Virus record (IMG/VR): IMGVR_UViG_3300050821_008386 | Span: 32,001-96,000 of that record | Origin: a virus | Length of the DNA: 64,000 nucleotides | Direction: 5' to 3' (one strand) | In this document: one piece after another, positions 1 to 64,000 of the stretch | Layout: every line of letters starts with the position of its first letter | How positions within the stretch are numbered: position 1 is the first letter of the stretch | Program-made: the position numbers and the translations under genes | Notes under the pieces: model-generated | Database searches by the model: none | The model's input: the letters and a program-made list of their open reading frames with translations, nothing else | What the model was told of the DNA's origin: nothing

Positions 1-246
1 CGACCCTTCATAAGCGTAACCGTCTCCCACTACGTCGATCCGCGGGAACCGGTGTTTATTTTTGTTTGCGGACGGAGTGACAACCACCGCGACTTCATCG
101 GAGCTATTGGGCGAAAGATAGCCTTTATAGATGATCGTCAGGGTGTTAGCCCATTTGCCGAGATCATTTTTGCCGGTGCGCTCAAATGCTTCGCACTCGA
201 TGATCTGGCGCCCGCGTAAATGCAGATCAAGGCCGGTCGTGTTCAT
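1..246 (-). CDS. Hypothetical protein, truncated by the window edge
   Basis: ATG at 246 opens a frame (MNTTGLDLHLRGRQIIECEAF...) with no stop before position 1; not in the ORF track. Confidence 0.55.
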   Translation of the reverse strand, partial: MNTTGLDLHLRGRQIIECEAFERTGKNDLGKWANTLTIIYKGYLSPNSSDEVAVVVTPSANKNKHRFPRIDVVGDGYAYEGS

Positions 247-443
247 GGGGAGAGTCAGGCTGGAAAACGTGTAGTTGAATCGGGTCAATCATCTTAGCGC
301 AACCTAGTTTTGGCGTGAATTCGGAGTGAGACGCCACACGTCGATAAAATTCTATCAACGCAGCGGGATTATCGATGCAACCGCTGCGGTCATTTATTAT
401 GTAGTCAATTCCTCGGGGCATATGCGAACGTAAGTATCCAGTC

Positions 444-992
444 ATGAGTTACGGGGAGCAAGACAAAAAGGAATTGATCATCGCCGATCAGCGGTTGAAC
501 CAGTGGCACGAGATCTGGCAAGCCCGCGTCAGCGGCAAATCCACTTACCAGATCGCTAAAGCGTTCGGCCTGACCATCGGCAACGTGAAAAACATTCTAG
601 CCGAATGCCGCAAAGAGTTCCGGGGCGAGACGAAGAACAATGTGGAAGAAGAGATGCATTTGGATCTGGCCAGGTGCGACGAAATGCTCTCTCAATATCA
701 ACCGGTGGCCGCCGCCATGACCGTGATGGTTCAGCGAATGAACGCGAATGGCGATGCTTTTACCGATGACGAATGGAAATATCCGCTGGCGGCCGCCAAG
801 ATCGTTCTGGACACCATCAAATTGCGCGGAGAAATCCTCGGGTACAAAAAGGATGGGCCCGTCGAGAAAGGTCAGGATAACGATTCAATCCTCTGGATGC
901 GCAGAGCAACAGAAGCCAAAGTGGTAAGAACCGAACCAGTCACACCTGTCAATACTCAAGACGCACCTCTGGATCTGTCTTGGCCCGAATAG
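444..992 (+). CDS. HTH-containing protein, possible terminase small subunit
   Basis: N-terminal HTH-like segment (GKSTYQIAKAFGLTIGNVKNIL) followed by helical region ending in IKLRGEILGY, an architecture common in small terminases. Confidence 0.55.
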   Translation: MSYGEQDKKELIIADQRLNQWHEIWQARVSGKSTYQIAKAFGLTIGNVKNILAECRKEFRGETKNNVEEEMHLDLARCDEMLSQYQPVAAAMTVMVQRMNANGDAFTDDEWKYPLAAAKIVLDTIKLRGEILGYKKDGPVEKGQDNDSILWMRRATEAKVVRTEPVTPVNTQDAPLDLSWPE

Positions 993-1263
993 CGTTCTGC
1001 GAATTTTCGTAGGTCAACCAGCGACGACCGGGCAAATGCCGTTTACCCCAGCGTTCTTTCAAGATCTCCTCGGCGGTGCCAACGGGCTCGTTCTCGGCAT
1101 CCATCTGCCGGAGGAACCGGTAAAGAGCGTCACGCTGGATCTGCCCTCGTGATTCGCCTGTCCGTTCACTGAACCTGATCAACCAAAGGTCCAGTTTAGC
1201 CGGTAGATGATAATTACGCCAGAAGGTCAGCGGTGATTTGCCTGTGCGCATAGAGCTTAACAC
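949..1263 (-). CDS. Small DNA-binding protein, ribbon-helix-helix-like
   Basis: YHLPAKLDLWLIRFSERTGESRGQIQRDALYRFL fits an RHH/CopG pattern; true start may be the MRTGK methionine. Confidence 0.5.
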   Translation of the reverse strand: MLSSMRTGKSPLTFWRNYHLPAKLDLWLIRFSERTGESRGQIQRDALYRFLRQMDAENEPVGTAEEILKERWGKRHLPGRRWLTYENSQNAIRAKTDPEVRLEY

Positions 1264-1274
1264 TATGCTATCGT

Positions 1275-1517
1275 TTGCAGATGTTCATGCAGCGTTTTAC
1301 GGGGACCAAAGTACGGAGCATCATCATGAGGAACGGCACGAAATACAATATCGATCCACCCAAAGATGATTACCCCTTCTGGATGATCAGTTGGCATGAT
1401 AAAGCGGCTAAAACGTACAATGCCAAGCAATTCCGTTTCCGATTGGACGAGCAAGGCAGCGATCTCGGGCGAAAAGAAGCGCAAGAGTTCTTGCAGGAAC
1501 GCCGCTTAATGCGATAG
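1275..1517 (+). CDS. Hypothetical protein (AP2-like C-terminus possible)
   Basis: ORF of about 80 aa; WMISWHD...KQFRF...KEAQEF loosely resembles AP2-type domains; start uncertain. Confidence 0.4.
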   Translation: MQMFMQRFTGTKVRSIIMRNGTKYNIDPPKDDYPFWMISWHDKAAKTYNAKQFRFRLDEQGSDLGRKEAQEFLQERRLMR

Positions 1518-1612
1518 ATGACTGCGTAATTGTTCGGGGGAACAATAAGACCGGAAGGGTGCGGCGGTTGCTCATTTTCTTACCGCGCCCTCCGGTTACC
1601 CCTCTTTAAATT

Positions 1613-1843
1613 ATGCAGGGAGACGAAACAGCAGCCCAGATCACCGTCCGAGTGCTGAGTGACAGCAGTCTGGTTCCCGATATCGCGGACTCCAATCAGA
1701 CCACTGTCCCGTCCGATCTCAGCAATCTGTACGCCCAATTTTACGCTCAATCGACCTATCTGCCCCAAAGTACGGGAATTCCCTACAGTGTTTCACTGAT
1801 TACGGGAGGTTCACTTCCCTATGATGGACAGGGTGCTTCCTGA
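1613..1843 (+). CDS. Small paralogous protein 1, putative virion decoration
   Basis: Shares LVxxIADxxxxVPxDxxxLYxQFxAQS motif with 2064-2279 and 1863-2060. Confidence 0.7.
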   Translation: MQGDETAAQITVRVLSDSSLVPDIADSNQTTVPSDLSNLYAQFYAQSTYLPQSTGIPYSVSLITGGSLPYDGQGAS

Positions 1844-1862
1844 CGTGTAAATTGCACGGTAT

Positions 1863-2060
1863 ATGGACGACAGCAGCCTGCTCAATATCGCGGCCAGCGT
1901 AATTAACGTCGATACCGACCAGATCAATAGTCTTGCTCCGGGCCAGGTGCCGGCGGTCATCGCTCCGACTGCTGCCGATACCGGGACCGCTATTCCGCCG
2001 GAAATGGCGAATCTTTACGCCACCATCGTCAACCAAATCGAGAACCAAGGCAGAATCTAA
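1863..2060 (+). CDS. Small paralogous protein 2
   Basis: C-terminus TAIPPEMANLYATIVNQIENQGRI aligns with neighbouring genes. Confidence 0.7.
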   Translation: MDDSSLLNIAASVINVDTDQINSLAPGQVPAVIAPTAADTGTAIPPEMANLYATIVNQIENQGRI

Positions 2061-2063
2061 AAA

Positions 2064-2279
2064 ATGGCTGATTACACGGGTCTAACCGAAACGCTGGACG
2101 TTTTATCTTTAGGGACCACGGACGGAGTCGGGCCGTTCCCAACCGGATTTACTTATACCTCGGTGCCAACCGACGCACTGGTAGCCAATATCGCGGACGC
2201 TTCAGGACTGGTTTCACCCGACATGAAGCCGTTATTCATCCAGTTCGTTGCGCAATCGTGGTATTCGTACCGGATTTAA
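2064..2279 (+). CDS. Small paralogous protein 3
   Basis: C-terminus VSPDMKPLFIQFVAQSWYSYRI; starts 3 nt after the previous stop. Confidence 0.7.
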   Translation: MADYTGLTETLDVLSLGTTDGVGPFPTGFTYTSVPTDALVANIADASGLVSPDMKPLFIQFVAQSWYSYRI

Positions 2280-2354
2280 TGCGTTCGCAAGCATAAGTCC
2301 TTGGCGTTGTAAATCTTATTGGATAAGCGGAGAAATATCCGTTAAATTTATCCA

Positions 2355-2594
2355 ATGCCGGGAAACGCTGCGAACGAAACGAAATCCAATACGCCGCTAC
2401 TCACCAATAATGTGACGGCGGCGACTGGCGGAATCTCGATATCGAACGGAAACGCCATGTTAGCGTCTCCGACCGCAGCAGAACCTACCGGCACTCTTAC
2501 TCACGGTGCCCAGAACGGGAATAAAACAGATCGCGGTCTGGCTTACGTGATTCTCCAGATACTGCAACAGTCCACCTCGCTCTATCGCGTCTAA
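2355..2594 (+). CDS. Small paralogous protein 4
   Basis: LTHGAQNGN...QQSTSLYRV matches the C-terminus of 6138-8918 (LTNGAQQGN...KQGDKKYRI). Confidence 0.7.
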   Translation: MPGNAANETKSNTPLLTNNVTAATGGISISNGNAMLASPTAAEPTGTLTHGAQNGNKTDRGLAYVILQILQQSTSLYRV

Positions 2595-2597
2595 ATT

Positions 2598-2969
2598 ATG
2601 GCTCTTACCGCTAATCCACTCGTAAACGCTACGTCCGATCGCGGGGATATCTCCTCGATGAAACTGTTTCAGGATCTTAACGGACCCTGCAACCCGACTC
2701 CTGGCACCACCACTTCGCAGGCGTACGCGTTTAACTATATCCCGGCCACGAGCGCAAACCTGACTGCCATCAATAACCTGCTGGCGTCCGCTGGCGTTCC
2801 GAATAACGGATATACGGCACTCGTGGTTTCGCTCGGTAACCACCAGATTTTCGCTACCAAAGCGACTGGACTGCCCAGTGCAACCCTACCGTCGGGGACC
2901 ACTCCGTTTGTCTCGATCTACTTCGATGGCAACGAATTGATGTCGAGCGGCAACCTTACTTTCCCGTAA
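2598..2969 (+). CDS. Hypothetical protein, probably structural
   Basis: Thr/Ser/Asn-rich 123-aa ORF 3 nt downstream of the previous gene. Confidence 0.65.
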   Translation: MALTANPLVNATSDRGDISSMKLFQDLNGPCNPTPGTTTSQAYAFNYIPATSANLTAINNLLASAGVPNNGYTALVVSLGNHQIFATKATGLPSATLPSGTTPFVSIYFDGNELMSSGNLTFP

Positions 2970-2971
2970 GG

Positions 2972-3217
2972 CTAAAGCTGCGGCGGAATGGGCCGAACTT
3001 TGGAGAACTTCTTGAAGTTCGGCTTGATATGATTGGCGTTAAATTGCCCCTTAGATGGGGCATTCAATAATCCTTGGTAAACGCTTTCAGGCACACCATC
3101 GAACACGTACTTGAAGGTGCCGCCCTTATACTGGACGTGCAACTGCTGAGTTTTAGGATCGTACCCGGCGGAATGAACTGTGCTCGATTTCGGGAACGGT
3201 ATCATCTTAGGATCCAT
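2972..3217 (-). CDS. KTSC domain protein
   Basis: SSTVHSAGYDPKTQQLHVQYKGG..YVFDGVPESVYQGLLNAPSKGQFNANHIK matches the KTSC signature. Confidence 0.92.
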   Translation of the reverse strand: MDPKMIPFPKSSTVHSAGYDPKTQQLHVQYKGGTFKYVFDGVPESVYQGLLNAPSKGQFNANHIKPNFKKFSKVRPIPPQL

Positions 3218-3307
3218 ATCGTTAAGCCTCTCTGACCAGATCGTGGTCGATAGTATGCCGCTTTGGGGTATCGCACTCGCGGCGGTCGTTTTGATGTTCG
3301 TCAGACG

Positions 3308-4321
3308 CTAAAGCATTCCAACGGTTGTCTGGCACCGTTCGCGAGCCATCCGTACGTACTCGGGATTTAATTCGATTCCTATACATCGTCGCCCTAATTC
3401 AATTGAGACCTTGCCGGTTGTACCCGAACCAAAGAATGGGTCGAGAACGATATCACCTAATCGCGAGCCGGCCATTACGCACGGTTTAATCAGGTCTTCA
3501 GGGAACGTAGCGAAATGAGCGTCAGGAAACGGGCAAGTGTTTACGGTCCAGACGTCACGTTTGTTGCGCATCACGGAGCACTGCTCTTCCTTTGTCATTT
3601 GATCCCATCGATCGTTAAATCCGTTGTGACGGCGACCATGGCCGCGTTGCTTATCTTGCCGCTCTTTTTCCTGTTTTTTGGACCTCCGAGTAAATCCTTG
3701 AGCATGAGGTGAATGCTGATCTCCGTTTGGTCCTGCGTAGATACCCGGTTCCTTGATTGCCTCGAAATCGTAGAAGTAACGTTCGCTCTTACTCAACAGA
3801 AAGATGAACTCGTGCGAACGGGTGGGACGGTCAGTGACCGATTCAGGCATGGGGTTTTGTTTATGCCAGACAATATCGCTTCTAAGCCACCATCCATCAG
3901 CACGAAGAGCAAAGGCCAGCATCCACGGGATGCCCACGAGATCTTTTGGCTTGAGCCCGTTGGGCGTCTCCGGTCGGAACTTTCTACTTCCATCAGCCCT
4001 TCTGTTACTGACTCCTGATAATATCCCTTCTTGTCGCAGCGAGTCACCCATGGTACCCGGTGCCGTCGAGCAAAACGAATCCCCGACGTTTACCCAAAGT
4101 GTCCCATCATTCTTCAGAACTCTCTTCACTTCTCTGAACACCTCGACCATCCTAGCGATATAGAGTTCAGGAGTTGCCTCAAGGCCCATTTGCCTCTCGT
4201 TACCGTAATCGCGTAACCCCCAGTAAGGTGGAGAAGTCACACACGTTTGAACGGTTTCAGAGGGAATGGACATGAGAAATTCCAGTGCATCTCCCTCAAG
4301 GATCGTCAGGATCTTGTCCAT
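3308..4321 (-). CDS. DNA amino-methyltransferase (N4-C/N6-A, beta class), orphan
   Basis: Catalytic TSPPYWGLRDY near the N-terminus, HFATFP, and SAM-binding VLDPFFGSGTTG near the C-terminus; no cognate endonuclease adjacent. Confidence 0.95.
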   Translation of the reverse strand: MDKILTILEGDALEFLMSIPSETVQTCVTSPPYWGLRDYGNERQMGLEATPELYIARMVEVFREVKRVLKNDGTLWVNVGDSFCSTAPGTMGDSLRQEGILSGVSNRRADGSRKFRPETPNGLKPKDLVGIPWMLAFALRADGWWLRSDIVWHKQNPMPESVTDRPTRSHEFIFLLSKSERYFYDFEAIKEPGIYAGPNGDQHSPHAQGFTRRSKKQEKERQDKQRGHGRRHNGFNDRWDQMTKEEQCSVMRNKRDVWTVNTCPFPDAHFATFPEDLIKPCVMAGSRLGDIVLDPFFGSGTTGKVSIELGRRCIGIELNPEYVRMARERCQTTVGML

Positions 4322-4642
4322 TTATACGCTAGGAACATTCGGCATCGGCGTCGGACGAGCGCTCGGCGGCGCGGGAATTCGCGGAGGTCCGCCAGAAGCG
4401 AGATTGTTCAGCGCGTCACTGGACTCTTTCTGCTGATTTTCAAAATTGCTTTGGGGCGTCTCCCAGTTGCCGCGAACGACGCCTGCGGTCGCTGGCTTGA
4501 ACTTGCCGGGATGCTCTCCGACACCTGCGCTATGGAGGATCGCTTTAAGGATATGATCATGCAACGCCGGGTCCTCGTTATCGTGGTTGTCCTGTGCCTG
4601 GTCGAGGTTGCCGTTAGCGTGGATATGGCTCAAGTCTCGCAT
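4322..4642 (-). CDS. Hypothetical protein
   Basis: Abuts the methyltransferase through a TAAATG junction; start taken at MRDLSH (ORF track extends to 4681). Confidence 0.6.
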   Translation of the reverse strand: MRDLSHIHANGNLDQAQDNHDNEDPALHDHILKAILHSAGVGEHPGKFKPATAGVVRGNWETPQSNFENQQKESSDALNNLASGGPPRIPAPPSARPTPMPNVPSV

Positions 4643-4725
4643 AGTAGAAGAAAACCTACCACATGCTATCGCAAGCATCAAGCCTGCTCTTGCCCATCAA
4701 CGGGTCTTTTTATTATATTATCCCC

Positions 4726-4911
4726 ATGACTTGCTGGATGGCTTTCTCGATGACTTGCCAACCGACGTTGCCTGACTATTACGCGGTCGAGTGCAATTCG
4801 GGGTTTGTCTCACTCTCTTACTGGGACGGCGACAGCTTTGATCTGCACGGAGTGACTTACTGGTCCAACGTCCCGTCCGGGCCGATCTCATCTGCGCCAA
4901 CGTCTCCATAG
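4726..4911 (+). CDS. Small hypothetical protein (DUF551-like pattern)
   Basis: W...P...YAV...YWDGDSF...VTYWSNVP pattern typical of small phage proteins; AT-rich promoter-like sequence just upstream. Confidence 0.5.
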   Translation: MTCWMAFSMTCQPTLPDYYAVECNSGFVSLSYWDGDSFDLHGVTYWSNVPSGPISSAPTSP

Positions 4912-4945
4912 CGAGGGGGATACAACTCGTGGTAACGTTTAAAGA

Positions 4946-6136
4946 ATGCCAGATGACAGAGTAGGGTTCTCCACCCATTTCGATCAGATTGGCGGATCAC
5001 CTTACTGGGCGTCCAGAATCGTGATGCCGCTGATCCAGGCAAGCGGCGTTCAATACGTCCGAGACGATTGGAATTGGAGTTTGGGCGAAGTAACTCCGGG
5101 CGTTTACACGATGAACGCCTCTAAACTGGATTGGCTGCAGGTAGCGGCGGAATACGGCCTTAAAGTGGTTGCTATCCTGAACCCTAACCTGAACAAGATT
5201 TACGCTGATCCATACGATCCGACTGCGGCCGCCAACTATTGCGCGTGGTTGATGGGGCAAGTGGGTTCGATGATCGATACGATCGAGGTCACTAACGAGC
5301 CCAACAACTATTACGCCGGAGTCGAAGGATCCAACTGGGAAGCGATGCTGGTCACTTTGACCGACACCATCTATCACGCGGTTAAAGCGGTCAGCCCGAA
5401 CACGCGAATCATCAGTTACGGCGGACAGGGAGCGCAGGTACTGAGCATGCTGGGGATGGGGTCGCCTTATCTGGACGGTGTCGTGTACCATCCATACGAC
5501 GCCGGCGACAATGTGCCTGAACACGTTTATGAACCTCCCTTTACGAGTTACGTGCCTTGGGTCCAAGCGGTGCGAGCGGCCACCGGCGTCCCGATCTGGG
5601 AGACTGAACGCAACGGATCCGGGGGTGGCGAATTCTATTTTAACGTCTGGAACAGTCGCCGGTTCCTTTTGAGTTACGGACTGGGGATCGAACACAGTTT
5701 CCTGTACGATTTTACCGACACGTCCAATCAATCGGTGATGGATAATAATTACGGCAAACGACAGGCGTATTACGCTATGCAAGCCGTGATGAACGCAATG
5801 AACGGTGTCACGACTACCGGAGTCGGGGTGACCCTGACACCGGGCCAGAGCAATTTCGATCTGACCGACTTTTATTCGTACGTTTACGCGGGACCGTCCA
5901 AGACCGTGGCAGCGGTCTGGTTAGGGAATCACGCGCCGAACGCCCCGCCGTTACCGGGATCAGGGACGGTCACTTTCACGGTCTTAAACTCGCTCACCAG
6001 CGCGTCAGTGATTGTCGATATTGTTAAAGGGATCACCGTCCCGTTAACTTCCTACAACATCTCTCTAGTCGGAACCCAACTGAGCGTGTTCGCGTTCCCG
6101 ATCACGGACCATCCGCAAATGATCATCGTCCAATAA
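4946..6136 (+). CDS. Clan GH-A glycoside hydrolase (GH5/GH39-like), putative virion depolymerase
   Basis: VRDDWNW, acid/base IEVTNEPN, YHPY and nucleophile IWETE motifs. Confidence 0.85.
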   Translation: MPDDRVGFSTHFDQIGGSPYWASRIVMPLIQASGVQYVRDDWNWSLGEVTPGVYTMNASKLDWLQVAAEYGLKVVAILNPNLNKIYADPYDPTAAANYCAWLMGQVGSMIDTIEVTNEPNNYYAGVEGSNWEAMLVTLTDTIYHAVKAVSPNTRIISYGGQGAQVLSMLGMGSPYLDGVVYHPYDAGDNVPEHVYEPPFTSYVPWVQAVRAATGVPIWETERNGSGGGEFYFNVWNSRRFLLSYGLGIEHSFLYDFTDTSNQSVMDNNYGKRQAYYAMQAVMNAMNGVTTTGVGVTLTPGQSNFDLTDFYSYVYAGPSKTVAAVWLGNHAPNAPPLPGSGTVTFTVLNSLTSASVIVDIVKGITVPLTSYNISLVGTQLSVFAFPITDHPQMIIVQ

Positions 6137-6137
6137 G

Positions 6138-8918
6138 ATGGCCTTAAACTTCGTCGCGGCATCCTCTCAATGCATTTTCCTGACTACCGCCAACAGTCAG
6201 CCTGCGTCATCGGCGGAAATCCAGAAATGGCCAGCGACATTCGCTTGCTGGTTTAACGCCGCAACAATCGGAACGCCGCCAGCGACCAATACCTTGATGG
6301 CTCTGGATTGTACCGTGGTCCAGACCAATAACCGGTGGCTGATGCGGCTTACCGGGAACGTGCCGTCGATCCTCACCAGTACTTCAGGCGGATTTCTGGC
6401 GACTCCATCGACCGGGACCGTATCGACCTCGACCTGGACGCATCTGGCAATGACAATCACCTCGGCTACCTCCAGGACAATCTATCTGAACGGAGTGGCA
6501 ACCTCTGATCTGGTCAGTACGATCAGTTTCCCGATCGGACAGAACAACATTTGTATCGGCGCGGATTTCAACGCGACAACCACCGCAGCGAACTTTTTTA
6601 ACGGTTCGATCGCCTTCCCGGCAATCTGGAATACGGCGCTTTCCCAGTCCGACATCAACACCCTCTACAATTCGGGGTCCGGCAACGATCCGCGGATTGT
6701 CGAACCGGACAATCTTCTGACCTTGATGCTGTTCGCGCCGACGAACACTTATCAGGACAACATCAATCTCAACATCTGGACGCCACAAGGAGGTCCCACC
6801 CAAGTCGCTGATCCGTTTGTGGTGGGAGTGTCTCCTCCCGTAATGGATGTCCCGATCCCGACTCTGGTTACCGCAACAACCGCTACCCTCAACGGGACAA
6901 TCATTTTTACGCGCGGTGCCACGCCAACAGTCGAAGGATTCAATTACGGGACCACCACCGGGTACGGGACTAACGTTTCCAATACCGGAACATTCGCGCC
7001 GGGTGCCTACTCGATAGGCATCACTGGCCTGACACCCAGCACGATTTATCATTTCAGAGCGTTTGCCACCAACAGCGCCGGGACCGGAGTCAGTATCGAC
7101 GGATATTTCACAACTCTGGGCACCGGGTTGCCGCCGGGAACGCCTGCACCGTTTTTCGAGAAACTCGGCTATTCCTGCAACTTCGATCAACAAGGCGCTT
7201 CCCCGAACTGGAATCCGCCCAAAGTGATGCCGCTAATCGCCGCCTCAGGGGCCATGTGGATACGCGACACGGTCAACTGGAGCGTGTTTGAACCGACCGA
7301 AGGGGTTTATGCCTTGGACGGCGTTAAATCGGTCTGGATGGCGTTAATCCACACGCTGGGGATGAAATTCTGCGGACTGATCCAGTATCCACCCAGATTT
7401 TACGGGAACGTCTCGATTAACCCGAACGAAAACTGGCCCCTGATTCCGTGCGCCAATTTCTGTGCCTGGTTAGCGTCGACCGGACTCTGTGACGTGATCG
7501 AGCTCGTCAACGAAGCTAATAACGTCACTCAATTCCAAGGACCGCCGAATAACGGGTCGAACGCCAACATGGACGCGCTGGTCGCCATGACCGTCGCTGC
7601 ACGTGCGGCAATCCGGGCCGCCGGCTACACCACGCCAGTCATCGGTCTGGATGAACAAGGGAGCGAAGTGCTCTACATGGCCTCGCCAAATCCGCTGATC
7701 GATGGCGTCGTCTATCATCCGTACGATCTGAACGATTCCACGCCCGAACACACGTACGAGCCGCCCTACCCGGATTACGTGACCTGGGTCTGGACCGTTC
7801 AGTGGAGCACCACGATACCCATCTGGGAAACCGAATTTAACGGCGATAACAACACCAAATTGTATGGCGAACACGCCATGGCATTATGGCTAGCGCGCCG
7901 ATACCTGCTGGCATGGTGGTTGGGGATCGGGCACACCTTCATCTATAATTTCACCGATATCCCGCTCCAGAGTCTGGTCGACTACAACTACAATCCGCGA
8001 CAGCAATATTGGGTCACGCAACGGACATTGTTAGCCTTGGAAAACGTTAATACGACCGGGCAATACGTCACGGTGACCAACGCCACGTTCGATACGACCA
8101 ATATCCGCAGCACGGTATTCTGCAGCAGCACGAGCACGGTTGCCAGTGTCTGGGTCGGCAACAATAATACCGGATACGCCGGTGGCGTGTTTCAGCCTTC
8201 AGGTACAGCCACGATTTCGTTCCGGTGCATCAACACGCACGTCACCGATTCGGTAGTGGACTCGATGACGGGCCAGTATCTTCCCCTTTCCACTTATTCT
8301 CCGTCCTTGGTTGGTAAGGTGATGACTCTGACTAATTACCCGATCAGCGACACGCCCCAATACATCACGGTGACCGGGGCAAGTCAGTCCTCGCCACCTT
8401 TGGTCGCGACTTACATCGTCTTGAATATCCAGATGACGTTCGTTCAGTTGACCGGTGGAATTACCTTCGATGGCGGTGCCGCATCAACGTTGACCGGGTT
8501 TAATTACGGGCCCACGACCGCGTACGGATCGACTGTCGAAACCGCGCAGGTGGTCGATACCGGAAGTTTCAGCCAAACCGTTTCCTCTCTTCAGCCTGGC
8601 ACCACCTACCACTTTCAGGCGTTCGCGACCAACGCTAACGGCACAGGGACTTCGGATGACGCGACGTTTACGACCTTGGTCAGTCCTCCGCCGCCACCGC
8701 CTTCTGGTGGTGGTCAGGAAAATCCAGAAGAATTGTCTACGTACGACATCCTGCTTCAGAGCATCATCCGAGAAGATAAAGAGCAGATCATCGAGAACCT
8801 CGACGGAGGCCCGAATCCGTTGACCAACGGTGCGCAGCAAGGCAATACGGTGCCGGAAGATATGCAGTATCAGTACCTGAAAGCGTTCAAGCAGGGCGAC
8901 AAAAAGTACCGGATCTAG
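6138..8918 (+). CDS. Multidomain virion protein: LamG-like + FN3-like + GH-A hydrolase + FN3-like + shared C-terminal motif
   Basis: WTHLAMT..TIYLNG..FFNGSI..IWNTALSQSDI (LamG); ITGLTPSTIYHFRAFATN and LQPGTTYHFQAFATN (FN3); IELVNEAN / YHPY / IWETE (GH-A). Confidence 0.85.
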   Translation: MALNFVAASSQCIFLTTANSQPASSAEIQKWPATFACWFNAATIGTPPATNTLMALDCTVVQTNNRWLMRLTGNVPSILTSTSGGFLATPSTGTVSTSTWTHLAMTITSATSRTIYLNGVATSDLVSTISFPIGQNNICIGADFNATTTAANFFNGSIAFPAIWNTALSQSDINTLYNSGSGNDPRIVEPDNLLTLMLFAPTNTYQDNINLNIWTPQGGPTQVADPFVVGVSPPVMDVPIPTLVTATTATLNGTIIFTRGATPTVEGFNYGTTTGYGTNVSNTGTFAPGAYSIGITGLTPSTIYHFRAFATNSAGTGVSIDGYFTTLGTGLPPGTPAPFFEKLGYSCNFDQQGASPNWNPPKVMPLIAASGAMWIRDTVNWSVFEPTEGVYALDGVKSVWMALIHTLGMKFCGLIQYPPRFYGNVSINPNENWPLIPCANFCAWLASTGLCDVIELVNEANNVTQFQGPPNNGSNANMDALVAMTVAARAAIRAAGYTTPVIGLDEQGSEVLYMASPNPLIDGVVYHPYDLNDSTPEHTYEPPYPDYVTWVWTVQWSTTIPIWETEFNGDNNTKLYGEHAMALWLARRYLLAWWLGIGHTFIYNFTDIPLQSLVDYNYNPRQQYWVTQRTLLALENVNTTGQYVTVTNATFDTTNIRSTVFCSSTSTVASVWVGNNNTGYAGGVFQPSGTATISFRCINTHVTDSVVDSMTGQYLPLSTYSPSLVGKVMTLTNYPISDTPQYITVTGASQSSPPLVATYIVLNIQMTFVQLTGGITFDGGAASTLTGFNYGPTTAYGSTVETAQVVDTGSFSQTVSSLQPGTTYHFQAFATNANGTGTSDDATFTTLVSPPPPPPSGGGQENPEELSTYDILLQSIIREDKEQIIENLDGGPNPLTNGAQQGNTVPEDMQYQYLKAFKQGDKKYRI

Positions 8919-11900
8919 ACGCCAGCGAGTGCCGGAAGTCTCTTCTTCTTGGGAAGTTTAGGAACCTTGGGAGCGGCTGGAGCCGGTTTTCCGGGATGTT
9001 CCAACTGCTGCTTAACTAGCGCGTACGCTCCGTCGAGATAGTCACTGGTATGACTGCCCTTCTTGGCCGCGCCCGCTTCCTTGTATAGCTGTTGTTCGAC
9101 AAACCACAAAACGGCCTGAGCGTCCGCCATGTGCATATCGATACCTGCGCTCTTTAAGTTCTTGAGTACCTTCTCCATTATCTCCCGGTATAAGGGCCGT
9201 TCAGCCTGAGTCGGGGCGTCGTCAGTGAAGTGAAGGTTTTCTTTGATGTTTTTGGCGAGATAAGTGGTTGGGGTACGTTTTTCTACCGGATAAGATCTTT
9301 TCGTGCCGTCTGGATCAGTTGCCGGTCTAGCCGCTTCTTTGTCGGTGTTCTTCGCCCATGAATCCAACTCCGGCATCTCGCGGATAGCTTGCGCGCGAGT
9401 CATGTCCTCGTGATTCTGGATCGCGTCGATCTCATCCAGAATCTTGGCTTTCTGTTCATCGGGCATCTCGACTTCACCGCTTCGGATGCTTCGCCCTAAC
9501 TCGCCAACCTGCGATTTGAACGCGGTCGGGCTGAACCTAAACATACCGCCCGTCATCCGGTTCATGGTGCGCTTAAACCACATATCCATGACCAGCGCAT
9601 CGAAGTGTTTGCCAAGCGCCGAATAGAACTGGCCGATCTTAGGCCCGAGCGAGAGCGCAGCGTAGGTCGGGTGATCCGGTGCTTCGCCGCTGATATCCAA
9701 TCCGTAATCCCGCATCTGGCGGACAGTCATCTTCTTATCCAGAAGATCTTCAAGACCTTGCGCCCCCAATTTATCTTTCAGGGCGTTGAGCTTTTGAAAG
9801 CTCGAAATCATGGCCTTAATCTTTACGCCGCCACCGACAAAGTCTTTCGGGTCAGTCGGAAGTTCACCGTGATCTTTCCAGTATTGGTAGGCGTGATAAG
9901 CAGTTTCGGCGTTGTTATAGACGTTCTGACCGTTGGATGTCACCGCTAGTCCAAGGCGGTACATCATCCGGTTCTCGCGATTAGCGTCGATGGACGGGTC
10001 CAGATGTTGAGCGACGTATTTGACTGCTTCATCTGGGATCTTGTCGTACCAATCAAGGCCCGAAGCGTCTCCAGACAACCGTTTCATCACGTCGTAGGTC
10101 GCTGCACGCGCCATCTGGTTGCGCACCTTGGGATCGTTCAAGTCGAGTTTCCCGTTCTTGCTCTCGATCCAGTCTCCTAAGTTCTCGACTTTCCAGTTCA
10201 GTTTACCTTTCGGCAACTGGCCTTTGGAATATTCGGCAGACATCCGCGGAGGCTTGTTGTTCTCAAGCCATTCTTTCGCCTTTTGTTGTGCGTAAGCGAG
10301 TTTGGCTACCCGATCATCGGTATCGATCAACTTGGAGCGCATTTCCGCCGGCATCTTCTCAGGAGGCAGGAAAGCGACCGAGTGGTCCGTGTTGCTGTCC
10401 AAGGGACCGTGCCCGTTGACGGCAACTTTCTCATCTGGAGGCTCCGTGTTCTGAAGAGGTGGCGAAGGAGCGGACTCACTAGGCGTCTCTTCCCGTTCAG
10501 AAGGTTGAGCGGTCGTCGCAGGAGGGGTCCGGTAGCGGACCATCTCGTCGCCTGACGTGGTACCGTCGTAATCGCTGGTTTCTCGGACGTTGTTACCGTT
10601 CGCGCCTTTGGTCACCCTATCCGCTGGCATGAAGTTCACGTTCCCACTCCCTGGACTGAACGTTCCGCGGTTGCCCGTTGCTGATTTCACACTCTTTGGA
10701 TCGAAGGCAATGACGTGAGTGGTATCGTGAGTGAGTCCCGGCATCCCTTCCTGATAGTCGTCCCCGCCCCATTTCTCGAACGGTTCGTGGTCAATTATGC
10801 CATCGTGCCCCATCGCACGGAGAACTTCAGCGGCAACCGCGCCAGAGGAATGCTGGAAACCATCGTCCTCGAGCAATTGATGCATAGCGCGACTATTCCG
10901 CATCTTATCAATGATATTTCCTGCGTACGTGTGGTCACCGGGTTTTAAATGACGCAGCGTCTGGTCCAACATATCTTGCTCGCCACCAAGACCGTGCTTG
11001 TCGTAAACGTCCCTCACTGCCTGCCTGTAGTCGTTTAGATCAGAGGTGTTCCATCGCGTCGGATTAAGACCTCCGATCTCGACAGGTTGCTTGAGCGACG
11101 CATACAAGGGTTGAATGGAAGCATGTCCGCCATGCTCTCTGCCTTCGTATTCCCGACCTTCCCCCGTATAATTCGCGCTGGCGTCCTCTGGATTGTTGGA
11201 CATGTATATGCCGCGACCCCAATCCGCACTCGTGTTACCTAATCTGGGATCGTGAGTATCGTAATCCTGCGTGGTCCCGTGGTAGAGCCTCAGAGGTTTA
11301 CCATCCTGATCCGTCACTTTTGAGCCTTTAAACCACTCCTTGAAATCATGCGATTGCACCTGCGGATTCTCCGGGTGATCCACTATCCGTTCAGACGGCA
11401 TGAACGCTGGACTTTTCAGTTCGCGATTGTAGCGGATATCCTCGGATGAAAGTTCCTGCTTATTTCCGCGTGGACGCACTTTGATCTCGTTCATTGCGTC
11501 CCGAAGGCTAAGGAACCTGCCGCCGTCTGTGGTGTATCCAGCGACGAGGTCCCTTGTGCCCAGCGCGGGATTATCCTTGAGTGCCTTCCCCTCCGCGAAC
11601 TTATGGATGTTCCCTGTGTAGATCTTCCCGTCAGGCGTCCTGACAGCAGGGTCTTTAATCTTTTCAGGGGCATCACCTATGTGGTCACCCGGCATGAACG
11701 CCGCTGATCTAGGCTCAGATTGCGATGCCTCTGGACCGCTTCCTAGTAAGGGTCCGCGAGTTTTTGGGGATATGTACCTAGATATCTTCGTTGTAATCGG
11801 TTTTTCTCCCAAATACCGCCATGTTTTAGCTCCCTCGGGGTAACTGTCGGTAAACTTTACCCAATTATATTTTTTGGCGAGCGCATCCCTCAAGTCGCTG

Positions 11901-14900
11901 TCACTATCCAGTGCATGATGGATCTGATCGAATCCTCTTCCCATCCACTCATCGCTTTTAGCGTCAGGGGATATCCTGTCCTCTGGATCTTCTATGCCCT
12001 GATTATGAATGTCAGCATAAACGGAAGACAATCGCCTCCAACTGGGATCGCCTGACACGTCAAGAACCCTGTCTTTATCTACAGGAACAGTCGCCTCATA
12101 AAGATTAGGTCCGCCGAATCCCGGATTTTTAGTATAGGCTTTAGCGTGCTCCCTAGATTCAGAAAAGTGTGCTCCAGTGCGTGCCTCGCTATCCCTAGAA
12201 GCGCGAAATAACCTTACGGTGTCCCGATCATCACCCGGCATGAACTGAGCGCTTGGACGCTCCGGTAATGGTCCGCGAGTTTTTGGGAGGTTCTTAAGGT
12301 CTTCAGACGCCAATTGAGGCGCATTTCCTTTTTCCCTAGCCAGGGATGATGCCTTGATTTGGTTATTTCGTTTGGCAAGTTCCCATCCGGGACTTCCCTG
12401 AGTGACGAAGTTTCCGGTAGTCGTGAGGTAACCAGTTTCAATTTCGTGACCGCCAAGATGTTCGTTGTACTGGCTGATGGGTTCTCCCGAATCTCTGGCG
12501 TTGTCTATAGCTTCGCCATGCCAAGATCCGGAGTGAATTACTCCGTTTATCCTGACGGCAGGAGACTGAATCCTCTCCCGTTCCCCTCCCGGTCCTTCGA
12601 CCACGTCACCCGGCATAAACATGCTCATCTGCCCCGACTCCTGATCGCTCGGCGTCGCCTTCTTCGGTTCCACCGCTTTCTGCTCTTCGCCAGTCAGGCG
12701 GAACGGTTCGTTCCCGAAATCAAAGTCCCGATGTTTGGCGTTCTCGGTCGTTCCCTTGGTCAACCACGCTTCCCTTGCTTTTCGAACCTCGTTAGGTTCC
12801 TCGCCCGCGCTTTCTGCTGGCATAAACGCTACGCCTCCTCCATTCCTGAGGTTTGAATGTTCCTCCTCCAGTCCGTGAATCCGGGTGGCGAGTTCGTCCC
12901 ATTTCTTGTCCTCCTCGGGATTCGTAGTGTCGAGTTTAGCCTGTTGTTTCTCCAGATTTGCGCGCAGATGTTCATTTTTCTTAAGCCTGTCTCCAAGCGT
13001 AAGGGTATCAGAACCGGATGCTGGCGCAAGCATTCCTGACCCGCGTTCTTCGGAAGGTTTGCCAGCGCGTTCCGCCTCGGTTTCACCCGGCATGAATCCG
13101 GCTTTTACAATTCCTGACGGAGGGTAACCGCCTTCTTTCAATGCGCGCGCAATCGCTTCGTGGCCGGGATGAATCTGCTCAGACGCGTCTTCGCCGCTGG
13201 GCAGAATATCAATCGTGTTATCTGCTAAAAGTCGTTCATAACCCGAATGAAGCGTTTCTTTAGTCCAACCGGGCGTTTCTGCTTCGATCTTGGCGTGAAG
13301 CGGATTGGTTAAACCCTCTCTGATGCCGCTGGATTTGATTTCCGGTATCTGATGCTTGCCCAGTTCTGAAAGCGCGTCTCCGGCAGCGTTGATGAGCTCG
13401 CCGGGGTCTTCGTACGGCACCTCGGAGGTCTGGCTAACCTTGGCGTTGAGTTTGTCGGGATGTTCCGCTGAAGCGCTGAACAATTTCTCGCTCGTGATCC
13501 CGTAATTCTTTTTCAGGTACGCTTTGGAATCTTTATCGAGCGCTTTCCATGCTTCATGGAGATCCGCGATTTCGCCTTTGGGATAACTCATTCCGCCGGC
13601 GGATGTGGCGAGTTGATTATTCCGTTTGGCGGTCGGGAGGCCCCCGTGTTTCTGGATGGCCTGTAAAACCTCGAACTTGTGCGCTTGGCCTTCCAATTCA
13701 GCGTCACGTTTTGCTTCCGCTTCATCGATCTGTTGGGACCGCCCTTGCGCGATCGCTTTAGAAACCTCTTTCGGGTTTTTTGTTTCACCTGAAACATAAC
13801 CCTCGTTCCCTAACGCTAAGGCACGAGCCTGTCCGCTTGGCGTTCCCGGGTCCATCATGTCCTTGCCACTTAATCCCGCGCCTTTACCTTGCACGGCCAG
13901 ATTCCAGAAATCCGCTTTCGATTTCGCTTTTACAGGGTCGTTGCCAAACGTGTACGGTTCGAATCCGGGGGATTCCACTGGCAGATTAGCGCCTTCGGTA
14001 GGGGTTAATTTCGCGCTGCCGTCACCTTTCCATCCGTTGGAAATGTTATGGAGATACCCGCGCATGTCCTCTTCATCTACCGGATCGCCTGCTGGACCGG
14101 ATTTATAAGGTGATTCCGGACCTAATCTGTGAGCGATTTGCTGGGCGTTCGATGCGACCTTGTCTGGTGATATCCCGCCGTAGTAGAGAGAGTTCGGCGC
14201 GCCTTCTTTCCCCAGAGAGACGCCGACGTAACTTGGAACAATATTCTTTCCGGCTTGCTGACCGGGTGCTGTTCCTTCTGCTCTGGCATGTGCTCCGGAT
14301 TCTATTTGGGCTTCTTGCCGCTGCGCTGCTGTCGCCAATCCCTTGGCTTTTTGGGGCGCTGAGTTGTAGTCGATCCAAAGGTCTTGTCCCTCCGGAATCG
14401 CGTTTTGAATCGCTTTGATAACGAACTGCGATTTCTGGTTGGTCCCGTTTAGTAACCATTGATGAAACGGATCAATGGGATCGAAATATTTGCCGGTTAA
14501 TAGTCCGCTTGCCGGATCGTATTTAACCCGCTGATCGTCCGGCGCCAGGCTTGCCGCATGTTGTTCGCCAACCGTCTGTAAAACCTGTTTCTGGATCGCT
14601 GCGGTGTACGCTTCATCGCTCTGGCGTTCGCCTTGCACCACTTGTTCGTGCGCCCGGTCTTCAGCTTCCTGAATAGATTGCGCGGTAACAGGTTCGGAAG
14701 ATTTCGCCGCCGGTTCTGCGCCTTCCGTTGCTCCTTTGGCGGTTGCAGGTCCCTGAGTACCTTTTGGCGGTTCGGTTCCTGTCGCGTGTTCAACCACCTG
14801 TTCGCCGAAATCGACCGGACCCACAGGTTGTTGACCCGGAACCAAAGGTCCACGTTGCCCGTTGGAACCGATGCCGAACTGCGCCATGTACCGCGCATTG

Positions 14901-17900
14901 GATTCTATCTGCGCTGCAGATACGCCGGGATCAGGCGCGTGATTCGGGTCATAGACATCGATATAATTGGCGGCCACATGATGGTGTTTGCCGTCCATAT
15001 CGAAATCGCTCGGAGCGGTATCGTCCCACCGATAGGTTTTCCCGTCTTCCCCAATGAACTCTTCGCCGCTCGGCGCGCCGTTGATAGGATGCAATCCTCG
15101 AGCTCTTGCGCCTTCTAACGTTAGTCCGGCGCTATAACCCGGAATCATGCTGCCGGGTTTCTGGACATGCGCTCCGGCACCCACGCCGCGAAGACTGTTA
15201 TGATCCCAACTGTAATCGCCGGGATACCCGAATGCTCCGATGTTAGCGTGACCATGCGGTGCCATCGGTACAGGCGCTTCGCCTTTCATGGCGCGATGAA
15301 CTTGGCGTTGCGCCGTGCCAGGCTTAACCCCTTGTTGTCTCAGATGCTTCTGGACGCGTGCGGTTCCGGTCGTGGTTTCGGGAGTTTCCTGCGGTTCTTT
15401 CGGTTCAGGAGTCGTTTCCCCTGTGGGCGTCTCGGTCTTCTGTTGTTGTTGCTGCTCGGTCGTTTCTGGCGCGCCAGCTATGCTTCCTGTTGTCGGCGGT
15501 TGCGGTACGTTTGTCCCCGGAGGCACTGGGAGGTGGCCTGCATGCGGTTGCGGAGTCGGAGGTACCGGCCCCTGCGGTACAGGCGTGGGCGTTACCGGGC
15601 CTTGCGGGGTTCCAGTCGGTGGAATCGGTATTCCGCCGGAAGATTTAGGTTCTTCAGGCGTTCCGGTTTTAGGTGAAGTCGTCTCGGGTTCGGCAGCTTT
15701 CGTCTCACCTTTTGGCGTTTCCGTCTCAGCAGGAGGCGGTGTCGTCTCAGATTTCTTCGGAGGTTCTGACTCCTGTTTAGGTGTCTCCTTTGGTTGCTCG
15801 GGAGTAGGTGTCGGTCCGGAGGTGACTTTCCCCTCTTTAGGTATTTTACCGACGAGTTCGTTTACCTCGGGATAAGTCAGTCCACGATACCAGTTGCCTT
15901 TCCCATCGTTAAAATCGTACAGATCACCCGCTTTATTGAGTCCCGCGCTTCGCGGTTCAATTGGTCCTTTCTCAGGTTTAATGGTCTTGCCTGAACTTAG
16001 CGAAACATCAGGAGGAAGTTCGGCGTTCTTAGCGTTGACTGCGTTCCGTATCGCCTCAACCGCGTTCGTGGCGTCGTTCTGGACGTGTTTTTCCGCTTCC
16101 TCCGGGGTAAACCCTTTCTCGGACATCAACGCCTGCTTAGCGATATCCGCAGGCGTTTCTTTCGCCGGTTTACCTGCCTGACGTTCAGCGGTTTTCTTGT
16201 CTCTCAGCGCGTCGACTGCATTTTTAACGACCTCTTCCCACGTCTCGCCGGCGGTGGTTTGCGCCGCTTTCTTAGCGTCTGCCGCTGACCATCCAACGCC
16301 GCGCAAGCCTTTGATAACATCCGCTGGATTGACGTTAGGACCGGGACGTTGGGCTTTCGGTGGCGGTTGAGGAGCCTGGGTCGCGTTCTCTGGGGCGGGA
16401 GTGCCGCTTGTCGGTTGCGGAGCGGGTCCCCCACCGCCGCCTCCAGTGCTGGTCGAGGCTCCCTTTGTCCGATTGGGTTGATTGAACAGGTCTGGACCTT
16501 GATTCGGTCTGGCGTTCGGATTAGGTCGATCCAAAACCGGTGGTGCACCCGCGCCTTGTCCCAGATTCCTTCGAAGCGTATCCCTGACCAGCGGTTCAAG
16601 AACCATGGCCGCCTGAATGGATTGTCTCAATCCCAGAACCGTATTGGACCGCGTGGTCGTGGGATTAAAACCCATGTCATCCAGAACGCGCCAGAAGGCT
16701 TGCTGGGTCTGATGGAACATGGTCGGGTCACGGGTCAGATCTCTGATACTTCCGCCTTTAAGGAGTCCTGATAACGCTTCGGTCGCCATCTCCCTCTGCA
16801 TATCTTCCTTGGTCATTCCGCGGAGGCCCGGGACGAATTGCCCCGTCCCGTTATTGATCTCGGTCTGACTCGGCAACTGGTCGTAGGTGGCGCTCTGTTG
16901 ACCTAACGTTGCCCGACTGGTGTAATCGGAGGTGAAATCGTTGGGGTCATTTGTCCGACTGAACGCTTGGAAGAAAGTCGATAGATCTTGCGGATTACCC
17001 AACTCCATCCGCGAGATGATCGGGTGCGCCAGTTCATGATGAAACGCGTCATCGAAAGCGTCTGCGCGGACCAGTACCCGCGCCTGATTCTGACCTGGAT
17101 TGGGGTCAATGGCGACTCCGCGCGAGTTCATTACCGGATCGTTCATCCAACCTAAGTTCTGCATCCGTTCCATCTCTGCGGCGTACGGTTTCGGATTGAG
17201 AACGTAAATCTCGCTCATCCCGTTCGCTTGAGTTCTGGTCTGATTGATCAGATGCTTTTGCGCGTTGGAAAACATCGGTTTCCCGGTCGCTGGATCGAGG
17301 GAATTGAGCGCTTGTTCGTGCGCTTCATCGAGAGCTTTATTGGTCCCGTACGGCGTCGGCGGATCTGCCGGTTTACGGCTTTGCCCCCAATTGGTGTCGG
17401 TAATGAACGCTGAATCAGCTAACCGATTTTGAGCAATCGCCGCAGCGTCAGGGACGGCGTGACTCAAGAGGCCCAGGCTCGTCCCCATCCCTAAAAGTGA
17501 ACCAATATCCTGCGGAGTTTTGGCTCCCAAAAGCGCAGGCGTCATACCCATCATCCCTTCACCTGCCCGCTGCATTCCGGTAACGAGGATCTGTTTAGCC
17601 GCGCTCCGGGTTGCCAGAAGGTTTTCGGAATTGTCTGCGGCAAGTCGCATCGCGTCCGCAGCGTGTGAGGCCAAAAACGATGTCGCTTTAGAAATGTTTC
17701 CGGCACCGCCCGCAATCAGGTCCACGCCGTAATCGACTAGCGGCATCTTGAACATCCCGGCGGCGACAGCGGCCAATGGGCCGGGTATCCCGAGAGTTTG
17801 TCCGATATAATGGCCTGCGATAGCTTTGGTCGCGGTCCCCACGAGGCCTTTGGCGATCTTGGTCGCAACCGGCGGCATCTGGAAATCGTGCATGTTCTGT

Positions 17901-19582
17901 GCCATGTTTTCCAGACCGCCCGCAATACTCCTTTGGGTAGCTTGTACCGAAGAATTAAGGACTGAAGTAATCCCGGCCGCTTCCGCTAACCGTCCCACTA
18001 ACCCCAGTCCGACCATTCCTTCCCCGAGATTAGCGGTAGCCGCAGTATCCTGAATGGCTTTCAGGGGTATCGGAAACCCTTTAGCGGCGTATCCTTCGGG
18101 AGTGTCTACGGTGCGTCCCGCAAACGCGTTAAGCATCTGCTGAGTGCCCTGCCCAACGTATCCCTCGCTTCTGGCCGCGTGCAGCCCCGATTGCATCCGG
18201 TCTGTATACAGTTGCGCGGCCATCTGTTTGGGATCCATATCCATGTAGCTTTTATCGCTACGGATCGGCGCGCCGCGGCTAGCCATGATCGCTTGAAAAC
18301 GCGGGTCGATATAACCGATCTCAGGACCGCCCAAAAGTTTTAAAACGGCGTTTGGCGCGGTGGAACTTAATCCGATTAAATGGCTGATCGAGTTTTCCGC
18401 CCATTCAGTGAATTGCGCGGTTCCTTCTTCAGTACCGGCAACCAGAGCGCGTTCGGCGCGTTCCCGGTTGAGGTCGGTCACGGTCTGATGCTCGAGGTTG
18501 ACTGGAGAAGTTTTGTCGTTGTCGTACTTGGGCTGGACAGGTGCCGTTCCACCCGCTTCTTTCGGGGCGAGCGCGGCGCTGATCCCTTCCGCTTCAGCCT
18601 GGCTCGCGTTCGGCGCTTCAGGAACGCCGGGAACGGCATTAGAAGGTGCCACGATATTCCCGATGTTGGCTGCCGCGCCGAAAAGTTGGCCCGGTATTTC
18701 GACCGGCGAATGAATAAAAGCGTCACGCCACGAACTTAAAACGCCGCCTAACCAGTTAATGGCGTTCTTGGCGTCTTGAACTGTTTTCTGCCAATCAGCC
18801 TGAAACTGTTCAGCGTCCGTCTCGGATTTAAGTCCACCAGACGCATCCATTTGATCCTTCATCTGGGCGTGAAGAATCATTGCTTGCGCGGTCTGGAAAT
18901 CGTCGATCTGATGGTGAGCAAATGCTTGAGCGATCTTGTCAGGATTGCCGTCATAAGGCTTGATCGCGTCATCAAGGCGTTGTTGTTCCTGCGCTTGCTG
19001 GAATTCTGGGCCTTGATTGAGATCTTTCCCGTACGGACTGCTTTCAGGTTGGGTCGCTAATTCAGGAGGCGGGAACCCTTTCTGCTGGGTCGGTTGCGCT
19101 GCGGCGATTTCAGGAGGCGGAAACCCACCTTTAGGCGGTGGCGGAAGCGGGTCCGGCGGTGGATCTGGCGGGGTAATGGTCTGAGGCGCGCCCGCTAACG
19201 AATTCTGGATGACCGCCTTATTCTCGTCATCCGTCAACGCCATCGGGTTATTAGCCTGCGCGTTAAGACTCTGTTGAGTGGGATTAAGATGATCCTCGGG
19301 ATTATCCGGCGCGAGCGGTGTCGGAGTGGGGGCGAGGAGCGAACTTACCCCATCTTCAGGGGACATCGGCGGTTGAGTCGGCGTAACCGTGGTGGGCGAC
19401 GGTTGCGGTTGCGGAGGAGGAATCGGGGGCGCGCCTGCCGCCTTGAGTTCAGGCGGATGGAACGGGATGATGTTGGAGGCCGAAGTCGCCGCTTGTCCTG
19501 CCGCTTTGAGTTCGGGCGGTTGAACCGAAGGAGTAGCCTCTGCGTCGGGTAGTGATGCGCTTGGCGCGCTGGCAGGAGGCAT
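8915..19582 (-). CDS. Giant polyvalent internal virion (ejection) protein, 3555 aa
   Basis: Uninterrupted 10.7-kb ORF at the end of the structural operon; HHELAH metallopeptidase motif, RuvA-C-like helical repeats, 3D/DPBB-like segment, ART-like domains (LYHGT..GRGIYMS) and a C-terminal GPKIGQF..MDMW domain. Confidence 0.85.
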   Translation of the reverse strand: MPPASAPSASLPDAEATPSVQPPELKAAGQAATSASNIIPFHPPELKAAGAPPIPPPQPQPSPTTVTPTQPPMSPEDGVSSLLAPTPTPLAPDNPEDHLNPTQQSLNAQANNPMALTDDENKAVIQNSLAGAPQTITPPDPPPDPLPPPPKGGFPPPEIAAAQPTQQKGFPPPELATQPESSPYGKDLNQGPEFQQAQEQQRLDDAIKPYDGNPDKIAQAFAHHQIDDFQTAQAMILHAQMKDQMDASGGLKSETDAEQFQADWQKTVQDAKNAINWLGGVLSSWRDAFIHSPVEIPGQLFGAAANIGNIVAPSNAVPGVPEAPNASQAEAEGISAALAPKEAGGTAPVQPKYDNDKTSPVNLEHQTVTDLNRERAERALVAGTEEGTAQFTEWAENSISHLIGLSSTAPNAVLKLLGGPEIGYIDPRFQAIMASRGAPIRSDKSYMDMDPKQMAAQLYTDRMQSGLHAARSEGYVGQGTQQMLNAFAGRTVDTPEGYAAKGFPIPLKAIQDTAATANLGEGMVGLGLVGRLAEAAGITSVLNSSVQATQRSIAGGLENMAQNMHDFQMPPVATKIAKGLVGTATKAIAGHYIGQTLGIPGPLAAVAAGMFKMPLVDYGVDLIAGGAGNISKATSFLASHAADAMRLAADNSENLLATRSAAKQILVTGMQRAGEGMMGMTPALLGAKTPQDIGSLLGMGTSLGLLSHAVPDAAAIAQNRLADSAFITDTNWGQSRKPADPPTPYGTNKALDEAHEQALNSLDPATGKPMFSNAQKHLINQTRTQANGMSEIYVLNPKPYAAEMERMQNLGWMNDPVMNSRGVAIDPNPGQNQARVLVRADAFDDAFHHELAHPIISRMELGNPQDLSTFFQAFSRTNDPNDFTSDYTSRATLGQQSATYDQLPSQTEINNGTGQFVPGLRGMTKEDMQREMATEALSGLLKGGSIRDLTRDPTMFHQTQQAFWRVLDDMGFNPTTTRSNTVLGLRQSIQAAMVLEPLVRDTLRRNLGQGAGAPPVLDRPNPNARPNQGPDLFNQPNRTKGASTSTGGGGGGPAPQPTSGTPAPENATQAPQPPPKAQRPGPNVNPADVIKGLRGVGWSAADAKKAAQTTAGETWEEVVKNAVDALRDKKTAERQAGKPAKETPADIAKQALMSEKGFTPEEAEKHVQNDATNAVEAIRNAVNAKNAELPPDVSLSSGKTIKPEKGPIEPRSAGLNKAGDLYDFNDGKGNWYRGLTYPEVNELVGKIPKEGKVTSGPTPTPEQPKETPKQESEPPKKSETTPPPAETETPKGETKAAEPETTSPKTGTPEEPKSSGGIPIPPTGTPQGPVTPTPVPQGPVPPTPQPHAGHLPVPPGTNVPQPPTTGSIAGAPETTEQQQQQKTETPTGETTPEPKEPQETPETTTGTARVQKHLRQQGVKPGTAQRQVHRAMKGEAPVPMAPHGHANIGAFGYPGDYSWDHNSLRGVGAGAHVQKPGSMIPGYSAGLTLEGARARGLHPINGAPSGEEFIGEDGKTYRWDDTAPSDFDMDGKHHHVAANYIDVYDPNHAPDPGVSAAQIESNARYMAQFGIGSNGQRGPLVPGQQPVGPVDFGEQVVEHATGTEPPKGTQGPATAKGATEGAEPAAKSSEPVTAQSIQEAEDRAHEQVVQGERQSDEAYTAAIQKQVLQTVGEQHAASLAPDDQRVKYDPASGLLTGKYFDPIDPFHQWLLNGTNQKSQFVIKAIQNAIPEGQDLWIDYNSAPQKAKGLATAAQRQEAQIESGAHARAEGTAPGQQAGKNIVPSYVGVSLGKEGAPNSLYYGGISPDKVASNAQQIAHRLGPESPYKSGPAGDPVDEEDMRGYLHNISNGWKGDGSAKLTPTEGANLPVESPGFEPYTFGNDPVKAKSKADFWNLAVQGKGAGLSGKDMMDPGTPSGQARALALGNEGYVSGETKNPKEVSKAIAQGRSQQIDEAEAKRDAELEGQAHKFEVLQAIQKHGGLPTAKRNNQLATSAGGMSYPKGEIADLHEAWKALDKDSKAYLKKNYGITSEKLFSASAEHPDKLNAKVSQTSEVPYEDPGELINAAGDALSELGKHQIPEIKSSGIREGLTNPLHAKIEAETPGWTKETLHSGYERLLADNTIDILPSGEDASEQIHPGHEAIARALKEGGYPPSGIVKAGFMPGETEAERAGKPSEERGSGMLAPASGSDTLTLGDRLKKNEHLRANLEKQQAKLDTTNPEEDKKWDELATRIHGLEEEHSNLRNGGGVAFMPAESAGEEPNEVRKAREAWLTKGTTENAKHRDFDFGNEPFRLTGEEQKAVEPKKATPSDQESGQMSMFMPGDVVEGPGGERERIQSPAVRINGVIHSGSWHGEAIDNARDSGEPISQYNEHLGGHEIETGYLTTTGNFVTQGSPGWELAKRNNQIKASSLAREKGNAPQLASEDLKNLPKTRGPLPERPSAQFMPGDDRDTVRLFRASRDSEARTGAHFSESREHAKAYTKNPGFGGPNLYEATVPVDKDRVLDVSGDPSWRRLSSVYADIHNQGIEDPEDRISPDAKSDEWMGRGFDQIHHALDSDSDLRDALAKKYNWVKFTDSYPEGAKTWRYLGEKPITTKISRYISPKTRGPLLGSGPEASQSEPRSAAFMPGDHIGDAPEKIKDPAVRTPDGKIYTGNIHKFAEGKALKDNPALGTRDLVAGYTTDGGRFLSLRDAMNEIKVRPRGNKQELSSEDIRYNRELKSPAFMPSERIVDHPENPQVQSHDFKEWFKGSKVTDQDGKPLRLYHGTTQDYDTHDPRLGNTSADWGRGIYMSNNPEDASANYTGEGREYEGREHGGHASIQPLYASLKQPVEIGGLNPTRWNTSDLNDYRQAVRDVYDKHGLGGEQDMLDQTLRHLKPGDHTYAGNIIDKMRNSRAMHQLLEDDGFQHSSGAVAAEVLRAMGHDGIIDHEPFEKWGGDDYQEGMPGLTHDTTHVIAFDPKSVKSATGNRGTFSPGSGNVNFMPADRVTKGANGNNVRETSDYDGTTSGDEMVRYRTPPATTAQPSEREETPSESAPSPPLQNTEPPDEKVAVNGHGPLDSNTDHSVAFLPPEKMPAEMRSKLIDTDDRVAKLAYAQQKAKEWLENNKPPRMSAEYSKGQLPKGKLNWKVENLGDWIESKNGKLDLNDPKVRNQMARAATYDVMKRLSGDASGLDWYDKIPDEAVKYVAQHLDPSIDANRENRMMYRLGLAVTSNGQNVYNNAETAYHAYQYWKDHGELPTDPKDFVGGGVKIKAMISSFQKLNALKDKLGAQGLEDLLDKKMTVRQMRDYGLDISGEAPDHPTYAALSLGPKIGQFYSALGKHFDALVMDMWFKRTMNRMTGGMFRFSPTAFKSQVGELGRSIRSGEVEMPDEQKAKILDEIDAIQNHEDMTRAQAIREMPELDSWAKNTDKEAARPATDPDGTKRSYPVEKRTPTTYLAKNIKENLHFTDDAPTQAERPLYREIMEKVLKNLKSAGIDMHMADAQAVLWFVEQQLYKEAGAAKKGSHTSDYLDGAYALVKQQLEHPGKPAPAAPKVPKLPKKKRLPALAGV
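11751..12287. repeat. Exact 18-bp direct repeat (ggtccgcgagtttttggg) at 11751-11768 and 12270-12287 flanking one domain of the giant protein
   Basis: Read directly from the sequence; both copies encode PKTRGP on the minus strand. Confidence 0.9.
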
Positions 19583-19620
19583 AAGATTAACTGTAATGGA
19601 AACGACTCTCGGGCGCTACT

Positions 19621-19932
19621 TTGACTTTTATGCAAAAGGCGCGACTTTTATCCATGGTTAACTTCCTTCCTGGCATGAATCCTGAAGAGGAAAAGCGCCA
19701 TGCTGAACGGGCGAAGTGCCGTCATCACGACGTGATTCTGACTCCTCTGGAAAAAGCAGTCTGGGGATGGTTCGGTGCCGCGCTTGTCACCGCAGTAGCG
19801 CTCGGAATCGGGTTGATGCTGGTTCTTTTGATCGTTCCGGCCACCATGGGCGCGTTGTCAGGATTAGGTGTTCACGCCCTATTAGTCCTGATTGTCGTGC
19901 TCCTGCTGGTTTCCGCGCTCGGTCGCCGCTAA
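19621..19932 (+). CDS. Small two-pass membrane protein
   Basis: Two long hydrophobic stretches and basic C-terminus; lone plus-strand gene; start may be ATG 19654 or 19675. Confidence 0.7.
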   Translation: MTFMQKARLLSMVNFLPGMNPEEEKRHAERAKCRHHDVILTPLEKAVWGWFGAALVTAVALGIGLMLVLLIVPATMGALSGLGVHALLVLIVVLLLVSALGRR

Positions 19933-22250
19933 TAACCGGGCAGTTTCGTCACCGCTGGATAACCTTCGGACTGATATTTCGCCCCGACAGGCACCCGGTC
20001 GTAATCGGCTCGACTCTTGACCGGGAAAGGGAATTGATTGCCACCGGGCGCGTTGTCGCCGTCCGTGATCATGTTGGCTTTATACTGCGCGGTTGCCGGA
20101 ATCCTTTGGCGGTTAGCGATCATGTGATCCAACTGGACCTGCATGTTCTGACCTAGATATTTTAGGTTATTCTGAACCAGTTGCGGAAGGCGCGGACTAT
20201 CAAAACTGCCAATCAAGGATTCAACGCCTTGGGTTCCTTGCGCGTCAGCGGGAAGTCGTCCGGCAATAGCGGCGCCTGTTTGCGCTCGCATCGCCATATC
20301 GAGTTTCTGGTAAGCCTGATGCATTTCATCTACGCGCGGATCGCCGTCGCCAAGGTCAACGGCACCGCCTGTTGCTGCTTTGACGGCAGGTCCGAGATGG
20401 CTCATCAAGTTGGATTTACCCGCACTGTAGAGGTTGCGGATGCTTTCAGCAGCCGGATCGCCGGCGGTCTTATATTTGTCGATCAACCCTAAAAGATTGT
20501 TACTGGCGTCGATCACGTTTTCTTTAGCGGCCAAAGAATCGGTTTGCGCTTGGTTCACGGGCCAATCTTCAAGCGCTTGCGCTTGCTTGTAAGCGGCAAT
20601 CTTCGCTGGGCGACTCAAGGACTGCCAGTTGCCAGATACGGTCCCGGCTTTCATGCTGGCGTCCATCATCTCCTGATCTTCGTGTTGACCAATCGCGTTA
20701 TCGATCTCGCTCTCTTTGCCGTTCGCGTACACCCGCGTCTCGTGGTACGGCGTCTGGTTTCTGACTTGATAGAAATTCCCTTGTCCGTCGAGGTAGCCCG
20801 GAACCGCTTTACCAGCAACCCTGGCGACAATCTGGGTGCTCGGACGGAGGGGGTTTCCTTGCGCATCTGTTCCGTCTGGAGACGTCTCGGCGGGGCCAAC
20901 GACGTTGTATTGGTTGGCCGCTAGAGCCTTCCCAATCAGGTCAGGTGGAACGCCGCCGAACGCTTGAGCGACAGCTTGAGACGACACTGGCCTCACGCCC
21001 GGATAGTTCGGGTCGGTATTATTAGATGGACGCTCAACAGGAAATCCGCCCGGACCAAGTTGCTGTCCAGAAGATTGCGCTTGTTGGCCGGGATTAGGAT
21101 TGACCATCTGCGCTCTTGGGACCGGTGGCGTGTACGGACTGGGTTGACCAGGAGTTCGCGGAGGCGCTTGCGGAGCCGCTTTAGTCCCGGCCCATGGCGC
21201 GCCTCCAGCACTCAGCACGTCCTGAGTCGACAGTTGGCCTTGCGCTAATCTGGTTGCCAGATCCTGATTCTGTTGATCGTCAGTCTGATCAATCTCACCT
21301 GCGGGCGAAGACGCCAAGGGTGCCGCTGCCGCAAGTCCTGCGGTTGCTACAGCGTTTTTGGGTGATTCCGCTGGTCCTTCTGGGGCGGATGGAGCACTCG
21401 GAACGGGTTTACCCATCGCCGGGTTATTGGTCGCGGCCGCTAAACCGGGGAGATAAGTTGCCGCCCATGTCTTATCGACCGGTTGCATCGGCACCCCATC
21501 CGTATGGTGAATCATGATGCGGTTAGTCGGTTGACCTTGCGCATCAAATTCAGCGTTCCATCCCGTCGCTTTATCCGTGATGTGCTGCTTGTAGGCTTTG
21601 TAAATGTCAGCGCCAGCGGGTAACGATGTCGCCGTAGCGGCGTTCGCGGCATCGGTTATAGTCGGTACTTGCTGGGTCTGATGCGCTGGTTCCTGCTGAT
21701 TTGCGGGCGTAATAGGCCCGACCGGCGCAGTATTGGATTGGGTATTGTTCTGGGGATTATCGGGAGGCGGGGTAGGTGGTGGAGCAGCAAAGCCCTGCCC
21801 TCCTGGATTTAAATCCTGCTGTTTAACGCCACCAAACGGGACAGGATAAGAGGGAACGCCAACGTTTGTCCCTTGGATATTAGTCTGGTACTGGAGACTG
21901 TTATCCTGCGGATTCTGGTTAACGTCATTCTGAATCCCTTTCAGGCGTTCTTGCGCGAGATTCTGTTCCTGCATCTCGGTCTGGATCTTCTGCGCTTCCA
22001 GAGGGAGCTGTTGCGCCTGACGATACGCTCCGGCAATGTTGCCGGGAAGGTTCGCGAGTGTTTGACCTACGGACGCACCCCAGTTAGGCACCCGCAGTTC
22101 AGGAGGCGTCGGAGGACGATCAGCGGATGCCAGTGATCCTAGTAGACTTGCTTCGCTCTGGACCAGTTGCGGTGCCGCGAGGACCGCTGGCGCATTGTAA
22201 GGCTGCTCGTATGTGAAGAACTGGACTAGACCCTTTGGAGTGTGCTTCAT
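19929..22250 (-). CDS. Putative internal virion protein, Pro/Gln/Ala-rich, 773 aa
   Basis: Position directly before the giant protein, low-complexity composition, ATGA overlap with upstream gene. Confidence 0.7.
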   Translation of the reverse strand: MKHTPKGLVQFFTYEQPYNAPAVLAAPQLVQSEASLLGSLASADRPPTPPELRVPNWGASVGQTLANLPGNIAGAYRQAQQLPLEAQKIQTEMQEQNLAQERLKGIQNDVNQNPQDNSLQYQTNIQGTNVGVPSYPVPFGGVKQQDLNPGGQGFAAPPPTPPPDNPQNNTQSNTAPVGPITPANQQEPAHQTQQVPTITDAANAATATSLPAGADIYKAYKQHITDKATGWNAEFDAQGQPTNRIMIHHTDGVPMQPVDKTWAATYLPGLAAATNNPAMGKPVPSAPSAPEGPAESPKNAVATAGLAAAAPLASSPAGEIDQTDDQQNQDLATRLAQGQLSTQDVLSAGGAPWAGTKAAPQAPPRTPGQPSPYTPPVPRAQMVNPNPGQQAQSSGQQLGPGGFPVERPSNNTDPNYPGVRPVSSQAVAQAFGGVPPDLIGKALAANQYNVVGPAETSPDGTDAQGNPLRPSTQIVARVAGKAVPGYLDGQGNFYQVRNQTPYHETRVYANGKESEIDNAIGQHEDQEMMDASMKAGTVSGNWQSLSRPAKIAAYKQAQALEDWPVNQAQTDSLAAKENVIDASNNLLGLIDKYKTAGDPAAESIRNLYSAGKSNLMSHLGPAVKAATGGAVDLGDGDPRVDEMHQAYQKLDMAMRAQTGAAIAGRLPADAQGTQGVESLIGSFDSPRLPQLVQNNLKYLGQNMQVQLDHMIANRQRIPATAQYKANMITDGDNAPGGNQFPFPVKSRADYDRVPVGAKYQSEGYPAVTKLPGY

Positions 22251-23410
22251 GATACGGTCGGAGGCTTAAACTGGCTTAAAGGTACGCCGTTCGGCATTGA
22301 CGGGACGCCGGGAACGCCCGGAGTGAACATTTTGCCGATACTGGAAATTAAAGCGCCCACCGAACTTCCGATTCCGGCAGCTTGCTGTTGTCCGGTAAGA
22401 CCGTTGCCGCTGACCGATCCTACGGTAGGGGTACCGTCTGCTCCTGCGGTATACCCGCTGGCGTCGAGTCCGCCATTGGCGTAATTGGCTCCGCCCGCAC
22501 CCAGAGCAGGCGCGTTCACTGCTCCGCTCACAGGCGCGGCATCCACGCTTCCGAGATCCTGGGTGGTTCCACCCGGCGTCTGGTACTGCGCGGCTTGCGC
22601 CATTGATATTTGCGGAGTCTGGTTGGATTGATACTTCCGCATGATCGGGGCAATGGAATTGAGCAACGATTGACTCGAAGATCCAGCTTGTGACGGAACG
22701 CCCATCTGGCCGATTGATGCTGTCAGGCTGGGATTAGAGAGAGCTTGCGCTGCGTTAGCGCCGATCATGTCAGTGACCGCTTGCGGATTATTGGCCGGGA
22801 CCGTGGTTGGCGTCGACGGAAGCGCCGTTGGCGTCATGGGTATGACAGGAACATTGGCTTGAGTCGCCTGCGGATTGTACGTCGCGGTGGGGGGCGTTGG
22901 CGGGGGCGATTGAGTTGGGCTAGGCGTCTTAGGTGTCAGAGTCGAGTTAGCGTTAGACGCCGTTGATTGATAGTTCTGGAGAAGTTGTTCGGCCTGCGTG
23001 ACCAGCGGGCTCTCGAATGACGCGCCGTTCAGGATTCCGTTAGGTTGATTGATCCATGCGCGAATGGTGCCCGGTTCAGGAGATCCACCACTGCCATACT
23101 GGTTATTCACCGATTCATCGTACGAACCGCCTTGCGAGGGAGCGCTTCCGCCTGTCCATCCAAGAGTCGAAGGGTTGCCTTGCGCATCGTAGACGGTTCT
23201 TCCCTGATTTTGACTGAACCAGTTCTGGAGAGATTCATCGCTCTCGTCGGCGGACGGGATCGTGTTGGTGACGTTGTTCGCCGGCCCGTTATATTTCCCG
23301 CCATTCGCCGCTGGAGAATTTCCCGGTGACTGGTTCTGGGTTTTCATGGCGTTGATCAATAAGGACAGCATCTGTGCCAAAGACGCTGGATCTGTTGTGG
23401 TAGCCGCCAT
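22247..23410 (-). CDS. Putative internal virion protein, 387 aa
   Basis: Ser/Gly/Gln/Pro-rich with C-terminal GIGSSVGALISSIGKMF glycine-rich helix; 10 nt downstream of tfuA. Confidence 0.7.
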   Translation of the reverse strand: MAATTTDPASLAQMLSLLINAMKTQNQSPGNSPAANGGKYNGPANNVTNTIPSADESDESLQNWFSQNQGRTVYDAQGNPSTLGWTGGSAPSQGGSYDESVNNQYGSGGSPEPGTIRAWINQPNGILNGASFESPLVTQAEQLLQNYQSTASNANSTLTPKTPSPTQSPPPTPPTATYNPQATQANVPVIPMTPTALPSTPTTVPANNPQAVTDMIGANAAQALSNPSLTASIGQMGVPSQAGSSSQSLLNSIAPIMRKYQSNQTPQISMAQAAQYQTPGGTTQDLGSVDAAPVSGAVNAPALGAGGANYANGGLDASGYTAGADGTPTVGSVSGNGLTGQQQAAGIGSSVGALISSIGKMFTPGVPGVPSMPNGVPLSQFKPPTVS

Positions 23411-23420
23411 GACCTATAAT

Positions 23421-24713
23421 TTAGCCTTCCGGTCCCTTTCTTGCGAGAGCCAATCTGGAGAGACAAACCCTCAGTTCAGCCACACTGCTGATCCCTGTTT
23501 CCCGCAAATAATTATCGAGCGTTCCGGCGATCTCTAATCCGGTCGCTTCCAGATGTTCCTGAAACATCCCTTGCAGGTTTTCGGTGAAATCGATTCCAAC
23601 CGTATCGGTGTTTTCCCGGTCGACAATGATCCGTTCAGCGTCCGCGCAATCGTCCAACCACATCTGGAGTTGGTTATGGGTCCGCATGTAATCCAGGATC
23701 GTCTGGGTCTGCCGTCGGAACATGCAGGTCGTGATATAAGTCTCGTGCAGTTTCCTGATCCGAGCGTTCTGGATGGTCATCACCTCGAAATTGGCCGGCG
23801 TCATCGCGTTAGCGTTGAGCCAGTCCAGATACTGATCCCAAACCACCAACCGATTGCGCGCACAGAACGTTGACCATTCGTACTCGATATCTTCTTTGGT
23901 CACCGCAACATGGAGGATGTCCGCCAGAATCACCGCTAACGCCCGGTTTTTCGAATCCCAACAGATCTGGTTATATTGCGGGCAATTGAGGGTGATATAG
24001 GAATCGACGTGCTGCATCGTGATCGTCGCTCCCGCATGCTCCACTCTCCGTTCCCTCTCTAACATGGCGTTAAAAAGCATCGTCATGTAGGTCAGGTCAG
24101 GCCGTTTATCCGTGCAATAATCCAGGGTCAGGAAATTCGATAAAAGATGAAGAGCGTCTTCCCGTTTCTGATCAAAAACGTAACGCGAATCGGGACTGGT
24201 CAGGCGTTCGGTATAATGTTTGCCCTGTTCAGTCTTAAAGATTTCCCCGGCTTCTTCCGGCGTAATTTCCTCACTTTCAATCAACCGAAGGAGGCCAGCG
24301 CGGAGATTGACCAGAGGGCAAGTGTCGCAAACGTAGTTTCCTGAAGGCGTCTGATGATAAATCACCGCTACTTCGTCATCTGCGTCGATTACCCCTTCGT
24401 GATACCACTCGAAGATCTTCCCAGAACCGATCATCACACCCACATCTGCTAATTCAGATGCCCGCAGGGCTCCCATGGACGATGAACCGTAAACCTTGAT
24501 CCCTTTTAGTGCCGCCCAGCTTAATTCCTTATGCCAGACGGGCAATTTAGAATCGAAAACACCATCAATCAGCAGGATATGGGTCGGGTTATACTTCGGG
24601 ACGTCCGAAATGATGTCAGCATGACTGGCTGGAGGGAGGAAAACAGCGTCGGGAACGATCTCTTTAGCGAATCCAACGTCTAATGAGGGCCCGAGATAAA
24701 CCAAAACTTTCAC
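23421..24713 (-). CDS. tfuA: TfuA-like protein with long C-terminal helical extension
   Basis: VYLGPSL, PPASHADI, LIDGVF..VWHKE, GSSSMGALRASEL, GKIFEWY..G.I.ADDEVAV, PLVNLRA, HYTER and DQKREDA motifs; GTGA overlap with ycaO. Confidence 0.95.
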   Translation of the reverse strand: MKVLVYLGPSLDVGFAKEIVPDAVFLPPASHADIISDVPKYNPTHILLIDGVFDSKLPVWHKELSWAALKGIKVYGSSSMGALRASELADVGVMIGSGKIFEWYHEGVIDADDEVAVIYHQTPSGNYVCDTCPLVNLRAGLLRLIESEEITPEEAGEIFKTEQGKHYTERLTSPDSRYVFDQKREDALHLLSNFLTLDYCTDKRPDLTYMTMLFNAMLERERRVEHAGATITMQHVDSYITLNCPQYNQICWDSKNRALAVILADILHVAVTKEDIEYEWSTFCARNRLVVWDQYLDWLNANAMTPANFEVMTIQNARIRKLHETYITTCMFRRQTQTILDYMRTHNQLQMWLDDCADAERIIVDRENTDTVGIDFTENLQGMFQEHLEATGLEIAGTLDNYLRETGISSVAELRVCLSRLALARKGPEG

Positions 24714-25930
24714 GCGTGCTCCTTAATTGACGCGAGTTTGTTGTGGACGTGAAGTTTGCATCGTTCATCCGGTTGCCAGAATTCCCAAATAGGACTGCAA
24801 AGTGATGGGGAGATCGCTCGAACAATGGTGAACGCCGGTTCTTTGGATTCGTAGAGGATTTTCGAGTAACATTCCGAAACCCCTCGTTGCCGGATTCGGT
24901 TAGAAAGAATTTCCCATTCTTCAGTGATTGAATCGAACTCCGGACGCGGGAATTCAGACGCCAAACGTGATAACGGCACCGCTTGATACATCTCAAGGAG
25001 TTGCCGGGAATCGATGTTCTTAGTCAGCATGAACCGGCGCCGGAACAGGTCGTCACGCGCTGAACCGATGTAAGCGACACGCGCCTGGCACGCTTCAGTG
25101 ATCGCCCTGCGCATCGCGGTCGAAGAATTAAGCGAACATCCGTACCCGGAAAAGATGCCGGGAGAGCGCGAACTCGGATCGATCACGGTGCATCCGAACA
25201 CCGGGACCTGCATATCGTTGGAAAGATCGAAGAGAAACGGGTAAACCCCTGCCCGCGCTAGTGCTTCCAGACAAAACTCGATTTCTTCGGTCAACGGACA
25301 ATCGAAACTGACTCGGTCAGGCCAGATATCGGTTTGTTCACGCAAATATTCGCTGGTAGCCCATCCATCACGTTCCACCAGTTCGTAGACCGCTTGCAGA
25401 AGAGCGTCTTCATAATTGATTCCGGCCGCCAGACCGTTGGACGAACTCTGGAAATAATGAAAAGGCGGTATGACCCGGTGCGTCAGCCAGATCATGTCGC
25501 TCGGAACGAGGATCTCGCCTTCCCTGAAAACGTCTGTAACTATCTCCCATGGAATTGGAGTCGAAGAATAAACTGGTGCTCCGCGTGCCAGAGGGAATAA
25601 ATCTGTCCCTAGAACGGATGGAAAGACAGAGATCGCTCGCGCCGGTTCGAGGTAAAACCAAGGGACATTGGCGTGCGGCTTCTCGCCGGCCCAGAGCTCG
25701 ACGCCTTCCAGGATCGCACCCGCTTTCGCGGCGATCTTGGAAAGACCTTTTCCTGCGCTTACCGTTATCACTTCGCCGCCCGGACGCGATACGGTGTAAA
25801 CCGGTAGTCCGATGGTATCAAGGCCCGTGATATCCGAAGCGCGCGTCAGTCCGTACTCCATCAATCGCGAATAGGGTAACGCGCATATCTCGCGTGCTAG
25901 CTCCTCGCGGACGTGTTCCCGGTCGATCAT
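24710..25930 (-). CDS. ycaO: YcaO-family ATP-dependent amide-activating enzyme, thioamide-forming type
   Basis: GLTRASDITGLDTIGLPV, SAGKG..GAILEGVE, SSNGLAAG, YELVERD, GYGC..AMRRAITEACQAR; no C-terminal PxP motif; start set at ATG 25930 (ATGA overlap), ORF track start is 25963. Confidence 0.95.
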   Translation of the reverse strand: MIDREHVREELAREICALPYSRLMEYGLTRASDITGLDTIGLPVYTVSRPGGEVITVSAGKGLSKIAAKAGAILEGVELWAGEKPHANVPWFYLEPARAISVFPSVLGTDLFPLARGAPVYSSTPIPWEIVTDVFREGEILVPSDMIWLTHRVIPPFHYFQSSSNGLAAGINYEDALLQAVYELVERDGWATSEYLREQTDIWPDRVSFDCPLTEEIEFCLEALARAGVYPFLFDLSNDMQVPVFGCTVIDPSSRSPGIFSGYGCSLNSSTAMRRAITEACQARVAYIGSARDDLFRRRFMLTKNIDSRQLLEMYQAVPLSRLASEFPRPEFDSITEEWEILSNRIRQRGVSECYSKILYESKEPAFTIVRAISPSLCSPIWEFWQPDERCKLHVHNKLASIKEHA

Positions 25931-27570
25931 GCCGCCAGTGGCAACGACGGAAGGTTTGCGCATCGGACGCCGTACCGGAACCGGATAACGTTGCGATTGC
26001 GTTCCAGAACTTCGTCCATGAACTCTCGGATATTGGCGATCACTTCAGGATCCACGTCTTCCCGGTTAGCGAACGTCTCGCTGTATCTGAGGTAAAGGCC
26101 TTTGAGCCAACCGGGCGCGTTGAAATAAAGCCAGAGACGGAACAAACGCCATTCAGGATTGTTCGCGCCATAGACTTTTCTTGCGACGTGACACGACATG
26201 GCGAAAGCCACTCCGACTGCTACCGCGCTTGCTGCGCCTGCGCCGCCTGAGATCATGTTGCCGCTCGATTGAGCTTGCGCACTGGCGTTTTGCGCGGCGA
26301 TCTGGGTGTTGTACTGCGCGCCCTGAACTTTGGTCGAGTACAGGTACTGCATCATGTTGTTTAGCCCTGCAGTGTTCGATAAACTGATGTTGGCAGCGTC
26401 CGACCCTTGTAACCCGAACGAGCGCGGTTGAAACATCGAAGAAGCCAGACCGAAACTTGCGTTGGCGTTCTGTGCAGCGCTATTGATGATCCCCTGACCG
26501 CCTTGCATAGCGTTTGACCCGGCACTTTCCAGTCCGGTCCCGGCGCCGATCATGCTTGTTCCGGCGTTAGTAACCCCTGTTCCCGCCCCAATCATGCCGC
26601 TTCCGGCATTGATGACACCGGTCCCTGCGCCGATTACGCCGCTGCCCGCGCCGATCATCCCGGTACCGGCATTAGCAACATTGGTTCCCGCTCCGGCAAG
26701 AGTCGCCGCTGCCCCTGCTTGGCCGGTAGTAAGTCCCATCCCGGTCTGTTGCAGCGCTTGCCCCTGCTGGCGCTGCGTATTGACCCAGTTTTCCGCGCCG
26801 ACACCGAGATTTCTTCCCACAGCGGCCTGCCCAGCTTCCCCACCTAATCCTGCGGCACCTCCAAGCGCAGATGCCGCACTGCTTAGTCCGCTTCGCATCA
26901 GTTCTTGTTGGACTACCGGATCAATCGCCTGATTGCCCGAGATGAGGTTCTGGCCCAGCGTGATGTCAGGTTGACCTACTCCTTGCGCTCCGGCAGCAAG
27001 AGTCGCCGCGGGCGCGAGAAATTGGCCTGATTGCCCCGCAAGATTCTGGCCTGCGCCGATGATGTTCTGTCCTGTACCGATGATGCCCTGCCCCCAGCCT
27101 GCGATGTTCTGGCCTTGGCCGATGATGCCTTGACCTGTTCCTGCGAGATTTTGACCTTGCCCAACGATATTGGAACCCGAAGTCAGCATTCCTTGGCCTG
27201 CGTTACTTAAACTGTTTCCGGCAGCGATCGATTGTGGCGTCTGGGTACCCAGCAAGTTGGTCAAGTACCCCTGATACTGCTGCTGTGCCTGAATCATTTG
27301 CGGATAACGCGCCGCGAAATCGGCGTCGCTCATCGCATAGTTCAGTTGATTGGCCATGATCGCCTGGCCTTCAGGAGTGTTAACGCCAGCAGCGCCAGCA
27401 GCCCCTAATCCCGAAGCATTCAGAACGCCGCTCATACTGCTGGAACCAGGAGATGGGGTCTGGTTTTGCAGTGCGCTAATGTATTGGTCTGCGCCGATAC
27501 CCGCGCTCGGAGTGAACGAAGGAGCGCCCGCCGGGGCGCTATAGCTTGGGATCTGAGGTGCACTGCCCAT
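25927..27570 (-). CDS. Putative internal virion (pilot/ejection) protein with Gly heptad repeats and CFI-box-like C-terminal domain
   Basis: Begins MGSAPQ; two blocks of 7-aa Gly repeats; hydrophobic segment then CHVARKVYG..W..FR.W....AP.W...LY..Y.E..A. Confidence 0.8.
   Translation of the reverse strand: MGSAPQIPSYSAPAGAPSFTPSAGIGADQYISALQNQTPSPGSSSMSGVLNASGLGAAGAAGVNTPEGQAIMANQLNYAMSDADFAARYPQMIQAQQQYQGYLTNLLGTQTPQSIAAGNSLSNAGQGMLTSGSNIVGQGQNLAGTGQGIIGQGQNIAGWGQGIIGTGQNIIGAGQNLAGQSGQFLAPAATLAAGAQGVGQPDITLGQNLISGNQAIDPVVQQELMRSGLSSAASALGGAAGLGGEAGQAAVGRNLGVGAENWVNTQRQQGQALQQTGMGLTTGQAGAAATLAGAGTNVANAGTGMIGAGSGVIGAGTGVINAGSGMIGAGTGVTNAGTSMIGAGTGLESAGSNAMQGGQGIINSAAQNANASFGLASSMFQPRSFGLQGSDAANISLSNTAGLNNMMQYLYSTKVQGAQYNTQIAAQNASAQAQSSGNMISGGAGAASAVAVGVAFAMSCHVARKVYGANNPEWRLFRLWLYFNAPGWLKGLYLRYSETFANREDVDPEVIANIREFMDEVLERNRNVIRFRYGVRCANLPSLPLAA
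26478..27220 (-). repeat. Two blocks of degenerate 21-nt (heptad) coding repeats
   Basis: GQNLAGT/GQGIIGQ/GQNIAGW/GQGIIGT/GQNIIGA (about 27020-27220) and GTGMIGA/GSGVIGA/GTGVINA/GSGMIGA/GTGVTNA/GTSMIGA (about 26478-26700). Confidence 0.85.
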
Positions 27571-27585
27571 TTAGAAAATATCCTT

Positions 27586-27939
27586 TCAATCTGAGATCAC
27601 GTAAACGTCTTTATCGAAGGGTCTTAACCCGATCTTTGAATACATGCGTGCGTCCACTCCTGGTGGCATAGCAATCAGCGGGTCGCCGTGCATCGCCTTG
27701 ATCCGGTCCAGCCATTTCTTAGTCAGGATATAGAATTGGCGCGGAGAAATTGACGGTTGCACCGCCGGGTAAGCCACCATCTGCTGATGCATGTGGCAGT
27801 AAGTCACCAGTCGCCCGTCCAGATGCCCTACCCAGATCGGGAAAAGTCTGCTCACCTCGTGCCCGAACGTTGCCGCGAACTCATCGAGATTATGCGCCCT
27901 CAATTGCTTCTCGTTTTCGATCTTGGTGAACGTGATCAT
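27586..27939 (-). CDS. Small protein, possible degenerate GNAT acetyltransferase fold
   Basis: ATGA overlap with fibre gene; VGHLDGRLVTY and RMYSKIGLRP resemble GNAT elements; sits before ejection genes as GNAT-like genes do in many podoviruses. Confidence 0.5.
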   Translation of the reverse strand: MITFTKIENEKQLRAHNLDEFAATFGHEVSRLFPIWVGHLDGRLVTYCHMHQQMVAYPAVQPSISPRQFYILTKKWLDRIKAMHGDPLIAMPPGVDARMYSKIGLRPFDKDVYVISD

Positions 27940-29462
27940 AACTCGGCGTTTGCGGTATACTGAAACCGGATGGCGTTGGAAGGAGACGTCCACGAACCGG
28001 CGGTGCTGATCAGGTCGAACCCGCTTTCATTCAGTGTCTGAGTGGTAGTGATGCTCCCTACCGTGACACCTTGAGACTGGGAATAGACCCCCCCTGACCT
28101 TCCGTCAGACCCCAGCACGGTCCATGTTACTAAATTGGGTGTCGTGCGCATCTTGACCGGGAAACGGCACACTCCCCATGCTTGCGTAGCGGCCAGGGCG
28201 ATAAAGGCGAGTTCTCCTAGAGATGAGGCGCCGCTGGTAAAGGTGATTGTTGAACCGGAACTATTCGTTCCAATCAGAGCGGCACTCAACGTGACGGTAG
28301 TCGGAGATACCGCAGACACTGTCACGCCGGCGGAAATATTGGTTCCAAACACTGGCATCCCGACAGCCACTGCCGCGATTCCGGGTGCGGTCGTGGAAGC
28401 GAAACTTAAAACGGTCGCACCCACGAGAACTGTTGTGTTGGTCACCAGGTTGAATGCCACCGGGTAAACGCTCATCGGATGCGATTTAGCCCAGTACCTC
28501 TGGCACCGCCTTAAATCTTCGTCGAATGGGACGAACTTGAAGTAGTTGGAGATAGGGGACGGTTCGTGTTGAACCAGAGTGATATCAAGGGTGTTGCCAA
28601 TCGTCGCGAACAGATTGGTCTGATTCGCCGTTCCGAGCTGGTTCTCGGAATTCCAGATATTCGGCAGATCCTGATAATCTGATCCGTTGGTCGCACTGAC
28701 CGAAATTACGTAGCAAGAATCAGTGTTCACTGTCCCCCAGTTGCCGGTCGAGGTGGGCATCGCCGGGATAGTCGGGAAAGTAAAATACTGAGGGACCGAG
28801 GGCGTGGTGATGACGCATTCCATCACGTACGACCACGTCTGGTCCGCATCTCTGATAGCGACACAATAAGTCCCGGCAAGAGAAGATTGGAGCACGATGG
28901 AAAGCGACGTTTCGTTATCAAAGAGGGGCCGGGAAAAGCCGCGTTCGATTCTCTGGGTAACGACGAAATATTCTCCGGCGGCGATCGTCAATTGAGCGGT
29001 GGTCACCGTCATCCGTAACGCCATCTGGGTATCAGGGTATTGAGAGGTTCCCGGAAAATTGACTACCTGCTGAGTGACTGTCGCCGCCCCGCCTCCTGTC
29101 ATATTACTGGTAACCACCCATCTGTCAGCGGTATAAACGGCCTGAGTGGTCCCGATATTCGGGAACGTGACGTTCCTCTGCCAGATCTGCATGTTGGCAT
29201 TGATGACCGAGTTATAAATCGGACTCGAAGTGATCGGCAGATATTCGGATTGCGCGGTGTTCCACGCCCACCATTGTCCATCGTTAAACCACGGTCCCAC
29301 ATTACTGGGCGGCGTTGATCCGCCGGTTTGCCCTAAAAGGAAATTAGCGGTGATCGACGCCTGGAGATTGGCCACCAGCAATTGGCCGTACTGATTGGCA
29401 TCCAAGGATTGGCCTGTAGGGATGGGTGCCAGAGAGAAGATGATGGGAATCGTGGTAGCCAT
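27936..29462 (-). CDS. Tail fibre / receptor-binding protein
   Basis: INANMQIWQR..YTADRW, EDLRRCQRYW and FPVKMRTTP motifs common in phage fibres; N-terminal about 75 aa shared with 29486-30400. Confidence 0.8.
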   Translation of the reverse strand: MATTIPIIFSLAPIPTGQSLDANQYGQLLVANLQASITANFLLGQTGGSTPPSNVGPWFNDGQWWAWNTAQSEYLPITSSPIYNSVINANMQIWQRNVTFPNIGTTQAVYTADRWVVTSNMTGGGAATVTQQVVNFPGTSQYPDTQMALRMTVTTAQLTIAAGEYFVVTQRIERGFSRPLFDNETSLSIVLQSSLAGTYCVAIRDADQTWSYVMECVITTPSVPQYFTFPTIPAMPTSTGNWGTVNTDSCYVISVSATNGSDYQDLPNIWNSENQLGTANQTNLFATIGNTLDITLVQHEPSPISNYFKFVPFDEDLRRCQRYWAKSHPMSVYPVAFNLVTNTTVLVGATVLSFASTTAPGIAAVAVGMPVFGTNISAGVTVSAVSPTTVTLSAALIGTNSSGSTITFTSGASSLGELAFIALAATQAWGVCRFPVKMRTTPNLVTWTVLGSDGRSGGVYSQSQGVTVGSITTTQTLNESGFDLISTAGSWTSPSNAIRFQYTANAEL

Positions 29463-29485
29463 ATCAGGTATACATTAGTAGTGAC

Positions 29486-30400
29486 CTACGTTTTTATAAT
29501 TTTAGTCATAACTAAGCTTGGTTGAATGTTGTTATGGCCCGTGCCGCCTCCTGCCGCATTATTTGTTGCGGTAGCGTTTTCTATGGCGGCAAAGCCAGCG
29601 GCGATTGCCGCGTGCCCTTCCGCGATCGAGGCAAAGCCCGTGTTAATTCCGATACCTGTACCGCTGGGATTGGTCGCGGCACTCCCGGATTGGAAGGTAC
29701 TGCCTCCAGCGAGACTGCTGCCGGGGGCAGAAAGGACCGCGTTAACATAGCCGTGAACATGCCCTGGGTCAGTGATGCCGTGAGCGTGCCCGTTATCAGA
29801 ATGGAAGTGACCAGAGTCAGAATGCAAATGGCCCGCGTCAGCGTGCGCGTGAGCGTTTTGAGTGTGATTGTGACTTGCCAGTTCGCTTACGGCTAGGACG
29901 TGATTTTCTTCCCCTACCTTCTGGCCGATCGTTCTCGCTGTCAGGCCCGATCCGGCACCGGTACCTAGCCCAACCCTGCCTCGAGCGTCGGGTACAGCGA
30001 AAGTGGAACTGCCATCACCCGCGCCGTAGCTTGTCCCGATGACCGAAAACAGTCCAGCCATAGCCCCTGTGCGCAGATAAAGAGAACCGTCACAAAGAAC
30101 GAATCCTGTCGGAGCAACTATCCCGCCGAAATCGATGATTGAACCTGTTGGGAAACTGGAGGTTAAACTCTGCGGAATATATTGTTGGCTGCCCGGATCC
30201 CAGTAGTACCAGACGCCGTTATTGAACCAAGGACCAATGTCGGCGGTGGGCGCTGAACCGCCGATTTGTCCCGTCAAAAACTGGCCTGAGATGTAGGCTT
30301 GCAGGTTCGAAACCAGAATCTGGGCATATTGGTTGGCGTCCAAACTTTGTCCGGTAGGAATTGGCGCACAAGAAAAAGTGATGGGAAACTGGAGAGCCAT
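29486..30400 (-). CDS. Tail fibre protein with tail collar domain
   Basis: PTGSIIDFGG..APTGFVLCDG..LFSVIGTSYGAGDGSSTFAVPDARGR, HxH repeats and HNNIQPSLVMTKIIKT. Confidence 0.92.
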   Translation of the reverse strand: MALQFPITFSCAPIPTGQSLDANQYAQILVSNLQAYISGQFLTGQIGGSAPTADIGPWFNNGVWYYWDPGSQQYIPQSLTSSFPTGSIIDFGGIVAPTGFVLCDGSLYLRTGAMAGLFSVIGTSYGAGDGSSTFAVPDARGRVGLGTGAGSGLTARTIGQKVGEENHVLAVSELASHNHTQNAHAHADAGHLHSDSGHFHSDNGHAHGITDPGHVHGYVNAVLSAPGSSLAGGSTFQSGSAATNPSGTGIGINTGFASIAEGHAAIAAGFAAIENATATNNAAGGGTGHNNIQPSLVMTKIIKT

Positions 30401-30402
30401 AT

Positions 30403-31221
30403 TTAGACGTTCAACGGCGACGGGCCGTACGGTACAAAGACAAAATTAGGATTGTTGGTCAACGAATCGTAGATGTCTTCCGGTATCCGGTTCTGGTACG
30501 CCTCCTGAAATTGAGTGGGATTAACGGTTGCGGTAATCAGGTTAAAAGTGATTGGAGGACCGGGCGCTACATTGGCTTGAAAAGCCCAGATTGCTGCAGC
30601 CCAGATAGCGGATGCGCCACCGCCCTGAGTAGCTGTGAACCCGATGGAACCGACAGAGGATTGTTCGATCCAGAATGTGGCGACGTTCAACCGGATCTGA
30701 GCGCTGGGAGCCCATCCGGTTGCTGGTACCAGCGTGGTCAGGGTATAGCCCACCATGGCAAAGATCAGGTCATCGCCATTGGTAGTGGTGATTGATCCTG
30801 AATTGATCGGTGTCGATCCAGTGCTAGGGCCAGATGTTCCGGCGCTTTGACCGTCCAGAAGCGGTACCGGAACATTCCAACCGTTAGCAGAAGCGAATTC
30901 TTCAACGCCGACACTGGCGTTAGTGACGCTTTGGTTATAAGTGACTGTCACTGTCACCGAGGTAGTGAATCCAACGACACAATATTGTAACCAGAAATCC
31001 TGATTCACGCCCGAATGGAACGGGACCGAGGCAATCGAGTAAACGTTTCCGGCGTTGTCTGTCACCGTGGGTGTCACCGAGATGGGACCGGTCGTGCTGT
31101 CCGCAAACGTGCCGGAAACAATCAAGAGATCGCCTTCAACCGATTGACCGTTCAAGATCACCTGTTGACTGGTAACAGCAGCAGTAGTCCCCGGATTTGT
31201 TGCTGACTGGACCTGGTTCAT
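30403..31221 (-). CDS. Virion appendage protein with beta-rich domain
   Basis: GDLLIV..VTDNAGNVY..VTVTY..SGSITTTNGDDLIF domain also found in the 36779-46203 genes; start set at ATG 31221 (ATGA overlap). Confidence 0.7.
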   Translation of the reverse strand: MNQVQSATNPGTTAAVTSQQVILNGQSVEGDLLIVSGTFADSTTGPISVTPTVTDNAGNVYSIASVPFHSGVNQDFWLQYCVVGFTTSVTVTVTYNQSVTNASVGVEEFASANGWNVPVPLLDGQSAGTSGPSTGSTPINSGSITTTNGDDLIFAMVGYTLTTLVPATGWAPSAQIRLNVATFWIEQSSVGSIGFTATQGGGASAIWAAAIWAFQANVAPGPPITFNLITATVNPTQFQEAYQNRIPEDIYDSLTNNPNFVFVPYGPSPLNV

Positions 31222-33062
31222 TCGGCGTCCAAAACGATGTGAGGTGTTCCCGATTCGTTGACCGGCGTGTAACCGACCGAAGGCGTGGAATAGGGACGGT
31301 AAAAGAGTTTTACTACCCGGACGGCCATGTTGCCAGTCCATTCCAGAAGGACCTGAAAAGCGCGATCGATCAGTTCATTGGTGCCCACCTCGATGAAATG
31401 ATACGAGTTCGGACTGGGAGCGATTGTTACCTCGGTAGAACGCGCATAACGGTTCTGGCCTCGATAACTCTGGATCTCGGTGGTTTCCTGACCGGGAAAC
31501 ACGTAATAGATCGTCATCATGGCCGGGTTAAAGAACGGCCCAACGTCTGCCCGGAAGGTCGAAGTCGACAGATGCTGGTAAAGACCGGCCGCGCCGCCGA
31601 TGGAGAACGTCAAGGTGGCTTCTCCGCTCAATTGTGTGATCAGGACCTCGACAAAACAGGCTTGAAAAGTTTCGTCATTGATCGTCCGCCACATCCGGGT
31701 TTCCATCTTGGATCGTACCGGTGTCGCATTATCGTCTAACGCGATGTTTTGGAAATTCTCCCAGATCGAGATCGGATATTTGTTTCCTGAACTTAAGACG
31801 TACCCATTGGAATAACTGAGTTCGTAATTATGTTCGACACCGTTATAAATCAGGGTGGCGTACTGAACCGGATAGGTGCCTGTCCAGACACCTGTCCAGC
31901 ATGCGCCCAAAGAATTGTTTAGTTTCGGGGCGATCCCGCCGTCCATGATCCAGGTGTGCCGATTGTATTGGGAGGCGTGCGGGACACTGATCATCAGAAC
32001 GTTCTCGAAAATGCCCGTACAAATCCCGGTAACAGTCGGACTCAACAGAGCTTTGGAGCGGCGCATCTCTCCGTCTCGCGTGTAAAGGACGTTGGAGATA
32101 TTGAGTTGAAGCGCCATATCCATCGAGATGAATCCTTTAGCGGTATAAAACCACGGTAATCCATGTTGATAGATGGGTGAGAATGGGGCCACGCATCCGA
32201 TTTCTTCCGTGACCGTATTCTGGAAAAGCGGGGTGCTTTGCCATTGGGTCCGGTCCAGGATATTGCTCTGAAGAGTGTAAATCCCTGAGTCAGTGAAAAC
32301 GAAGGTGCCCGAATCTTGCGGCGCTTGCAGCATGCAATTGACTGGACGCGGGAACTGGAATCCAGAGACTTCCGCAAGATAGGCTTGTTCACGGAATTGG
32401 GTAGGGATGACGTAATCGGACGCGTAAACCTGTCTACCTACCGCAATCCAGATACGTCCGCCACTAGCCACCATGGCCGTACCGATCGGCGGATAAATCT
32501 GGGTAGTCGCTATTCCGGTCGGGACTGAAGGGGTTTCGGGGGTGAAAGTGGAAAACGGTTGAAATGCGTTAGTGCCATCCCACCAAGCGCAACTCGAGGT
32601 TCCGTCCTGCATGAACAGGTAACGAACCGGGTTAGGCAGAATGGCGATCGTGTTGTCTGGATTATAGGTGGCTGCCTGAACCTGCTGGCAAAAATGGATC
32701 CGGGCTGCGTACGGGTTAAACGAGATCCCTTGAATCTGGGTATACGAATTGAACGGGTAAATACTGTAGTAAACCAGTCCATCGATCGCCCAGACCAGAT
32801 ATTGAGTCAGGTCGAGGGTGAGGAATTCACAGAACCCTTGTCCTAACGAGCCCGGAATCGAAAACAACCGGCGTTTACGCGGTCGCGTAGAAACGATGCC
32901 GCCGCGGTTGAGGGCGTTAACACTCCAGACATAACATCCTGGCGTCAGGTCTGTCGGGAAAAGAAGGGTGTCGCATCCACCGACCCATCCGGAGTCGGTA
33001 AAGAAATCTCTACGGGTATCGGCAAACTGGCCTTGTTTGGTGGTGCTTTGGGATTCTGCCAT
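31218..33062 (-). CDS. Putative tail nozzle / DNA stabilisation protein (P22 gp10 / T7 gp12 position)
   Basis: 614-aa beta-rich protein with GRIWIAVG..YASD and IGCVAPFS patterns; follows the adaptor-like gene. Confidence 0.65.
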   Translation of the reverse strand: MAESQSTTKQGQFADTRRDFFTDSGWVGGCDTLLFPTDLTPGCYVWSVNALNRGGIVSTRPRKRRLFSIPGSLGQGFCEFLTLDLTQYLVWAIDGLVYYSIYPFNSYTQIQGISFNPYAARIHFCQQVQAATYNPDNTIAILPNPVRYLFMQDGTSSCAWWDGTNAFQPFSTFTPETPSVPTGIATTQIYPPIGTAMVASGGRIWIAVGRQVYASDYVIPTQFREQAYLAEVSGFQFPRPVNCMLQAPQDSGTFVFTDSGIYTLQSNILDRTQWQSTPLFQNTVTEEIGCVAPFSPIYQHGLPWFYTAKGFISMDMALQLNISNVLYTRDGEMRRSKALLSPTVTGICTGIFENVLMISVPHASQYNRHTWIMDGGIAPKLNNSLGACWTGVWTGTYPVQYATLIYNGVEHNYELSYSNGYVLSSGNKYPISIWENFQNIALDDNATPVRSKMETRMWRTINDETFQACFVEVLITQLSGEATLTFSIGGAAGLYQHLSTSTFRADVGPFFNPAMMTIYYVFPGQETTEIQSYRGQNRYARSTEVTIAPSPNSYHFIEVGTNELIDRAFQVLLEWTGNMAVRVVKLFYRPYSTPSVGYTPVNESGTPHIVLDAE

Positions 33063-33069
33063 GTCATCC

Positions 33070-35073
33070 CTAGATCATCGTCTCCCAATTGTTCATCACT
33101 GCCGGCCAAAGATCTTCATCCACCTGAATGTCTAATCCTTCGTTCTGATGCATGCTGCGCCATTCGTCATTGAGATATTTGACGGCAACCTCGTACGCAG
33201 CGCGTTCCATCTGGATACCTTGGCCGGGAGCCATCACCGCTTGATCGTTAGCCGATAAACTCCAGGCGTTAAATGCCGCCAGAATCGCTTTGCGGCTTCT
33301 CAAATGAATCGGGTCAGTTAAACTCGTCACCTTAAGCCACCGTTTGCGGTACATCATCCGCAAAACCGGATATTGAGGGACACCGCTTAAAGCGTTCGAG
33401 AGCGGGCGCGATCCGGTCCTGATCCGGCGATATTTCGGCTCAGTTTCGTCCGGCCAATAGGTGCTCAGTAATTGTCCAGGGTTTCCCGCGCTGTCACAAC
33501 TCCAGAGGTTGACGAATCCGCTTGTCGGATCTCGGAAGATCCGTTCACAGCTGACCATATTTGCCCCGGAAGGGTTTGGGGGCGAAACGCTGCCAGGCGT
33601 CCGCACTGGGACCAGGTATCCGAGAGTTCCGTCACTGTCGTAGATTGGGAGTCCGTTGGTATCGTATCCATAAGCTCGTAATGAACTGCCGGCATCCTGC
33701 GGATTGACGCAGAACGCCACCATGTTAAACGCGGTATTGATTGGGAGCGGGTCAAAAGCCAGCACCACTTCCCCGAGATCTTCGTAACTATCCCATAGCC
33801 TGTTGCTCCACAGGCCCGGACTGGCGACACCCGACGCTACCGGGAATTTGCCGTCAAAATTATCCTGATAAAGGCCGTTCATGTGGAACTGGAACCATTT
33901 ATTCTGGAACTTGGCCGGGCGCCCGTTGATCAGGATTTTTAGCGGTTCCTCGACGTAACGAGGAAGAGTCAGATAATACTGCTTTCCGTCCGGTAACCCG
34001 AAACTCTGGATATCCACGTAACCGATCTGTGGATCCCATTGACTCATGTTCTGGAGAGTCTCCAGAATGGTGGTGATGCGATCGAAAACGAACCGTTGCC
34101 CTATATTGCCGAAGGTCGCGCAGGCATCTTCGTAAACATCACCGACAATTATCGAGTCGCGATTATAGATGTTCAGATTGAGGATCGGCGGTGTCTGGGT
34201 GGCGCTGGCGGCCACGCTATAGAGCATTCGCGCGGCGTTATCCTCGCCTAACCACGTCATGGCGATCATCTCGCACTGTTGCGCGCTCGTATACTGATCT
34301 TCGTCGTAGTATTTGACCGCTTTAACCATCTGGATCACCGCTTCAATGGAATCCAGGGGGATGAAATCAGTCAGGTTCGCTACCGTAACGTATCGGCGCC
34401 GTCCCAAGATCCGCACACTAGCGCCCGGTAACGAAAGCTTGATCTGATGAAAGAGCGGGACGGTCATCTGGGGCGGATAATAGGCGACCGTGATGCCCTT
34501 GACTGACAGGGTGATATTGCCTTGAGTGACGGGCTTATTGAGTTGAATCAGGTCCTGGACCGGTGCGCTCGCTGTTCCTAAAGTGACCTGAATAGTCGAT
34601 TCGGAATTGTCCAGGTTCTGGACTAAACAGGTGAAAACGATTCCCGTATCAGAAGGGTTATCGCTGGTGAACAAAAGCGGGTTACCAGTACTCGCTGGCG
34701 CGGTGCCGGGGTACGGAAGAGGGATCTGGAGAGGTTTAGTCCCTTGATCCATCCATTGATAGCCCACTAACGGGTCGCCGCTACCGGGCCCGTTCATAGT
34801 GAACTCGAATAACTGGCCGCGGGTAAACGCTGGCGCGCTATTGATCGTGATTGCGATCGGTTTTTCGATCTGGTACGGAAGCGCGACGATGTACCGGGTG
34901 GGATTAGTCGCCACCGTGCAATAAATCAGCGAGGCGTCCCAAGTGATATTGGAACTGGTCGCTTTATTGCGCAAAAGGCGGATCGCCCGGTTCAGCTTGT
35001 CGTAGGTGCTGACCGAATCGGCGGTGCCCAGAACGGTCTGGACATCACTGAAAATATCTGAGACGAGGATCGT
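33070..35073 (-). CDS. Putative head-tail adaptor / tail tubular protein with internal duplication; non-canonical start
   Basis: Two similar halves; frame is open 5' of the track's TTG (34974) up to TAG 35083-35085 and encodes ILVSDIFSD matching IIVGDVYED of repeat 2; AGGAGG lies 5 nt before ACG 35073. Confidence 0.7.
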   Translation of the reverse strand, partial: TILVSDIFSDVQTVLGTADSVSTYDKLNRAIRLLRNKATSSNITWDASLIYCTVATNPTRYIVALPYQIEKPIAITINSAPAFTRGQLFEFTMNGPGSGDPLVGYQWMDQGTKPLQIPLPYPGTAPASTGNPLLFTSDNPSDTGIVFTCLVQNLDNSESTIQVTLGTASAPVQDLIQLNKPVTQGNITLSVKGITVAYYPPQMTVPLFHQIKLSLPGASVRILGRRRYVTVANLTDFIPLDSIEAVIQMVKAVKYYDEDQYTSAQQCEMIAMTWLGEDNAARMLYSVAASATQTPPILNLNIYNRDSIIVGDVYEDACATFGNIGQRFVFDRITTILETLQNMSQWDPQIGYVDIQSFGLPDGKQYYLTLPRYVEEPLKILINGRPAKFQNKWFQFHMNGLYQDNFDGKFPVASGVASPGLWSNRLWDSYEDLGEVVLAFDPLPINTAFNMVAFCVNPQDAGSSLRAYGYDTNGLPIYDSDGTLGYLVPVRTPGSVSPPNPSGANMVSCERIFRDPTSGFVNLWSCDSAGNPGQLLSTYWPDETEPKYRRIRTGSRPLSNALSGVPQYPVLRMMYRKRWLKVTSLTDPIHLRSRKAILAAFNAWSLSANDQAVMAPGQGIQMERAAYEVAVKYLNDEWRSMHQNEGLDIQVDEDLWPAVMNNWETMI

Positions 35074-35082
35074 TGCGACCTC

Positions 35083-35451
35083 CTAAGGCCCGAAATGGTC
35101 TGCAACGGCTTGTTGCGCGTTTCTCTGGAGTTTCTTGCTCTTTTTTGGCGCTTCCTCCTCGTCTTCTCCTTCTTTTTCTTCTTTTTGAGGATGGAAATGC
35201 GTGAGTGCGAGTCGAACGTGATGTTTCTCGGTCGAACTACCGTCCGGATGGATGGTTTTCTCGCTTCGATGATGCGTTTTCTTGAATCCGACCTTCGCTT
35301 CACCATCGTCTGGAATGGAGTTGGCTTGTTCTGGGCTGAGATTGTCGATGCTCACGCCGTCTGAGGTGGGCGGAGGCGGTTCGCCTTGAGAGGCAACGTC
35401 TGGCGGCACCATGGAAGTGAAATCCGGCGGCGCTTGAATAGGTATCTTCAT
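35083..35451 (-). CDS. Hypothetical protein
   Basis: 122-aa ORF within the operon, ATGA overlap upstream, in frame with the downstream gene. Confidence 0.7.
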   Translation of the reverse strand: MKIPIQAPPDFTSMVPPDVASQGEPPPPTSDGVSIDNLSPEQANSIPDDGEAKVGFKKTHHRSEKTIHPDGSSTEKHHVRLALTHFHPQKEEKEGEDEEEAPKKSKKLQRNAQQAVADHFGP

Positions 35452-35609
35452 GATTTCTTGAGTGGTCGTTTCTTAAGCTCGTTTTCCAGACGGTCTTTCC
35501 AGATAAATCCGCTTCCTTGGCTACTGATGGAGTTCTTGAGATCGAGTAATTCGCCTTCCGTAAACCCTTTCAGGATATTACGTGGCGCTTTCTTCTTGGG
35601 AGCAGGCAT
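35448..35609 (-). CDS. Small basic hypothetical protein, 53 aa
   Basis: MPAPKKKAPRNILKGF...KRPLKKS fills the gap exactly with an ATGA overlap; below the ORF-track cutoff. Confidence 0.6.
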   Translation of the reverse strand: MPAPKKKAPRNILKGFTEGELLDLKNSISSQGSGFIWKDRLENELKKRPLKKS

Positions 35610-35613
35610 CGTC

Positions 35614-35808
35614 CTAAATATGTTCGGACTTCCAATTGACGAATCCGTGCTTTTTGCTGACCGGCGCGGGTGTTCCCGGCGGCCATTTGCGCGGCACAGG
35701 TTTGCTGTATCCTTTATCCATCGGGCGCGCGTGATCGTTCGCCCCTTCGCTTGATTTTGTCCCCTTGGTTACCAGAGGACCCGTTTTGCATTTACTCGAT
35801 TTTTTCAT
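35614..35808 (-). CDS. Small basic hypothetical protein, 64 aa
   Basis: MKKSSKCK... starts in an ATGA overlap with the endolysin stop. Confidence 0.6.
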   Translation of the reverse strand: MKKSSKCKTGPLVTKGTKSSEGANDHARPMDKGYSKPVPRKWPPGTPAPVSKKHGFVNWKSEHI

Positions 35809-36470
35809 GTCTGATTTGGGAGCGGTTGATGGCAGCAGGGGCAATATTGAACCGTGGTCTGGCCGGTAGACCATTCGTTGGCAAGCTGGATCGCTGTCCC
35901 GAGGTAGCTGTTGCAGTCCACTGTTCCTTGTCCCGCTACTCCCGGCACGGTCCCTCCATCAGTATACTGCCAGAGCCACGCGCTGGTCCACGGAGGAGGG
36001 ACAACAGGCGAACTGGCGTATTGCGCGAGCCAAAGGCGGCGCGGTGCCCAGAACGCTTGATCCTGCGGGCGGATCGTCTCTTTAATGGTGTTGCCCGAAT
36101 ATAAAACCCCTTGTGTCGGGCGCCCTAATTCCTGTTCAACAGCAACCGTCCAATCGTGCGCTTGCTGGATGTTCATTTGCGAGGTGTTGTCCTCGTAATC
36201 CAAGGCAAACAGATCCTGCGGATTGAGTGCGGCGTGCGACAAGAAATTCTTGGCCTGCGCGGTCACAGAACTGCCGTCGCCGAAATGGAGCGCGCCCCAA
36301 AGAAGCCCTGCGCCGACCGCTTTCTCGCGTTCTGGCGCGTAGGTGGCGTCCACATAGGAACTGCCTTGAGTCGCCTTGTAAATCACGCCGACAATGCCTG
36401 ACGCTTTGATTTTGGCGTAATCGGTTACGTCGTCCCAATGGGAGAGATCAATTACCAGCAGGTTTATCAT
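35805..36470 (-). CDS. Endolysin, GH25 muramidase
   Basis: IDLSHW, YKATQG, ALDYED, LWLAQY, WLWQYTD and VDCN motifs. Confidence 0.93.
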   Translation of the reverse strand: MINLLVIDLSHWDDVTDYAKIKASGIVGVIYKATQGSSYVDATYAPEREKAVGAGLLWGALHFGDGSSVTAQAKNFLSHAALNPQDLFALDYEDNTSQMNIQQAHDWTVAVEQELGRPTQGVLYSGNTIKETIRPQDQAFWAPRRLWLAQYASSPVVPPPWTSAWLWQYTDGGTVPGVAGQGTVDCNSYLGTAIQLANEWSTGQTTVQYCPCCHQPLPNQT

Positions 36471-36744
36471 CTTTTGGTGGTGGGACAGTTTTAGCGACCG
36501 GGATAGGGTCAGGAGAGTTGGAAACGTTCACGTCTTTCTGGTAATAACCTCTGATTGCGGTGTTGATGGCTTTCAATCCCGCAACGATGTAGATGACCAG
36601 TTTCGTTGTGTCGCTGGTCCCAGGGAAAGCGTTGGCCAGAACAAAGCCAGCGAGTCCTTCGAGGGCGGCTCCCGAGATTCCGAGCAGAGTCGTCTTCCAA
36701 CTCGGGCCAAGAAGTTTTACCATCTCATCTGACAACTGACTCAT
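36448..36744 (-). CDS. Putative holin
   Basis: SWKTTLLG motif, two hydrophobic helices, charged tail, directly upstream of the endolysin. Confidence 0.8.
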   Translation of the reverse strand: MSQLSDEMVKLLGPSWKTTLLGISGAALEGLAGFVLANAFPGTSDTTKLVIYIVAGLKAINTAIRGYYQKDVNVSNSPDPIPVAKTVPPPKDDKPAGN

Positions 36745-36778
36745 TTGTAAACTGTAATTCAGAAATCACGCGGATTCA

Positions 36779-37771
36779 TTACAGAACTCTTCCCTGAGAG
36801 ACGGGAATGACCGCAGCGGGCGCGAAGCTCGCGATTGCGGCGTTGTATTCGACTGCTGAAGTTTGGGTGAACGTCGCCGCAAAACTTCCTGTCGCGCTAG
36901 TGACAAAGACTTCCGCCTCGATCCTGGCGTTGGCGAATCCGGGTGTCGCCGTCCAGCCTGCGGTCGCTCCGGTGACGTTGCTCTGACAGATGCAAATCCC
37001 ACAAAGAACGTCGGCAATAAATGCCGTGGACAAAAACCCGCTGGAGACTGCGGTACCGGTGTTGCCCGTACCAGAGGAAACGCCGAACGCATCAATGGGA
37101 TTGCTCAGGCTGACACCGCTATATTCCCAGAAGAACGAGTAAACAAGGTTGGTTCCGGTGGTATGGACAAGGATGGCAGGTTTGGTGCCGCTCCCGGCGG
37201 TGATCGGAGCAACCCAGATGGTCAAAGTGGTCGAACCCGAATCAATGTTAGTGACCGAATTCTGGTAAAGGTTACCGGCGGCATCCGTAACACCCGTGAT
37301 GTTGGTTGGAGAATTAATGGCCGCTGCGACAATCAGGACGTTTCCGGCAGTGATGTTGTTGCTTGGTGTGATCTGACCAGAGTTGCCGCTCATCGTCGAA
37401 GACGATTTGGACTGAATTAATTTGGGCGTAAAAGTAGCCAAAGGTTGGCTCACCTCGCTTGCCCCGAATGTTTCTGCGCTAGGCAGAGCGTGCAATTGGA
37501 CAATTACGGGCGACACTATCCCAATCACTCCGAACGCGGCCAAGCTAGGGATTCCCGTCAGATTGGCAACCTTCGGTGCCGTGATCGCCTGGGTGCCGAA
37601 CGCTGCCAGACTTGGTATCCCGGTGAGCTGGATATTGACCGATCCAGTGGGCTGAAAGGCAGCGGTACCGAACGTTCCCGCGCTGGGAATACCGGTTAAA
37701 GTAGCGGACGAAGGATTACCGACGTCGTACACCAGCGGCGAATCGTACGGTATACTCCAGTCGTAAGGCAT
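36779..37771 (-). CDS. Virion appendage protein with LTGIPSxxxFG repeats and beta-rich domain
   Basis: Four N-terminal L[TH]x[IL]PSxxxFG repeats; GNVLIV..VTDAAGNLY..EYSGV domain; ends GRVL like the upstream gene. Confidence 0.75.
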   Translation of the reverse strand: MPYDWSIPYDSPLVYDVGNPSSATLTGIPSAGTFGTAAFQPTGSVNIQLTGIPSLAAFGTQAITAPKVANLTGIPSLAAFGVIGIVSPVIVQLHALPSAETFGASEVSQPLATFTPKLIQSKSSSTMSGNSGQITPSNNITAGNVLIVAAAINSPTNITGVTDAAGNLYQNSVTNIDSGSTTLTIWVAPITAGSGTKPAILVHTTGTNLVYSFFWEYSGVSLSNPIDAFGVSSGTGNTGTAVSSGFLSTAFIADVLCGICICQSNVTGATAGWTATPGFANARIEAEVFVTSATGSFAATFTQTSAVEYNAAIASFAPAAVIPVSQGRVL

Positions 37772-37783
37772 TGAGTTACGATA

Positions 37784-40700
37784 TCACAATACCCGGCCCA
37801 TCCGCGCTGACTGACCCTGAATCGTGACTCTGATATTCCCAAACGCGTTGGCAGAGATTATTCCGGTCAGGAATATCTGGGCCGGAGACGACACGATGAT
37901 GGTGCCGAATTTTTCCGCGCTGACTATTCCTGAGAGTTGTACCGTAGCGGTCCCGGTCGGAACCAGAGTGAGCGTCCCAAACGCTTGCGCGGAAAGGATA
38001 CCAGTCAGGGAAATGAACTGGTCGCCAGTGTTCCCTATGGTATCCATCCCGAACTTTTCCGCGCTCTGTATTCCTGTGAGGAATATCTGAGCGGGAGAAA
38101 GGACTGTCGCCGTTCCAAATGTTTCTGCGGTAAGGATGCCGGATAGCGCAATGCTCGCCGGAGCTTGCACCGCGATGACACCGAACGTTTCCCCGCTGAT
38201 GATCCCACTGGCCTGACTGGTGAACGTCCCGGTCGCCTGAACCACCGTGGCCCCGAATGTTTCTGCGGAAAGAATGCCTGAGAGCGTGACGGTAGCCGGG
38301 GCAACCACCGTCGGGTGTCCGAACGTTTCCCCGCTGATAATTCCAGTCAGTTGCACCGTTCTGGAAGCTGTCACGCTGGCCTGCCCGAACGCGCTCGCGC
38401 TAACGATTCCGATCAGTCCGATGGTCTGAGGCGTTGGTCCGCCCGCAGGCGCTTTCAGGGCCAGAACCTGCATGATCCACGCCGAAGAAGTGCTCAGAGA
38501 TGCGGTGCCTGAAAATGATCCGGCAGAAGCCGCGATCCGGTCTTCTGTGATCAGGCGCGAGGTGAGATCACGTTGAGTGTAACCTGATCCTGCGGTCAAA
38601 GGGCCACCCGCTGAACTCGCTGCCCCAACCAGAATATCGTTCCCTTGCGTGGTAGTGAACGGTCCTGTGGTTGGCGCGGTCGAGGTGCCGGTATTGGTGC
38701 TCTTGACGTCCAGAGACGATGTACCGGTCAGACCAGCGTATTCCATTACCGCCATGTCGATATTGGTGGCAGTCCCTGAAAACGTCACGGTAACCGGGTT
38801 AAATCCTGTGGGAGCAGTGGATGCTGGAGGATCGACTCCGTTGACGAACCTGTACCCGGCGGGGAGGATCACGCTAGTGAACGTCGTCGTCTGCTGCGGA
38901 TTAGTCGGATCGACCGGCGGCCAGGTCAATGTTCCGAACCAAGTTGGCTTTGACGTCATTAATAGAGAATTCGGAACCGTCTGGGTGGTCGCGTTAAACC
39001 ATATCGTCCCGGTGTTTCCGGCACCCGCCACAGTCGCGCAGTTGTAATCTCCCGCGATGATGCTTGTGGTGTACGGAAGGCTATTGTCAGATCCTCCACC
39101 TCCGTCAGCTAAAGAACTGTATCCAAAGGTGTACCCATACGACCCATCATCATATGATCTGGAAGTATTGGCCGCTATGAGAGCGGTCATCGTCAGATGC
39201 GTAGAACCGTCGTTGTAATGGGTTGTCCCAGTTAACAACTGTTTTGACCCTGCAACGTTCCCTATGAATACCGGGTAGGTGTTCTGCAGGTCTATGTCAA
39301 AACAGAAAAGAGCTTGGTAGGTCCACATTTGCGTCCCAAAAGCCCCTCTGCCGGTCGGTGGCGTTACTGGAACCCAAGTGGTGCCGGTCGCCCAGTTTCT
39401 GATATAACAGGCATGACTGTTGGATCCCCAGATGTCGTCGCTGTAGATATGCGGGCAGACGTTCCCCTCAAACAGGTTCATCAGCGGATGCGCGCCGTGA
39501 TTGGGGTTTATTCCAGGATAATTTGCTTGAGGCGTGTTGGCGTCAAACGATCCGCCTATCCAGTTATACGCAACCACGTTACCGGACGCTCCCCATTCCA
39601 GCATGATGCCGACGTGCCCGTGGTAGATGACGTTGTCTATGACAAGATTCCCGCTAGATTTGCTGGTTATATCGATGTCGCTGTCCGTCTGGCCGGGAGC
39701 GTGCAGATAAGCGTCGTGAAAATTGCTGTGCCTTATCTCGCACCTGATTGCGAAATGGAAATCAGCAAAGTCGTTCCCGGTGTAATTGACCTCTATGTTG
39801 TTAACCCAGCAGTAAAGTGATGAGAAAAACCTGAGAGTACCGGCTCCGTTTCCCTGCCCCCCGTAGTTGCTGCTGTTATTGTATATCGTCAGGTTCTCTA
39901 ATCCTGCTCGAACGCATTCCGTGGTGAATGGAATAGCTAACGGAGTCTGGTTGTACGCCCAATAAAGCGGAGGATCAATACCTATGGTTGTTCCGTTGAC
40001 AGAGGTGACGAGCGTGGTCTGACCCATTGCTCGTGTCCCGTTGTACAAGTCGTCGTCAACCCAGTTTGCGGTGCCCTCGCCGCCGACATTCGATACCGGG
40101 ATAGAGGCGTCGTTCAACTGGCTGATGATCAGAGTTTTCCCAACGCTGATATTGGCAGCGCTTGAGACAACGATACTGGTAGATCCTTGAGTAAGTCCTC
40201 CGGTGATCGATACCTGATTTGTCGTGGTGGGTGCCGTGTCACTCAGCGATCCAAACGCCACGTTAGCATTACCCGATCCCGTGTAATTGAGGAGAGTAAA
40301 GGTGGTTTGCTGATTCGTTCCGACCGGTCCTCCCATGGATTGAGGGCCCGCGCCACGCAAAACTTTTCCAGAAGGAATCTGTATGCCCGCACCAGCAATT
40401 TGGAAGGTTCCCGGTCCTAGAAGGACCACGCTGTTTACAGGTGCGGCAACCAGCGCAGCATTGATCGCCGCCGTCTGGTCTGCGCCCGTGGTAGTGATCG
40501 TGGCATTGATCGGCCAACCTGCGGACGGAATACCTCCGGGAATACCGGAAATAGTCCAGTCGATGAACCTTCCAGAAGGTATGATCGGACTGCTCACGGT
40601 GGGCTGGATCACCACAATTTTCGGATGATCGCTTAACGGGAGGCCAGAGATGGTCATTACCCCGCCAGAGAGCGTGTGACTGTACGCTGAAAGCGGCGTC

Positions 40701-41824
40701 GAGACGCAGAGGATCAGGTCGTAGAGGTACGATGAATTCGAGAACGTGCCAGTGTAGGGAAAACTCACCGTGCAAGTACCCGAGGTCGGAGGAGCGTTGA
40801 CAGAAGCGTTCCCTACCCAATAAGCGGCAATCGTTTTGGTTGAACCCGTGTAAAGGTATCCGAACGGTTGAACCGGTGCCGTGTAGGTGACGCTGACGTT
40901 ACTGATCGTGAGGCCAGAGGTGGTGTACTGATTTGCCGTCCCGGTCACGCCCTGCATCGCGTTGATGAACCGCATGTACAGCCCGTACGCCAGTTTGAAC
41001 GCGCCACCCGAAAGAGTGACACCAAACAGGTCCGTGCCCGAGTTGTCCATGTACTCGTAGATGAAGCTGTGCTCGACGTTGAACGCGGTCAGCATGCAGA
41101 GACGCCGCAACAGGTAACAGGCTTGCTGATCTTGACTGAGTCCGGTCACCGTTTCCGCGCCCCATTCGGTTTCCCAGATTGGCAACGCGGTCGCGGCATT
41201 CAGCGCCGCAATCCATTGGGGATATTCGTTGGTGTACGTGTTGTAGGGCGGTTCGTAGACAAGTTCAGGGACAATATCCGGTGAAGTACCCGGATCATAC
41301 GGATGAACCACTACACCGTTCATCGTGGCTTGTGGTAAGAGGTTCAGGATGGTTGACCCCTGATATCCCAGTCCGATTACCTGACAATTGGTGTTGGTCA
41401 CCGCTACCGCTGCGTAAACCGTATTAACTAAAGTGATGTAGTTCTGTTCGCCGGCAGTGGTATTGAACGCCGAAATATTGTTCGGTTCATTTAAGATCTC
41501 GACTGCGCCGACAATCCCCGCGTAATGGCCTGCAAACCACGCGCAAAACGCTGCCATCTGCGTCGGGTCATACGGAGGATTGGTCCCGACCGCTGCGTTA
41601 GATCCAATGATCGCCACGACCTGTAAACCGGCGGCGCCTGCGGCTTGTAACCACCCGTCATCGGTGGTGTCAGTCTGGAATACGCCGTTACTCGGGTTCA
41701 TCGAGGCCCAACTGACGTCGTCACGAATCCATCCTACACCGGTCGCGGCAACCGCTGGCATCAAGGTTTTAGACCAACCTTGGCCGAAATGTGTCGCAAA
41801 CCCGAACCGTGTATCTCCTGCCAT
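37784..41824 (-). CDS. Multidomain depolymerase-like virion protein: GH-A hydrolase + pectin-lyase-like beta-helix + half beta-domain + LxGIxSAExFG repeats
   Basis: VEILNEPN / HPY / IWETE; DQTAAINAAL..VVLLGPGTF..VLRGAG and SGNVVAYN / NLFEGN; about nine C-terminal repeats. Confidence 0.85.
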   Translation of the reverse strand: MAGDTRFGFATHFGQGWSKTLMPAVAATGVGWIRDDVSWASMNPSNGVFQTDTTDDGWLQAAGAAGLQVVAIIGSNAAVGTNPPYDPTQMAAFCAWFAGHYAGIVGAVEILNEPNNISAFNTTAGEQNYITLVNTVYAAVAVTNTNCQVIGLGYQGSTILNLLPQATMNGVVVHPYDPGTSPDIVPELVYEPPYNTYTNEYPQWIAALNAATALPIWETEWGAETVTGLSQDQQACYLLRRLCMLTAFNVEHSFIYEYMDNSGTDLFGVTLSGGAFKLAYGLYMRFINAMQGVTGTANQYTTSGLTISNVSVTYTAPVQPFGYLYTGSTKTIAAYWVGNASVNAPPTSGTCTVSFPYTGTFSNSSYLYDLILCVSTPLSAYSHTLSGGVMTISGLPLSDHPKIVVIQPTVSSPIIPSGRFIDWTISGIPGGIPSAGWPINATITTTGADQTAAINAALVAAPVNSVVLLGPGTFQIAGAGIQIPSGKVLRGAGPQSMGGPVGTNQQTTFTLLNYTGSGNANVAFGSLSDTAPTTTNQVSITGGLTQGSTSIVVSSAANISVGKTLIISQLNDASIPVSNVGGEGTANWVDDDLYNGTRAMGQTTLVTSVNGTTIGIDPPLYWAYNQTPLAIPFTTECVRAGLENLTIYNNSSNYGGQGNGAGTLRFFSSLYCWVNNIEVNYTGNDFADFHFAIRCEIRHSNFHDAYLHAPGQTDSDIDITSKSSGNLVIDNVIYHGHVGIMLEWGASGNVVAYNWIGGSFDANTPQANYPGINPNHGAHPLMNLFEGNVCPHIYSDDIWGSNSHACYIRNWATGTTWVPVTPPTGRGAFGTQMWTYQALFCFDIDLQNTYPVFIGNVAGSKQLLTGTTHYNDGSTHLTMTALIAANTSRSYDDGSYGYTFGYSSLADGGGGSDNSLPYTTSIIAGDYNCATVAGAGNTGTIWFNATTQTVPNSLLMTSKPTWFGTLTWPPVDPTNPQQTTTFTSVILPAGYRFVNGVDPPASTAPTGFNPVTVTFSGTATNIDMAVMEYAGLTGTSSLDVKSTNTGTSTAPTTGPFTTTQGNDILVGAASSAGGPLTAGSGYTQRDLTSRLITEDRIAASAGSFSGTASLSTSSAWIMQVLALKAPAGGPTPQTIGLIGIVSASAFGQASVTASRTVQLTGIISGETFGHPTVVAPATVTLSGILSAETFGATVVQATGTFTSQASGIISGETFGVIAVQAPASIALSGILTAETFGTATVLSPAQIFLTGIQSAEKFGMDTIGNTGDQFISLTGILSAQAFGTLTLVPTGTATVQLSGIVSAEKFGTIIVSSPAQIFLTGIISANAFGNIRVTIQGQSARMGRVL

Positions 41825-41825
41825 G

Positions 41826-44141
41826 CTAGATAGGGGAAGTGTACATCCATTGGGTTAAGGTTCCTACCGTGGTCGGGCCTGCTTGCAAAGTGTACGTGTG
41901 CCCTGCCTGATCGGTCAGCGAGGTGATAGTGATCGCCGCAGTGCTGGCAGTCGCGATCACGATGACGTTCAAGTCGCCTATCGTTTGTGCCGCAGTGAAC
42001 GGCACCGTCAAGGTATTGGTTGCGGTCGTGCTGCCCGTCGCGCCCTGAACGAATTGCGGAGGCGTATTGGTTGTGGTGCCCGAAACCGAGGTCGAGAACG
42101 GGCTCGTGTTAGGGATCGGGTTAGTAGCCGAAACCCGATACCAGTAAGTGGTCGAGGGAGAAAGTCCGGTATCGGTGAAGGTCAGCCCTGTTCCAGTGCC
42201 GGGTATGGCGGACCCTCCTGTCACTGTCGCGTACGTCCCGGCTTGGGTGGTGCTTCTCTGGAGGTTGTAGGTAAGTTGGGTAGCCGGGAAACCGGTGTCC
42301 GTGGTGTCCGGCCAGACAACGGTCAATGAAGTCGAGGACGCTGCGGTCACCGAAGTGATGGTCGGTTGCACCGGAGTGCTGTTTGGCGCAGAAGGGGTCG
42401 TGACCGCTGCGGCAATCGATACGTACGCCGATATATTAGGAGGCGAGGTGGTATCTTCTGACCGCATCCTGAAGTTGTACGTGGTCAGGGCGGCAAGCCC
42501 AGTCACCGTGAATGTCGTCACCCCTACCGGAACCGTCCCAAGCTGGGTAAACGTCGAGAATGTCCCGCCCGAAATCTCGATCGGATAAAGAATCTGGGAG
42601 GGCGACAACCCTTGTTGGCCTGTTCCCGTGTCGGTTGATCCGGTCCAGGTCAGGGTAATCGACGCTGAAGACGCTGGCGTGCCCGCGAAGTTGGATGGAA
42701 GGGTCGGAGGGACAGTAGCAGGAGAACCTACCGCTGCCTTGAACGCGATTGCGGACGAGTTAATTCCGTCCGAGGTCGGCGTTATATTCGCCTGGTAGGT
42801 GTTGGTCCAATTGAACGGGACGGCGACATTGGCTGTGGGATTGTAGTAAAACCCGTTCCCGTCCGAGTTATCCATCACGTCGACGTCGGTTTGGCCACCG
42901 TAGGTCGTAGTGACAAAAGTCGCCGCGCCGGAAGACGTAGCGTTGGGACTGTCCAGAGAAGTGGTCGGTCCCGTTCCGTTAGTCGCTTGCGCGATGATTA
43001 AGCCATTCGCAGTCGACGGAGTGATTGTCGGGAATCCCGTAAACGAATGAGTACCTTGACTGGTCGAAATCGTGGTCTGACTCTGGGGTATTCCAGCAAC
43101 AGAGTCGTAGGGAGACGTCTGCGCACCTATGATGTCGTACATGATGAACGACAAGAAATAACCGCTCGGCAACGTCGGGGTGATCGTCATCGTATCGGTG
43201 GCAGTCGTGACATTAGCGGCGTACCAATACTGTCCGTAAGCCCCGGTTCCGCTCGGGTCTGGTGCCTTAGTCCATGTCAAAGCAGGAGAAGTGGTGACCG
43301 CAGAAACGTTTTGAGCGCTCGGTTGGAAGGTGGTAGATAAAACGAGAAGGTTGCCACGCGTAGGCCAACGCATAAACGTCGTCGGGTTCGCGCCCGCCGA
43401 CATCAATTCGTGCTGGATTCCAAGCACTCGAATACCGGAAGAAGGAGGAGCCGTTCCAGATGATGTTGTGGCAGGTATAAAGACCACCGTGATGCAGTTA
43501 AAAGTGTCCCCAGACCCGCCAACGGCGATTGTCGGATTTACGCTTACGCTTCCTGTGCTGATCTGGTATTGAGTGCAGTATCCCCACTGGATGCCGCACG
43601 TCATGAACGTGAACCCGGTCGATTTCGTGATCTGTGTGACGTTACGATTCGCGTTCTGTCCCGCGCTATCGATCATGCACATGTAGATCAGGTCGCCTGC
43701 GGTCGGGACCACGGCACCGGAAGAGATCGTGGTTGTTCCGGTAGAACTGCCATTAGTGGTTCTGACCGGAGATGACATTGCTACGTTGTAGAATTCCGCG
43801 AGAGAAAAATGTCCGTCGAAAACCGCTTTATCGAACGTGATCGTGATCTGTTTACATGGTTTAGAGTTCGGAACGTAGTAAATCGAGGTAATCGTCCCTC
43901 CCGTTCCGCTAGGGGTATTGACGCTTTTTGCTAAGGTCCAGGTGTTGCTTCCCCCAGAGGCATCGTCTGCGATGGTGATCGTGCGCCCGGTGACGAAATC
44001 AGCGCTCACCTCCATGATGAGCAGGTTCCCGACCAGAGTCGTGTTTGGGAACGATATATGGAACGGATTGCCGGTGAATCCTTCTTCGGATTCGTTTACA
44101 AAACTGCTAAGCGTCTGAACCAGTGTTGGTGTCGCTGGCAT
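41826..44141 (-). CDS. Virion appendage protein with beta-rich domains and two FN3 domains
   Basis: ITLTW..VTGLAALTTYNFRMRSED and LTVVW..FTDTGLSPSTTYWYRVSATN; N-terminal about 470 aa paralogous to 44143-46203. Confidence 0.8.
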   Translation of the reverse strand: MPATPTLVQTLSSFVNESEEGFTGNPFHISFPNTTLVGNLLIMEVSADFVTGRTITIADDASGGSNTWTLAKSVNTPSGTGGTITSIYYVPNSKPCKQITITFDKAVFDGHFSLAEFYNVAMSSPVRTTNGSSTGTTTISSGAVVPTAGDLIYMCMIDSAGQNANRNVTQITKSTGFTFMTCGIQWGYCTQYQISTGSVSVNPTIAVGGSGDTFNCITVVFIPATTSSGTAPPSSGIRVLGIQHELMSAGANPTTFMRWPTRGNLLVLSTTFQPSAQNVSAVTTSPALTWTKAPDPSGTGAYGQYWYAANVTTATDTMTITPTLPSGYFLSFIMYDIIGAQTSPYDSVAGIPQSQTTISTSQGTHSFTGFPTITPSTANGLIIAQATNGTGPTTSLDSPNATSSGAATFVTTTYGGQTDVDVMDNSDGNGFYYNPTANVAVPFNWTNTYQANITPTSDGINSSAIAFKAAVGSPATVPPTLPSNFAGTPASSASITLTWTGSTDTGTGQQGLSPSQILYPIEISGGTFSTFTQLGTVPVGVTTFTVTGLAALTTYNFRMRSEDTTSPPNISAYVSIAAAVTTPSAPNSTPVQPTITSVTAASSTSLTVVWPDTTDTGFPATQLTYNLQRSTTQAGTYATVTGGSAIPGTGTGLTFTDTGLSPSTTYWYRVSATNPIPNTSPFSTSVSGTTTNTPPQFVQGATGSTTATNTLTVPFTAAQTIGDLNVIVIATASTAAITITSLTDQAGHTYTLQAGPTTVGTLTQWMYTSPI

Positions 44142-44142
44142 G

Positions 44143-46203
44143 TCACGGGAACAGGAAGTGCGGGTTAGTCGCTACTGTCGGGTTGATAGCCGTGACTCCC
44201 GGCTTAAACGCAAACGCCTGGAACGAAGCGGTGTTCGGGAGTGAACTTGAGTTAAACGTCCACTGCCATGTCAGCGTGCTGGTGTTGGGGTTGTAGTAAT
44301 GACTGTACCCGTCCGCGTTGACCAAGTTGTCCGCATCAGTCTGCCCGGTGTACGTGTCGGCGTCGAATGAACCTGAAGGGGTTAATAACGCCGTGGTCGG
44401 GCCTGCGCCGTTTTCCACGAAACCGAACACAATACCGTTGGAGACAGACGGAGTGATCGTCGCGGAACTGAAGGTTTCATTTACCGGAAGCGTGGTTCCG
44501 GTAGTGATGGTGATTTGTTGTTGAGGTATCCCGGCAGTCGAGTCATACGGACTGGTAGCCGCATTGACGATGTCGTAAAACTGGACGGTCAAAAACGGAT
44601 TAGCCGTAACCGTTGGCGTCATCGTCAGGTTGTCGCCGGGAGTAGCGTTGGCGCAATACCACATCTGACCGTATGCCGTGGTGTTAGTGCCAGCGACATG
44701 GGTCCAGGTATTTCCCAGATTGGACGCGTTCGCTGTCCAATTCATCTGGGTCGTATTGAAGTTGGTGTAGGCGACGAAGAGGTTTCCTTTGGTCGCAAAC
44801 TGCAGTATCCCGGCGTTACCGCTCGGGTTATCGATCAAGGTCGTCCACCGATTGACCACCCGCATGGCGGTCGAGGACGGAGCGGTGCCTGCGCTCGCCG
44901 CTTTGAAAGCTACCGCGAAACAAACGAATAAATCGGTCGATCCGGCCAGTGAACAAGTGGCGTTAATCGCCGCCGCAGTGGTCTGAATCGTGTAATGGAG
45001 GCATTTCGCGGTCGTCTGATCGTTCGTGTACGAGGTCAGTGGTCGGAATCCGGGCCCTGCAGCGTACGAACTGGCTAAAGGGGTGTTGGTATCCCAATCG
45101 TTCGCGTAAACGAGGATCAAATCGCCGCTCGAACCCGGTGTAAACGATCCAGAAGAGAGCGTAGGACCATTTCCTAACAGATTATTGGCTCCCGAACCGT
45201 CTTCAGGACTGCTGGTCGCAATATTGTAGTACTCCAGAATCTCAAATGTCGAGAAAGTCTGGGTGCCAAACGTGAATGTGACCTTTTGGACGCCTGCACT
45301 AGCGTTTGCGAGGTAGAAAACCCAGTGTGTCGTAAAATTTGAGCCGTCCGAAAGAGGGTATCCGGTCGCTTTGGTCCAGGTATGGCTTTGATCGTCGGTA
45401 ACAGTCAGGGTTTGCGAGGTCTGGAACCCGGCAGAGACAAAAGCGATCAGGCAATTATTGGCTAAAGTCGGATTAGGGTAATTGATGAAGTAGGGACCTC
45501 CCGAAACCGCGCCTGAAGCAGCAGTGGAAGCATGCTGAACCATGGTCGGGATGGTTCCCGTAAATACCGGAGCGGTTTTCTGGATCGCTACCTGCCCAAC
45601 TACCCACCAATCGTTGGTCGCGCTCACCGTTGCCGTGTGCGCGGTCGCGCTGGCACTCGTTTTGATCGTGTAGACCAGCGATTTCTTATTGGTCGCCGTG
45701 GTGACCGCAACTGTCCCGGAGGTCACCGTGGTGACACCGCCAGTGCCGGTCGTGATAAACCCGATCACCAGCGTATTGGCAGTCACCGTGGTCATCGATT
45801 GGGATGCCGTAGTGGTATGGCCCGTGGTCGCGGTTCCCAGAACGTCTACATACCCGAATCCGTTATCGCTTGTCCATGAACCGACGCAAACCGTAGCGGT
45901 AGCTTGTGACGCAGCGAATTTGACCGTGACCGTATTGGCGCTAGATGCCGCGGCGGCGACATTGGCACACACGTAAATCGTCTGCATGCCGCCGGCAGCG
46001 TTACCAGCGTTCTGATTGGCGTACGCCTGATAATAGATATTGGATTCAGTGTCGGTAACCGAATTGATTACCTGCGTCAGGCCCGAGGTCCAGATCGAGA
46101 CGGCGATCAGATCGCCTGCCGACTGCGCCCACGTCATCACCGTGGTATAGGTCGCGGAAGCTGCATTCTCGGTGGAAGCCGCGTTGACGAAAGTGATTGC
46201 CAT
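44143..46203 (-). CDS. Virion appendage protein, three beta-rich domains
   Basis: MAITFV..GDLIAV..SVTDTESNIY; shares SPYDSxAGIPQ and TYxGQTDxD with the downstream gene. Confidence 0.75.
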   Translation of the reverse strand: MAITFVNAASTENAASATYTTVMTWAQSAGDLIAVSIWTSGLTQVINSVTDTESNIYYQAYANQNAGNAAGGMQTIYVCANVAAAASSANTVTVKFAASQATATVCVGSWTSDNGFGYVDVLGTATTGHTTTASQSMTTVTANTLVIGFITTGTGGVTTVTSGTVAVTTATNKKSLVYTIKTSASATAHTATVSATNDWWVVGQVAIQKTAPVFTGTIPTMVQHASTAASGAVSGGPYFINYPNPTLANNCLIAFVSAGFQTSQTLTVTDDQSHTWTKATGYPLSDGSNFTTHWVFYLANASAGVQKVTFTFGTQTFSTFEILEYYNIATSSPEDGSGANNLLGNGPTLSSGSFTPGSSGDLILVYANDWDTNTPLASSYAAGPGFRPLTSYTNDQTTAKCLHYTIQTTAAAINATCSLAGSTDLFVCFAVAFKAASAGTAPSSTAMRVVNRWTTLIDNPSGNAGILQFATKGNLFVAYTNFNTTQMNWTANASNLGNTWTHVAGTNTTAYGQMWYCANATPGDNLTMTPTVTANPFLTVQFYDIVNAATSPYDSTAGIPQQQITITTGTTLPVNETFSSATITPSVSNGIVFGFVENGAGPTTALLTPSGSFDADTYTGQTDADNLVNADGYSHYYNPNTSTLTWQWTFNSSSLPNTASFQAFAFKPGVTAINPTVATNPHFLFP

Positions 46204-46204
46204 A

Positions 46205-46831
46205 TCAGCCTGCTACCAAGGTCCATCCTGTGGTGGACATGTAATCGGGTTCGGGACTGTTGCCGCCGGTCAACCGTAAGTACGAGACAAGATTAGAAGT
46301 CCTGACGTGTTGTGGTCCGACAGCTTTAGCCAAAGACGCGACATCGGTTGCGGACAGTGCGGCACCGTAAATCATCGGAAACGCGATCGTCCCCAGCGTT
46401 CCCGCAGCGACTGCTCCGTTGAATTTGACGCTTCCTATATAGCTCGAATCGCAGGTTCCGGGGGTAACCGAAACCGTACTATTTGTTGATCCTCCTCCGT
46501 TGACGTAACAGGTCCTCGAGGTAGCGCTGGTGAAGACGCAGGCCACATGATAAGTGGTCGACGCTGACAGGGTGGTTGAGGATGCCGCAGTATTGTCAGT
46601 CGTGCTGCCCGCGTCATTGGAGATGTAACAGCACATCTTCGCGGAAGCGGTTAAAAACTTCATCGCAAACAAGCTGAAATGGGTCGAGGTGCCGCTGGCG
46701 ATCCCCATCACATACGCGTCCGCGCTGATCGACGAAGGAGTGGTGAATAAACAGCAAAAGGTCATCGGTGCCGCTGAGACCAGCGCCGATGCTTTGGTTA
46801 TGTAGTTGGCACCGTCAAATGTGAGAGCCAT
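46205..46831 (-). CDS. LamG / concanavalin A-like domain protein
   Basis: YHVACVFTSATSRTCYVNG..GTIAFPMIYGAALS; paralogous to the N-terminus of 6138-8918 (ITSATSRTIYLNG..GSIAFPAIWNTALS). Confidence 0.8.
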   Translation of the reverse strand: MALTFDGANYITKASALVSAAPMTFCCLFTTPSSISADAYVMGIASGTSTHFSLFAMKFLTASAKMCCYISNDAGSTTDNTAASSTTLSASTTYHVACVFTSATSRTCYVNGGGSTNSTVSVTPGTCDSSYIGSVKFNGAVAAGTLGTIAFPMIYGAALSATDVASLAKAVGPQHVRTSNLVSYLRLTGGNSPEPDYMSTTGWTLVAG

Positions 46832-49800
46832 TTAGGTTCCAGCGGAACGAATTTCAACAAAATGAACTTCAGCAATATCGGCCATGGTATCCGATCCAGA
46901 GGTTCCCAACCGATAAACGTTGACCACAAAGACGTCTCCGGCCGCTACGCTGTTCAGGTTGCCGGATGTCACCGCGACCGTGGAAATTGTCACCTGATCG
47001 ACCGTTCCCGTCGTAGCCGAGGTCACCGTATTGGCTGTGCCGAAACTGGTCGAAGCAATCGATGCGGCGGCGTTCAGGCGAGCAAACGCGACATCCCAAA
47101 CCACGTTGCCGGTCGTAGCCGTGTGCGCGCTCCAATGGATCAAAACGTTTACGCCGCTGCCAAGGTTGGCGTTGATCGGCATGGCGTCGATAAAGATCAT
47201 GTCCGTCCGAACCGACTGAGCGCAATCCAATACCGGAAGTCCGTAAGCGCCTCGGGTATTAAAGGCTGGGTAAGTGGTGGAAAACGGGATGTTATCCGAG
47301 GCTTTAAACCGACTGTAAGTGATTGTCGGGGTGGTCCAGGTCGCGTCACCGCGCAGATATTGATAGGTATTGTTCGGGGGCGTCGGGACGTATCCCACTG
47401 TGGTTGCGGTGGCGCTCGGGGGCGTCGCAAACGTAGCGTCACCTCTAAGGAAAGTGGTGACGTTATTGGGCGGCGTCGGGACGTATCCGGCAACCGTTGC
47501 TGTAGCGCTGGGAGGGGTGATAAACGTCGCGGCGCCAGAGAGAAATGTGGTGGTGTTATTCGGCGGGACAGGGATCATCCCGCTCGTTGTCGCGGTAGCC
47601 AGTCCCCCCACGCCTGCAGCATAAAACGCAGGTTGCTGGCTCGCAGTCGATCCGGCGTTATTGGTGTTCCCATTGTTCCTGATCGTGATCGAGGTGCCCG
47701 AATTGACCGCAGTCACTTCGCAAACGCCAAGTCCGGGAGCGTACAGCCCCATGTTCTGGCGCATGTTCGAGCTCGAATCGACTGTGACCGTCACCGTTCC
47801 GGCAACTGCAGGCCAGGTGAACGTTGCCGTCGAGATGGCAAGTGGCGGCCCTTGCACCCAAGAGGAATCGCCTCTTAACCATTTGTCCGTACCGTTGGAT
47901 GCCGGCAGAACCGGGACCAGACCGCTGACCGACGTGGTAGCAGGCCCGATAACGTCGGTACCGCCCGTGACGTGCGTCGCTTCGTGTAGTGGTGGCGCGG
48001 TCGGAATCGAGCCAAGACTTGAGTAAGCCAGTGTCCCGAATGCGCCCGTGCCCAAGAGGACTTTGGTAGCGTCATTAGGCGGGACTGGAAGCATACCGGA
48101 AGCGGTAGTGGTAGCCAGTGCGCCTGCAGTCCCTATGAAAATGCTGGTGCCCGAATTAACCGTTCCTGAAGTGGCGTTCCCGCTGTTTCCGTTATTCCTT
48201 AAAACGCAATGGGTAGAGTCAGCGATGCTCGTGACTTCCGCGACGCCGAAGGCAGGCACATAGACTGCGGCGCCGACCATCATCTGGCTGCTTGACCCGA
48301 CAAGGATCGAGCTAGTGGACGATCCTACCGCAGGCCAAGTGAAGTTGGCTCCCGCAGTAGTGGATGCGCCGCCGGGAGGTGTGGCAAACGTTCCATCCCC
48401 ACGCAAATAGGTCGAAGTACTGCCCGAACTGGTTCCCGGAACAAGCCCAGCCGTAGTCGTGCCTGACCAAGTCGGAACAGCGGCCCATGTCGCGTCACCG
48501 CGCAAAAACGTGGTAGTGGTGTTCGGAGGCAGAGGAACCAGACCGACGTTGCCCGCACCCGCAGAAACCTTGGCGACACCGGGCGACACCACAAAGACAA
48601 GGCAGGTCGGAATCGTGGTAACCGGGGCGGGATTGGTGATGTACCCCTGATTGGTCATCACCAGATGCGTGCCGTCCGTGACTGTGGTCACTTCCAGGTA
48701 GCAGCATGTGGCACCGCTGCCGGTCGCGAAAAAGAGCGTCATCCCGACATCCCAATTGGATGTGCTGGTGAACGTGACCGAAACCGTTGATCCTACCGCT
48801 GGTAAAGAAAACGATGCCGTAGTGGCATTGGAATCAGGTAGGAACGCCCACGAGTTATCCGCTCTGAGCCATTGCGTAGTCTGGCCTGTCGCCGGTAACC
48901 CGGCTACGATACCCGCCACGCCCGTGGATGCCAGAGCAAGTCCGCTCGGCGCTGACCATGTGCCGTCTGCTCTGAGGAAGTTGCTCGTCGATCCGGTCAG
49001 GGTCAGGAGCAATCCTGCGTTGCTACTGGTTGCCAGAGGGAAACTGTTCGAGGCAAACCAACCGCGTGTTCCGCCCGAACTGGTCCCGTAAACCATCGAG
49101 TTGCCGGGTGAAGCAGTGTCGTTGACCAGGTTGAGCGTCAGGTCAGCGTTGAGTTGTCCGCCCCCAGTCAGAGAATACTGGGTATTGACGTTCCGGGTCA
49201 GCGGAACGCCGGTAGTTGGAGGCGCAACCCATGAACCGTTAGCACAGAGAAACTGTGTTGAATTTCCGGTCGGAACAGGAGTGATACCCGCTCCGGTCGA
49301 GGTCATCACCGGGGGGCCGTTCAGATTGACTTGGCCTGCGTTGACCGTCGATGCCGCTGCGGTGTTCCCAGTCGCCCCGAGGTTAACCAGGACCGCAGTG
49401 GTGCCGTTAGCAATCGATTGGACCGTGTAATAATTGGTGACCGGCGTGGTATCGACAGTCGCGATACACATTCCGGCCTGTAGATTGGTCGTACTGAGGA
49501 ACGTGACCGAAACCGTGCCGGAAATAGCAGGCTGAGTGAATGAAGCGGAGATCGTCCAGTAAAACGGGATATTGACCCATGTGGCGTCGCCCCTGAGCCA
49601 TTGACTGGTGCCATTAGATGCCGGGAGAACAGGCGCGAGTCCCGCGACACTGGTCGATACCGCTGGGACAACAGCATACGTTCCGTCGCCACGGAAGAAG
49701 TGCGCCGTGTTCCCGTCATAAGCCGTGATCAGGCCGGGAGTTGATCCAGTGACATTCGGAACCACTGTCCACGTTGCGTCGCCACGAAGGAATTTAGCGG

Positions 49801-52800
49801 TCGGGGCTGAAGACGGGAGAACCGGAACCAGACCTGTCCTGACGCCAGCGACTACCGGGATTGTATCGGTGCCGTTATCGAGGTGAGTCGCTTCATGTCC
49901 GCTCGGAGTGAACGTGCTCGGGACACCGGTCAACTGCGAGTAAGCGATCGAGAGACTGGAAATCAGCGCAAACGCGTTGAGTCCATTCGCGTAATAAGTC
50001 GCTCCTGCGGAGGCCGGGAGTTGCGCCAGAAGTCCCGCAGCGCTGGTTGTGGCGAGGCCTGGCCCGCTCGGTGTCGTTGCCCATGTTCCGTCCGCGCGTA
50101 AAAAGAACGTTGTCCCGACACCATTGGAACCGGGAACCAATCCGCTCGTAGTGGTCGAAGTCGAGAAGTTGGAAATTGGATCAGCGCCCGTACTGATGTG
50201 GCTGGAGGCATGCGCGCTCGGAGCGAATGTCATAGGCAGGCCGGACAGAGACGCATAAGCGATCTGTGCCGATAACGTCGACATCAACACCCACGTGTTA
50301 TCGCCTCTCAAGACGGATGTCGCCTGATTAGTTGCCGGAAGGCCCGCGACTGCGCCTGCGGTGCCCGTAGTTGCTAATGCGCCGACCGCCGGGACTGCCC
50401 AAGTCGCATCCCCCCTCAAAAACTGAGTTGTGCCACCGGGCGCTGAAGGCGCGTATCCGACCGCTCCAACGGTGACCGTTGGCGGAATCGAGAACGTGCC
50501 ATCTGAACGCAGGAAATTGATCGTGTCATTGAGACTGGCTGGAACAAAACCGGGTTTACCGCCGGCAGCAACTCCGGGTCCAGCAAGAGTGACAGCGGAT
50601 GACGTGGCGAATGTGACTGATCCCGTGGTCGAAAAAGCGTATCCGCGATTGTTGAGGACCGCATGAATCCCGTCGCCATTGACCGAGATGACCTCAAGGA
50701 ACGCCTGGTTCGGCGGAACGTTGCTGTCTTCCACCACGATCGTGGATCCGACAGTCATCCCCACGTTAGTGACAAAAGCTACGTTAACAGTGGCGCCGAC
50801 ACCCGGCAGAACAAAGGTGCCGTTCGTCTCCCAACTGTAAGAGAGCGGCAACCAACCCCTGTTTCCAGTAGCGTCAGTCGAATAAAACCTGAAGGGGCCC
50901 GGATTAAGCTGGTCCGAAACCAGTTGGACCGGAGAACCAACCGAACCTGTGCCCGAAACGGAGTATTGCGTCGTGACAGTGCTTAACCCGCCCGCGCCCG
51001 GAGGCACTTGCCATGAACCTTGACCGTTCAAAAACAGGTTCGAATTATTGGGCAGCGTAGGAACGAACCCAGCGGACGTCCCCGCAGCAACTCCCGGCCC
51101 GATAATGAACGCTTGCCCACCCGGTATTTGCGTTCCGGGCGCGGGATTGGTCTGATACCCCTGATTAGTGAGATTGACCAGACCGACCCCGATCCCAGTC
51201 ACCTCCATGAAACATTCAGTCGAATTATCCGACCCTTGAACGCCCATGAAGAGCGTCATCCCCAGATCGAGAATCACCGTGCTGTTGACCGGGACATTGG
51301 TCACCGCTGAACCGACAGCAGGCATCGTGAACGGCGATGAAATAAGGATGCTGTTTAAAGGTAATTCCCATGAATTATCTCCGCGCAACCAGTAGTTGGT
51401 GGCAGCAGAACTCGGCAACCCGGCGAGATAACCTGATGTACCGCTGGAAGCTAGAAGCGGAGTAGCGAAATTACCGTCGCCTCGAAGGAACACCGCAGCG
51501 CTTCCTCCGCTATTTGCTGGAACTAATCCCGCTGTCGTGGTCCCGCTGAATACAGGCACGCCCGTGATCTGGGTAAAAGCGATAGAGAGCGCACTGATCA
51601 GTTGCCATGTATCGTCGCCTCTCAGGTAATAAGACGCCTGAGACGACGATTGCAGCGCGGGAATGATGCCGCCAGAACTGGTGGTCGCAAGCTGCGCGGA
51701 CGGCGGCGCGGCCCATCCACCATCTGCCCGCAGGAAATTGACTGTACCGCCTCCGCTTAACGGCGCATAGCCCGGTGTCGTCGCGGTGAATGCTGGAGGG
51801 GTAATGAAGGTCGCTGCACCCGAGAGGAACACTGCGGCGCTGCCTGTAGGTGTAGGAACTAATCCAGCAACCGATGATGTTGCTTGCGGCATCGATACGG
51901 AAGCGAACCAACCGCGTGTTCCACCAGAATTAGTGCCGTAGAAAGAGGATGCGGCAGGTGTGGTCTGGTCGTTGACCAGATTAAAGGTCCGCGGCGCGCT
52001 CAGATCGCCACCGCCCGCGATCGATTGTTGGCCGGTCAAGGTTTCGGTATGCAGAACGTCACCGGAACCTGTGGGTGTCGTCCATGTGCCCGAAGAATTG
52101 AGATAGGTGCCCGCAGATCCGGCTACCGGCACCAACCCGGTCGAGGACGATGTAAAGACCGGAATCAGGTCAGTCGCTGTTCCTCCACTGATATGAGTGG
52201 TGGCGTGCGCGGTCGGAGTAAAGGTTGTCGGTACTCCTGAGATACTGGAATAAGGGACCGAAATCCAAGTGCCGGAACCGCTTAAAAACGTCGTAAGATT
52301 GCCAGGAAACGGCGCGACAATGCCCGCAACTGTAGTGCTGACCGCCGGGAGTTGCTGGAATGTGGCGTCACCGCGCAACCAGAAGCTCGTGTTGTTATTG
52401 GGTGCCGGAAGAAGTCCGCTAGTCGTCCCGGTCGCGACCGGTATCGAGGCCCAACTAGCGTCGCCACGTAAGAAATTGGTGGTCGGAGATACCGTTGGCA
52501 AAACAGGGACAAGACCGTTCTGAGAAGTCGTTGGCGGACCAATCGGGTCACTGCCGCCGGCGCGATGCGTCGCAGCGTGCGCGCTCGGCGTAAACGAAGT
52601 AGGAATCGTTCCCGACGCGATCTGACTCCACGTGATCGACAGAGTCGAAAGAAGCGTCCAGGCGTTTGCCCCATTGAGGTAATACGTCGCTCCGGCAGTC
52701 GCTGGCAACTGCGCCACGGCTCCTATCGAAGAGGTGGTGACCACTGAACCCGCAGGTGCCGCATAAACGCCGTCTGCTCGCAGGAAATTGGCGGTGCCAC

Positions 52801-53875
52801 CTGCGCTGGTCGGAACTAATCCGGCAGAACTGCCAGCGAAAATCGGCACACCAGTGATCTGGCTATAAGTCAGGGATAATCCGCTGATCAGATGCGGTTC
52901 ATTGTCGCCGCCCCAGTAATAGGTGATCTGGTTGGTCGACGGCAACTGGTTCATCAACCCAGCGCCTGAACTTGAGGCAACGCCACCGCCGCCGGGAGGA
53001 ACGTTCCATGTCCCGTCCGCCCGCAGATAAGCTGAACTGCCACCGGGCGATCCCGGCACTAACCCGGAAGTTGCTCCTGAAATTGCGAAGTTAGGAATGA
53101 CATCCGTTCCACCTGTGACGTGAGTGCTTTCGTGCGGACTCGGAGCGAATGTGGCCGGAATCGACGCGAGTTGCGAGTAGACCGGTTGAGCGAATGATCC
53201 GTCTCCACGATAGAACGTAAGCGCGTTATTCGGTAACTGAGGCGATAAGCCCGGAGCGGTGATACTGGCGATCGGGATGGGATTCCACGTGGCGTCGCCA
53301 CGCAGGAAATAAGTCGGTTGATTGGCAGCAACCGGGAGGACGGGCACTAACCCGTTGGTCGAGGTTGTCGGGGGCCCGATCGGATCGCTACCGCTGGTTC
53401 GGTGCGTGGCGGCATGCGGACTTGGCGGGAAACTCAGAGGAATAGCAGTCAATTGCGCCCATCCGATCGACAGTCCGCTGGTCAATTGCCAGGAACCGTC
53501 GCCGCGGAGGTAATAAGAAAATCCTGAACTCCCCGGCAAAATAGGGACTAAACCCGCTACCGTGGTCGTGACCACGCCGTAGACCTGGCCGGGAGGTGCA
53601 GCGAACGTCCCATCTGCTCTCAGGAATAAAGCCGTGCCACCCGGCAGAGAAGTGATTCCAGTATAGGGAACCTGAGTGGCAACAAGAGCTTTATCGACGT
53701 ATCCGGCGCCGGGATTAATCGTCGCGAAAACGCTCTGCATCATATCGCCGTTTCCGCCTCCACCGCCGGAATTGGTGATCGTGATGACGCCTAATGCCGC
53801 AAGATTGAAAGTAGCGACTTCAGTCTGCGTCAAAGGGACAAGTGCAAGATTGTCTACGACTTGGACTGTAGGCAT
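46832..53875 (-). CDS. Very long repeat fibre protein, 2347 aa
   Basis: Dozens of GLVP...[FYW]LR[GA]D[GAN][TS][WF] repeats, seven HxxxH..GxDxI motifs and about six FTxPAVGxTV beta modules. Confidence 0.85.
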   Translation of the reverse strand: MPTVQVVDNLALVPLTQTEVATFNLAALGVITITNSGGGGGNGDMMQSVFATINPGAGYVDKALVATQVPYTGITSLPGGTALFLRADGTFAAPPGQVYGVVTTTVAGLVPILPGSSGFSYYLRGDGSWQLTSGLSIGWAQLTAIPLSFPPSPHAATHRTSGSDPIGPPTTSTNGLVPVLPVAANQPTYFLRGDATWNPIPIASITAPGLSPQLPNNALTFYRGDGSFAQPVYSQLASIPATFAPSPHESTHVTGGTDVIPNFAISGATSGLVPGSPGGSSAYLRADGTWNVPPGGGGVASSSGAGLMNQLPSTNQITYYWGGDNEPHLISGLSLTYSQITGVPIFAGSSAGLVPTSAGGTANFLRADGVYAAPAGSVVTTSSIGAVAQLPATAGATYYLNGANAWTLLSTLSITWSQIASGTIPTSFTPSAHAATHRAGGSDPIGPPTTSQNGLVPVLPTVSPTTNFLRGDASWASIPVATGTTSGLLPAPNNNTSFWLRGDATFQQLPAVSTTVAGIVAPFPGNLTTFLSGSGTWISVPYSSISGVPTTFTPTAHATTHISGGTATDLIPVFTSSSTGLVPVAGSAGTYLNSSGTWTTPTGSGDVLHTETLTGQQSIAGGGDLSAPRTFNLVNDQTTPAASSFYGTNSGGTRGWFASVSMPQATSSVAGLVPTPTGSAAVFLSGAATFITPPAFTATTPGYAPLSGGGTVNFLRADGGWAAPPSAQLATTSSGGIIPALQSSSQASYYLRGDDTWQLISALSIAFTQITGVPVFSGTTTAGLVPANSGGSAAVFLRGDGNFATPLLASSGTSGYLAGLPSSAATNYWLRGDNSWELPLNSILISSPFTMPAVGSAVTNVPVNSTVILDLGMTLFMGVQGSDNSTECFMEVTGIGVGLVNLTNQGYQTNPAPGTQIPGGQAFIIGPGVAAGTSAGFVPTLPNNSNLFLNGQGSWQVPPGAGGLSTVTTQYSVSGTGSVGSPVQLVSDQLNPGPFRFYSTDATGNRGWLPLSYSWETNGTFVLPGVGATVNVAFVTNVGMTVGSTIVVEDSNVPPNQAFLEVISVNGDGIHAVLNNRGYAFSTTGSVTFATSSAVTLAGPGVAAGGKPGFVPASLNDTINFLRSDGTFSIPPTVTVGAVGYAPSAPGGTTQFLRGDATWAVPAVGALATTGTAGAVAGLPATNQATSVLRGDNTWVLMSTLSAQIAYASLSGLPMTFAPSAHASSHISTGADPISNFSTSTTTSGLVPGSNGVGTTFFLRADGTWATTPSGPGLATTSAAGLLAQLPASAGATYYANGLNAFALISSLSIAYSQLTGVPSTFTPSGHEATHLDNGTDTIPVVAGVRTGLVPVLPSSAPTAKFLRGDATWTVVPNVTGSTPGLITAYDGNTAHFFRGDGTYAVVPAVSTSVAGLAPVLPASNGTSQWLRGDATWVNIPFYWTISASFTQPAISGTVSVTFLSTTNLQAGMCIATVDTTPVTNYYTVQSIANGTTAVLVNLGATGNTAAASTVNAGQVNLNGPPVMTSTGAGITPVPTGNSTQFLCANGSWVAPPTTGVPLTRNVNTQYSLTGGGQLNADLTLNLVNDTASPGNSMVYGTSSGGTRGWFASNSFPLATSSNAGLLLTLTGSTSNFLRADGTWSAPSGLALASTGVAGIVAGLPATGQTTQWLRADNSWAFLPDSNATTASFSLPAVGSTVSVTFTSTSNWDVGMTLFFATGSGATCCYLEVTTVTDGTHLVMTNQGYITNPAPVTTIPTCLVFVVSPGVAKVSAGAGNVGLVPLPPNTTTTFLRGDATWAAVPTWSGTTTAGLVPGTSSGSTSTYLRGDGTFATPPGGASTTAGANFTWPAVGSSTSSILVGSSSQMMVGAAVYVPAFGVAEVTSIADSTHCVLRNNGNSGNATSGTVNSGTSIFIGTAGALATTTASGMLPVPPNDATKVLLGTGAFGTLAYSSLGSIPTAPPLHEATHVTGGTDVIGPATTSVSGLVPVLPASNGTDKWLRGDSSWVQGPPLAISTATFTWPAVAGTVTVTVDSSSNMRQNMGLYAPGLGVCEVTAVNSGTSITIRNNGNTNNAGSTASQQPAFYAAGVGGLATATTSGMIPVPPNNTTTFLSGAATFITPPSATATVAGYVPTPPNNVTTFLRGDATFATPPSATATTVGYVPTPPNNTYQYLRGDATWTTPTITYSRFKASDNIPFSTTYPAFNTRGAYGLPVLDCAQSVRTDMIFIDAMPINANLGSGVNVLIHWSAHTATTGNVVWDVAFARLNAAASIASTSFGTANTVTSATTGTVDQVTISTVAVTSGNLNSVAAGDVFVVNVYRLGTSGSDTMADIAEVHFVEIRSAGT
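47340..47580 (-). repeat. Recent 93-nt tandem duplication within the long fibre gene
   Basis: cgtcgggacgtatcc at 47381 and 47474; encodes PPSATATxxGYVPTPPNN twice with 31-aa period. Confidence 0.8.
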
Positions 53876-54502
53876 TTATGGGTCTGGTAAAATTTGGAGT
53901 TCGCCGTGAAGACAGGTGACGAGATAAGGGCCCGGTGAAGGGTCAGATGTCGCGTATCGGACGTAAAACGGATAGAGTCCGACAGGCACACTGGTGATCG
54001 AGGAGGGAATGATCATGACCGTCTGACCTACCTGCCCGAGTTGATAAACGTTGGATCCTTGCGCCACTGTTCCAGTGGACAGATTTCCTTCCAGCCCTGC
54101 GTTCTGGATCACCGCGTTAAACCCGTCTGTCACCGAGACGATGGTATAAACCCCTGCGCCAGTGATAAAAAGTTGCTGGCCTGCGTTGAATTGTCCGGTC
54201 GACATGAACGTTGCCGACACCGAAGCGTTAAATGCCGGGATCGTAATGCCGGGAGTAGCCACCTGCGTAATCGGCGTACCCGTCGATGGTGCCTGAATAG
54301 TCCAGGTCACCGTTTGCGTTCCTGCCGGCAGCGTTACGCTAAAGGTGAAGGTCCATCCCGCTATGTTGATCGGTTGCCCGTTCAACGTTAGCGTGATCAA
54401 CGTCGCCTTAACGTCGCCTTGTCGCCTTTGCAGGATCGTAAACGGCAAGTCGGTAGGCAACGTCGTCGGAGACGGAATCGTTGCGCCGTAAGGGTAACTC
54501 AC
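53876..54502 (-). CDS. Structural protein, BppU-N-like with inserted fibre module
   Basis: RRQGD..LITLTLNGQPINIAGWTFTFSV N-terminus and GLYPFYV..GELQI C-terminus interrupted by an ITIPAFNASVSATF module. Confidence 0.6.
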   Translation of the reverse strand: MSYPYGATIPSPTTLPTDLPFTILQRRQGDVKATLITLTLNGQPINIAGWTFTFSVTLPAGTQTVTWTIQAPSTGTPITQVATPGITIPAFNASVSATFMSTGQFNAGQQLFITGAGVYTIVSVTDGFNAVIQNAGLEGNLSTGTVAQGSNVYQLGQVGQTVMIIPSSITSVPVGLYPFYVRYATSDPSPGPYLVTCLHGELQILPDP

Positions 54503-54939
54503 AATTTAAAGAGGTGATTAGCTCCCGTATCGATGTTGATCGTGATATTCGATCCGTTGGAAGTAACCGGCAGACCGGTCGCATTCGCCGAATCGATGTA
54601 GGCAATCAGGTTCGAGGTCGCCGCAACCGTGGTGTTGCGAACGATGACCACCGCGTTGACCACGAACCCGCTGGTGACCGCCGTAAAAACAATCGACGCG
54701 CAACTGGCGACGCCAGCTGCCGCTGTCTTACTGGTCAAAGCAACCAGCGACGGTGCCGCAATCGCTCCAGTGGGAATGATTGAGTAAAACTGGTCTGTCC
54801 CAGAAGCCACCGTGTACGAGGACGACACAAGCGTAGCGGCAATCGTACTGGTCAGCCAATCGATCGCCCCGCCAGAACCGCCCGAACCGCTCGCGCTTAA
54901 GAAGGCGTTCCGGCCTAGGTCATAGAGAAATGTTGCCAT
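54499..54939 (-). CDS. Conserved phage structural (minor tail-type) protein
   Basis: LYDLGRNAFL..IDW..LIAYID..LPVTSNGSNITI..LFKL pattern typical of small structural genes preceding fibre genes. Confidence 0.7.
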   Translation of the reverse strand: MATFLYDLGRNAFLSASGSGGSGGAIDWLTSTIAATLVSSSYTVASGTDQFYSIIPTGAIAAPSLVALTSKTAAAGVASCASIVFTAVTSGFVVNAVVIVRNTTVAATSNLIAYIDSANATGLPVTSNGSNITINIDTGANHLFKL

Positions 54940-54995
54940 AATTTAGGTTGGGACTTGTTCGAATAATGATATTAGCAGGAATATGCGAAACAGCA

Positions 54996-55023
54996 TTGTT
55001 GTAATTACGCGTTCGCGTATACT
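54996..55023 (+). promoter_or_regulatory. Putative sigma70-type promoter for the HNH gene, probably leaderless
   Basis: TTGTTG (54996-55001), 16 nt, TATACT (55018-55023), then 6 nt to ATG 55030. Confidence 0.45.
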
Positions 55024-55029
55024 TACAGC

Positions 55030-55869
55030 ATGCAAGACATGACAGGACAGAAATTCGGAAAATGGACCGTTCTTCACAGGACTGAAGAGGTGTCCACAGA
55101 TAAGAGAACTTATTGGATATGCGAGTGCGGAGGATGCGGAAGGAAGTTCCGAGTGGATGGGCATAATCTCAGGTCCGGTTCCACTACGCAGTGTCGATAT
55201 TGCGGGTACGCCTCCATCCGTGGAAGGAAGGACGCAGTTCGTCCCAACTTGGTGGGGAAACGCTTTAATATGCTGACCGTACTCAGCAGAGCGGATAACA
55301 TCGGATCGCATCCCGCTTGGCGTGTGAAATGCGAACGCTGTGGCACTGAGAAAGTTATTAGAGAACAGGCCATTACGAGCCTTAGAACCAAGAGTTGCGG
55401 ATGCTATCAAAAGCAGGGGCAAATAGAGGCCCACACAAAGCACGGAATGGCACGGTCTAGGGAATACGGTATCTGGCGCAGCATGAGGAAACGATGCCAA
55501 GACCCAAAGCATCCATCCTACGAAGGATATGGCGGCAGAGGCATAAGAGTATGCGAGAGATGGGATAAGTCGTTTGCAGACTTTATAGCGGATGTAGGCA
55601 GAGCACCCTCGAAACATCATCAACTCCACAGGAAGGAGAACAATGGGAATTATGAACCGAATAACTGGGAATGGAGCACTCGCACGGACAATATGCGCAA
55701 CCGTAGAAATACCCGATACATCGAAGTCGCTGGGAAAAAGCTTCCGCTTATTACCTTCTGTGAGTCTATCGGAATCTCCGTTAAGGCAGTCGCGTATCAT
55801 CTGGATAATGGAAAATCATTAGCGGAGGCAATAGCAATAATACGTCCTGTGACTACGGAGGTGATATGA
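55030..55869 (+). CDS. HNH homing endonuclease with duplicated N-terminal Cys-rich DNA-binding repeats
   Basis: GQKFGKWTV..WICEC and GKRFNMLTV..KCERCG..TKSCGC repeats; WRSMRKRC..YGGRGIRVCERW..RKENNGNYEPNN.EW..NMRNRR. Confidence 0.92.
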   Translation: MQDMTGQKFGKWTVLHRTEEVSTDKRTYWICECGGCGRKFRVDGHNLRSGSTTQCRYCGYASIRGRKDAVRPNLVGKRFNMLTVLSRADNIGSHPAWRVKCERCGTEKVIREQAITSLRTKSCGCYQKQGQIEAHTKHGMARSREYGIWRSMRKRCQDPKHPSYEGYGGRGIRVCERWDKSFADFIADVGRAPSKHHQLHRKENNGNYEPNNWEWSTRTDNMRNRRNTRYIEVAGKKLPLITFCESIGISVKAVAYHLDNGKSLAEAIAIIRPVTTEVI

Positions 55870-56144
55870 ACCTCTGTACTAAAAAAATCGCATGTCCTAA
55901 ATGCGGAGAAAAGCGAACTAAGGATGGTCAAGATCCCTGCATAGCTAATCTTCCGGGAGTGATAAATGCATGTTGCGGACATGGGGTTAAAGAAGGATAC
56001 GTGATGTTCGATAACGGGATAGTGATTAGAGGAATATTTGAAAGAGATCACTTTAAGGACCACGTTTTTAACCGAGATCTGAGGGAAAACGGATTCTTAG
56101 GTATCGAGTCGCAAGATCCAAAGAATAGGTTACTGAAACAGTAG
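55866..56144 (+). CDS. Small Cys-rich hypothetical protein
   Basis: CPKCG..DPCIANLPGVINACCGHG; ATGA overlap with the HNH gene. Confidence 0.75.
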   Translation: MNLCTKKIACPKCGEKRTKDGQDPCIANLPGVINACCGHGVKEGYVMFDNGIVIRGIFERDHFKDHVFNRDLRENGFLGIESQDPKNRLLKQ

Positions 56145-56167
56145 ACATCTTCTACTTCCTGCATCTT

Positions 56168-56201
56168 AAAAGGGAGAGCCTGATATAGCTCTCCCTTTTT
56201 T
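56168..56201. terminator. Bidirectional rho-independent terminator
   Basis: aaaagggagagc-ctgatata-gctctccctttt perfect 12-bp inverted repeat with T-runs on both strands, between convergent genes. Confidence 0.9.
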
Positions 56202-56211
56202 GTTCAATCCA

Positions 56212-57453
56212 TCACAAACTAAATAGGGTCGACGTGCCGGGATAACTGGTCTGCGTCGTAAAATTAAACGAAGGGAAGGACCTCTGATACGCGATCGGGA
56301 TAACGGCATGGGGACGCTCGGGGCGGTACGCGCGTATCATCTGGTATATGTGATATCCGTAGTCTCCCCAGATGTTGCAATCGTTATCGCGTAGCACAAC
56401 GAATTCAAGTTCCCCTTGCGTGAATTGGGCCGGGAAACGCCAGTCGCCAACGCCCAAGTACTGTTCAGGCACTAAGCGTCGGAACGAGTTAGCGAACACG
56501 ATGAAACCGATTTCGTACTGCGCTTGCCGGTAGGCCGGGTTGGCTCGCGACGCGTACCCGTTCGTGACAGGAACCGCGATTTCAGGTTCGATCAGGTTCG
56601 GGATCAATTGCCCGTTCACCGTGGTGAAGGTATTGAACCGTAACGGCTGCTGATCGACGCCTAGTCCAATGCCCAAATAGGGTCCTTCCCAGGTATATCC
56701 CGTGATTGTCTCTTCACCGATGTCGTATCTGCCGGTCGTTAAGTACTGAAAATCCTGATGGATACCGACCTCAGAACGCAGGTAGTTCAACTGCGGTTGC
56801 GACCCGATAAACTTGGCGACAGCGCCGCGCTCGGATTCGAACGGTTCAGCCAAGAGATCTTCGTGCGCCCATGCTACGAGATACTGGAGAAACTCCATGG
56901 TGCACGGAGCGTTCGGGACCGTCGAATCAACGAAGCTGACGTCAATCTGTTGCACGTCACCGTTGATCATCGACTCAAACGTCCGACCCGTGTTGCATTT
57001 GGCTTTTACGCCGGAACGCATCAGGAGGGTCGAACGAACATCGACGTTCGCCAGATACAGGAGTTGCTTCTGCAAACCGTCCTGAACAGCTGCGTACGAG
57101 TTCTGGAACGCGGAACGCATCTGTTTCACACACACTTTTGGTCCGCGACCGCGGAGTGTTCCAAGTTGCGTGACGTACTCAGTGCTTCCCACCTCAGCGA
57201 CCTCACCCAACGTTCCGCAGGTGCTTAGGTCAGCGTCAAATTCAGGCATCACCAAGGATTGACCGAGGATCGGTCGCTCAATGACAACGTTTCTCTGTTG
57301 ATCGGAAATTCCGTTTTCGAAAGTCCCGCCTTCAAGAATGTCGGCATAAGGAGCTCTTCGCATCAGCAAAAGCGTGATGTTTCCAACAAGCCGGTTGATA
57401 TCCCGCGAAGCAAAGTCAACGCTTTGCTGCGGGGTTAACATGCAGTCGCCCAT
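56212..57453 (-). CDS. Major capsid protein (putative)
   Basis: 413 aa, preceded by a long intergenic leader, followed by a strong terminator and heading the structural genes; GGTF..CVK..RP.RP pattern recalls capsids of uncultured podophages. Confidence 0.8.
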   Translation of the reverse strand: MGDCMLTPQQSVDFASRDINRLVGNITLLLMRRAPYADILEGGTFENGISDQQRNVVIERPILGQSLVMPEFDADLSTCGTLGEVAEVGSTEYVTQLGTLRGRGPKVCVKQMRSAFQNSYAAVQDGLQKQLLYLANVDVRSTLLMRSGVKAKCNTGRTFESMINGDVQQIDVSFVDSTVPNAPCTMEFLQYLVAWAHEDLLAEPFESERGAVAKFIGSQPQLNYLRSEVGIHQDFQYLTTGRYDIGEETITGYTWEGPYLGIGLGVDQQPLRFNTFTTVNGQLIPNLIEPEIAVPVTNGYASRANPAYRQAQYEIGFIVFANSFRRLVPEQYLGVGDWRFPAQFTQGELEFVVLRDNDCNIWGDYGYHIYQMIRAYRPERPHAVIPIAYQRSFPSFNFTTQTSYPGTSTLFSL

Positions 57454-57674
57454 ACAGGTAAATAATTAGGTCACGGGTCCTGATGCCCCGAATCGAAAAT
57501 TGGTGGACGACGTCCGGTTCAGGAATTCGGGCGCCGTGTTGTTTGTGTTAAAAGACCGAAACTACCCACCGTTTTTGAGTCCCGTGACCGGACTTACTGA
57601 CCGACTTCTTTTACAGCGCGGTTAGAGAAAGCTGCGTAAGAAATCTCACACGTATTTCTGGCGGCTACAAGGAC

Positions 57675-58346
57675 TTACCAAACTTCGACCCACTTATTCT
57701 GCGTGGCGTAATCGTGAAACCCTTCACAATAGGTTCTCGGATATCGGTGCAGAAAGTTTTTTCCCTGTAAAGGGAAGGTATCAGCCAAAAGGAAAAATGG
57801 TCCATCCATCAGGTGCAGTTCGCGTGCGCCCAGCATGGCGTCCCGATAGCAGAGGATGCTCTTTAAACGGTTGTTTCCCGGTCGGAACACATTGCCTTTC
57901 GGCAACCGGGAATAATCGAGACTGAATCCGCGGGACCGATCGTCATGGACGAAAATGTAATCTTTAGCGTCGACCTGATCTTGTTCCACATGGAACGAGG
58001 CTTCTGGTATCGGTGAGCTCACCCACCTGTGCGCGTATTCCACTCCCATCTTGATGTAGGAACGGTGCAGGAAGTCCAGGCGTTCGATCTGAGGCGCTAT
58101 TACCGCTTGAGCGTTCAATCCATCGACGAACTCTTTTAACTGCGTCTCCTGCCATTCCTGAGTGGTCTGGGGCAGGCCCGTAACTTCGATTTCGGGATAA
58201 GAACGAAAGAAGCTCAAGACGCTGACCATGTTTTTGCCCAGCGTACGGAACCTGACTGGATGCCCCATCTTATGCTTGGCGACAGCGGCTCCTGCCATCC
58301 CGATGCAATCGCCTAACCCGGTTGCCAGTAGATCGAACGTGGTCAC
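57675..58346 (-). CDS. Putative glycosyltransferase (GT-B-like)
   Basis: N-terminal GLGDCI and C-terminal ARELHLMDGPFFLLA resemble GT9-type motifs; last gene of the sugar cluster. Confidence 0.55.
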   Translation of the reverse strand: MTTFDLLATGLGDCIGMAGAAVAKHKMGHPVRFRTLGKNMVSVLSFFRSYPEIEVTGLPQTTQEWQETQLKEFVDGLNAQAVIAPQIERLDFLHRSYIKMGVEYAHRWVSSPIPEASFHVEQDQVDAKDYIFVHDDRSRGFSLDYSRLPKGNVFRPGNNRLKSILCYRDAMLGARELHLMDGPFFLLADTFPLQGKNFLHRYPRTYCEGFHDYATQNKWVEVW

Positions 58347-59200
58347 GCAACCATCTCTTGAGCAAAGGATGCCGCGCCTTTTTCCACCAGTTGTTCGCGC
58401 ACAAAGCGTCTGGCGTCCTGACCGACTTTGCCTTGTACCCCATGATAAAGCGCCGGCGACACTCCGTTCTTGATCAGGTGCGGCATTTCCACTCTCGAAA
58501 TCACGCCGCGTTTGTAATGTTGCAGGATCAAATTGGTGTCTAACCCCACCTTCAGGTACTGCTCTTTATTGCAGAAATCCCAACCCAGATTGGTGGTGAA
58601 CCGGGTTACCCAAGTGTGCCGTTGCCGGATGTCGGGCCGTAAAATCATGTTGCCGTTGATATGCTCGTTGCCCGGTCGGTCGTCCCGATGTCCCATCACC
58701 TCGTACTTCGGCCATCCAGCGTTTTTCCCTTGTTCCGGGTTAGCTTCTTCGTCGTTCCATTCGCCGGCGGCAATCACGCGTTCGTTCCATTCTTTGGTCA
58801 ATGCCGAGATCCAGTCTTTGCGCAACGGTACGCAGTCCGGTTCAAATGTCAGAACACCGTTATACGGGAAGCTCCCCCTGTTTTTCGGCACTTTCTGGTG
58901 TTCGTTCCATTGGCCTTCTGCTTCGGTCAACGCCGAGAGCCAGAGCATATTGGATCCGTACGGATGGCCTTCGGCATCGTTTCGCGCAATGTACCCGATC
59001 GTTTTGAACTTGGTCGATAACGCCTGGACGCAAGCGTTACGCATGTCGATCGGGCATTTCTTGGAGAACACGCACATGAAAAAACAATCAGAACGATAAT
59101 CTTCCTCGATGTCCGCGATCAATTTAGCGAGTTCGACTGCGGCACCGATATCGCCTTTGCCGAACGCGTTTCCGTGCGCCTGTAAACAGAGTGCTAACAT
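58343..59200 (-). CDS. Putative glycosyltransferase (GT-A-like)
   Basis: VLTFEPDCVPL (ExD), HINGN, GWD and LYHGV motifs. Confidence 0.55.
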   Translation of the reverse strand: MLALCLQAHGNAFGKGDIGAAVELAKLIADIEEDYRSDCFFMCVFSKKCPIDMRNACVQALSTKFKTIGYIARNDAEGHPYGSNMLWLSALTEAEGQWNEHQKVPKNRGSFPYNGVLTFEPDCVPLRKDWISALTKEWNERVIAAGEWNDEEANPEQGKNAGWPKYEVMGHRDDRPGNEHINGNMILRPDIRQRHTWVTRFTTNLGWDFCNKEQYLKVGLDTNLILQHYKRGVISRVEMPHLIKNGVSPALYHGVQGKVGQDARRFVREQLVEKGAASFAQEMVA

Positions 59201-59206
59201 AAACTT

Positions 59207-60103
59207 TTAGGGAACGTTTGATGATGGTTCGGGAATGCGTGCGATGACAGCGTCGACCACTGTCGTTACCTCAATCGCGTCCGGGCATTCCACATAATCA
59301 AAACGCGAGTAAAAATGTTCTGCTAACCTCGTGCTGACAATCTTGGTCTGTAAACCGTAATTGTGGATCTCCCACGGACTGGTGCAGGTGAAGAGCGATA
59401 CGGTCGGCACATTGTACCCGATCGCGATATGCATCGGCAAACTGTCCCCGGACAAGACCAGTTTATGCCCCCGGACATCGGCCATATGGGATCGTAACCC
59501 GTTTCGTCTCGGCAAAAAGTTGACCGCATACCCTTTAGCCTCCAGTCGGCGCTTGGTTTCCTTATAGCCACTCCAACGTTTCATTGGCCAAGTCGGTCCC
59601 GCATCAGGACAGATCGCGATATCGCCGTACAACTGCCCCTCTTTGACTTGCGGCATCAGGTACTGTTGATCGACGAACTCTGACCCAAAACATCTGAACA
59701 AGATATCCTGATAACTCCTGCGATTGATGAACTTCAGGTTGTCGGCAGCATTTCGCCCTAACCGACTGATCAGACTCATATCAAACCACGGATCGGCATC
59801 AGGCGTGTAGGTCATCCCGCCGAATTCGCGCGCCCCGAACAGTTGATCGTACTGCATGGTCTGAAGAAAATGCGCAGTGCCGATATCGTCTTCCAGATTG
59901 ATTGCCAGATCGAATTTGTGGTGGCGCACGATCTCTTTATGCATCCATCCCACAGGAGTCAGTTGTTCGGATAAACTTAAAAGCGCGATGTTCTCATCCG
60001 AAGTAATCCACGTCACGTGATCATCTTTAAAAAGCGCGAGCAAAGGCGTGGTCCGAAGCACGTCTCCGGCCGCCCCGAGCTTAATCAGTAAAATCTTCCT
60101 CAC
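59207..60103 (-). CDS. GT9-family glycosyltransferase (ADP-heptose transferase-like)
   Basis: KILLIKLGAAGDVLRTTPLL, WPMKRW and SGDSLPMHIA motifs. Confidence 0.9.
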   Translation of the reverse strand: MRKILLIKLGAAGDVLRTTPLLALFKDDHVTWITSDENIALLSLSEQLTPVGWMHKEIVRHHKFDLAINLEDDIGTAHFLQTMQYDQLFGAREFGGMTYTPDADPWFDMSLISRLGRNAADNLKFINRRSYQDILFRCFGSEFVDQQYLMPQVKEGQLYGDIAICPDAGPTWPMKRWSGYKETKRRLEAKGYAVNFLPRRNGLRSHMADVRGHKLVLSGDSLPMHIAIGYNVPTVSLFTCTSPWEIHNYGLQTKIVSTRLAEHFYSRFDYVECPDAIEVTTVVDAVIARIPEPSSNVP

Positions 60104-61383
60104 TTCAACGCGCTCTCTGTCACGGGTTCGACGGTGGCTTCTTTGATTGTTCTGACGATTCCTTTACCCACTTGAGCACCGTAACTGTACTGATGTTTGC
60201 CGAGTCCCGGCCAGATCACTTTGGGATCGCTGCCCAGACATTCCGAGATGCACGCATGGACATAATCATCGGACTTTGGCGGGACCAGTATGTTGGTCTG
60301 GAAATCGAGCACCGTCTCAGGCCGATCAGTTTCGTACCGGCACGTGATGCAGGGTATCCCCAGAATAGTCGATTCCTCCTGTAACCCGCCGCTGTCAGTG
60401 TAAAGCGCTCGTGTCTCGTATTTGAGGTAGCGAACCACGTCGAGGTAGGAAGCGGTCTGGAGACTGATCTTGACCTCGTGCTTGACCAGATCCTCGATGT
60501 CGTCCTTCTGCCACGCGGTGCCTTTACAGTTCTGCATGCTCCGGGTGATCACGAACTCGATCTCATGCCCGTCATTCGCCAGTCTCTTTAACCCTCCGAA
60601 AACCGCGCTCAACCTTTCATGAGTCAGATTCTCTCTCCGGTGAATATCGACTCTCAGCTTTTTGGATCCTGTAGTGCAGGTGCCCAAATGCGCCTCGGCG
60701 TATTTCACCGCATCAACACTGGGCGAACCCGACTGGTAAATGACCGCATCGAATCCTTCCCTCCAGAGATTACGGACGTTGCGCTCGACCGGCGCGTACA
60801 ACTGTTGACTGGCTACCGTGGCGATCCGGGTGCATAACCCTTCAGGAAACGGTCGTGTAGGCGAGCCGTCCCACGGCATAAAGCGTTGGTGAAGAAAACT
60901 CCTGCCATTGATCCAATCCCATCTGGGCGATTCCGATCGTAACCCGGCTTCGACGTGAACGCTGCGTTGCCCGGTGATCATGTACCAGGCGAACGGTGCC
61001 ACTCCAGCGGTCAGAGTGTCGCCGCAGACGCACAAGAGGGCCTGTCTTGCTCCGAGGACCTTTAAGCGCGCCCAGAGCGAATTGAGCGTCTCGAATAAAG
61101 CTGAGCTTTTCCCAACCAAATCGCCCTGCAAATGCATCGAACCATGGATCAGATCGATGTATTTCAGTTCGTTAGCGCCTTCGGTCAGGAGCGGTTCGTA
61201 ATGCTGACCGCTTTGTAATGCCAGAAACGGGTAATCATCTTCAGCCAATGCCCGGACCAATCCAGAAAACTTGATGTAGCACGCTTTGGTGGCAATCAGA
61301 CAGATCAGAAGGGGATAACCGCTCTTGATCGATTTCTCGATCTGGTGAACGACTTTTTCTTCGTAAAGATTGACCGAGGTCAT
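60100..61383 (-). CDS. wecB: UDP-N-acetylglucosamine 2-epimerase-like protein
   Basis: GQHY, GDT, HVEAGLRS, HRREN, TDSGGLQEE and TDRPET motifs. Confidence 0.88.
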   Translation of the reverse strand: MTSVNLYEEKVVHQIEKSIKSGYPLLICLIATKACYIKFSGLVRALAEDDYPFLALQSGQHYEPLLTEGANELKYIDLIHGSMHLQGDLVGKSSALFETLNSLWARLKVLGARQALLCVCGDTLTAGVAPFAWYMITGQRSVHVEAGLRSESPRWDWINGRSFLHQRFMPWDGSPTRPFPEGLCTRIATVASQQLYAPVERNVRNLWREGFDAVIYQSGSPSVDAVKYAEAHLGTCTTGSKKLRVDIHRRENLTHERLSAVFGGLKRLANDGHEIEFVITRSMQNCKGTAWQKDDIEDLVKHEVKISLQTASYLDVVRYLKYETRALYTDSGGLQEESTILGIPCITCRYETDRPETVLDFQTNILVPPKSDDYVHACISECLGSDPKVIWPGLGKHQYSYGAQVGKGIVRTIKEATVEPVTESALK

Positions 61384-62066
61384 AAACAGATGATGTCGGT
61401 CCTTTCGCTCGACCAGTTGCCGCTGATGAAATGGTGTCGGTACTTGTGTTTATCGAGAAAATCTTTGATATCTTTCGCGGTATGCCCCCGGTGACTGAGC
61501 GTGTGCCGGTTCACTTCGATCACCAGCGTTGGATGATGCACCCGGATAGTTTCCTCGCCGCCTTTCAAAATCTCAGGTTCGCACCCTTCCGCATCGATCT
61601 TGATCAGGCTCAACGGTCGATAAGCCACGATGTCGGACAAGTCTTCGTCTAGTGTCGACATTTTCACAGGAAGATCTTCAGGATGCCCTCGGATATAGGA
61701 ACTCCCGGCATCGTCCCCCGGTTCCATGTGGAGTTGTTCAATCCCGATATGGTCCCCGAGCGCGTAAGGGAAATTGATCGCTTCAGGACAGTTGCGGCAC
61801 AAACATTCGTACAGGACCGGGTGCGGTTCATACGCGACCACCGAACCGTTAAGTCCGACTGCCTGCAGGTATCCGATCGTGTGGTCACCGATGTTTGCTC
61901 CAATATCAACCGCTAACGATCCCGGCGTTATGTGACGCGAGATCAGTTTCACGAACCCGTGGTCGGCGTCCAGTCGACGCTCTCTTTTTACGCTCTCGCT
62001 TAGGCGGTCCCCCTTGCGGACCCACACCCCCTCCGGCGTCATCTCTATCTGGCTCTCGATTTCCAT
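61380..62066 (-). CDS. FkbM-family SAM-dependent methyltransferase
   Basis: VDIGANIGDHT, AYEP, IKIDAEGCE..ILKG and P.LVIE motifs. Confidence 0.93.
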   Translation of the reverse strand: MEIESQIEMTPEGVWVRKGDRLSESVKRERRLDADHGFVKLISRHITPGSLAVDIGANIGDHTIGYLQAVGLNGSVVAYEPHPVLYECLCRNCPEAINFPYALGDHIGIEQLHMEPGDDAGSSYIRGHPEDLPVKMSTLDEDLSDIVAYRPLSLIKIDAEGCEPEILKGGEETIRVHHPTLVIEVNRHTLSHRGHTAKDIKDFLDKHKYRHHFISGNWSSERTDIICL

Positions 62067-62793
62067 TTAAAAGTATTTCCATCCGCGCGCGGGTGACATC
62101 GTTCCAATCATGAATCCGGTGATATTGCCGGACGCGATCATGCCAATGATGCGGCAAGCCTTCTGGCGTAAACATTTCATCGGTATGCCGCCACGTGTAC
62201 AAAGGCCGTTGGAAAACGAACGCGTGAAACCCGAGGATATTGAATTCGGTCCAGGTCGGCGCGTTATGCATCAGGTCTTCGATCCGACACCCGTGCATCT
62301 GCTCAATCCGTTCCCGGCATTCTTTCAAGGTCCCGCGATGATAGGTGAACGGGAAACAGCGCATGAATTCGTGCAGTGGCGTCAAAGCCATCACCTGGCT
62401 AACCAGTAATTTCCATGGCGCATTTAACCGCTCGTATTCGGTGTACCAGATGATCGGTTTACCCTCGATAAACAAGCTCTCCAGAGTGGTCGGCATCGCC
62501 AGCATAGCGTCCGAATCCATGAACGTGATGTACTCGCCGTTACAATAGTTGTCGGCGTGCATCTTCATGTATTGCTGGTGCAGATAGCCTTTGTCGGGCC
62601 ATTGATCCATCGGTGCCAGTTCAATCGGGTGACCGAGTACATCCTGCAATTTCTTCAGCGGTTCAGTGCAATCGTGCGGCGCCGAGATGACAAACTGCGA
62701 TTCGGTTAACCAATTCTTTTTCAGGAACTTGAATGCCCACTCAAGGAATCCCAGATCTTCCAACTGCGTTTTAATGAAGACCGAGGACGTCAT
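61906..62793 (-). CDS. Putative glycosyltransferase (GT-A, DUF6492-like), paralogue B
   Basis: QQYMKM..FMDSD..EFMR..EFNILG; start set at ATG 62793 (ATGA overlap); last about 53 codons overlap the FkbM gene and look aberrant. Confidence 0.7.
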   Translation of the reverse strand: MTSSVFIKTQLEDLGFLEWAFKFLKKNWLTESQFVISAPHDCTEPLKKLQDVLGHPIELAPMDQWPDKGYLHQQYMKMHADNYCNGEYITFMDSDAMLAMPTTLESLFIEGKPIIWYTEYERLNAPWKLLVSQVMALTPLHEFMRCFPFTYHRGTLKECRERIEQMHGCRIEDLMHNAPTWTEFNILGFHAFVFQRPLYTWRHTDEMFTPEGLPHHWHDRVRQYHRIHDWNDVTRARMEILLNGNREPDRDDAGGGVGPQGGPPKRERKKRASTGRRPRVRETDLASHNAGIVSG

Positions 62794-63596
62794 GCGCTCA
62801 ATATCTCCGTGACCTGATGCACCACGCCTTCGATTGACCATTCTGGAGGCGGGATACACTGCAGTTTCCACCGGGCCCGGTATTCCTGCGTGTTCGGATC
62901 CTGACTCCAACTGTGGAATTGTTTGATCAGGTCGGGCCCAGCGTCTTTTGGCAACCTGAACTCGTATTGATCATGCTCGAAATAATGAGCGAATGTTCCC
63001 ATGAAATTAAACTCGCTCATCTGCCCGGAATGATAGCGGGTGAGTAACTCCATCAGAGTCACGCCTGCGCGTGTTTCCATCACTTTGCGCATATCGCGGA
63101 TAGTCGAGGTCCAGAAAAAGAACGGGTGCCGGCGCATGAACTCGTACTGTGGGCGCACCCCTAAAAGTTCTTCTGCTGCGCTCTGATAACCTCTTAAACA
63201 GATCCGGTCAGGCTCGATCGCGTCCTTGAGTATCTCATCGTAATCTTCCATCACCACGATGGGTTTGCCGTTGTGCGCGAAGGATTCTGCGGTCACCGGG
63301 CGGTTGAACAGGCAATCCGAATCAGTGTGTAAGAGCAGCGGCGCTTTAGTGTAAGTGTCGCTCATCATCTTGATGTACTGTTGACCGAGACGACCGTCAG
63401 AGCGTTTGGGTTCGTACCGGACGCTGCATCCCAGTTCCTTGACGACTCTGGGCATCATCTTCTCGCATTCCGGTGTCGCGATGATCAACGGCGCGTAATC
63501 GCTTCGCCAGAACTTCTGCACGCTCCGCAAACAGGCGTTGAGCCAGTTCAGATCGCGTTCCCAAGTCAGGACGCAGAGTTGCGCGTCAAAGGTCAT
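62790..63596 (-). CDS. Putative glycosyltransferase (GT-A, DUF6492-like), paralogue A
   Basis: QQYIKM..HTDSD..EFMRRHP..SEFNFMG..QFHSW; clearly similar to the downstream gene. Confidence 0.75.
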   Translation of the reverse strand: MTFDAQLCVLTWERDLNWLNACLRSVQKFWRSDYAPLIIATPECEKMMPRVVKELGCSVRYEPKRSDGRLGQQYIKMMSDTYTKAPLLLHTDSDCLFNRPVTAESFAHNGKPIVVMEDYDEILKDAIEPDRICLRGYQSAAEELLGVRPQYEFMRRHPFFFWTSTIRDMRKVMETRAGVTLMELLTRYHSGQMSEFNFMGTFAHYFEHDQYEFRLPKDAGPDLIKQFHSWSQDPNTQEYRARWKLQCIPPPEWSIEGVVHQVTEILSA

Positions 63597-63715
63597 TTGC
63601 GAAAACTCCTACACTGCGTGCCTGTCCACTGTATCCTCTTCATCTTGAGTTTTATCAGATCCATCCGAGAGCACAGTTCAGCAACCAGCGCTTTATCATA
63701 GGCGGCGTCGTTCAC
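63593..63715 (-). CDS. Small hypothetical protein, 40 aa
   Basis: GTG start; fills the gap with 4-bp overlaps at both ends. Confidence 0.45.
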   Translation of the reverse strand: MNDAAYDKALVAELCSRMDLIKLKMKRIQWTGTQCRSFRK

Positions 63716-63960
63716 GATATCTCCACCTCGATCTCATACATTTTTTTGCTGCCGCTTTTAAAGGCGTTCCACGCGTCTTCAAATCCTGGCCGGAAATCCC
63801 TGACTCCATGCGCCTGCAACAGTCCGCCGTACCGATGCACCATGGCGTCCCATCCGGCCGCGAAACCTTTCAGCGCCTCGTGGTATTTCGGCGGTTCTTT
63901 TGCCAGCATCGCTTCCACTAATGTCATCGCAGTCCGTTCATGAAATCCGGCCTCCACCAT
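63712..63960 (-). CDS. Hypothetical protein
   Basis: 82-aa ORF on the operon strand with FAAGWDA/FEDAWNA motifs. Confidence 0.55.
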   Translation of the reverse strand: MVEAGFHERTAMTLVEAMLAKEPPKYHEALKGFAAGWDAMVHRYGGLLQAHGVRDFRPGFEDAWNAFKSGSKKMYEIEVEIS

Positions 63961-64000
63961 TTGCTCTTCATTACCTTCGACTCGATCGCGTCACACAACT

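What the first reader, a model, noticed from the sequence alone, without database searches (positions are those of the whole stretch)
23421..25930. Phage-encoded YcaO-TfuA thioamidation system inside the ejection-protein operon
Seen: intact ycaO and tfuA genes with the recognisable family motifs, joined to each other by a GTGA overlap (24710-24713) and to the upstream virion gene by an ATGA overlap (25927-25930). The next virion gene starts 10 nt after tfuA. Established: YcaO + TfuA pairs install backbone thioamides (McrA thioglycine in methanogens; thioviridamide-type and thiovarsolin RiPPs), and this YcaO lacks the C-terminal PxP motif of azoline-forming YcaOs. No short precursor peptide, protease, transporter or ThiS gene is adjacent. 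Inference: the phage thioamidates a full-size protein late in infection, either its own internal virion proteins (stability, protease resistance, escape from host sensors) or a host target. I know of no described phage system of this kind.
Basis: partly seen in the sequence, partly recalled or inferred. Interest (0 to 1): 0.95.

Follow-up and report, generated by a model that had tools for sequence, protein, structure and literature searches.

The report
Phage YcaO-TfuA backbone thioamidation pair
An uncultured soil phage, like its relatives, carries among its virion genes an intact enzyme pair that in cells replaces a backbone oxygen with sulfur in a protein, so it probably modifies one of its own proteins, but the target is only inferred.

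Summary
ycaO (24710-25930) and a long tfuA (23421-24713) are intact on the minus strand, with the GTGA and ATGA overlaps and the 10-nt spacer as described. The record is a 131.8-kb IMG/VR phage with a terminase, tail-fibre genes and a giant ART-PolyVal protein.

The pair is a conserved part of the structural module.
- All 21 non-redundant IMG/VR loci found carry the upstream gene "up547" followed by YcaO. TfuA follows in all 19 that extend far enough.
- All 13 assessable contigs holding the capsid-like gene p413 carry the pair.
- dN/dS is 0.06-0.11.
- The phage YcaOs form their own clade.
- Contigs from other sequencing runs bridge two of the three gene junctions.

By homology the pair makes backbone thioamides, using host sulfur. 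The target is not shown. The Ala-rich segment of up547 is the leading candidate. However, I found the same tail architecture in 72 other viral contigs, none with YcaO or TfuA nearby.

I found no paper describing a phage pair. This scan has already reported the same system in at least 13 other genomes. I rate it a new variant of a known kind, interest 0.75.

The parts
24710..25930 (-). ycaO, 406 aa from the ATG at 25930 (the open frame reaches 25963, 417 aa)
   Evidence: PF02624 E 1.9e-50 over the full profile. The best solved relative is MJ1094, 6PE3/6PEU, profile E 7.1e-39. Homologues start at or near M12. ATGA overlap with the upstream stop.
24114..24713 (-). tfuA, N-terminal TfuA domain (residues 1-200)
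   Evidence: PF07812 E 1.1e-34. The AF2 model has mean pLDDT 88. It matches 6XP8, TfuA of M. acetivorans, at Z 26.0, rmsd 2.1 A over 191 residues, and by Foldseek at E 2.9e-13. The GTG start overlaps the ycaO stop.
23424..24113 (-). tfuA, C-terminal helical extension (residues 201-430)
   Evidence: No Pfam match. Modelled as helices. It aligns along its whole length with cellular long TfuAs, for example a 461-aa Streptomyces protein at 32% identity and 95% coverage. No clear fold match: one row at Z 7.3 to a SurA-like chaperone, which is a lead only.
25927..27570 (-). up547, the conserved virion-module protein just upstream; the leading but unproven candidate substrate
   Evidence: No Pfam, PHROG or NCBIfam match. 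A homologue lies directly before YcaO in 47 of the 128 non-redundant loci fetched, including 21 of 21 viral loci. Its Gly-rich repeat blocks are absent from its closest homologues, P0397 and P0398, which are 402 aa.
26194..26256 (-). Ala/Gly/Ser/Val-rich uncharged segment of up547 (residues 439-459)
   Evidence: Highest Kyte-Doolittle window of the protein, 1.64. In the 51 homologues examined, the 22 residues before the Cys or the C-terminus are pooled at 34% Ala, 13% Gly, 12% Ser and 9% Val; for 8 fragments the motif regex missed the Cys, so an unrelated tail entered the pool. The segment is identical in P0397.
25930..26193 (-). C-terminal Cys-led basic domain of up547 (residues 460-547)
   Evidence: Alignment A6. 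Its profile finds 1443 protein clusters at E <= 0.001. Not in Pfam at E <= 1. Absent from the up547 homologues of L006, L022 and L024, which end right after the Ala-rich segment.
27586..27993 (-). p135, a small conserved gene before up547; possibly GNAT-like
   Evidence: Present in 20 of 21 non-redundant viral loci. ESM Atlas feature score 0.97 and structure TM 0.62 to viral GNAT acetyltransferase clusters, a lead only. No Pfam match at E <= 1.
22247..23410 (-). dn387, a low-complexity protein 10 nt downstream of tfuA
   Evidence: ORF. No family match. No BLAST homologue in the related loci.
19929..22250 (-). dn773, a low-complexity protein whose start overlaps the end of dn387
   Evidence: ORF. 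No family match.
8915..19582 (-). Giant 3555-aa polyvalent protein at the end of the same gene block; ART-PolyVal domain at about 10658-11311
   Evidence: PF18760 ART-PolyVal E 4.5e-19, 70 bits against a cut-off of 31.2. Homologues lie about 5 kb downstream of TfuA in 10 related loci.
27936..30400 (-). Tail-fibre genes (508 aa and 304 aa) upstream of the cassette
   Evidence: phrog_4492 tail fibre E 3.2e-25. phrog_9116 tail protein E 3.9e-26. Pfam Collar E 4.3e-17.
56212..57453 (-). p413, probable major capsid protein that marks the phage lineage
   Evidence: 67-73% identical across relatives. The nearest Atlas clusters are viral, and a few carry capsid families (Phage_capsid_3 on 13% of one cluster's members, Gp13-like on 28% of another's), a lead only. 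The fold was not confirmed: the AF2 model had pLDDT 27.

Best explanation
The window comes from a large uncultured tailed phage. In its late structural gene block, between the tail-fibre genes and a giant injected-type polyvalent protein, lies a conserved cassette: p135, up547, YcaO, TfuA.

Shown:
- YcaO and TfuA are intact.
- They are under strong purifying selection.
- They have been inherited together with the structural module across a deep phage clade.

Inferred from homology:
- YcaO uses ATP to activate a backbone amide carbonyl.
- TfuA supplies sulfide by hydrolysing a thiocarboxylated ThiS-type carrier, which must come from the host.
- The product is a backbone thioamide.

Inferred from gene position and timing:
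- The substrate is a phage-encoded protein made from the same operon.
- The first candidate is the 20-25-residue Ala/Gly/Ser/Val-rich segment of up547. Its stop codon overlaps the YcaO start. I put this particular target at about 0.3 to 0.35.
- The likely effect is a stiffer, protease-resistant backbone in a segment that may enter the host envelope during DNA ejection. This last step is speculation.
For: Enzyme identity:
- PF02624 E 1.9e-50 and PF07812 E 1.1e-34.
- The closest solved YcaO is the thioamide-forming MJ1094, E 7.1e-39.
- The TfuA N-domain matches 6XP8 at Z 26.
- Invariant residues across 23 homologues include E86, E89, E194, E197, R198, R286 and E290. Their role in binding ATP and Mg is recalled, not from a call.

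Phage context:
- Terminase, phrog_2 E 1.1e-12.
- Tail fibre and collar matches.
- ART-PolyVal in the giant protein.
- Relatives carry terminase, a portal-sized gene, p413, p634, p614, fibres, p135, up547, YcaO and TfuA in one colinear module.

Conservation:
- 21 of 21 non-redundant IMG/VR loci have up547 then YcaO. 19 of 21 have TfuA, and the other 2 end at YcaO.
- 13 of 18 p413-bearing contigs hold the pair. The other 5 end before that position.
- The two closest relatives have up547, YcaO and TfuA homologues on contigs of equal length, 102,662 and 5,553 bp.

Selection:
- dN/dS in 6 unsaturated pairs is 0.055-0.080 for YcaO and 0.078-0.112 for TfuA, against 0.080-0.124 for the tail gene p614.
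- A variant in run X2 differs in TfuA at 12 synonymous sites and 1 non-synonymous site, and in up547 at 9 synonymous and 0 non-synonymous.

Phylogeny: the phage YcaOs form a clade with support 0.98 (FastTree, 150 rows) and 97 (IQ-TREE, 52 rows).

Sulfur source: there is no ThiS in this record or in 5 relatives. TfuA as a hydrolase of ThiS-type thiocarboxylate comes from a passage of PMC13063428.

For up547 as the target:
- The genes are strictly adjacent with an ATGA overlap.
- A Nif11-leader precursor (E 2.6e-11) ending in an Ala/Val-rich core lies about 450 nt upstream of a related YcaO plus long TfuA in L100.
- In thioamitides a YcaO-TfuA pair iteratively thioamidates the N-terminal, Ala-containing tail of the core peptide (passages of PMC8153245).
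Against: - No experiment or proteomic data show a thioamide on any phage protein.
- The up547 tail architecture, a small-residue segment followed by the Cys-led domain, is not tied to YcaO. Its domain profile finds 1443 protein clusters. Of 73 other IMG/VR loci that carry the domain, 72 show the motif. 59 of those have at least 1500 nt downstream, and none of the 73 has YcaO or TfuA within 4 kb.
- up547 homologues were found only in contigs that also hold the pair, so co-occurrence cannot be separated from shared descent.
- The segment could simply be a membrane anchor (Kyte-Doolittle 1.64).
- Both proteins score far below the curated cut-offs of the McrA-thioglycine equivalogs: 136.8 against 365 bits and 137.8 against 235.2 bits. 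The chemistry is therefore inferred from family membership, not from orthology.
- The virion role of up547, dn387 and dn773 rests on position only.
- The record also holds TrwC relaxase and coupling-protein genes that 5 relatives lack, so its make-up outside the window is not fully understood.
Confidence: 0.6

Rival explanations
1. YcaO and TfuA act on a host protein. They would either be made late, or be packaged and injected together with the polyvalent protein, and would thioamidate a host target to aid takeover or counter-defence.
For: - The pair sits in the same block as a giant ART-PolyVal protein.
- YcaO enzymes that modify full-size cellular proteins are known: McrA and uL16 (PMC13063428, Introduction).
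- ycaO and tfuA genes are drawn inside Legionella conjugative transfer regions (figure legend of PMC3218107).
- About 30%-identical YcaOs lie on 330 plasmid records, so mobile elements without virions carry such pairs too.
Against: - The invariable placement directly after up547, with overlapping stop and start, in 21 of 21 viral loci is better explained by a partner encoded in the operon.
- The host is unknown, and no host-like target can be named.
- A single conserved host target would be hard to reconcile with YcaO identities falling to 30% across the clade.
Confidence: 0.15
2. The cassette is a RiPP-like pathway. up547 would be an oversized precursor whose thioamidated Ala-rich tail is cut out and released as a bioactive peptide.
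For: - In L006, L022, L024 and their relatives the up547 homologue ends right after the Ala-rich segment, as a core peptide would.
- A related cellular cluster has a Nif11-leader precursor with an Ala/Val-rich core.
- The long TfuA form is shared with actinomycete clusters.
Against: - No protease, transporter or immunity gene lies nearby.
- up547 is conserved along its whole length, including an N-terminal motif invariant in 19 homologues. It behaves like a structural protein of 210-576 aa rather than a leader.
- In most homologues the segment is internal, followed by a 64-93-aa domain.
Confidence: 0.1
3. The pair carries out other YcaO chemistry, such as amidine or azoline formation or proteolysis, or TfuA has another role here. 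The product would then not be a thioamide.
For: - YcaO enzymes install several kinds of modification (PMC13063428, Introduction).
- Both proteins fall below the thioglycine equivalog cut-offs.
Against: - In the papers I read (PMC5589413, PMC8153245, PMC13063428), TfuA-partnered YcaOs are tied to thioamidation, and I found no other chemistry reported for them.
- The TfuA fold and its conserved motif are intact.
- The closest solved YcaO is a thioamide former.
- The azoline-type C-terminal PxPxP run is absent (sequence; the motif's meaning is recalled).
Confidence: 0.07
4. The pair is an assembly chimera or a decaying passenger gene.
For: - The record is a metagenome assembly.
- It holds conjugation genes that its relatives lack.
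- Read depth in public runs is low, 2-5 fold.
Against: - The same order occurs in 21 independent viral loci and 26 further metagenome loci.
- Contigs of runs X1 and X2 bridge the YcaO/TfuA junction, and contigs of X1, X2 and X3 bridge the up547/YcaO junction.
- The frames are open, the motifs invariant and dN/dS is 0.06-0.11.
Confidence: 0.01

Closest known systems
Archaeal YcaO-TfuA that forms thioglycine in methyl-coenzyme M reductase McrA (MJ1094, PDB 6PE3/6PEU; TfuA, PDB 6XP8; TIGR03266 / NF033432)
   Same: - Adjacent ycaO and tfuA genes.
- A full-size protein as the presumed substrate, with no short precursor gene.
- The best solved relatives of both proteins.
- A thioamide that stabilises local protein structure (PMC5589413, abstract and passages).
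   Different: - Scores are far below the equivalog cut-offs.
- TfuA is twice as long: the methanogen TfuAs in L114 and L117 are about 217 aa.
- The phage YcaOs form a separate clade.
- The context is viral, there is no McrA, and the target is unknown.
Bacterial RiPP-type YcaO plus long TfuA pairs: thioamitides (TsaH/TsaI) and uncharacterised clusters with Nif11-leader precursors
   Same: - The long TfuA architecture aligns end to end.
- Substrates are stretches of small hydrophobic residues: the Ala/Val-rich core in L100 and the thioamitide tail (PMC8153245 passages).
- Thioamidation can be iterative.
   Different: - There is no separate short precursor, no leader protease, no transporter and no tailoring genes.
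- The candidate substrate is a 210-576-aa conserved phage protein.
- Cellular genomes gave only 26-38% identity over part of the YcaO.
E. coli YcaO, which thioamidates ribosomal protein uL16 (PMC13063428)
   Same: - A YcaO acting on a folded full-size protein, without a nearby small ORF.
- Substrate discovery by predicted complexes is the published route (abstract).
   Different: - E. coli has no TfuA (Discussion passage).
- The profile match is weak, E 0.00041 to 4Q84.
- It is a different YcaO subgroup.
ycaO and tfuA genes inside Legionella pneumophila F-type conjugative elements (PMC3218107, figure legend)
   Same: A YcaO-TfuA pair of unknown role carried by a mobile element that delivers DNA, and perhaps proteins, into a new cell.
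   Different: - That element is a conjugative element, not a virion module, and it was only annotated, never studied.
- Its relation to the phage clade was not tested beyond about 30% identity to plasmid YcaOs in general.

Membership tests
YcaO superfamily (PF02624) | Full-length match to the YcaO ATP/Mg-binding domain above the curated cut-off | tested here: met
   172.5 bits against a cut-off of 25.7, profile positions 1-324 of 325.
YcaO superfamily (PF02624) | Conserved acidic and basic motif residues of the ATP/Mg site | tested here: met
   E86, E89, Q172, E194, E197, R198, R286, E290, Q293 and R295 are invariant in 23 homologues of 42-77% identity. They align with MJ1094. Their assignment to ATP binding is recalled, not from a call.
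TfuA (PF07812) | TfuA domain by sequence and fold | tested here: met
   119.2 bits against a cut-off of 30. Z 26.0, rmsd 2.1 A over 191 residues to 6XP8. The S79-M-G81-A-L-R84 motif is invariant or nearly invariant in 30 sequences.
TfuA-dependent thioamide-forming YcaO systems | ycaO and tfuA adjacent and co-oriented | tested here: met
   GTGA overlap. TfuA follows YcaO in 19 of 21 viral loci, and the other 2 end at YcaO.
TfuA-dependent thioamide-forming YcaO systems | A ThiS-type sulfur carrier is available | not testable with these tools
   None is encoded in this record or in 5 relatives. The carrier would have to be the host's, and the host is unknown.
TfuA-dependent thioamide-forming YcaO systems | An O-to-S exchange is demonstrated on a substrate | not testable with these tools
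   This needs mass spectrometry or in vitro reconstitution.
McrA-glycine thioamidation equivalogs (TIGR03266, NF033432) | Score above NCBIfam's equivalog cut-off | tested here: not met
   136.8 against 365 bits, and 137.8 against 235.2 bits. The pair works like these enzymes but is not a member.
RiPP thioamidation clusters (thioamitide or Nif11 type) | A separate short precursor peptide gene beside the enzymes | tested here: not met
   Genes from 27993 to 19929 are packed with gaps of 15 nt or less. By contrast, the relative L100 does have a Nif11 precursor.
Azoline-forming YcaO cyclodehydratases | C-terminal PxPxP motif and an E1-like or RRE partner | tested here: not met
   The C-terminus has no PxPxP run. 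The SagD-type model scores 81.3 against a cut-off of 219.25 bits. The partner is TfuA. The motif's role is recalled.
Tailed-phage structural module | Terminase, capsid and tail genes in one module with the pair | tested here: inconclusive
   Terminase phrog_2 E 1.1e-12 and tail fibre and collar matches are met. The capsid assignment of p413 rests on Atlas leads, because its model failed at pLDDT 27. up547, dn387 and dn773 have no family match.
Polyvalent proteins of phages and conjugative elements | A giant multi-domain protein with an ART-PolyVal domain | tested here: met
   PF18760 at 70 bits against a cut-off of 31.2 in the 3555-aa protein.
   No NCBIfam family at E <= 1 for up547.

The most novel reading that the evidence does not exclude
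A whole clade of soil phages installs backbone thioamides in the Ala-rich, probably membrane-entering segment of an internal virion protein. This would be the first post-translational thioamidation known in a virus, and the third kind of thioamidated protein after McrA and uL16. It would serve to harden an ejected protein against host proteases or to fix its conformation during DNA delivery.
Probability: 0.3. Interest if true: 0.9.

Novelty: new variant of a known kind. Interest (0 to 1): 0.75.

Why it matters
According to the Introduction of PMC13063428, protein backbone thioamides are known in only two proteins, McrA and uL16. A phage lineage that keeps the enzyme pair as a fixed part of its virion and ejection gene block, under selection as strong as on a tail gene, implies a third use that is viral and unexplored.

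It also gives a concrete, cheap test. Co-express the pair with the few proteins of the operon and look for +15.977 Da.

If the target is a virion protein, this would be a new way for phages to alter the chemistry of their particles. It would also be a new source of thioamidating enzymes that accept protein-sized substrates.

Tried and rejected
- **Complex prediction.** YcaO (residues 12-417) with up547 (residues 370-547) gave no support: score 0.00 against a mark of 0.32, and the partner's own fold was uncertain. This counts neither for nor against binding.
- **Fold of p413.** The model failed at mean pLDDT 27. PDB profile searches with p413 and p614 found nothing useful. The capsid call therefore stays a lead.
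- **GenBank phages (50,697 records).** No tblastn match for YcaO, TfuA, p413 or p614.
- **Single-protein scan of IMG/VR with YcaO.** Nothing found. The alignment-based scan succeeded.
- **CFI-box-CTERM idea for the up547 tail.** No NCBIfam match.
- **C-terminal domain of TfuA.** Foldseek found no PDB match beyond the N-domain. The wide search gave one row at Z 7.3 to a SurA-like chaperone, too weak to use. I did not fold the domain alone.
- **Separate origin of the L019 YcaO.** It falls outside the phage clade in both trees. The AU test does not reject one clade, p 0.706, so I make no claim of gene replacement.
- **Promoters and terminators.** There are no more promoter-like or terminator-like sites in 19000-31500 than in shuffles, so there is no sign of a separate transcription unit.
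- **up547 homologues without the pair.** None found in IMG/VR, so this test was uninformative.
- **Names for proteins with the Cys-led domain.** No useful names and no Pfam family.
- **Expression.** No RNA holder was listed for the stretch.
- **TfuA/dn387 junction at 23410-23421.** No listed contig bridges it.
- **Literature.** One search did not require the word YcaO and was uninformative. The two papers that hold YcaO, TfuA and phage do not describe a phage-encoded pair (passages read). The genome-mining paper PMC8120280 has no occurrence of phage, virus or viral.
- **Genomic context of the closest homologues, P0002 to P0023.** It could not be read. I used equal contig lengths as a stand-in.

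Full report
**Observation.** On the minus strand an open frame runs 24710-25963 (417 aa) and another runs 23421-24713 (430 aa, GTG start).
- Pfam scores the first as YcaO (E 1.9e-50, profile positions 1-324 of 325).
- Pfam scores the second as TfuA (E 1.1e-34, residues 50-170).
- In an alignment of 23 homologues, the homologues begin at or near M12 of the long frame.

I read the junctions directly.
- GTGA at 24713-24710 joins the TfuA start to the YcaO stop, and AAGGAG lies five bases upstream.
- ATGA at 25930-25927 joins the YcaO start to the stop of the 547-aa upstream gene.
- Ten bases separate the TfuA stop from the next ATG at 23410.

The block 27993-19929 has no gap above 15 nt, so there is no room for a separate precursor gene.

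**What the element is.** The window is bases 32001-96000 of a 131,760-bp IMG/VR virus record, which CheckV puts at 91% complete.
- It encodes a large terminase (phrog_2, E 1.1e-12), a DnaB-like helicase, a RecT-like protein and an exonuclease.
- It encodes tail-fibre and collar proteins.
- At the end of the same minus-strand block it encodes a 3555-aa protein with an ART-PolyVal domain (E 4.5e-19). That such polyvalent proteins travel with the DNA into the host is recalled knowledge, not a result here.
- p413 is 67-73% identical across relatives. Its nearest ESM Atlas clusters are viral, and a few carry capsid families. Its fold could not be confirmed.
- GenBank phages hold no relative of YcaO, TfuA, p413 or p614, so this is an uncultured lineage.
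- Oddly, the record also carries a TrwC relaxase, a TrwB-type coupling protein and a weak TraG P-loop match outside the window. Five relatives lack TrwC.

**The enzymes.**
- A profile of the phage YcaOs finds the thioamide-forming MJ1094 (6PE3/6PEU) as the best solved relative, E 7.1e-39 over nearly the full length.
- Residues E86, E89, Q172, E194, E197, R198, R286, E290, Q293 and R295 are invariant in 23 homologues of 42-77% identity. That these make the ATP/Mg site is recalled.
- A TfuA model built on 30 sequences has mean pLDDT 88.
- TfuA residues 1-197 match the crystal structure of M. acetivorans TfuA, 6XP8, at Z 26.0, rmsd 2.1 A over 191 residues, and by Foldseek at E 2.9e-13.
- The helical C-terminal half has no clear fold match. 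It is not special to the phage, because cellular long TfuAs align over their whole length, for example a 461-aa Streptomyces protein at 32% identity and 95% coverage.
- Both proteins score far below the curated cut-offs of the McrA-thioglycine equivalogs. They are family members, not orthologues of the methanogen enzymes.
- Neither this record nor five relatives encode ThiS. TfuA is described as the hydrolase that frees sulfide from a thiocarboxylated ThiS-type carrier (Discussion passage of PMC13063428). That carrier would have to be the host's.

**Conservation.**
- A scan of IMG/VR with the YcaO alignment gave 24 loci, 21 of them non-redundant.
- Profile searches of their six-frame translations show the up547 homologue followed by YcaO, on one strand, in 21 of 21. 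p135 lies before them in 20 of 21. TfuA lies after them in 19 of 21, and the other two end at YcaO.
- The surrounding order is p285, p413, p634, p614, fibres, p135, up547, YcaO, TfuA, two or three large proteins, then a homologue of the giant protein.
- Upstream of p285 lie homologues of this record's terminase and its 830-aa portal-sized gene.
- Of 18 IMG/VR contigs found through p413, 13 are contigs already shown to hold the pair. The other 5 end before that position. I found no member that keeps the module and lacks the pair.
- The JGI metagenome scan gave 191 relatives, of which 79 loci were kept and 63 are non-redundant. 26 of those 63 have up547 upstream.
- The scan of 185,579 species genomes gave 44 loci with only 26-38% identity over part of the protein, from actinomycetes, methanogens and MAGs of other bacterial phyla. 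None has up547. No prophage copy and no host emerged.
- The closest relatives of this record's YcaO (76% and 66% identity), TfuA (74% and 76%) and up547 (67% and 51%) sit on contigs of 102,662 and 5,553 bp in all three searches.

**Selection and descent.**
- Only six pairs among L004, L017, L021 and L023 have unsaturated dS (0.41-1.15). In these, dN/dS is 0.055-0.080 for YcaO and 0.078-0.112 for TfuA, against 0.080-0.124 for the tail gene p614.
- A FastTree of 150 YcaOs places 42 of the 43 up547-associated sequences, the 23 close homologues and four sequences from contigs too short to show the neighbour in one clade with support 0.98. This clade is apart from the cellular sequences.
- An IQ-TREE of 52 rows gives the same clade at SH-aLRT 97.
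- The exception, L019, lies outside, but an AU test does not reject a single clade (p 0.706).

**Reads.** Four soil-metagenome runs from four studies hold parts of 22000-28200 as short contigs at depth 2-5.
- Contigs of X1 and X2 bridge the YcaO/TfuA junction.
- Contigs of X1, X2 and X3 bridge the up547/YcaO junction.
- No joints or loose ends were reported.
- X1 may be the source sample.
- X2 is a variant. Its listed differences are 12 synonymous and 1 non-synonymous in TfuA, 9 and 0 in up547, 0 and 1 in YcaO, and 6 and 3 in dn387.

**What is modified?** This is the open point. up547 is conserved along its length in 19 homologues.
- It has an N-terminal motif around residues 78-90.
- It has a motif with R383, G386 and G389.
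- It has an uncharged segment at residues 439-459, the most hydrophobic window of the protein at Kyte-Doolittle 1.64.
- It ends in a basic domain that begins with an invariant Cys.
- Across the 51 homologues examined, the 22 residues before the Cys or the C-terminus are 34% Ala, 13% Gly, 12% Ser and 9% Val when pooled. For 8 fragments the motif regex missed the Cys, so an unrelated tail entered the pool.
- In L006, L022, L024 and four further relatives the protein ends right after this segment.
- The Gly-rich repeat blocks that a first-stage note on this genome (e1-6152543) pointed to as a possible substrate are absent from the closest homologues, P0397 and P0398. These keep the Ala-rich segment, and in P0397 it is identical. 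The repeats are therefore not the conserved feature.

Two things favour the segment as the substrate.
- The adjacency with overlapping stop and start never varies.
- Related systems prefer such sequences. In L100 a Nif11-domain precursor (E 2.6e-11) ending in an Ala/Val-rich core lies about 450 nt before a YcaO and a long TfuA. Earlier reports of this scan gave me that lead. In thioamitides a YcaO-TfuA pair iteratively thioamidates the N-terminal, Ala-containing tail of the core peptide, and the thioamides protect against hydrolysis (passages of PMC8153245).

One new result weighs against reading too much into the architecture.
- A profile of the Cys-led domain finds 1443 protein clusters at E <= 0.001.
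- By my reading of the 150 listed, the domain is at the C-terminus of proteins of 76 to 1532 aa in all but one (P0319).
- Of 73 other IMG/VR loci fetched with one such protein, 72 show the motif preceded by a small-residue segment. 59 of these have at least 1500 nt downstream. None of the 73 has YcaO, TfuA, p135 or p413 within 4 kb.
- The tail design is therefore common in phages that lack the pair. It does not by itself mark a thioamidation substrate.

**Mechanism proposed.** Late in infection the operon yields up547, YcaO and TfuA together.
1. TfuA takes sulfide from host ThiS-thiocarboxylate.
2. YcaO phosphorylates a backbone carbonyl and sulfide replaces the oxygen, possibly at several sites in the Ala-rich segment.
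3. The modified protein is built into the particle.

The enzyme chemistry is inferred from homology. The phage-encoded target is inferred from operon structure and conservation. The identity of the target and the purpose are hypotheses. I give 0.6 to the statement that the pair thioamidates a phage-encoded protein of this block, and about 0.3 to up547 in particular. The rivals are a host target (0.15), a released RiPP-like peptide (0.1), other chemistry (0.07) and an artefact (0.01).

**Comparison with what is known.** The pair works like the McrA system and like bacterial RiPP-type YcaO plus long TfuA pairs. It is a member of the two superfamilies. It is not a member of the thioglycine equivalogs or of precursor-peptide clusters.
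- The Introduction of PMC13063428 says protein thioamides are known only in MCR and uL16.
- My searches for YcaO with TfuA and phage, with bacteriophage and thioamide, and with viral genomes and RiPP found no paper on a phage-encoded pair. I read passages of the two papers that hold all three words.
- One of these shows ycaO and tfuA drawn inside Legionella conjugative elements, with function unknown.
- About 30%-identical YcaOs occur on 330 plasmid records.

**Novelty and standing.** This is a new variant of a known kind: known enzymes in a viral, structural-module setting, with a probable protein-sized substrate. It is not new to this scan. Follow-up reports on at least 13 other genomes, mostly 74-77-kb relatives, reached the same reading. 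This window adds five things:
- a member of a larger-genome subclade;
- read-level support for the junctions;
- selection figures;
- the finding that the Gly repeats are dispensable;
- the finding that the Cys-led tail domain is widespread without YcaO.

Noticed in passing
window 25930-26193 (minus strand); loci L195-L267: The 88-aa Cys-led basic C-terminal domain of up547 belongs to a large family that Pfam lacks. Its profile finds 1443 protein clusters at E <= 0.001. The domain is nearly always at the extreme C-terminus of proteins of 76-1532 aa, and many of these are Gln/Asn/Ala-rich phage proteins. Some members are stand-alone proteins of about 80 aa.
   Followed up: partly
outside the window: L027:9354-12125, L027:16856-18232, L029:9720-12380: The same viral record encodes a TrwC relaxase with helicase (E 5.2e-53), a TrwB/TraG-type coupling protein and a weak TraG P-loop match. 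Five related phage records lack TrwC. This could be a phage-conjugative hybrid, an acquired module or an assembly join.
   Followed up: partly
window 27586-27993 (minus strand): p135, conserved directly before up547 in 20 of 21 viral loci, resembles small viral GNAT acetyltransferases in the ESM Atlas (features 0.97, structure TM 0.62). The Atlas holds it from residue 19 on. It has no Pfam match. It may be a third enzyme of the cassette.
   Followed up: partly
window 8915-19582 (minus strand): The 3555-aa protein has an ART-PolyVal ADP-ribosyltransferase domain at residues 2758-2975. Homologues lie about 5 kb downstream of TfuA in 10 related loci.
   Followed up: partly
L100:9183-9434, with YcaO at 9884-11113 and a long TfuA after it: A metagenome contig holds a Nif11-domain precursor (E 2.6e-11) whose C-terminal core is rich in Ala and Val, about 450 nt upstream of a YcaO plus a roughly 470-aa TfuA. 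It looks like an uncharacterised thioamidated RiPP cluster. Its YcaO is the nearest relative (41% identity) of the YcaO of viral locus L019.
   Followed up: partly
window 26500-27220 (minus strand, inside up547): The two blocks of Gly-rich 7-residue repeats in up547 are insertions specific to this phage. The closest homologues, P0397 and P0398 (402 aa), lack them.
   Followed up: yes
window 60100-61383; L029:852-2099; L029:5047-6537: Sugar-modifying genes lie among the head genes of this record: a UDP-GlcNAc 2-epimerase-like protein (E 4.7e-30), a C-methyltransferase (Methyltransf_14, E 1e-41) and a weak glycosyltransferase-like match. Homologues of the 496-aa protein occur in relatives between the portal-sized gene and p285.
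   Followed up: no
window 3308-4321 (minus strand); L027:13669-15306: Two DNA methyltransferases are present: a phrog_67 match at E 1.7e-72, and a C-5 cytosine methylase at E 2.7e-52.
   Followed up: no
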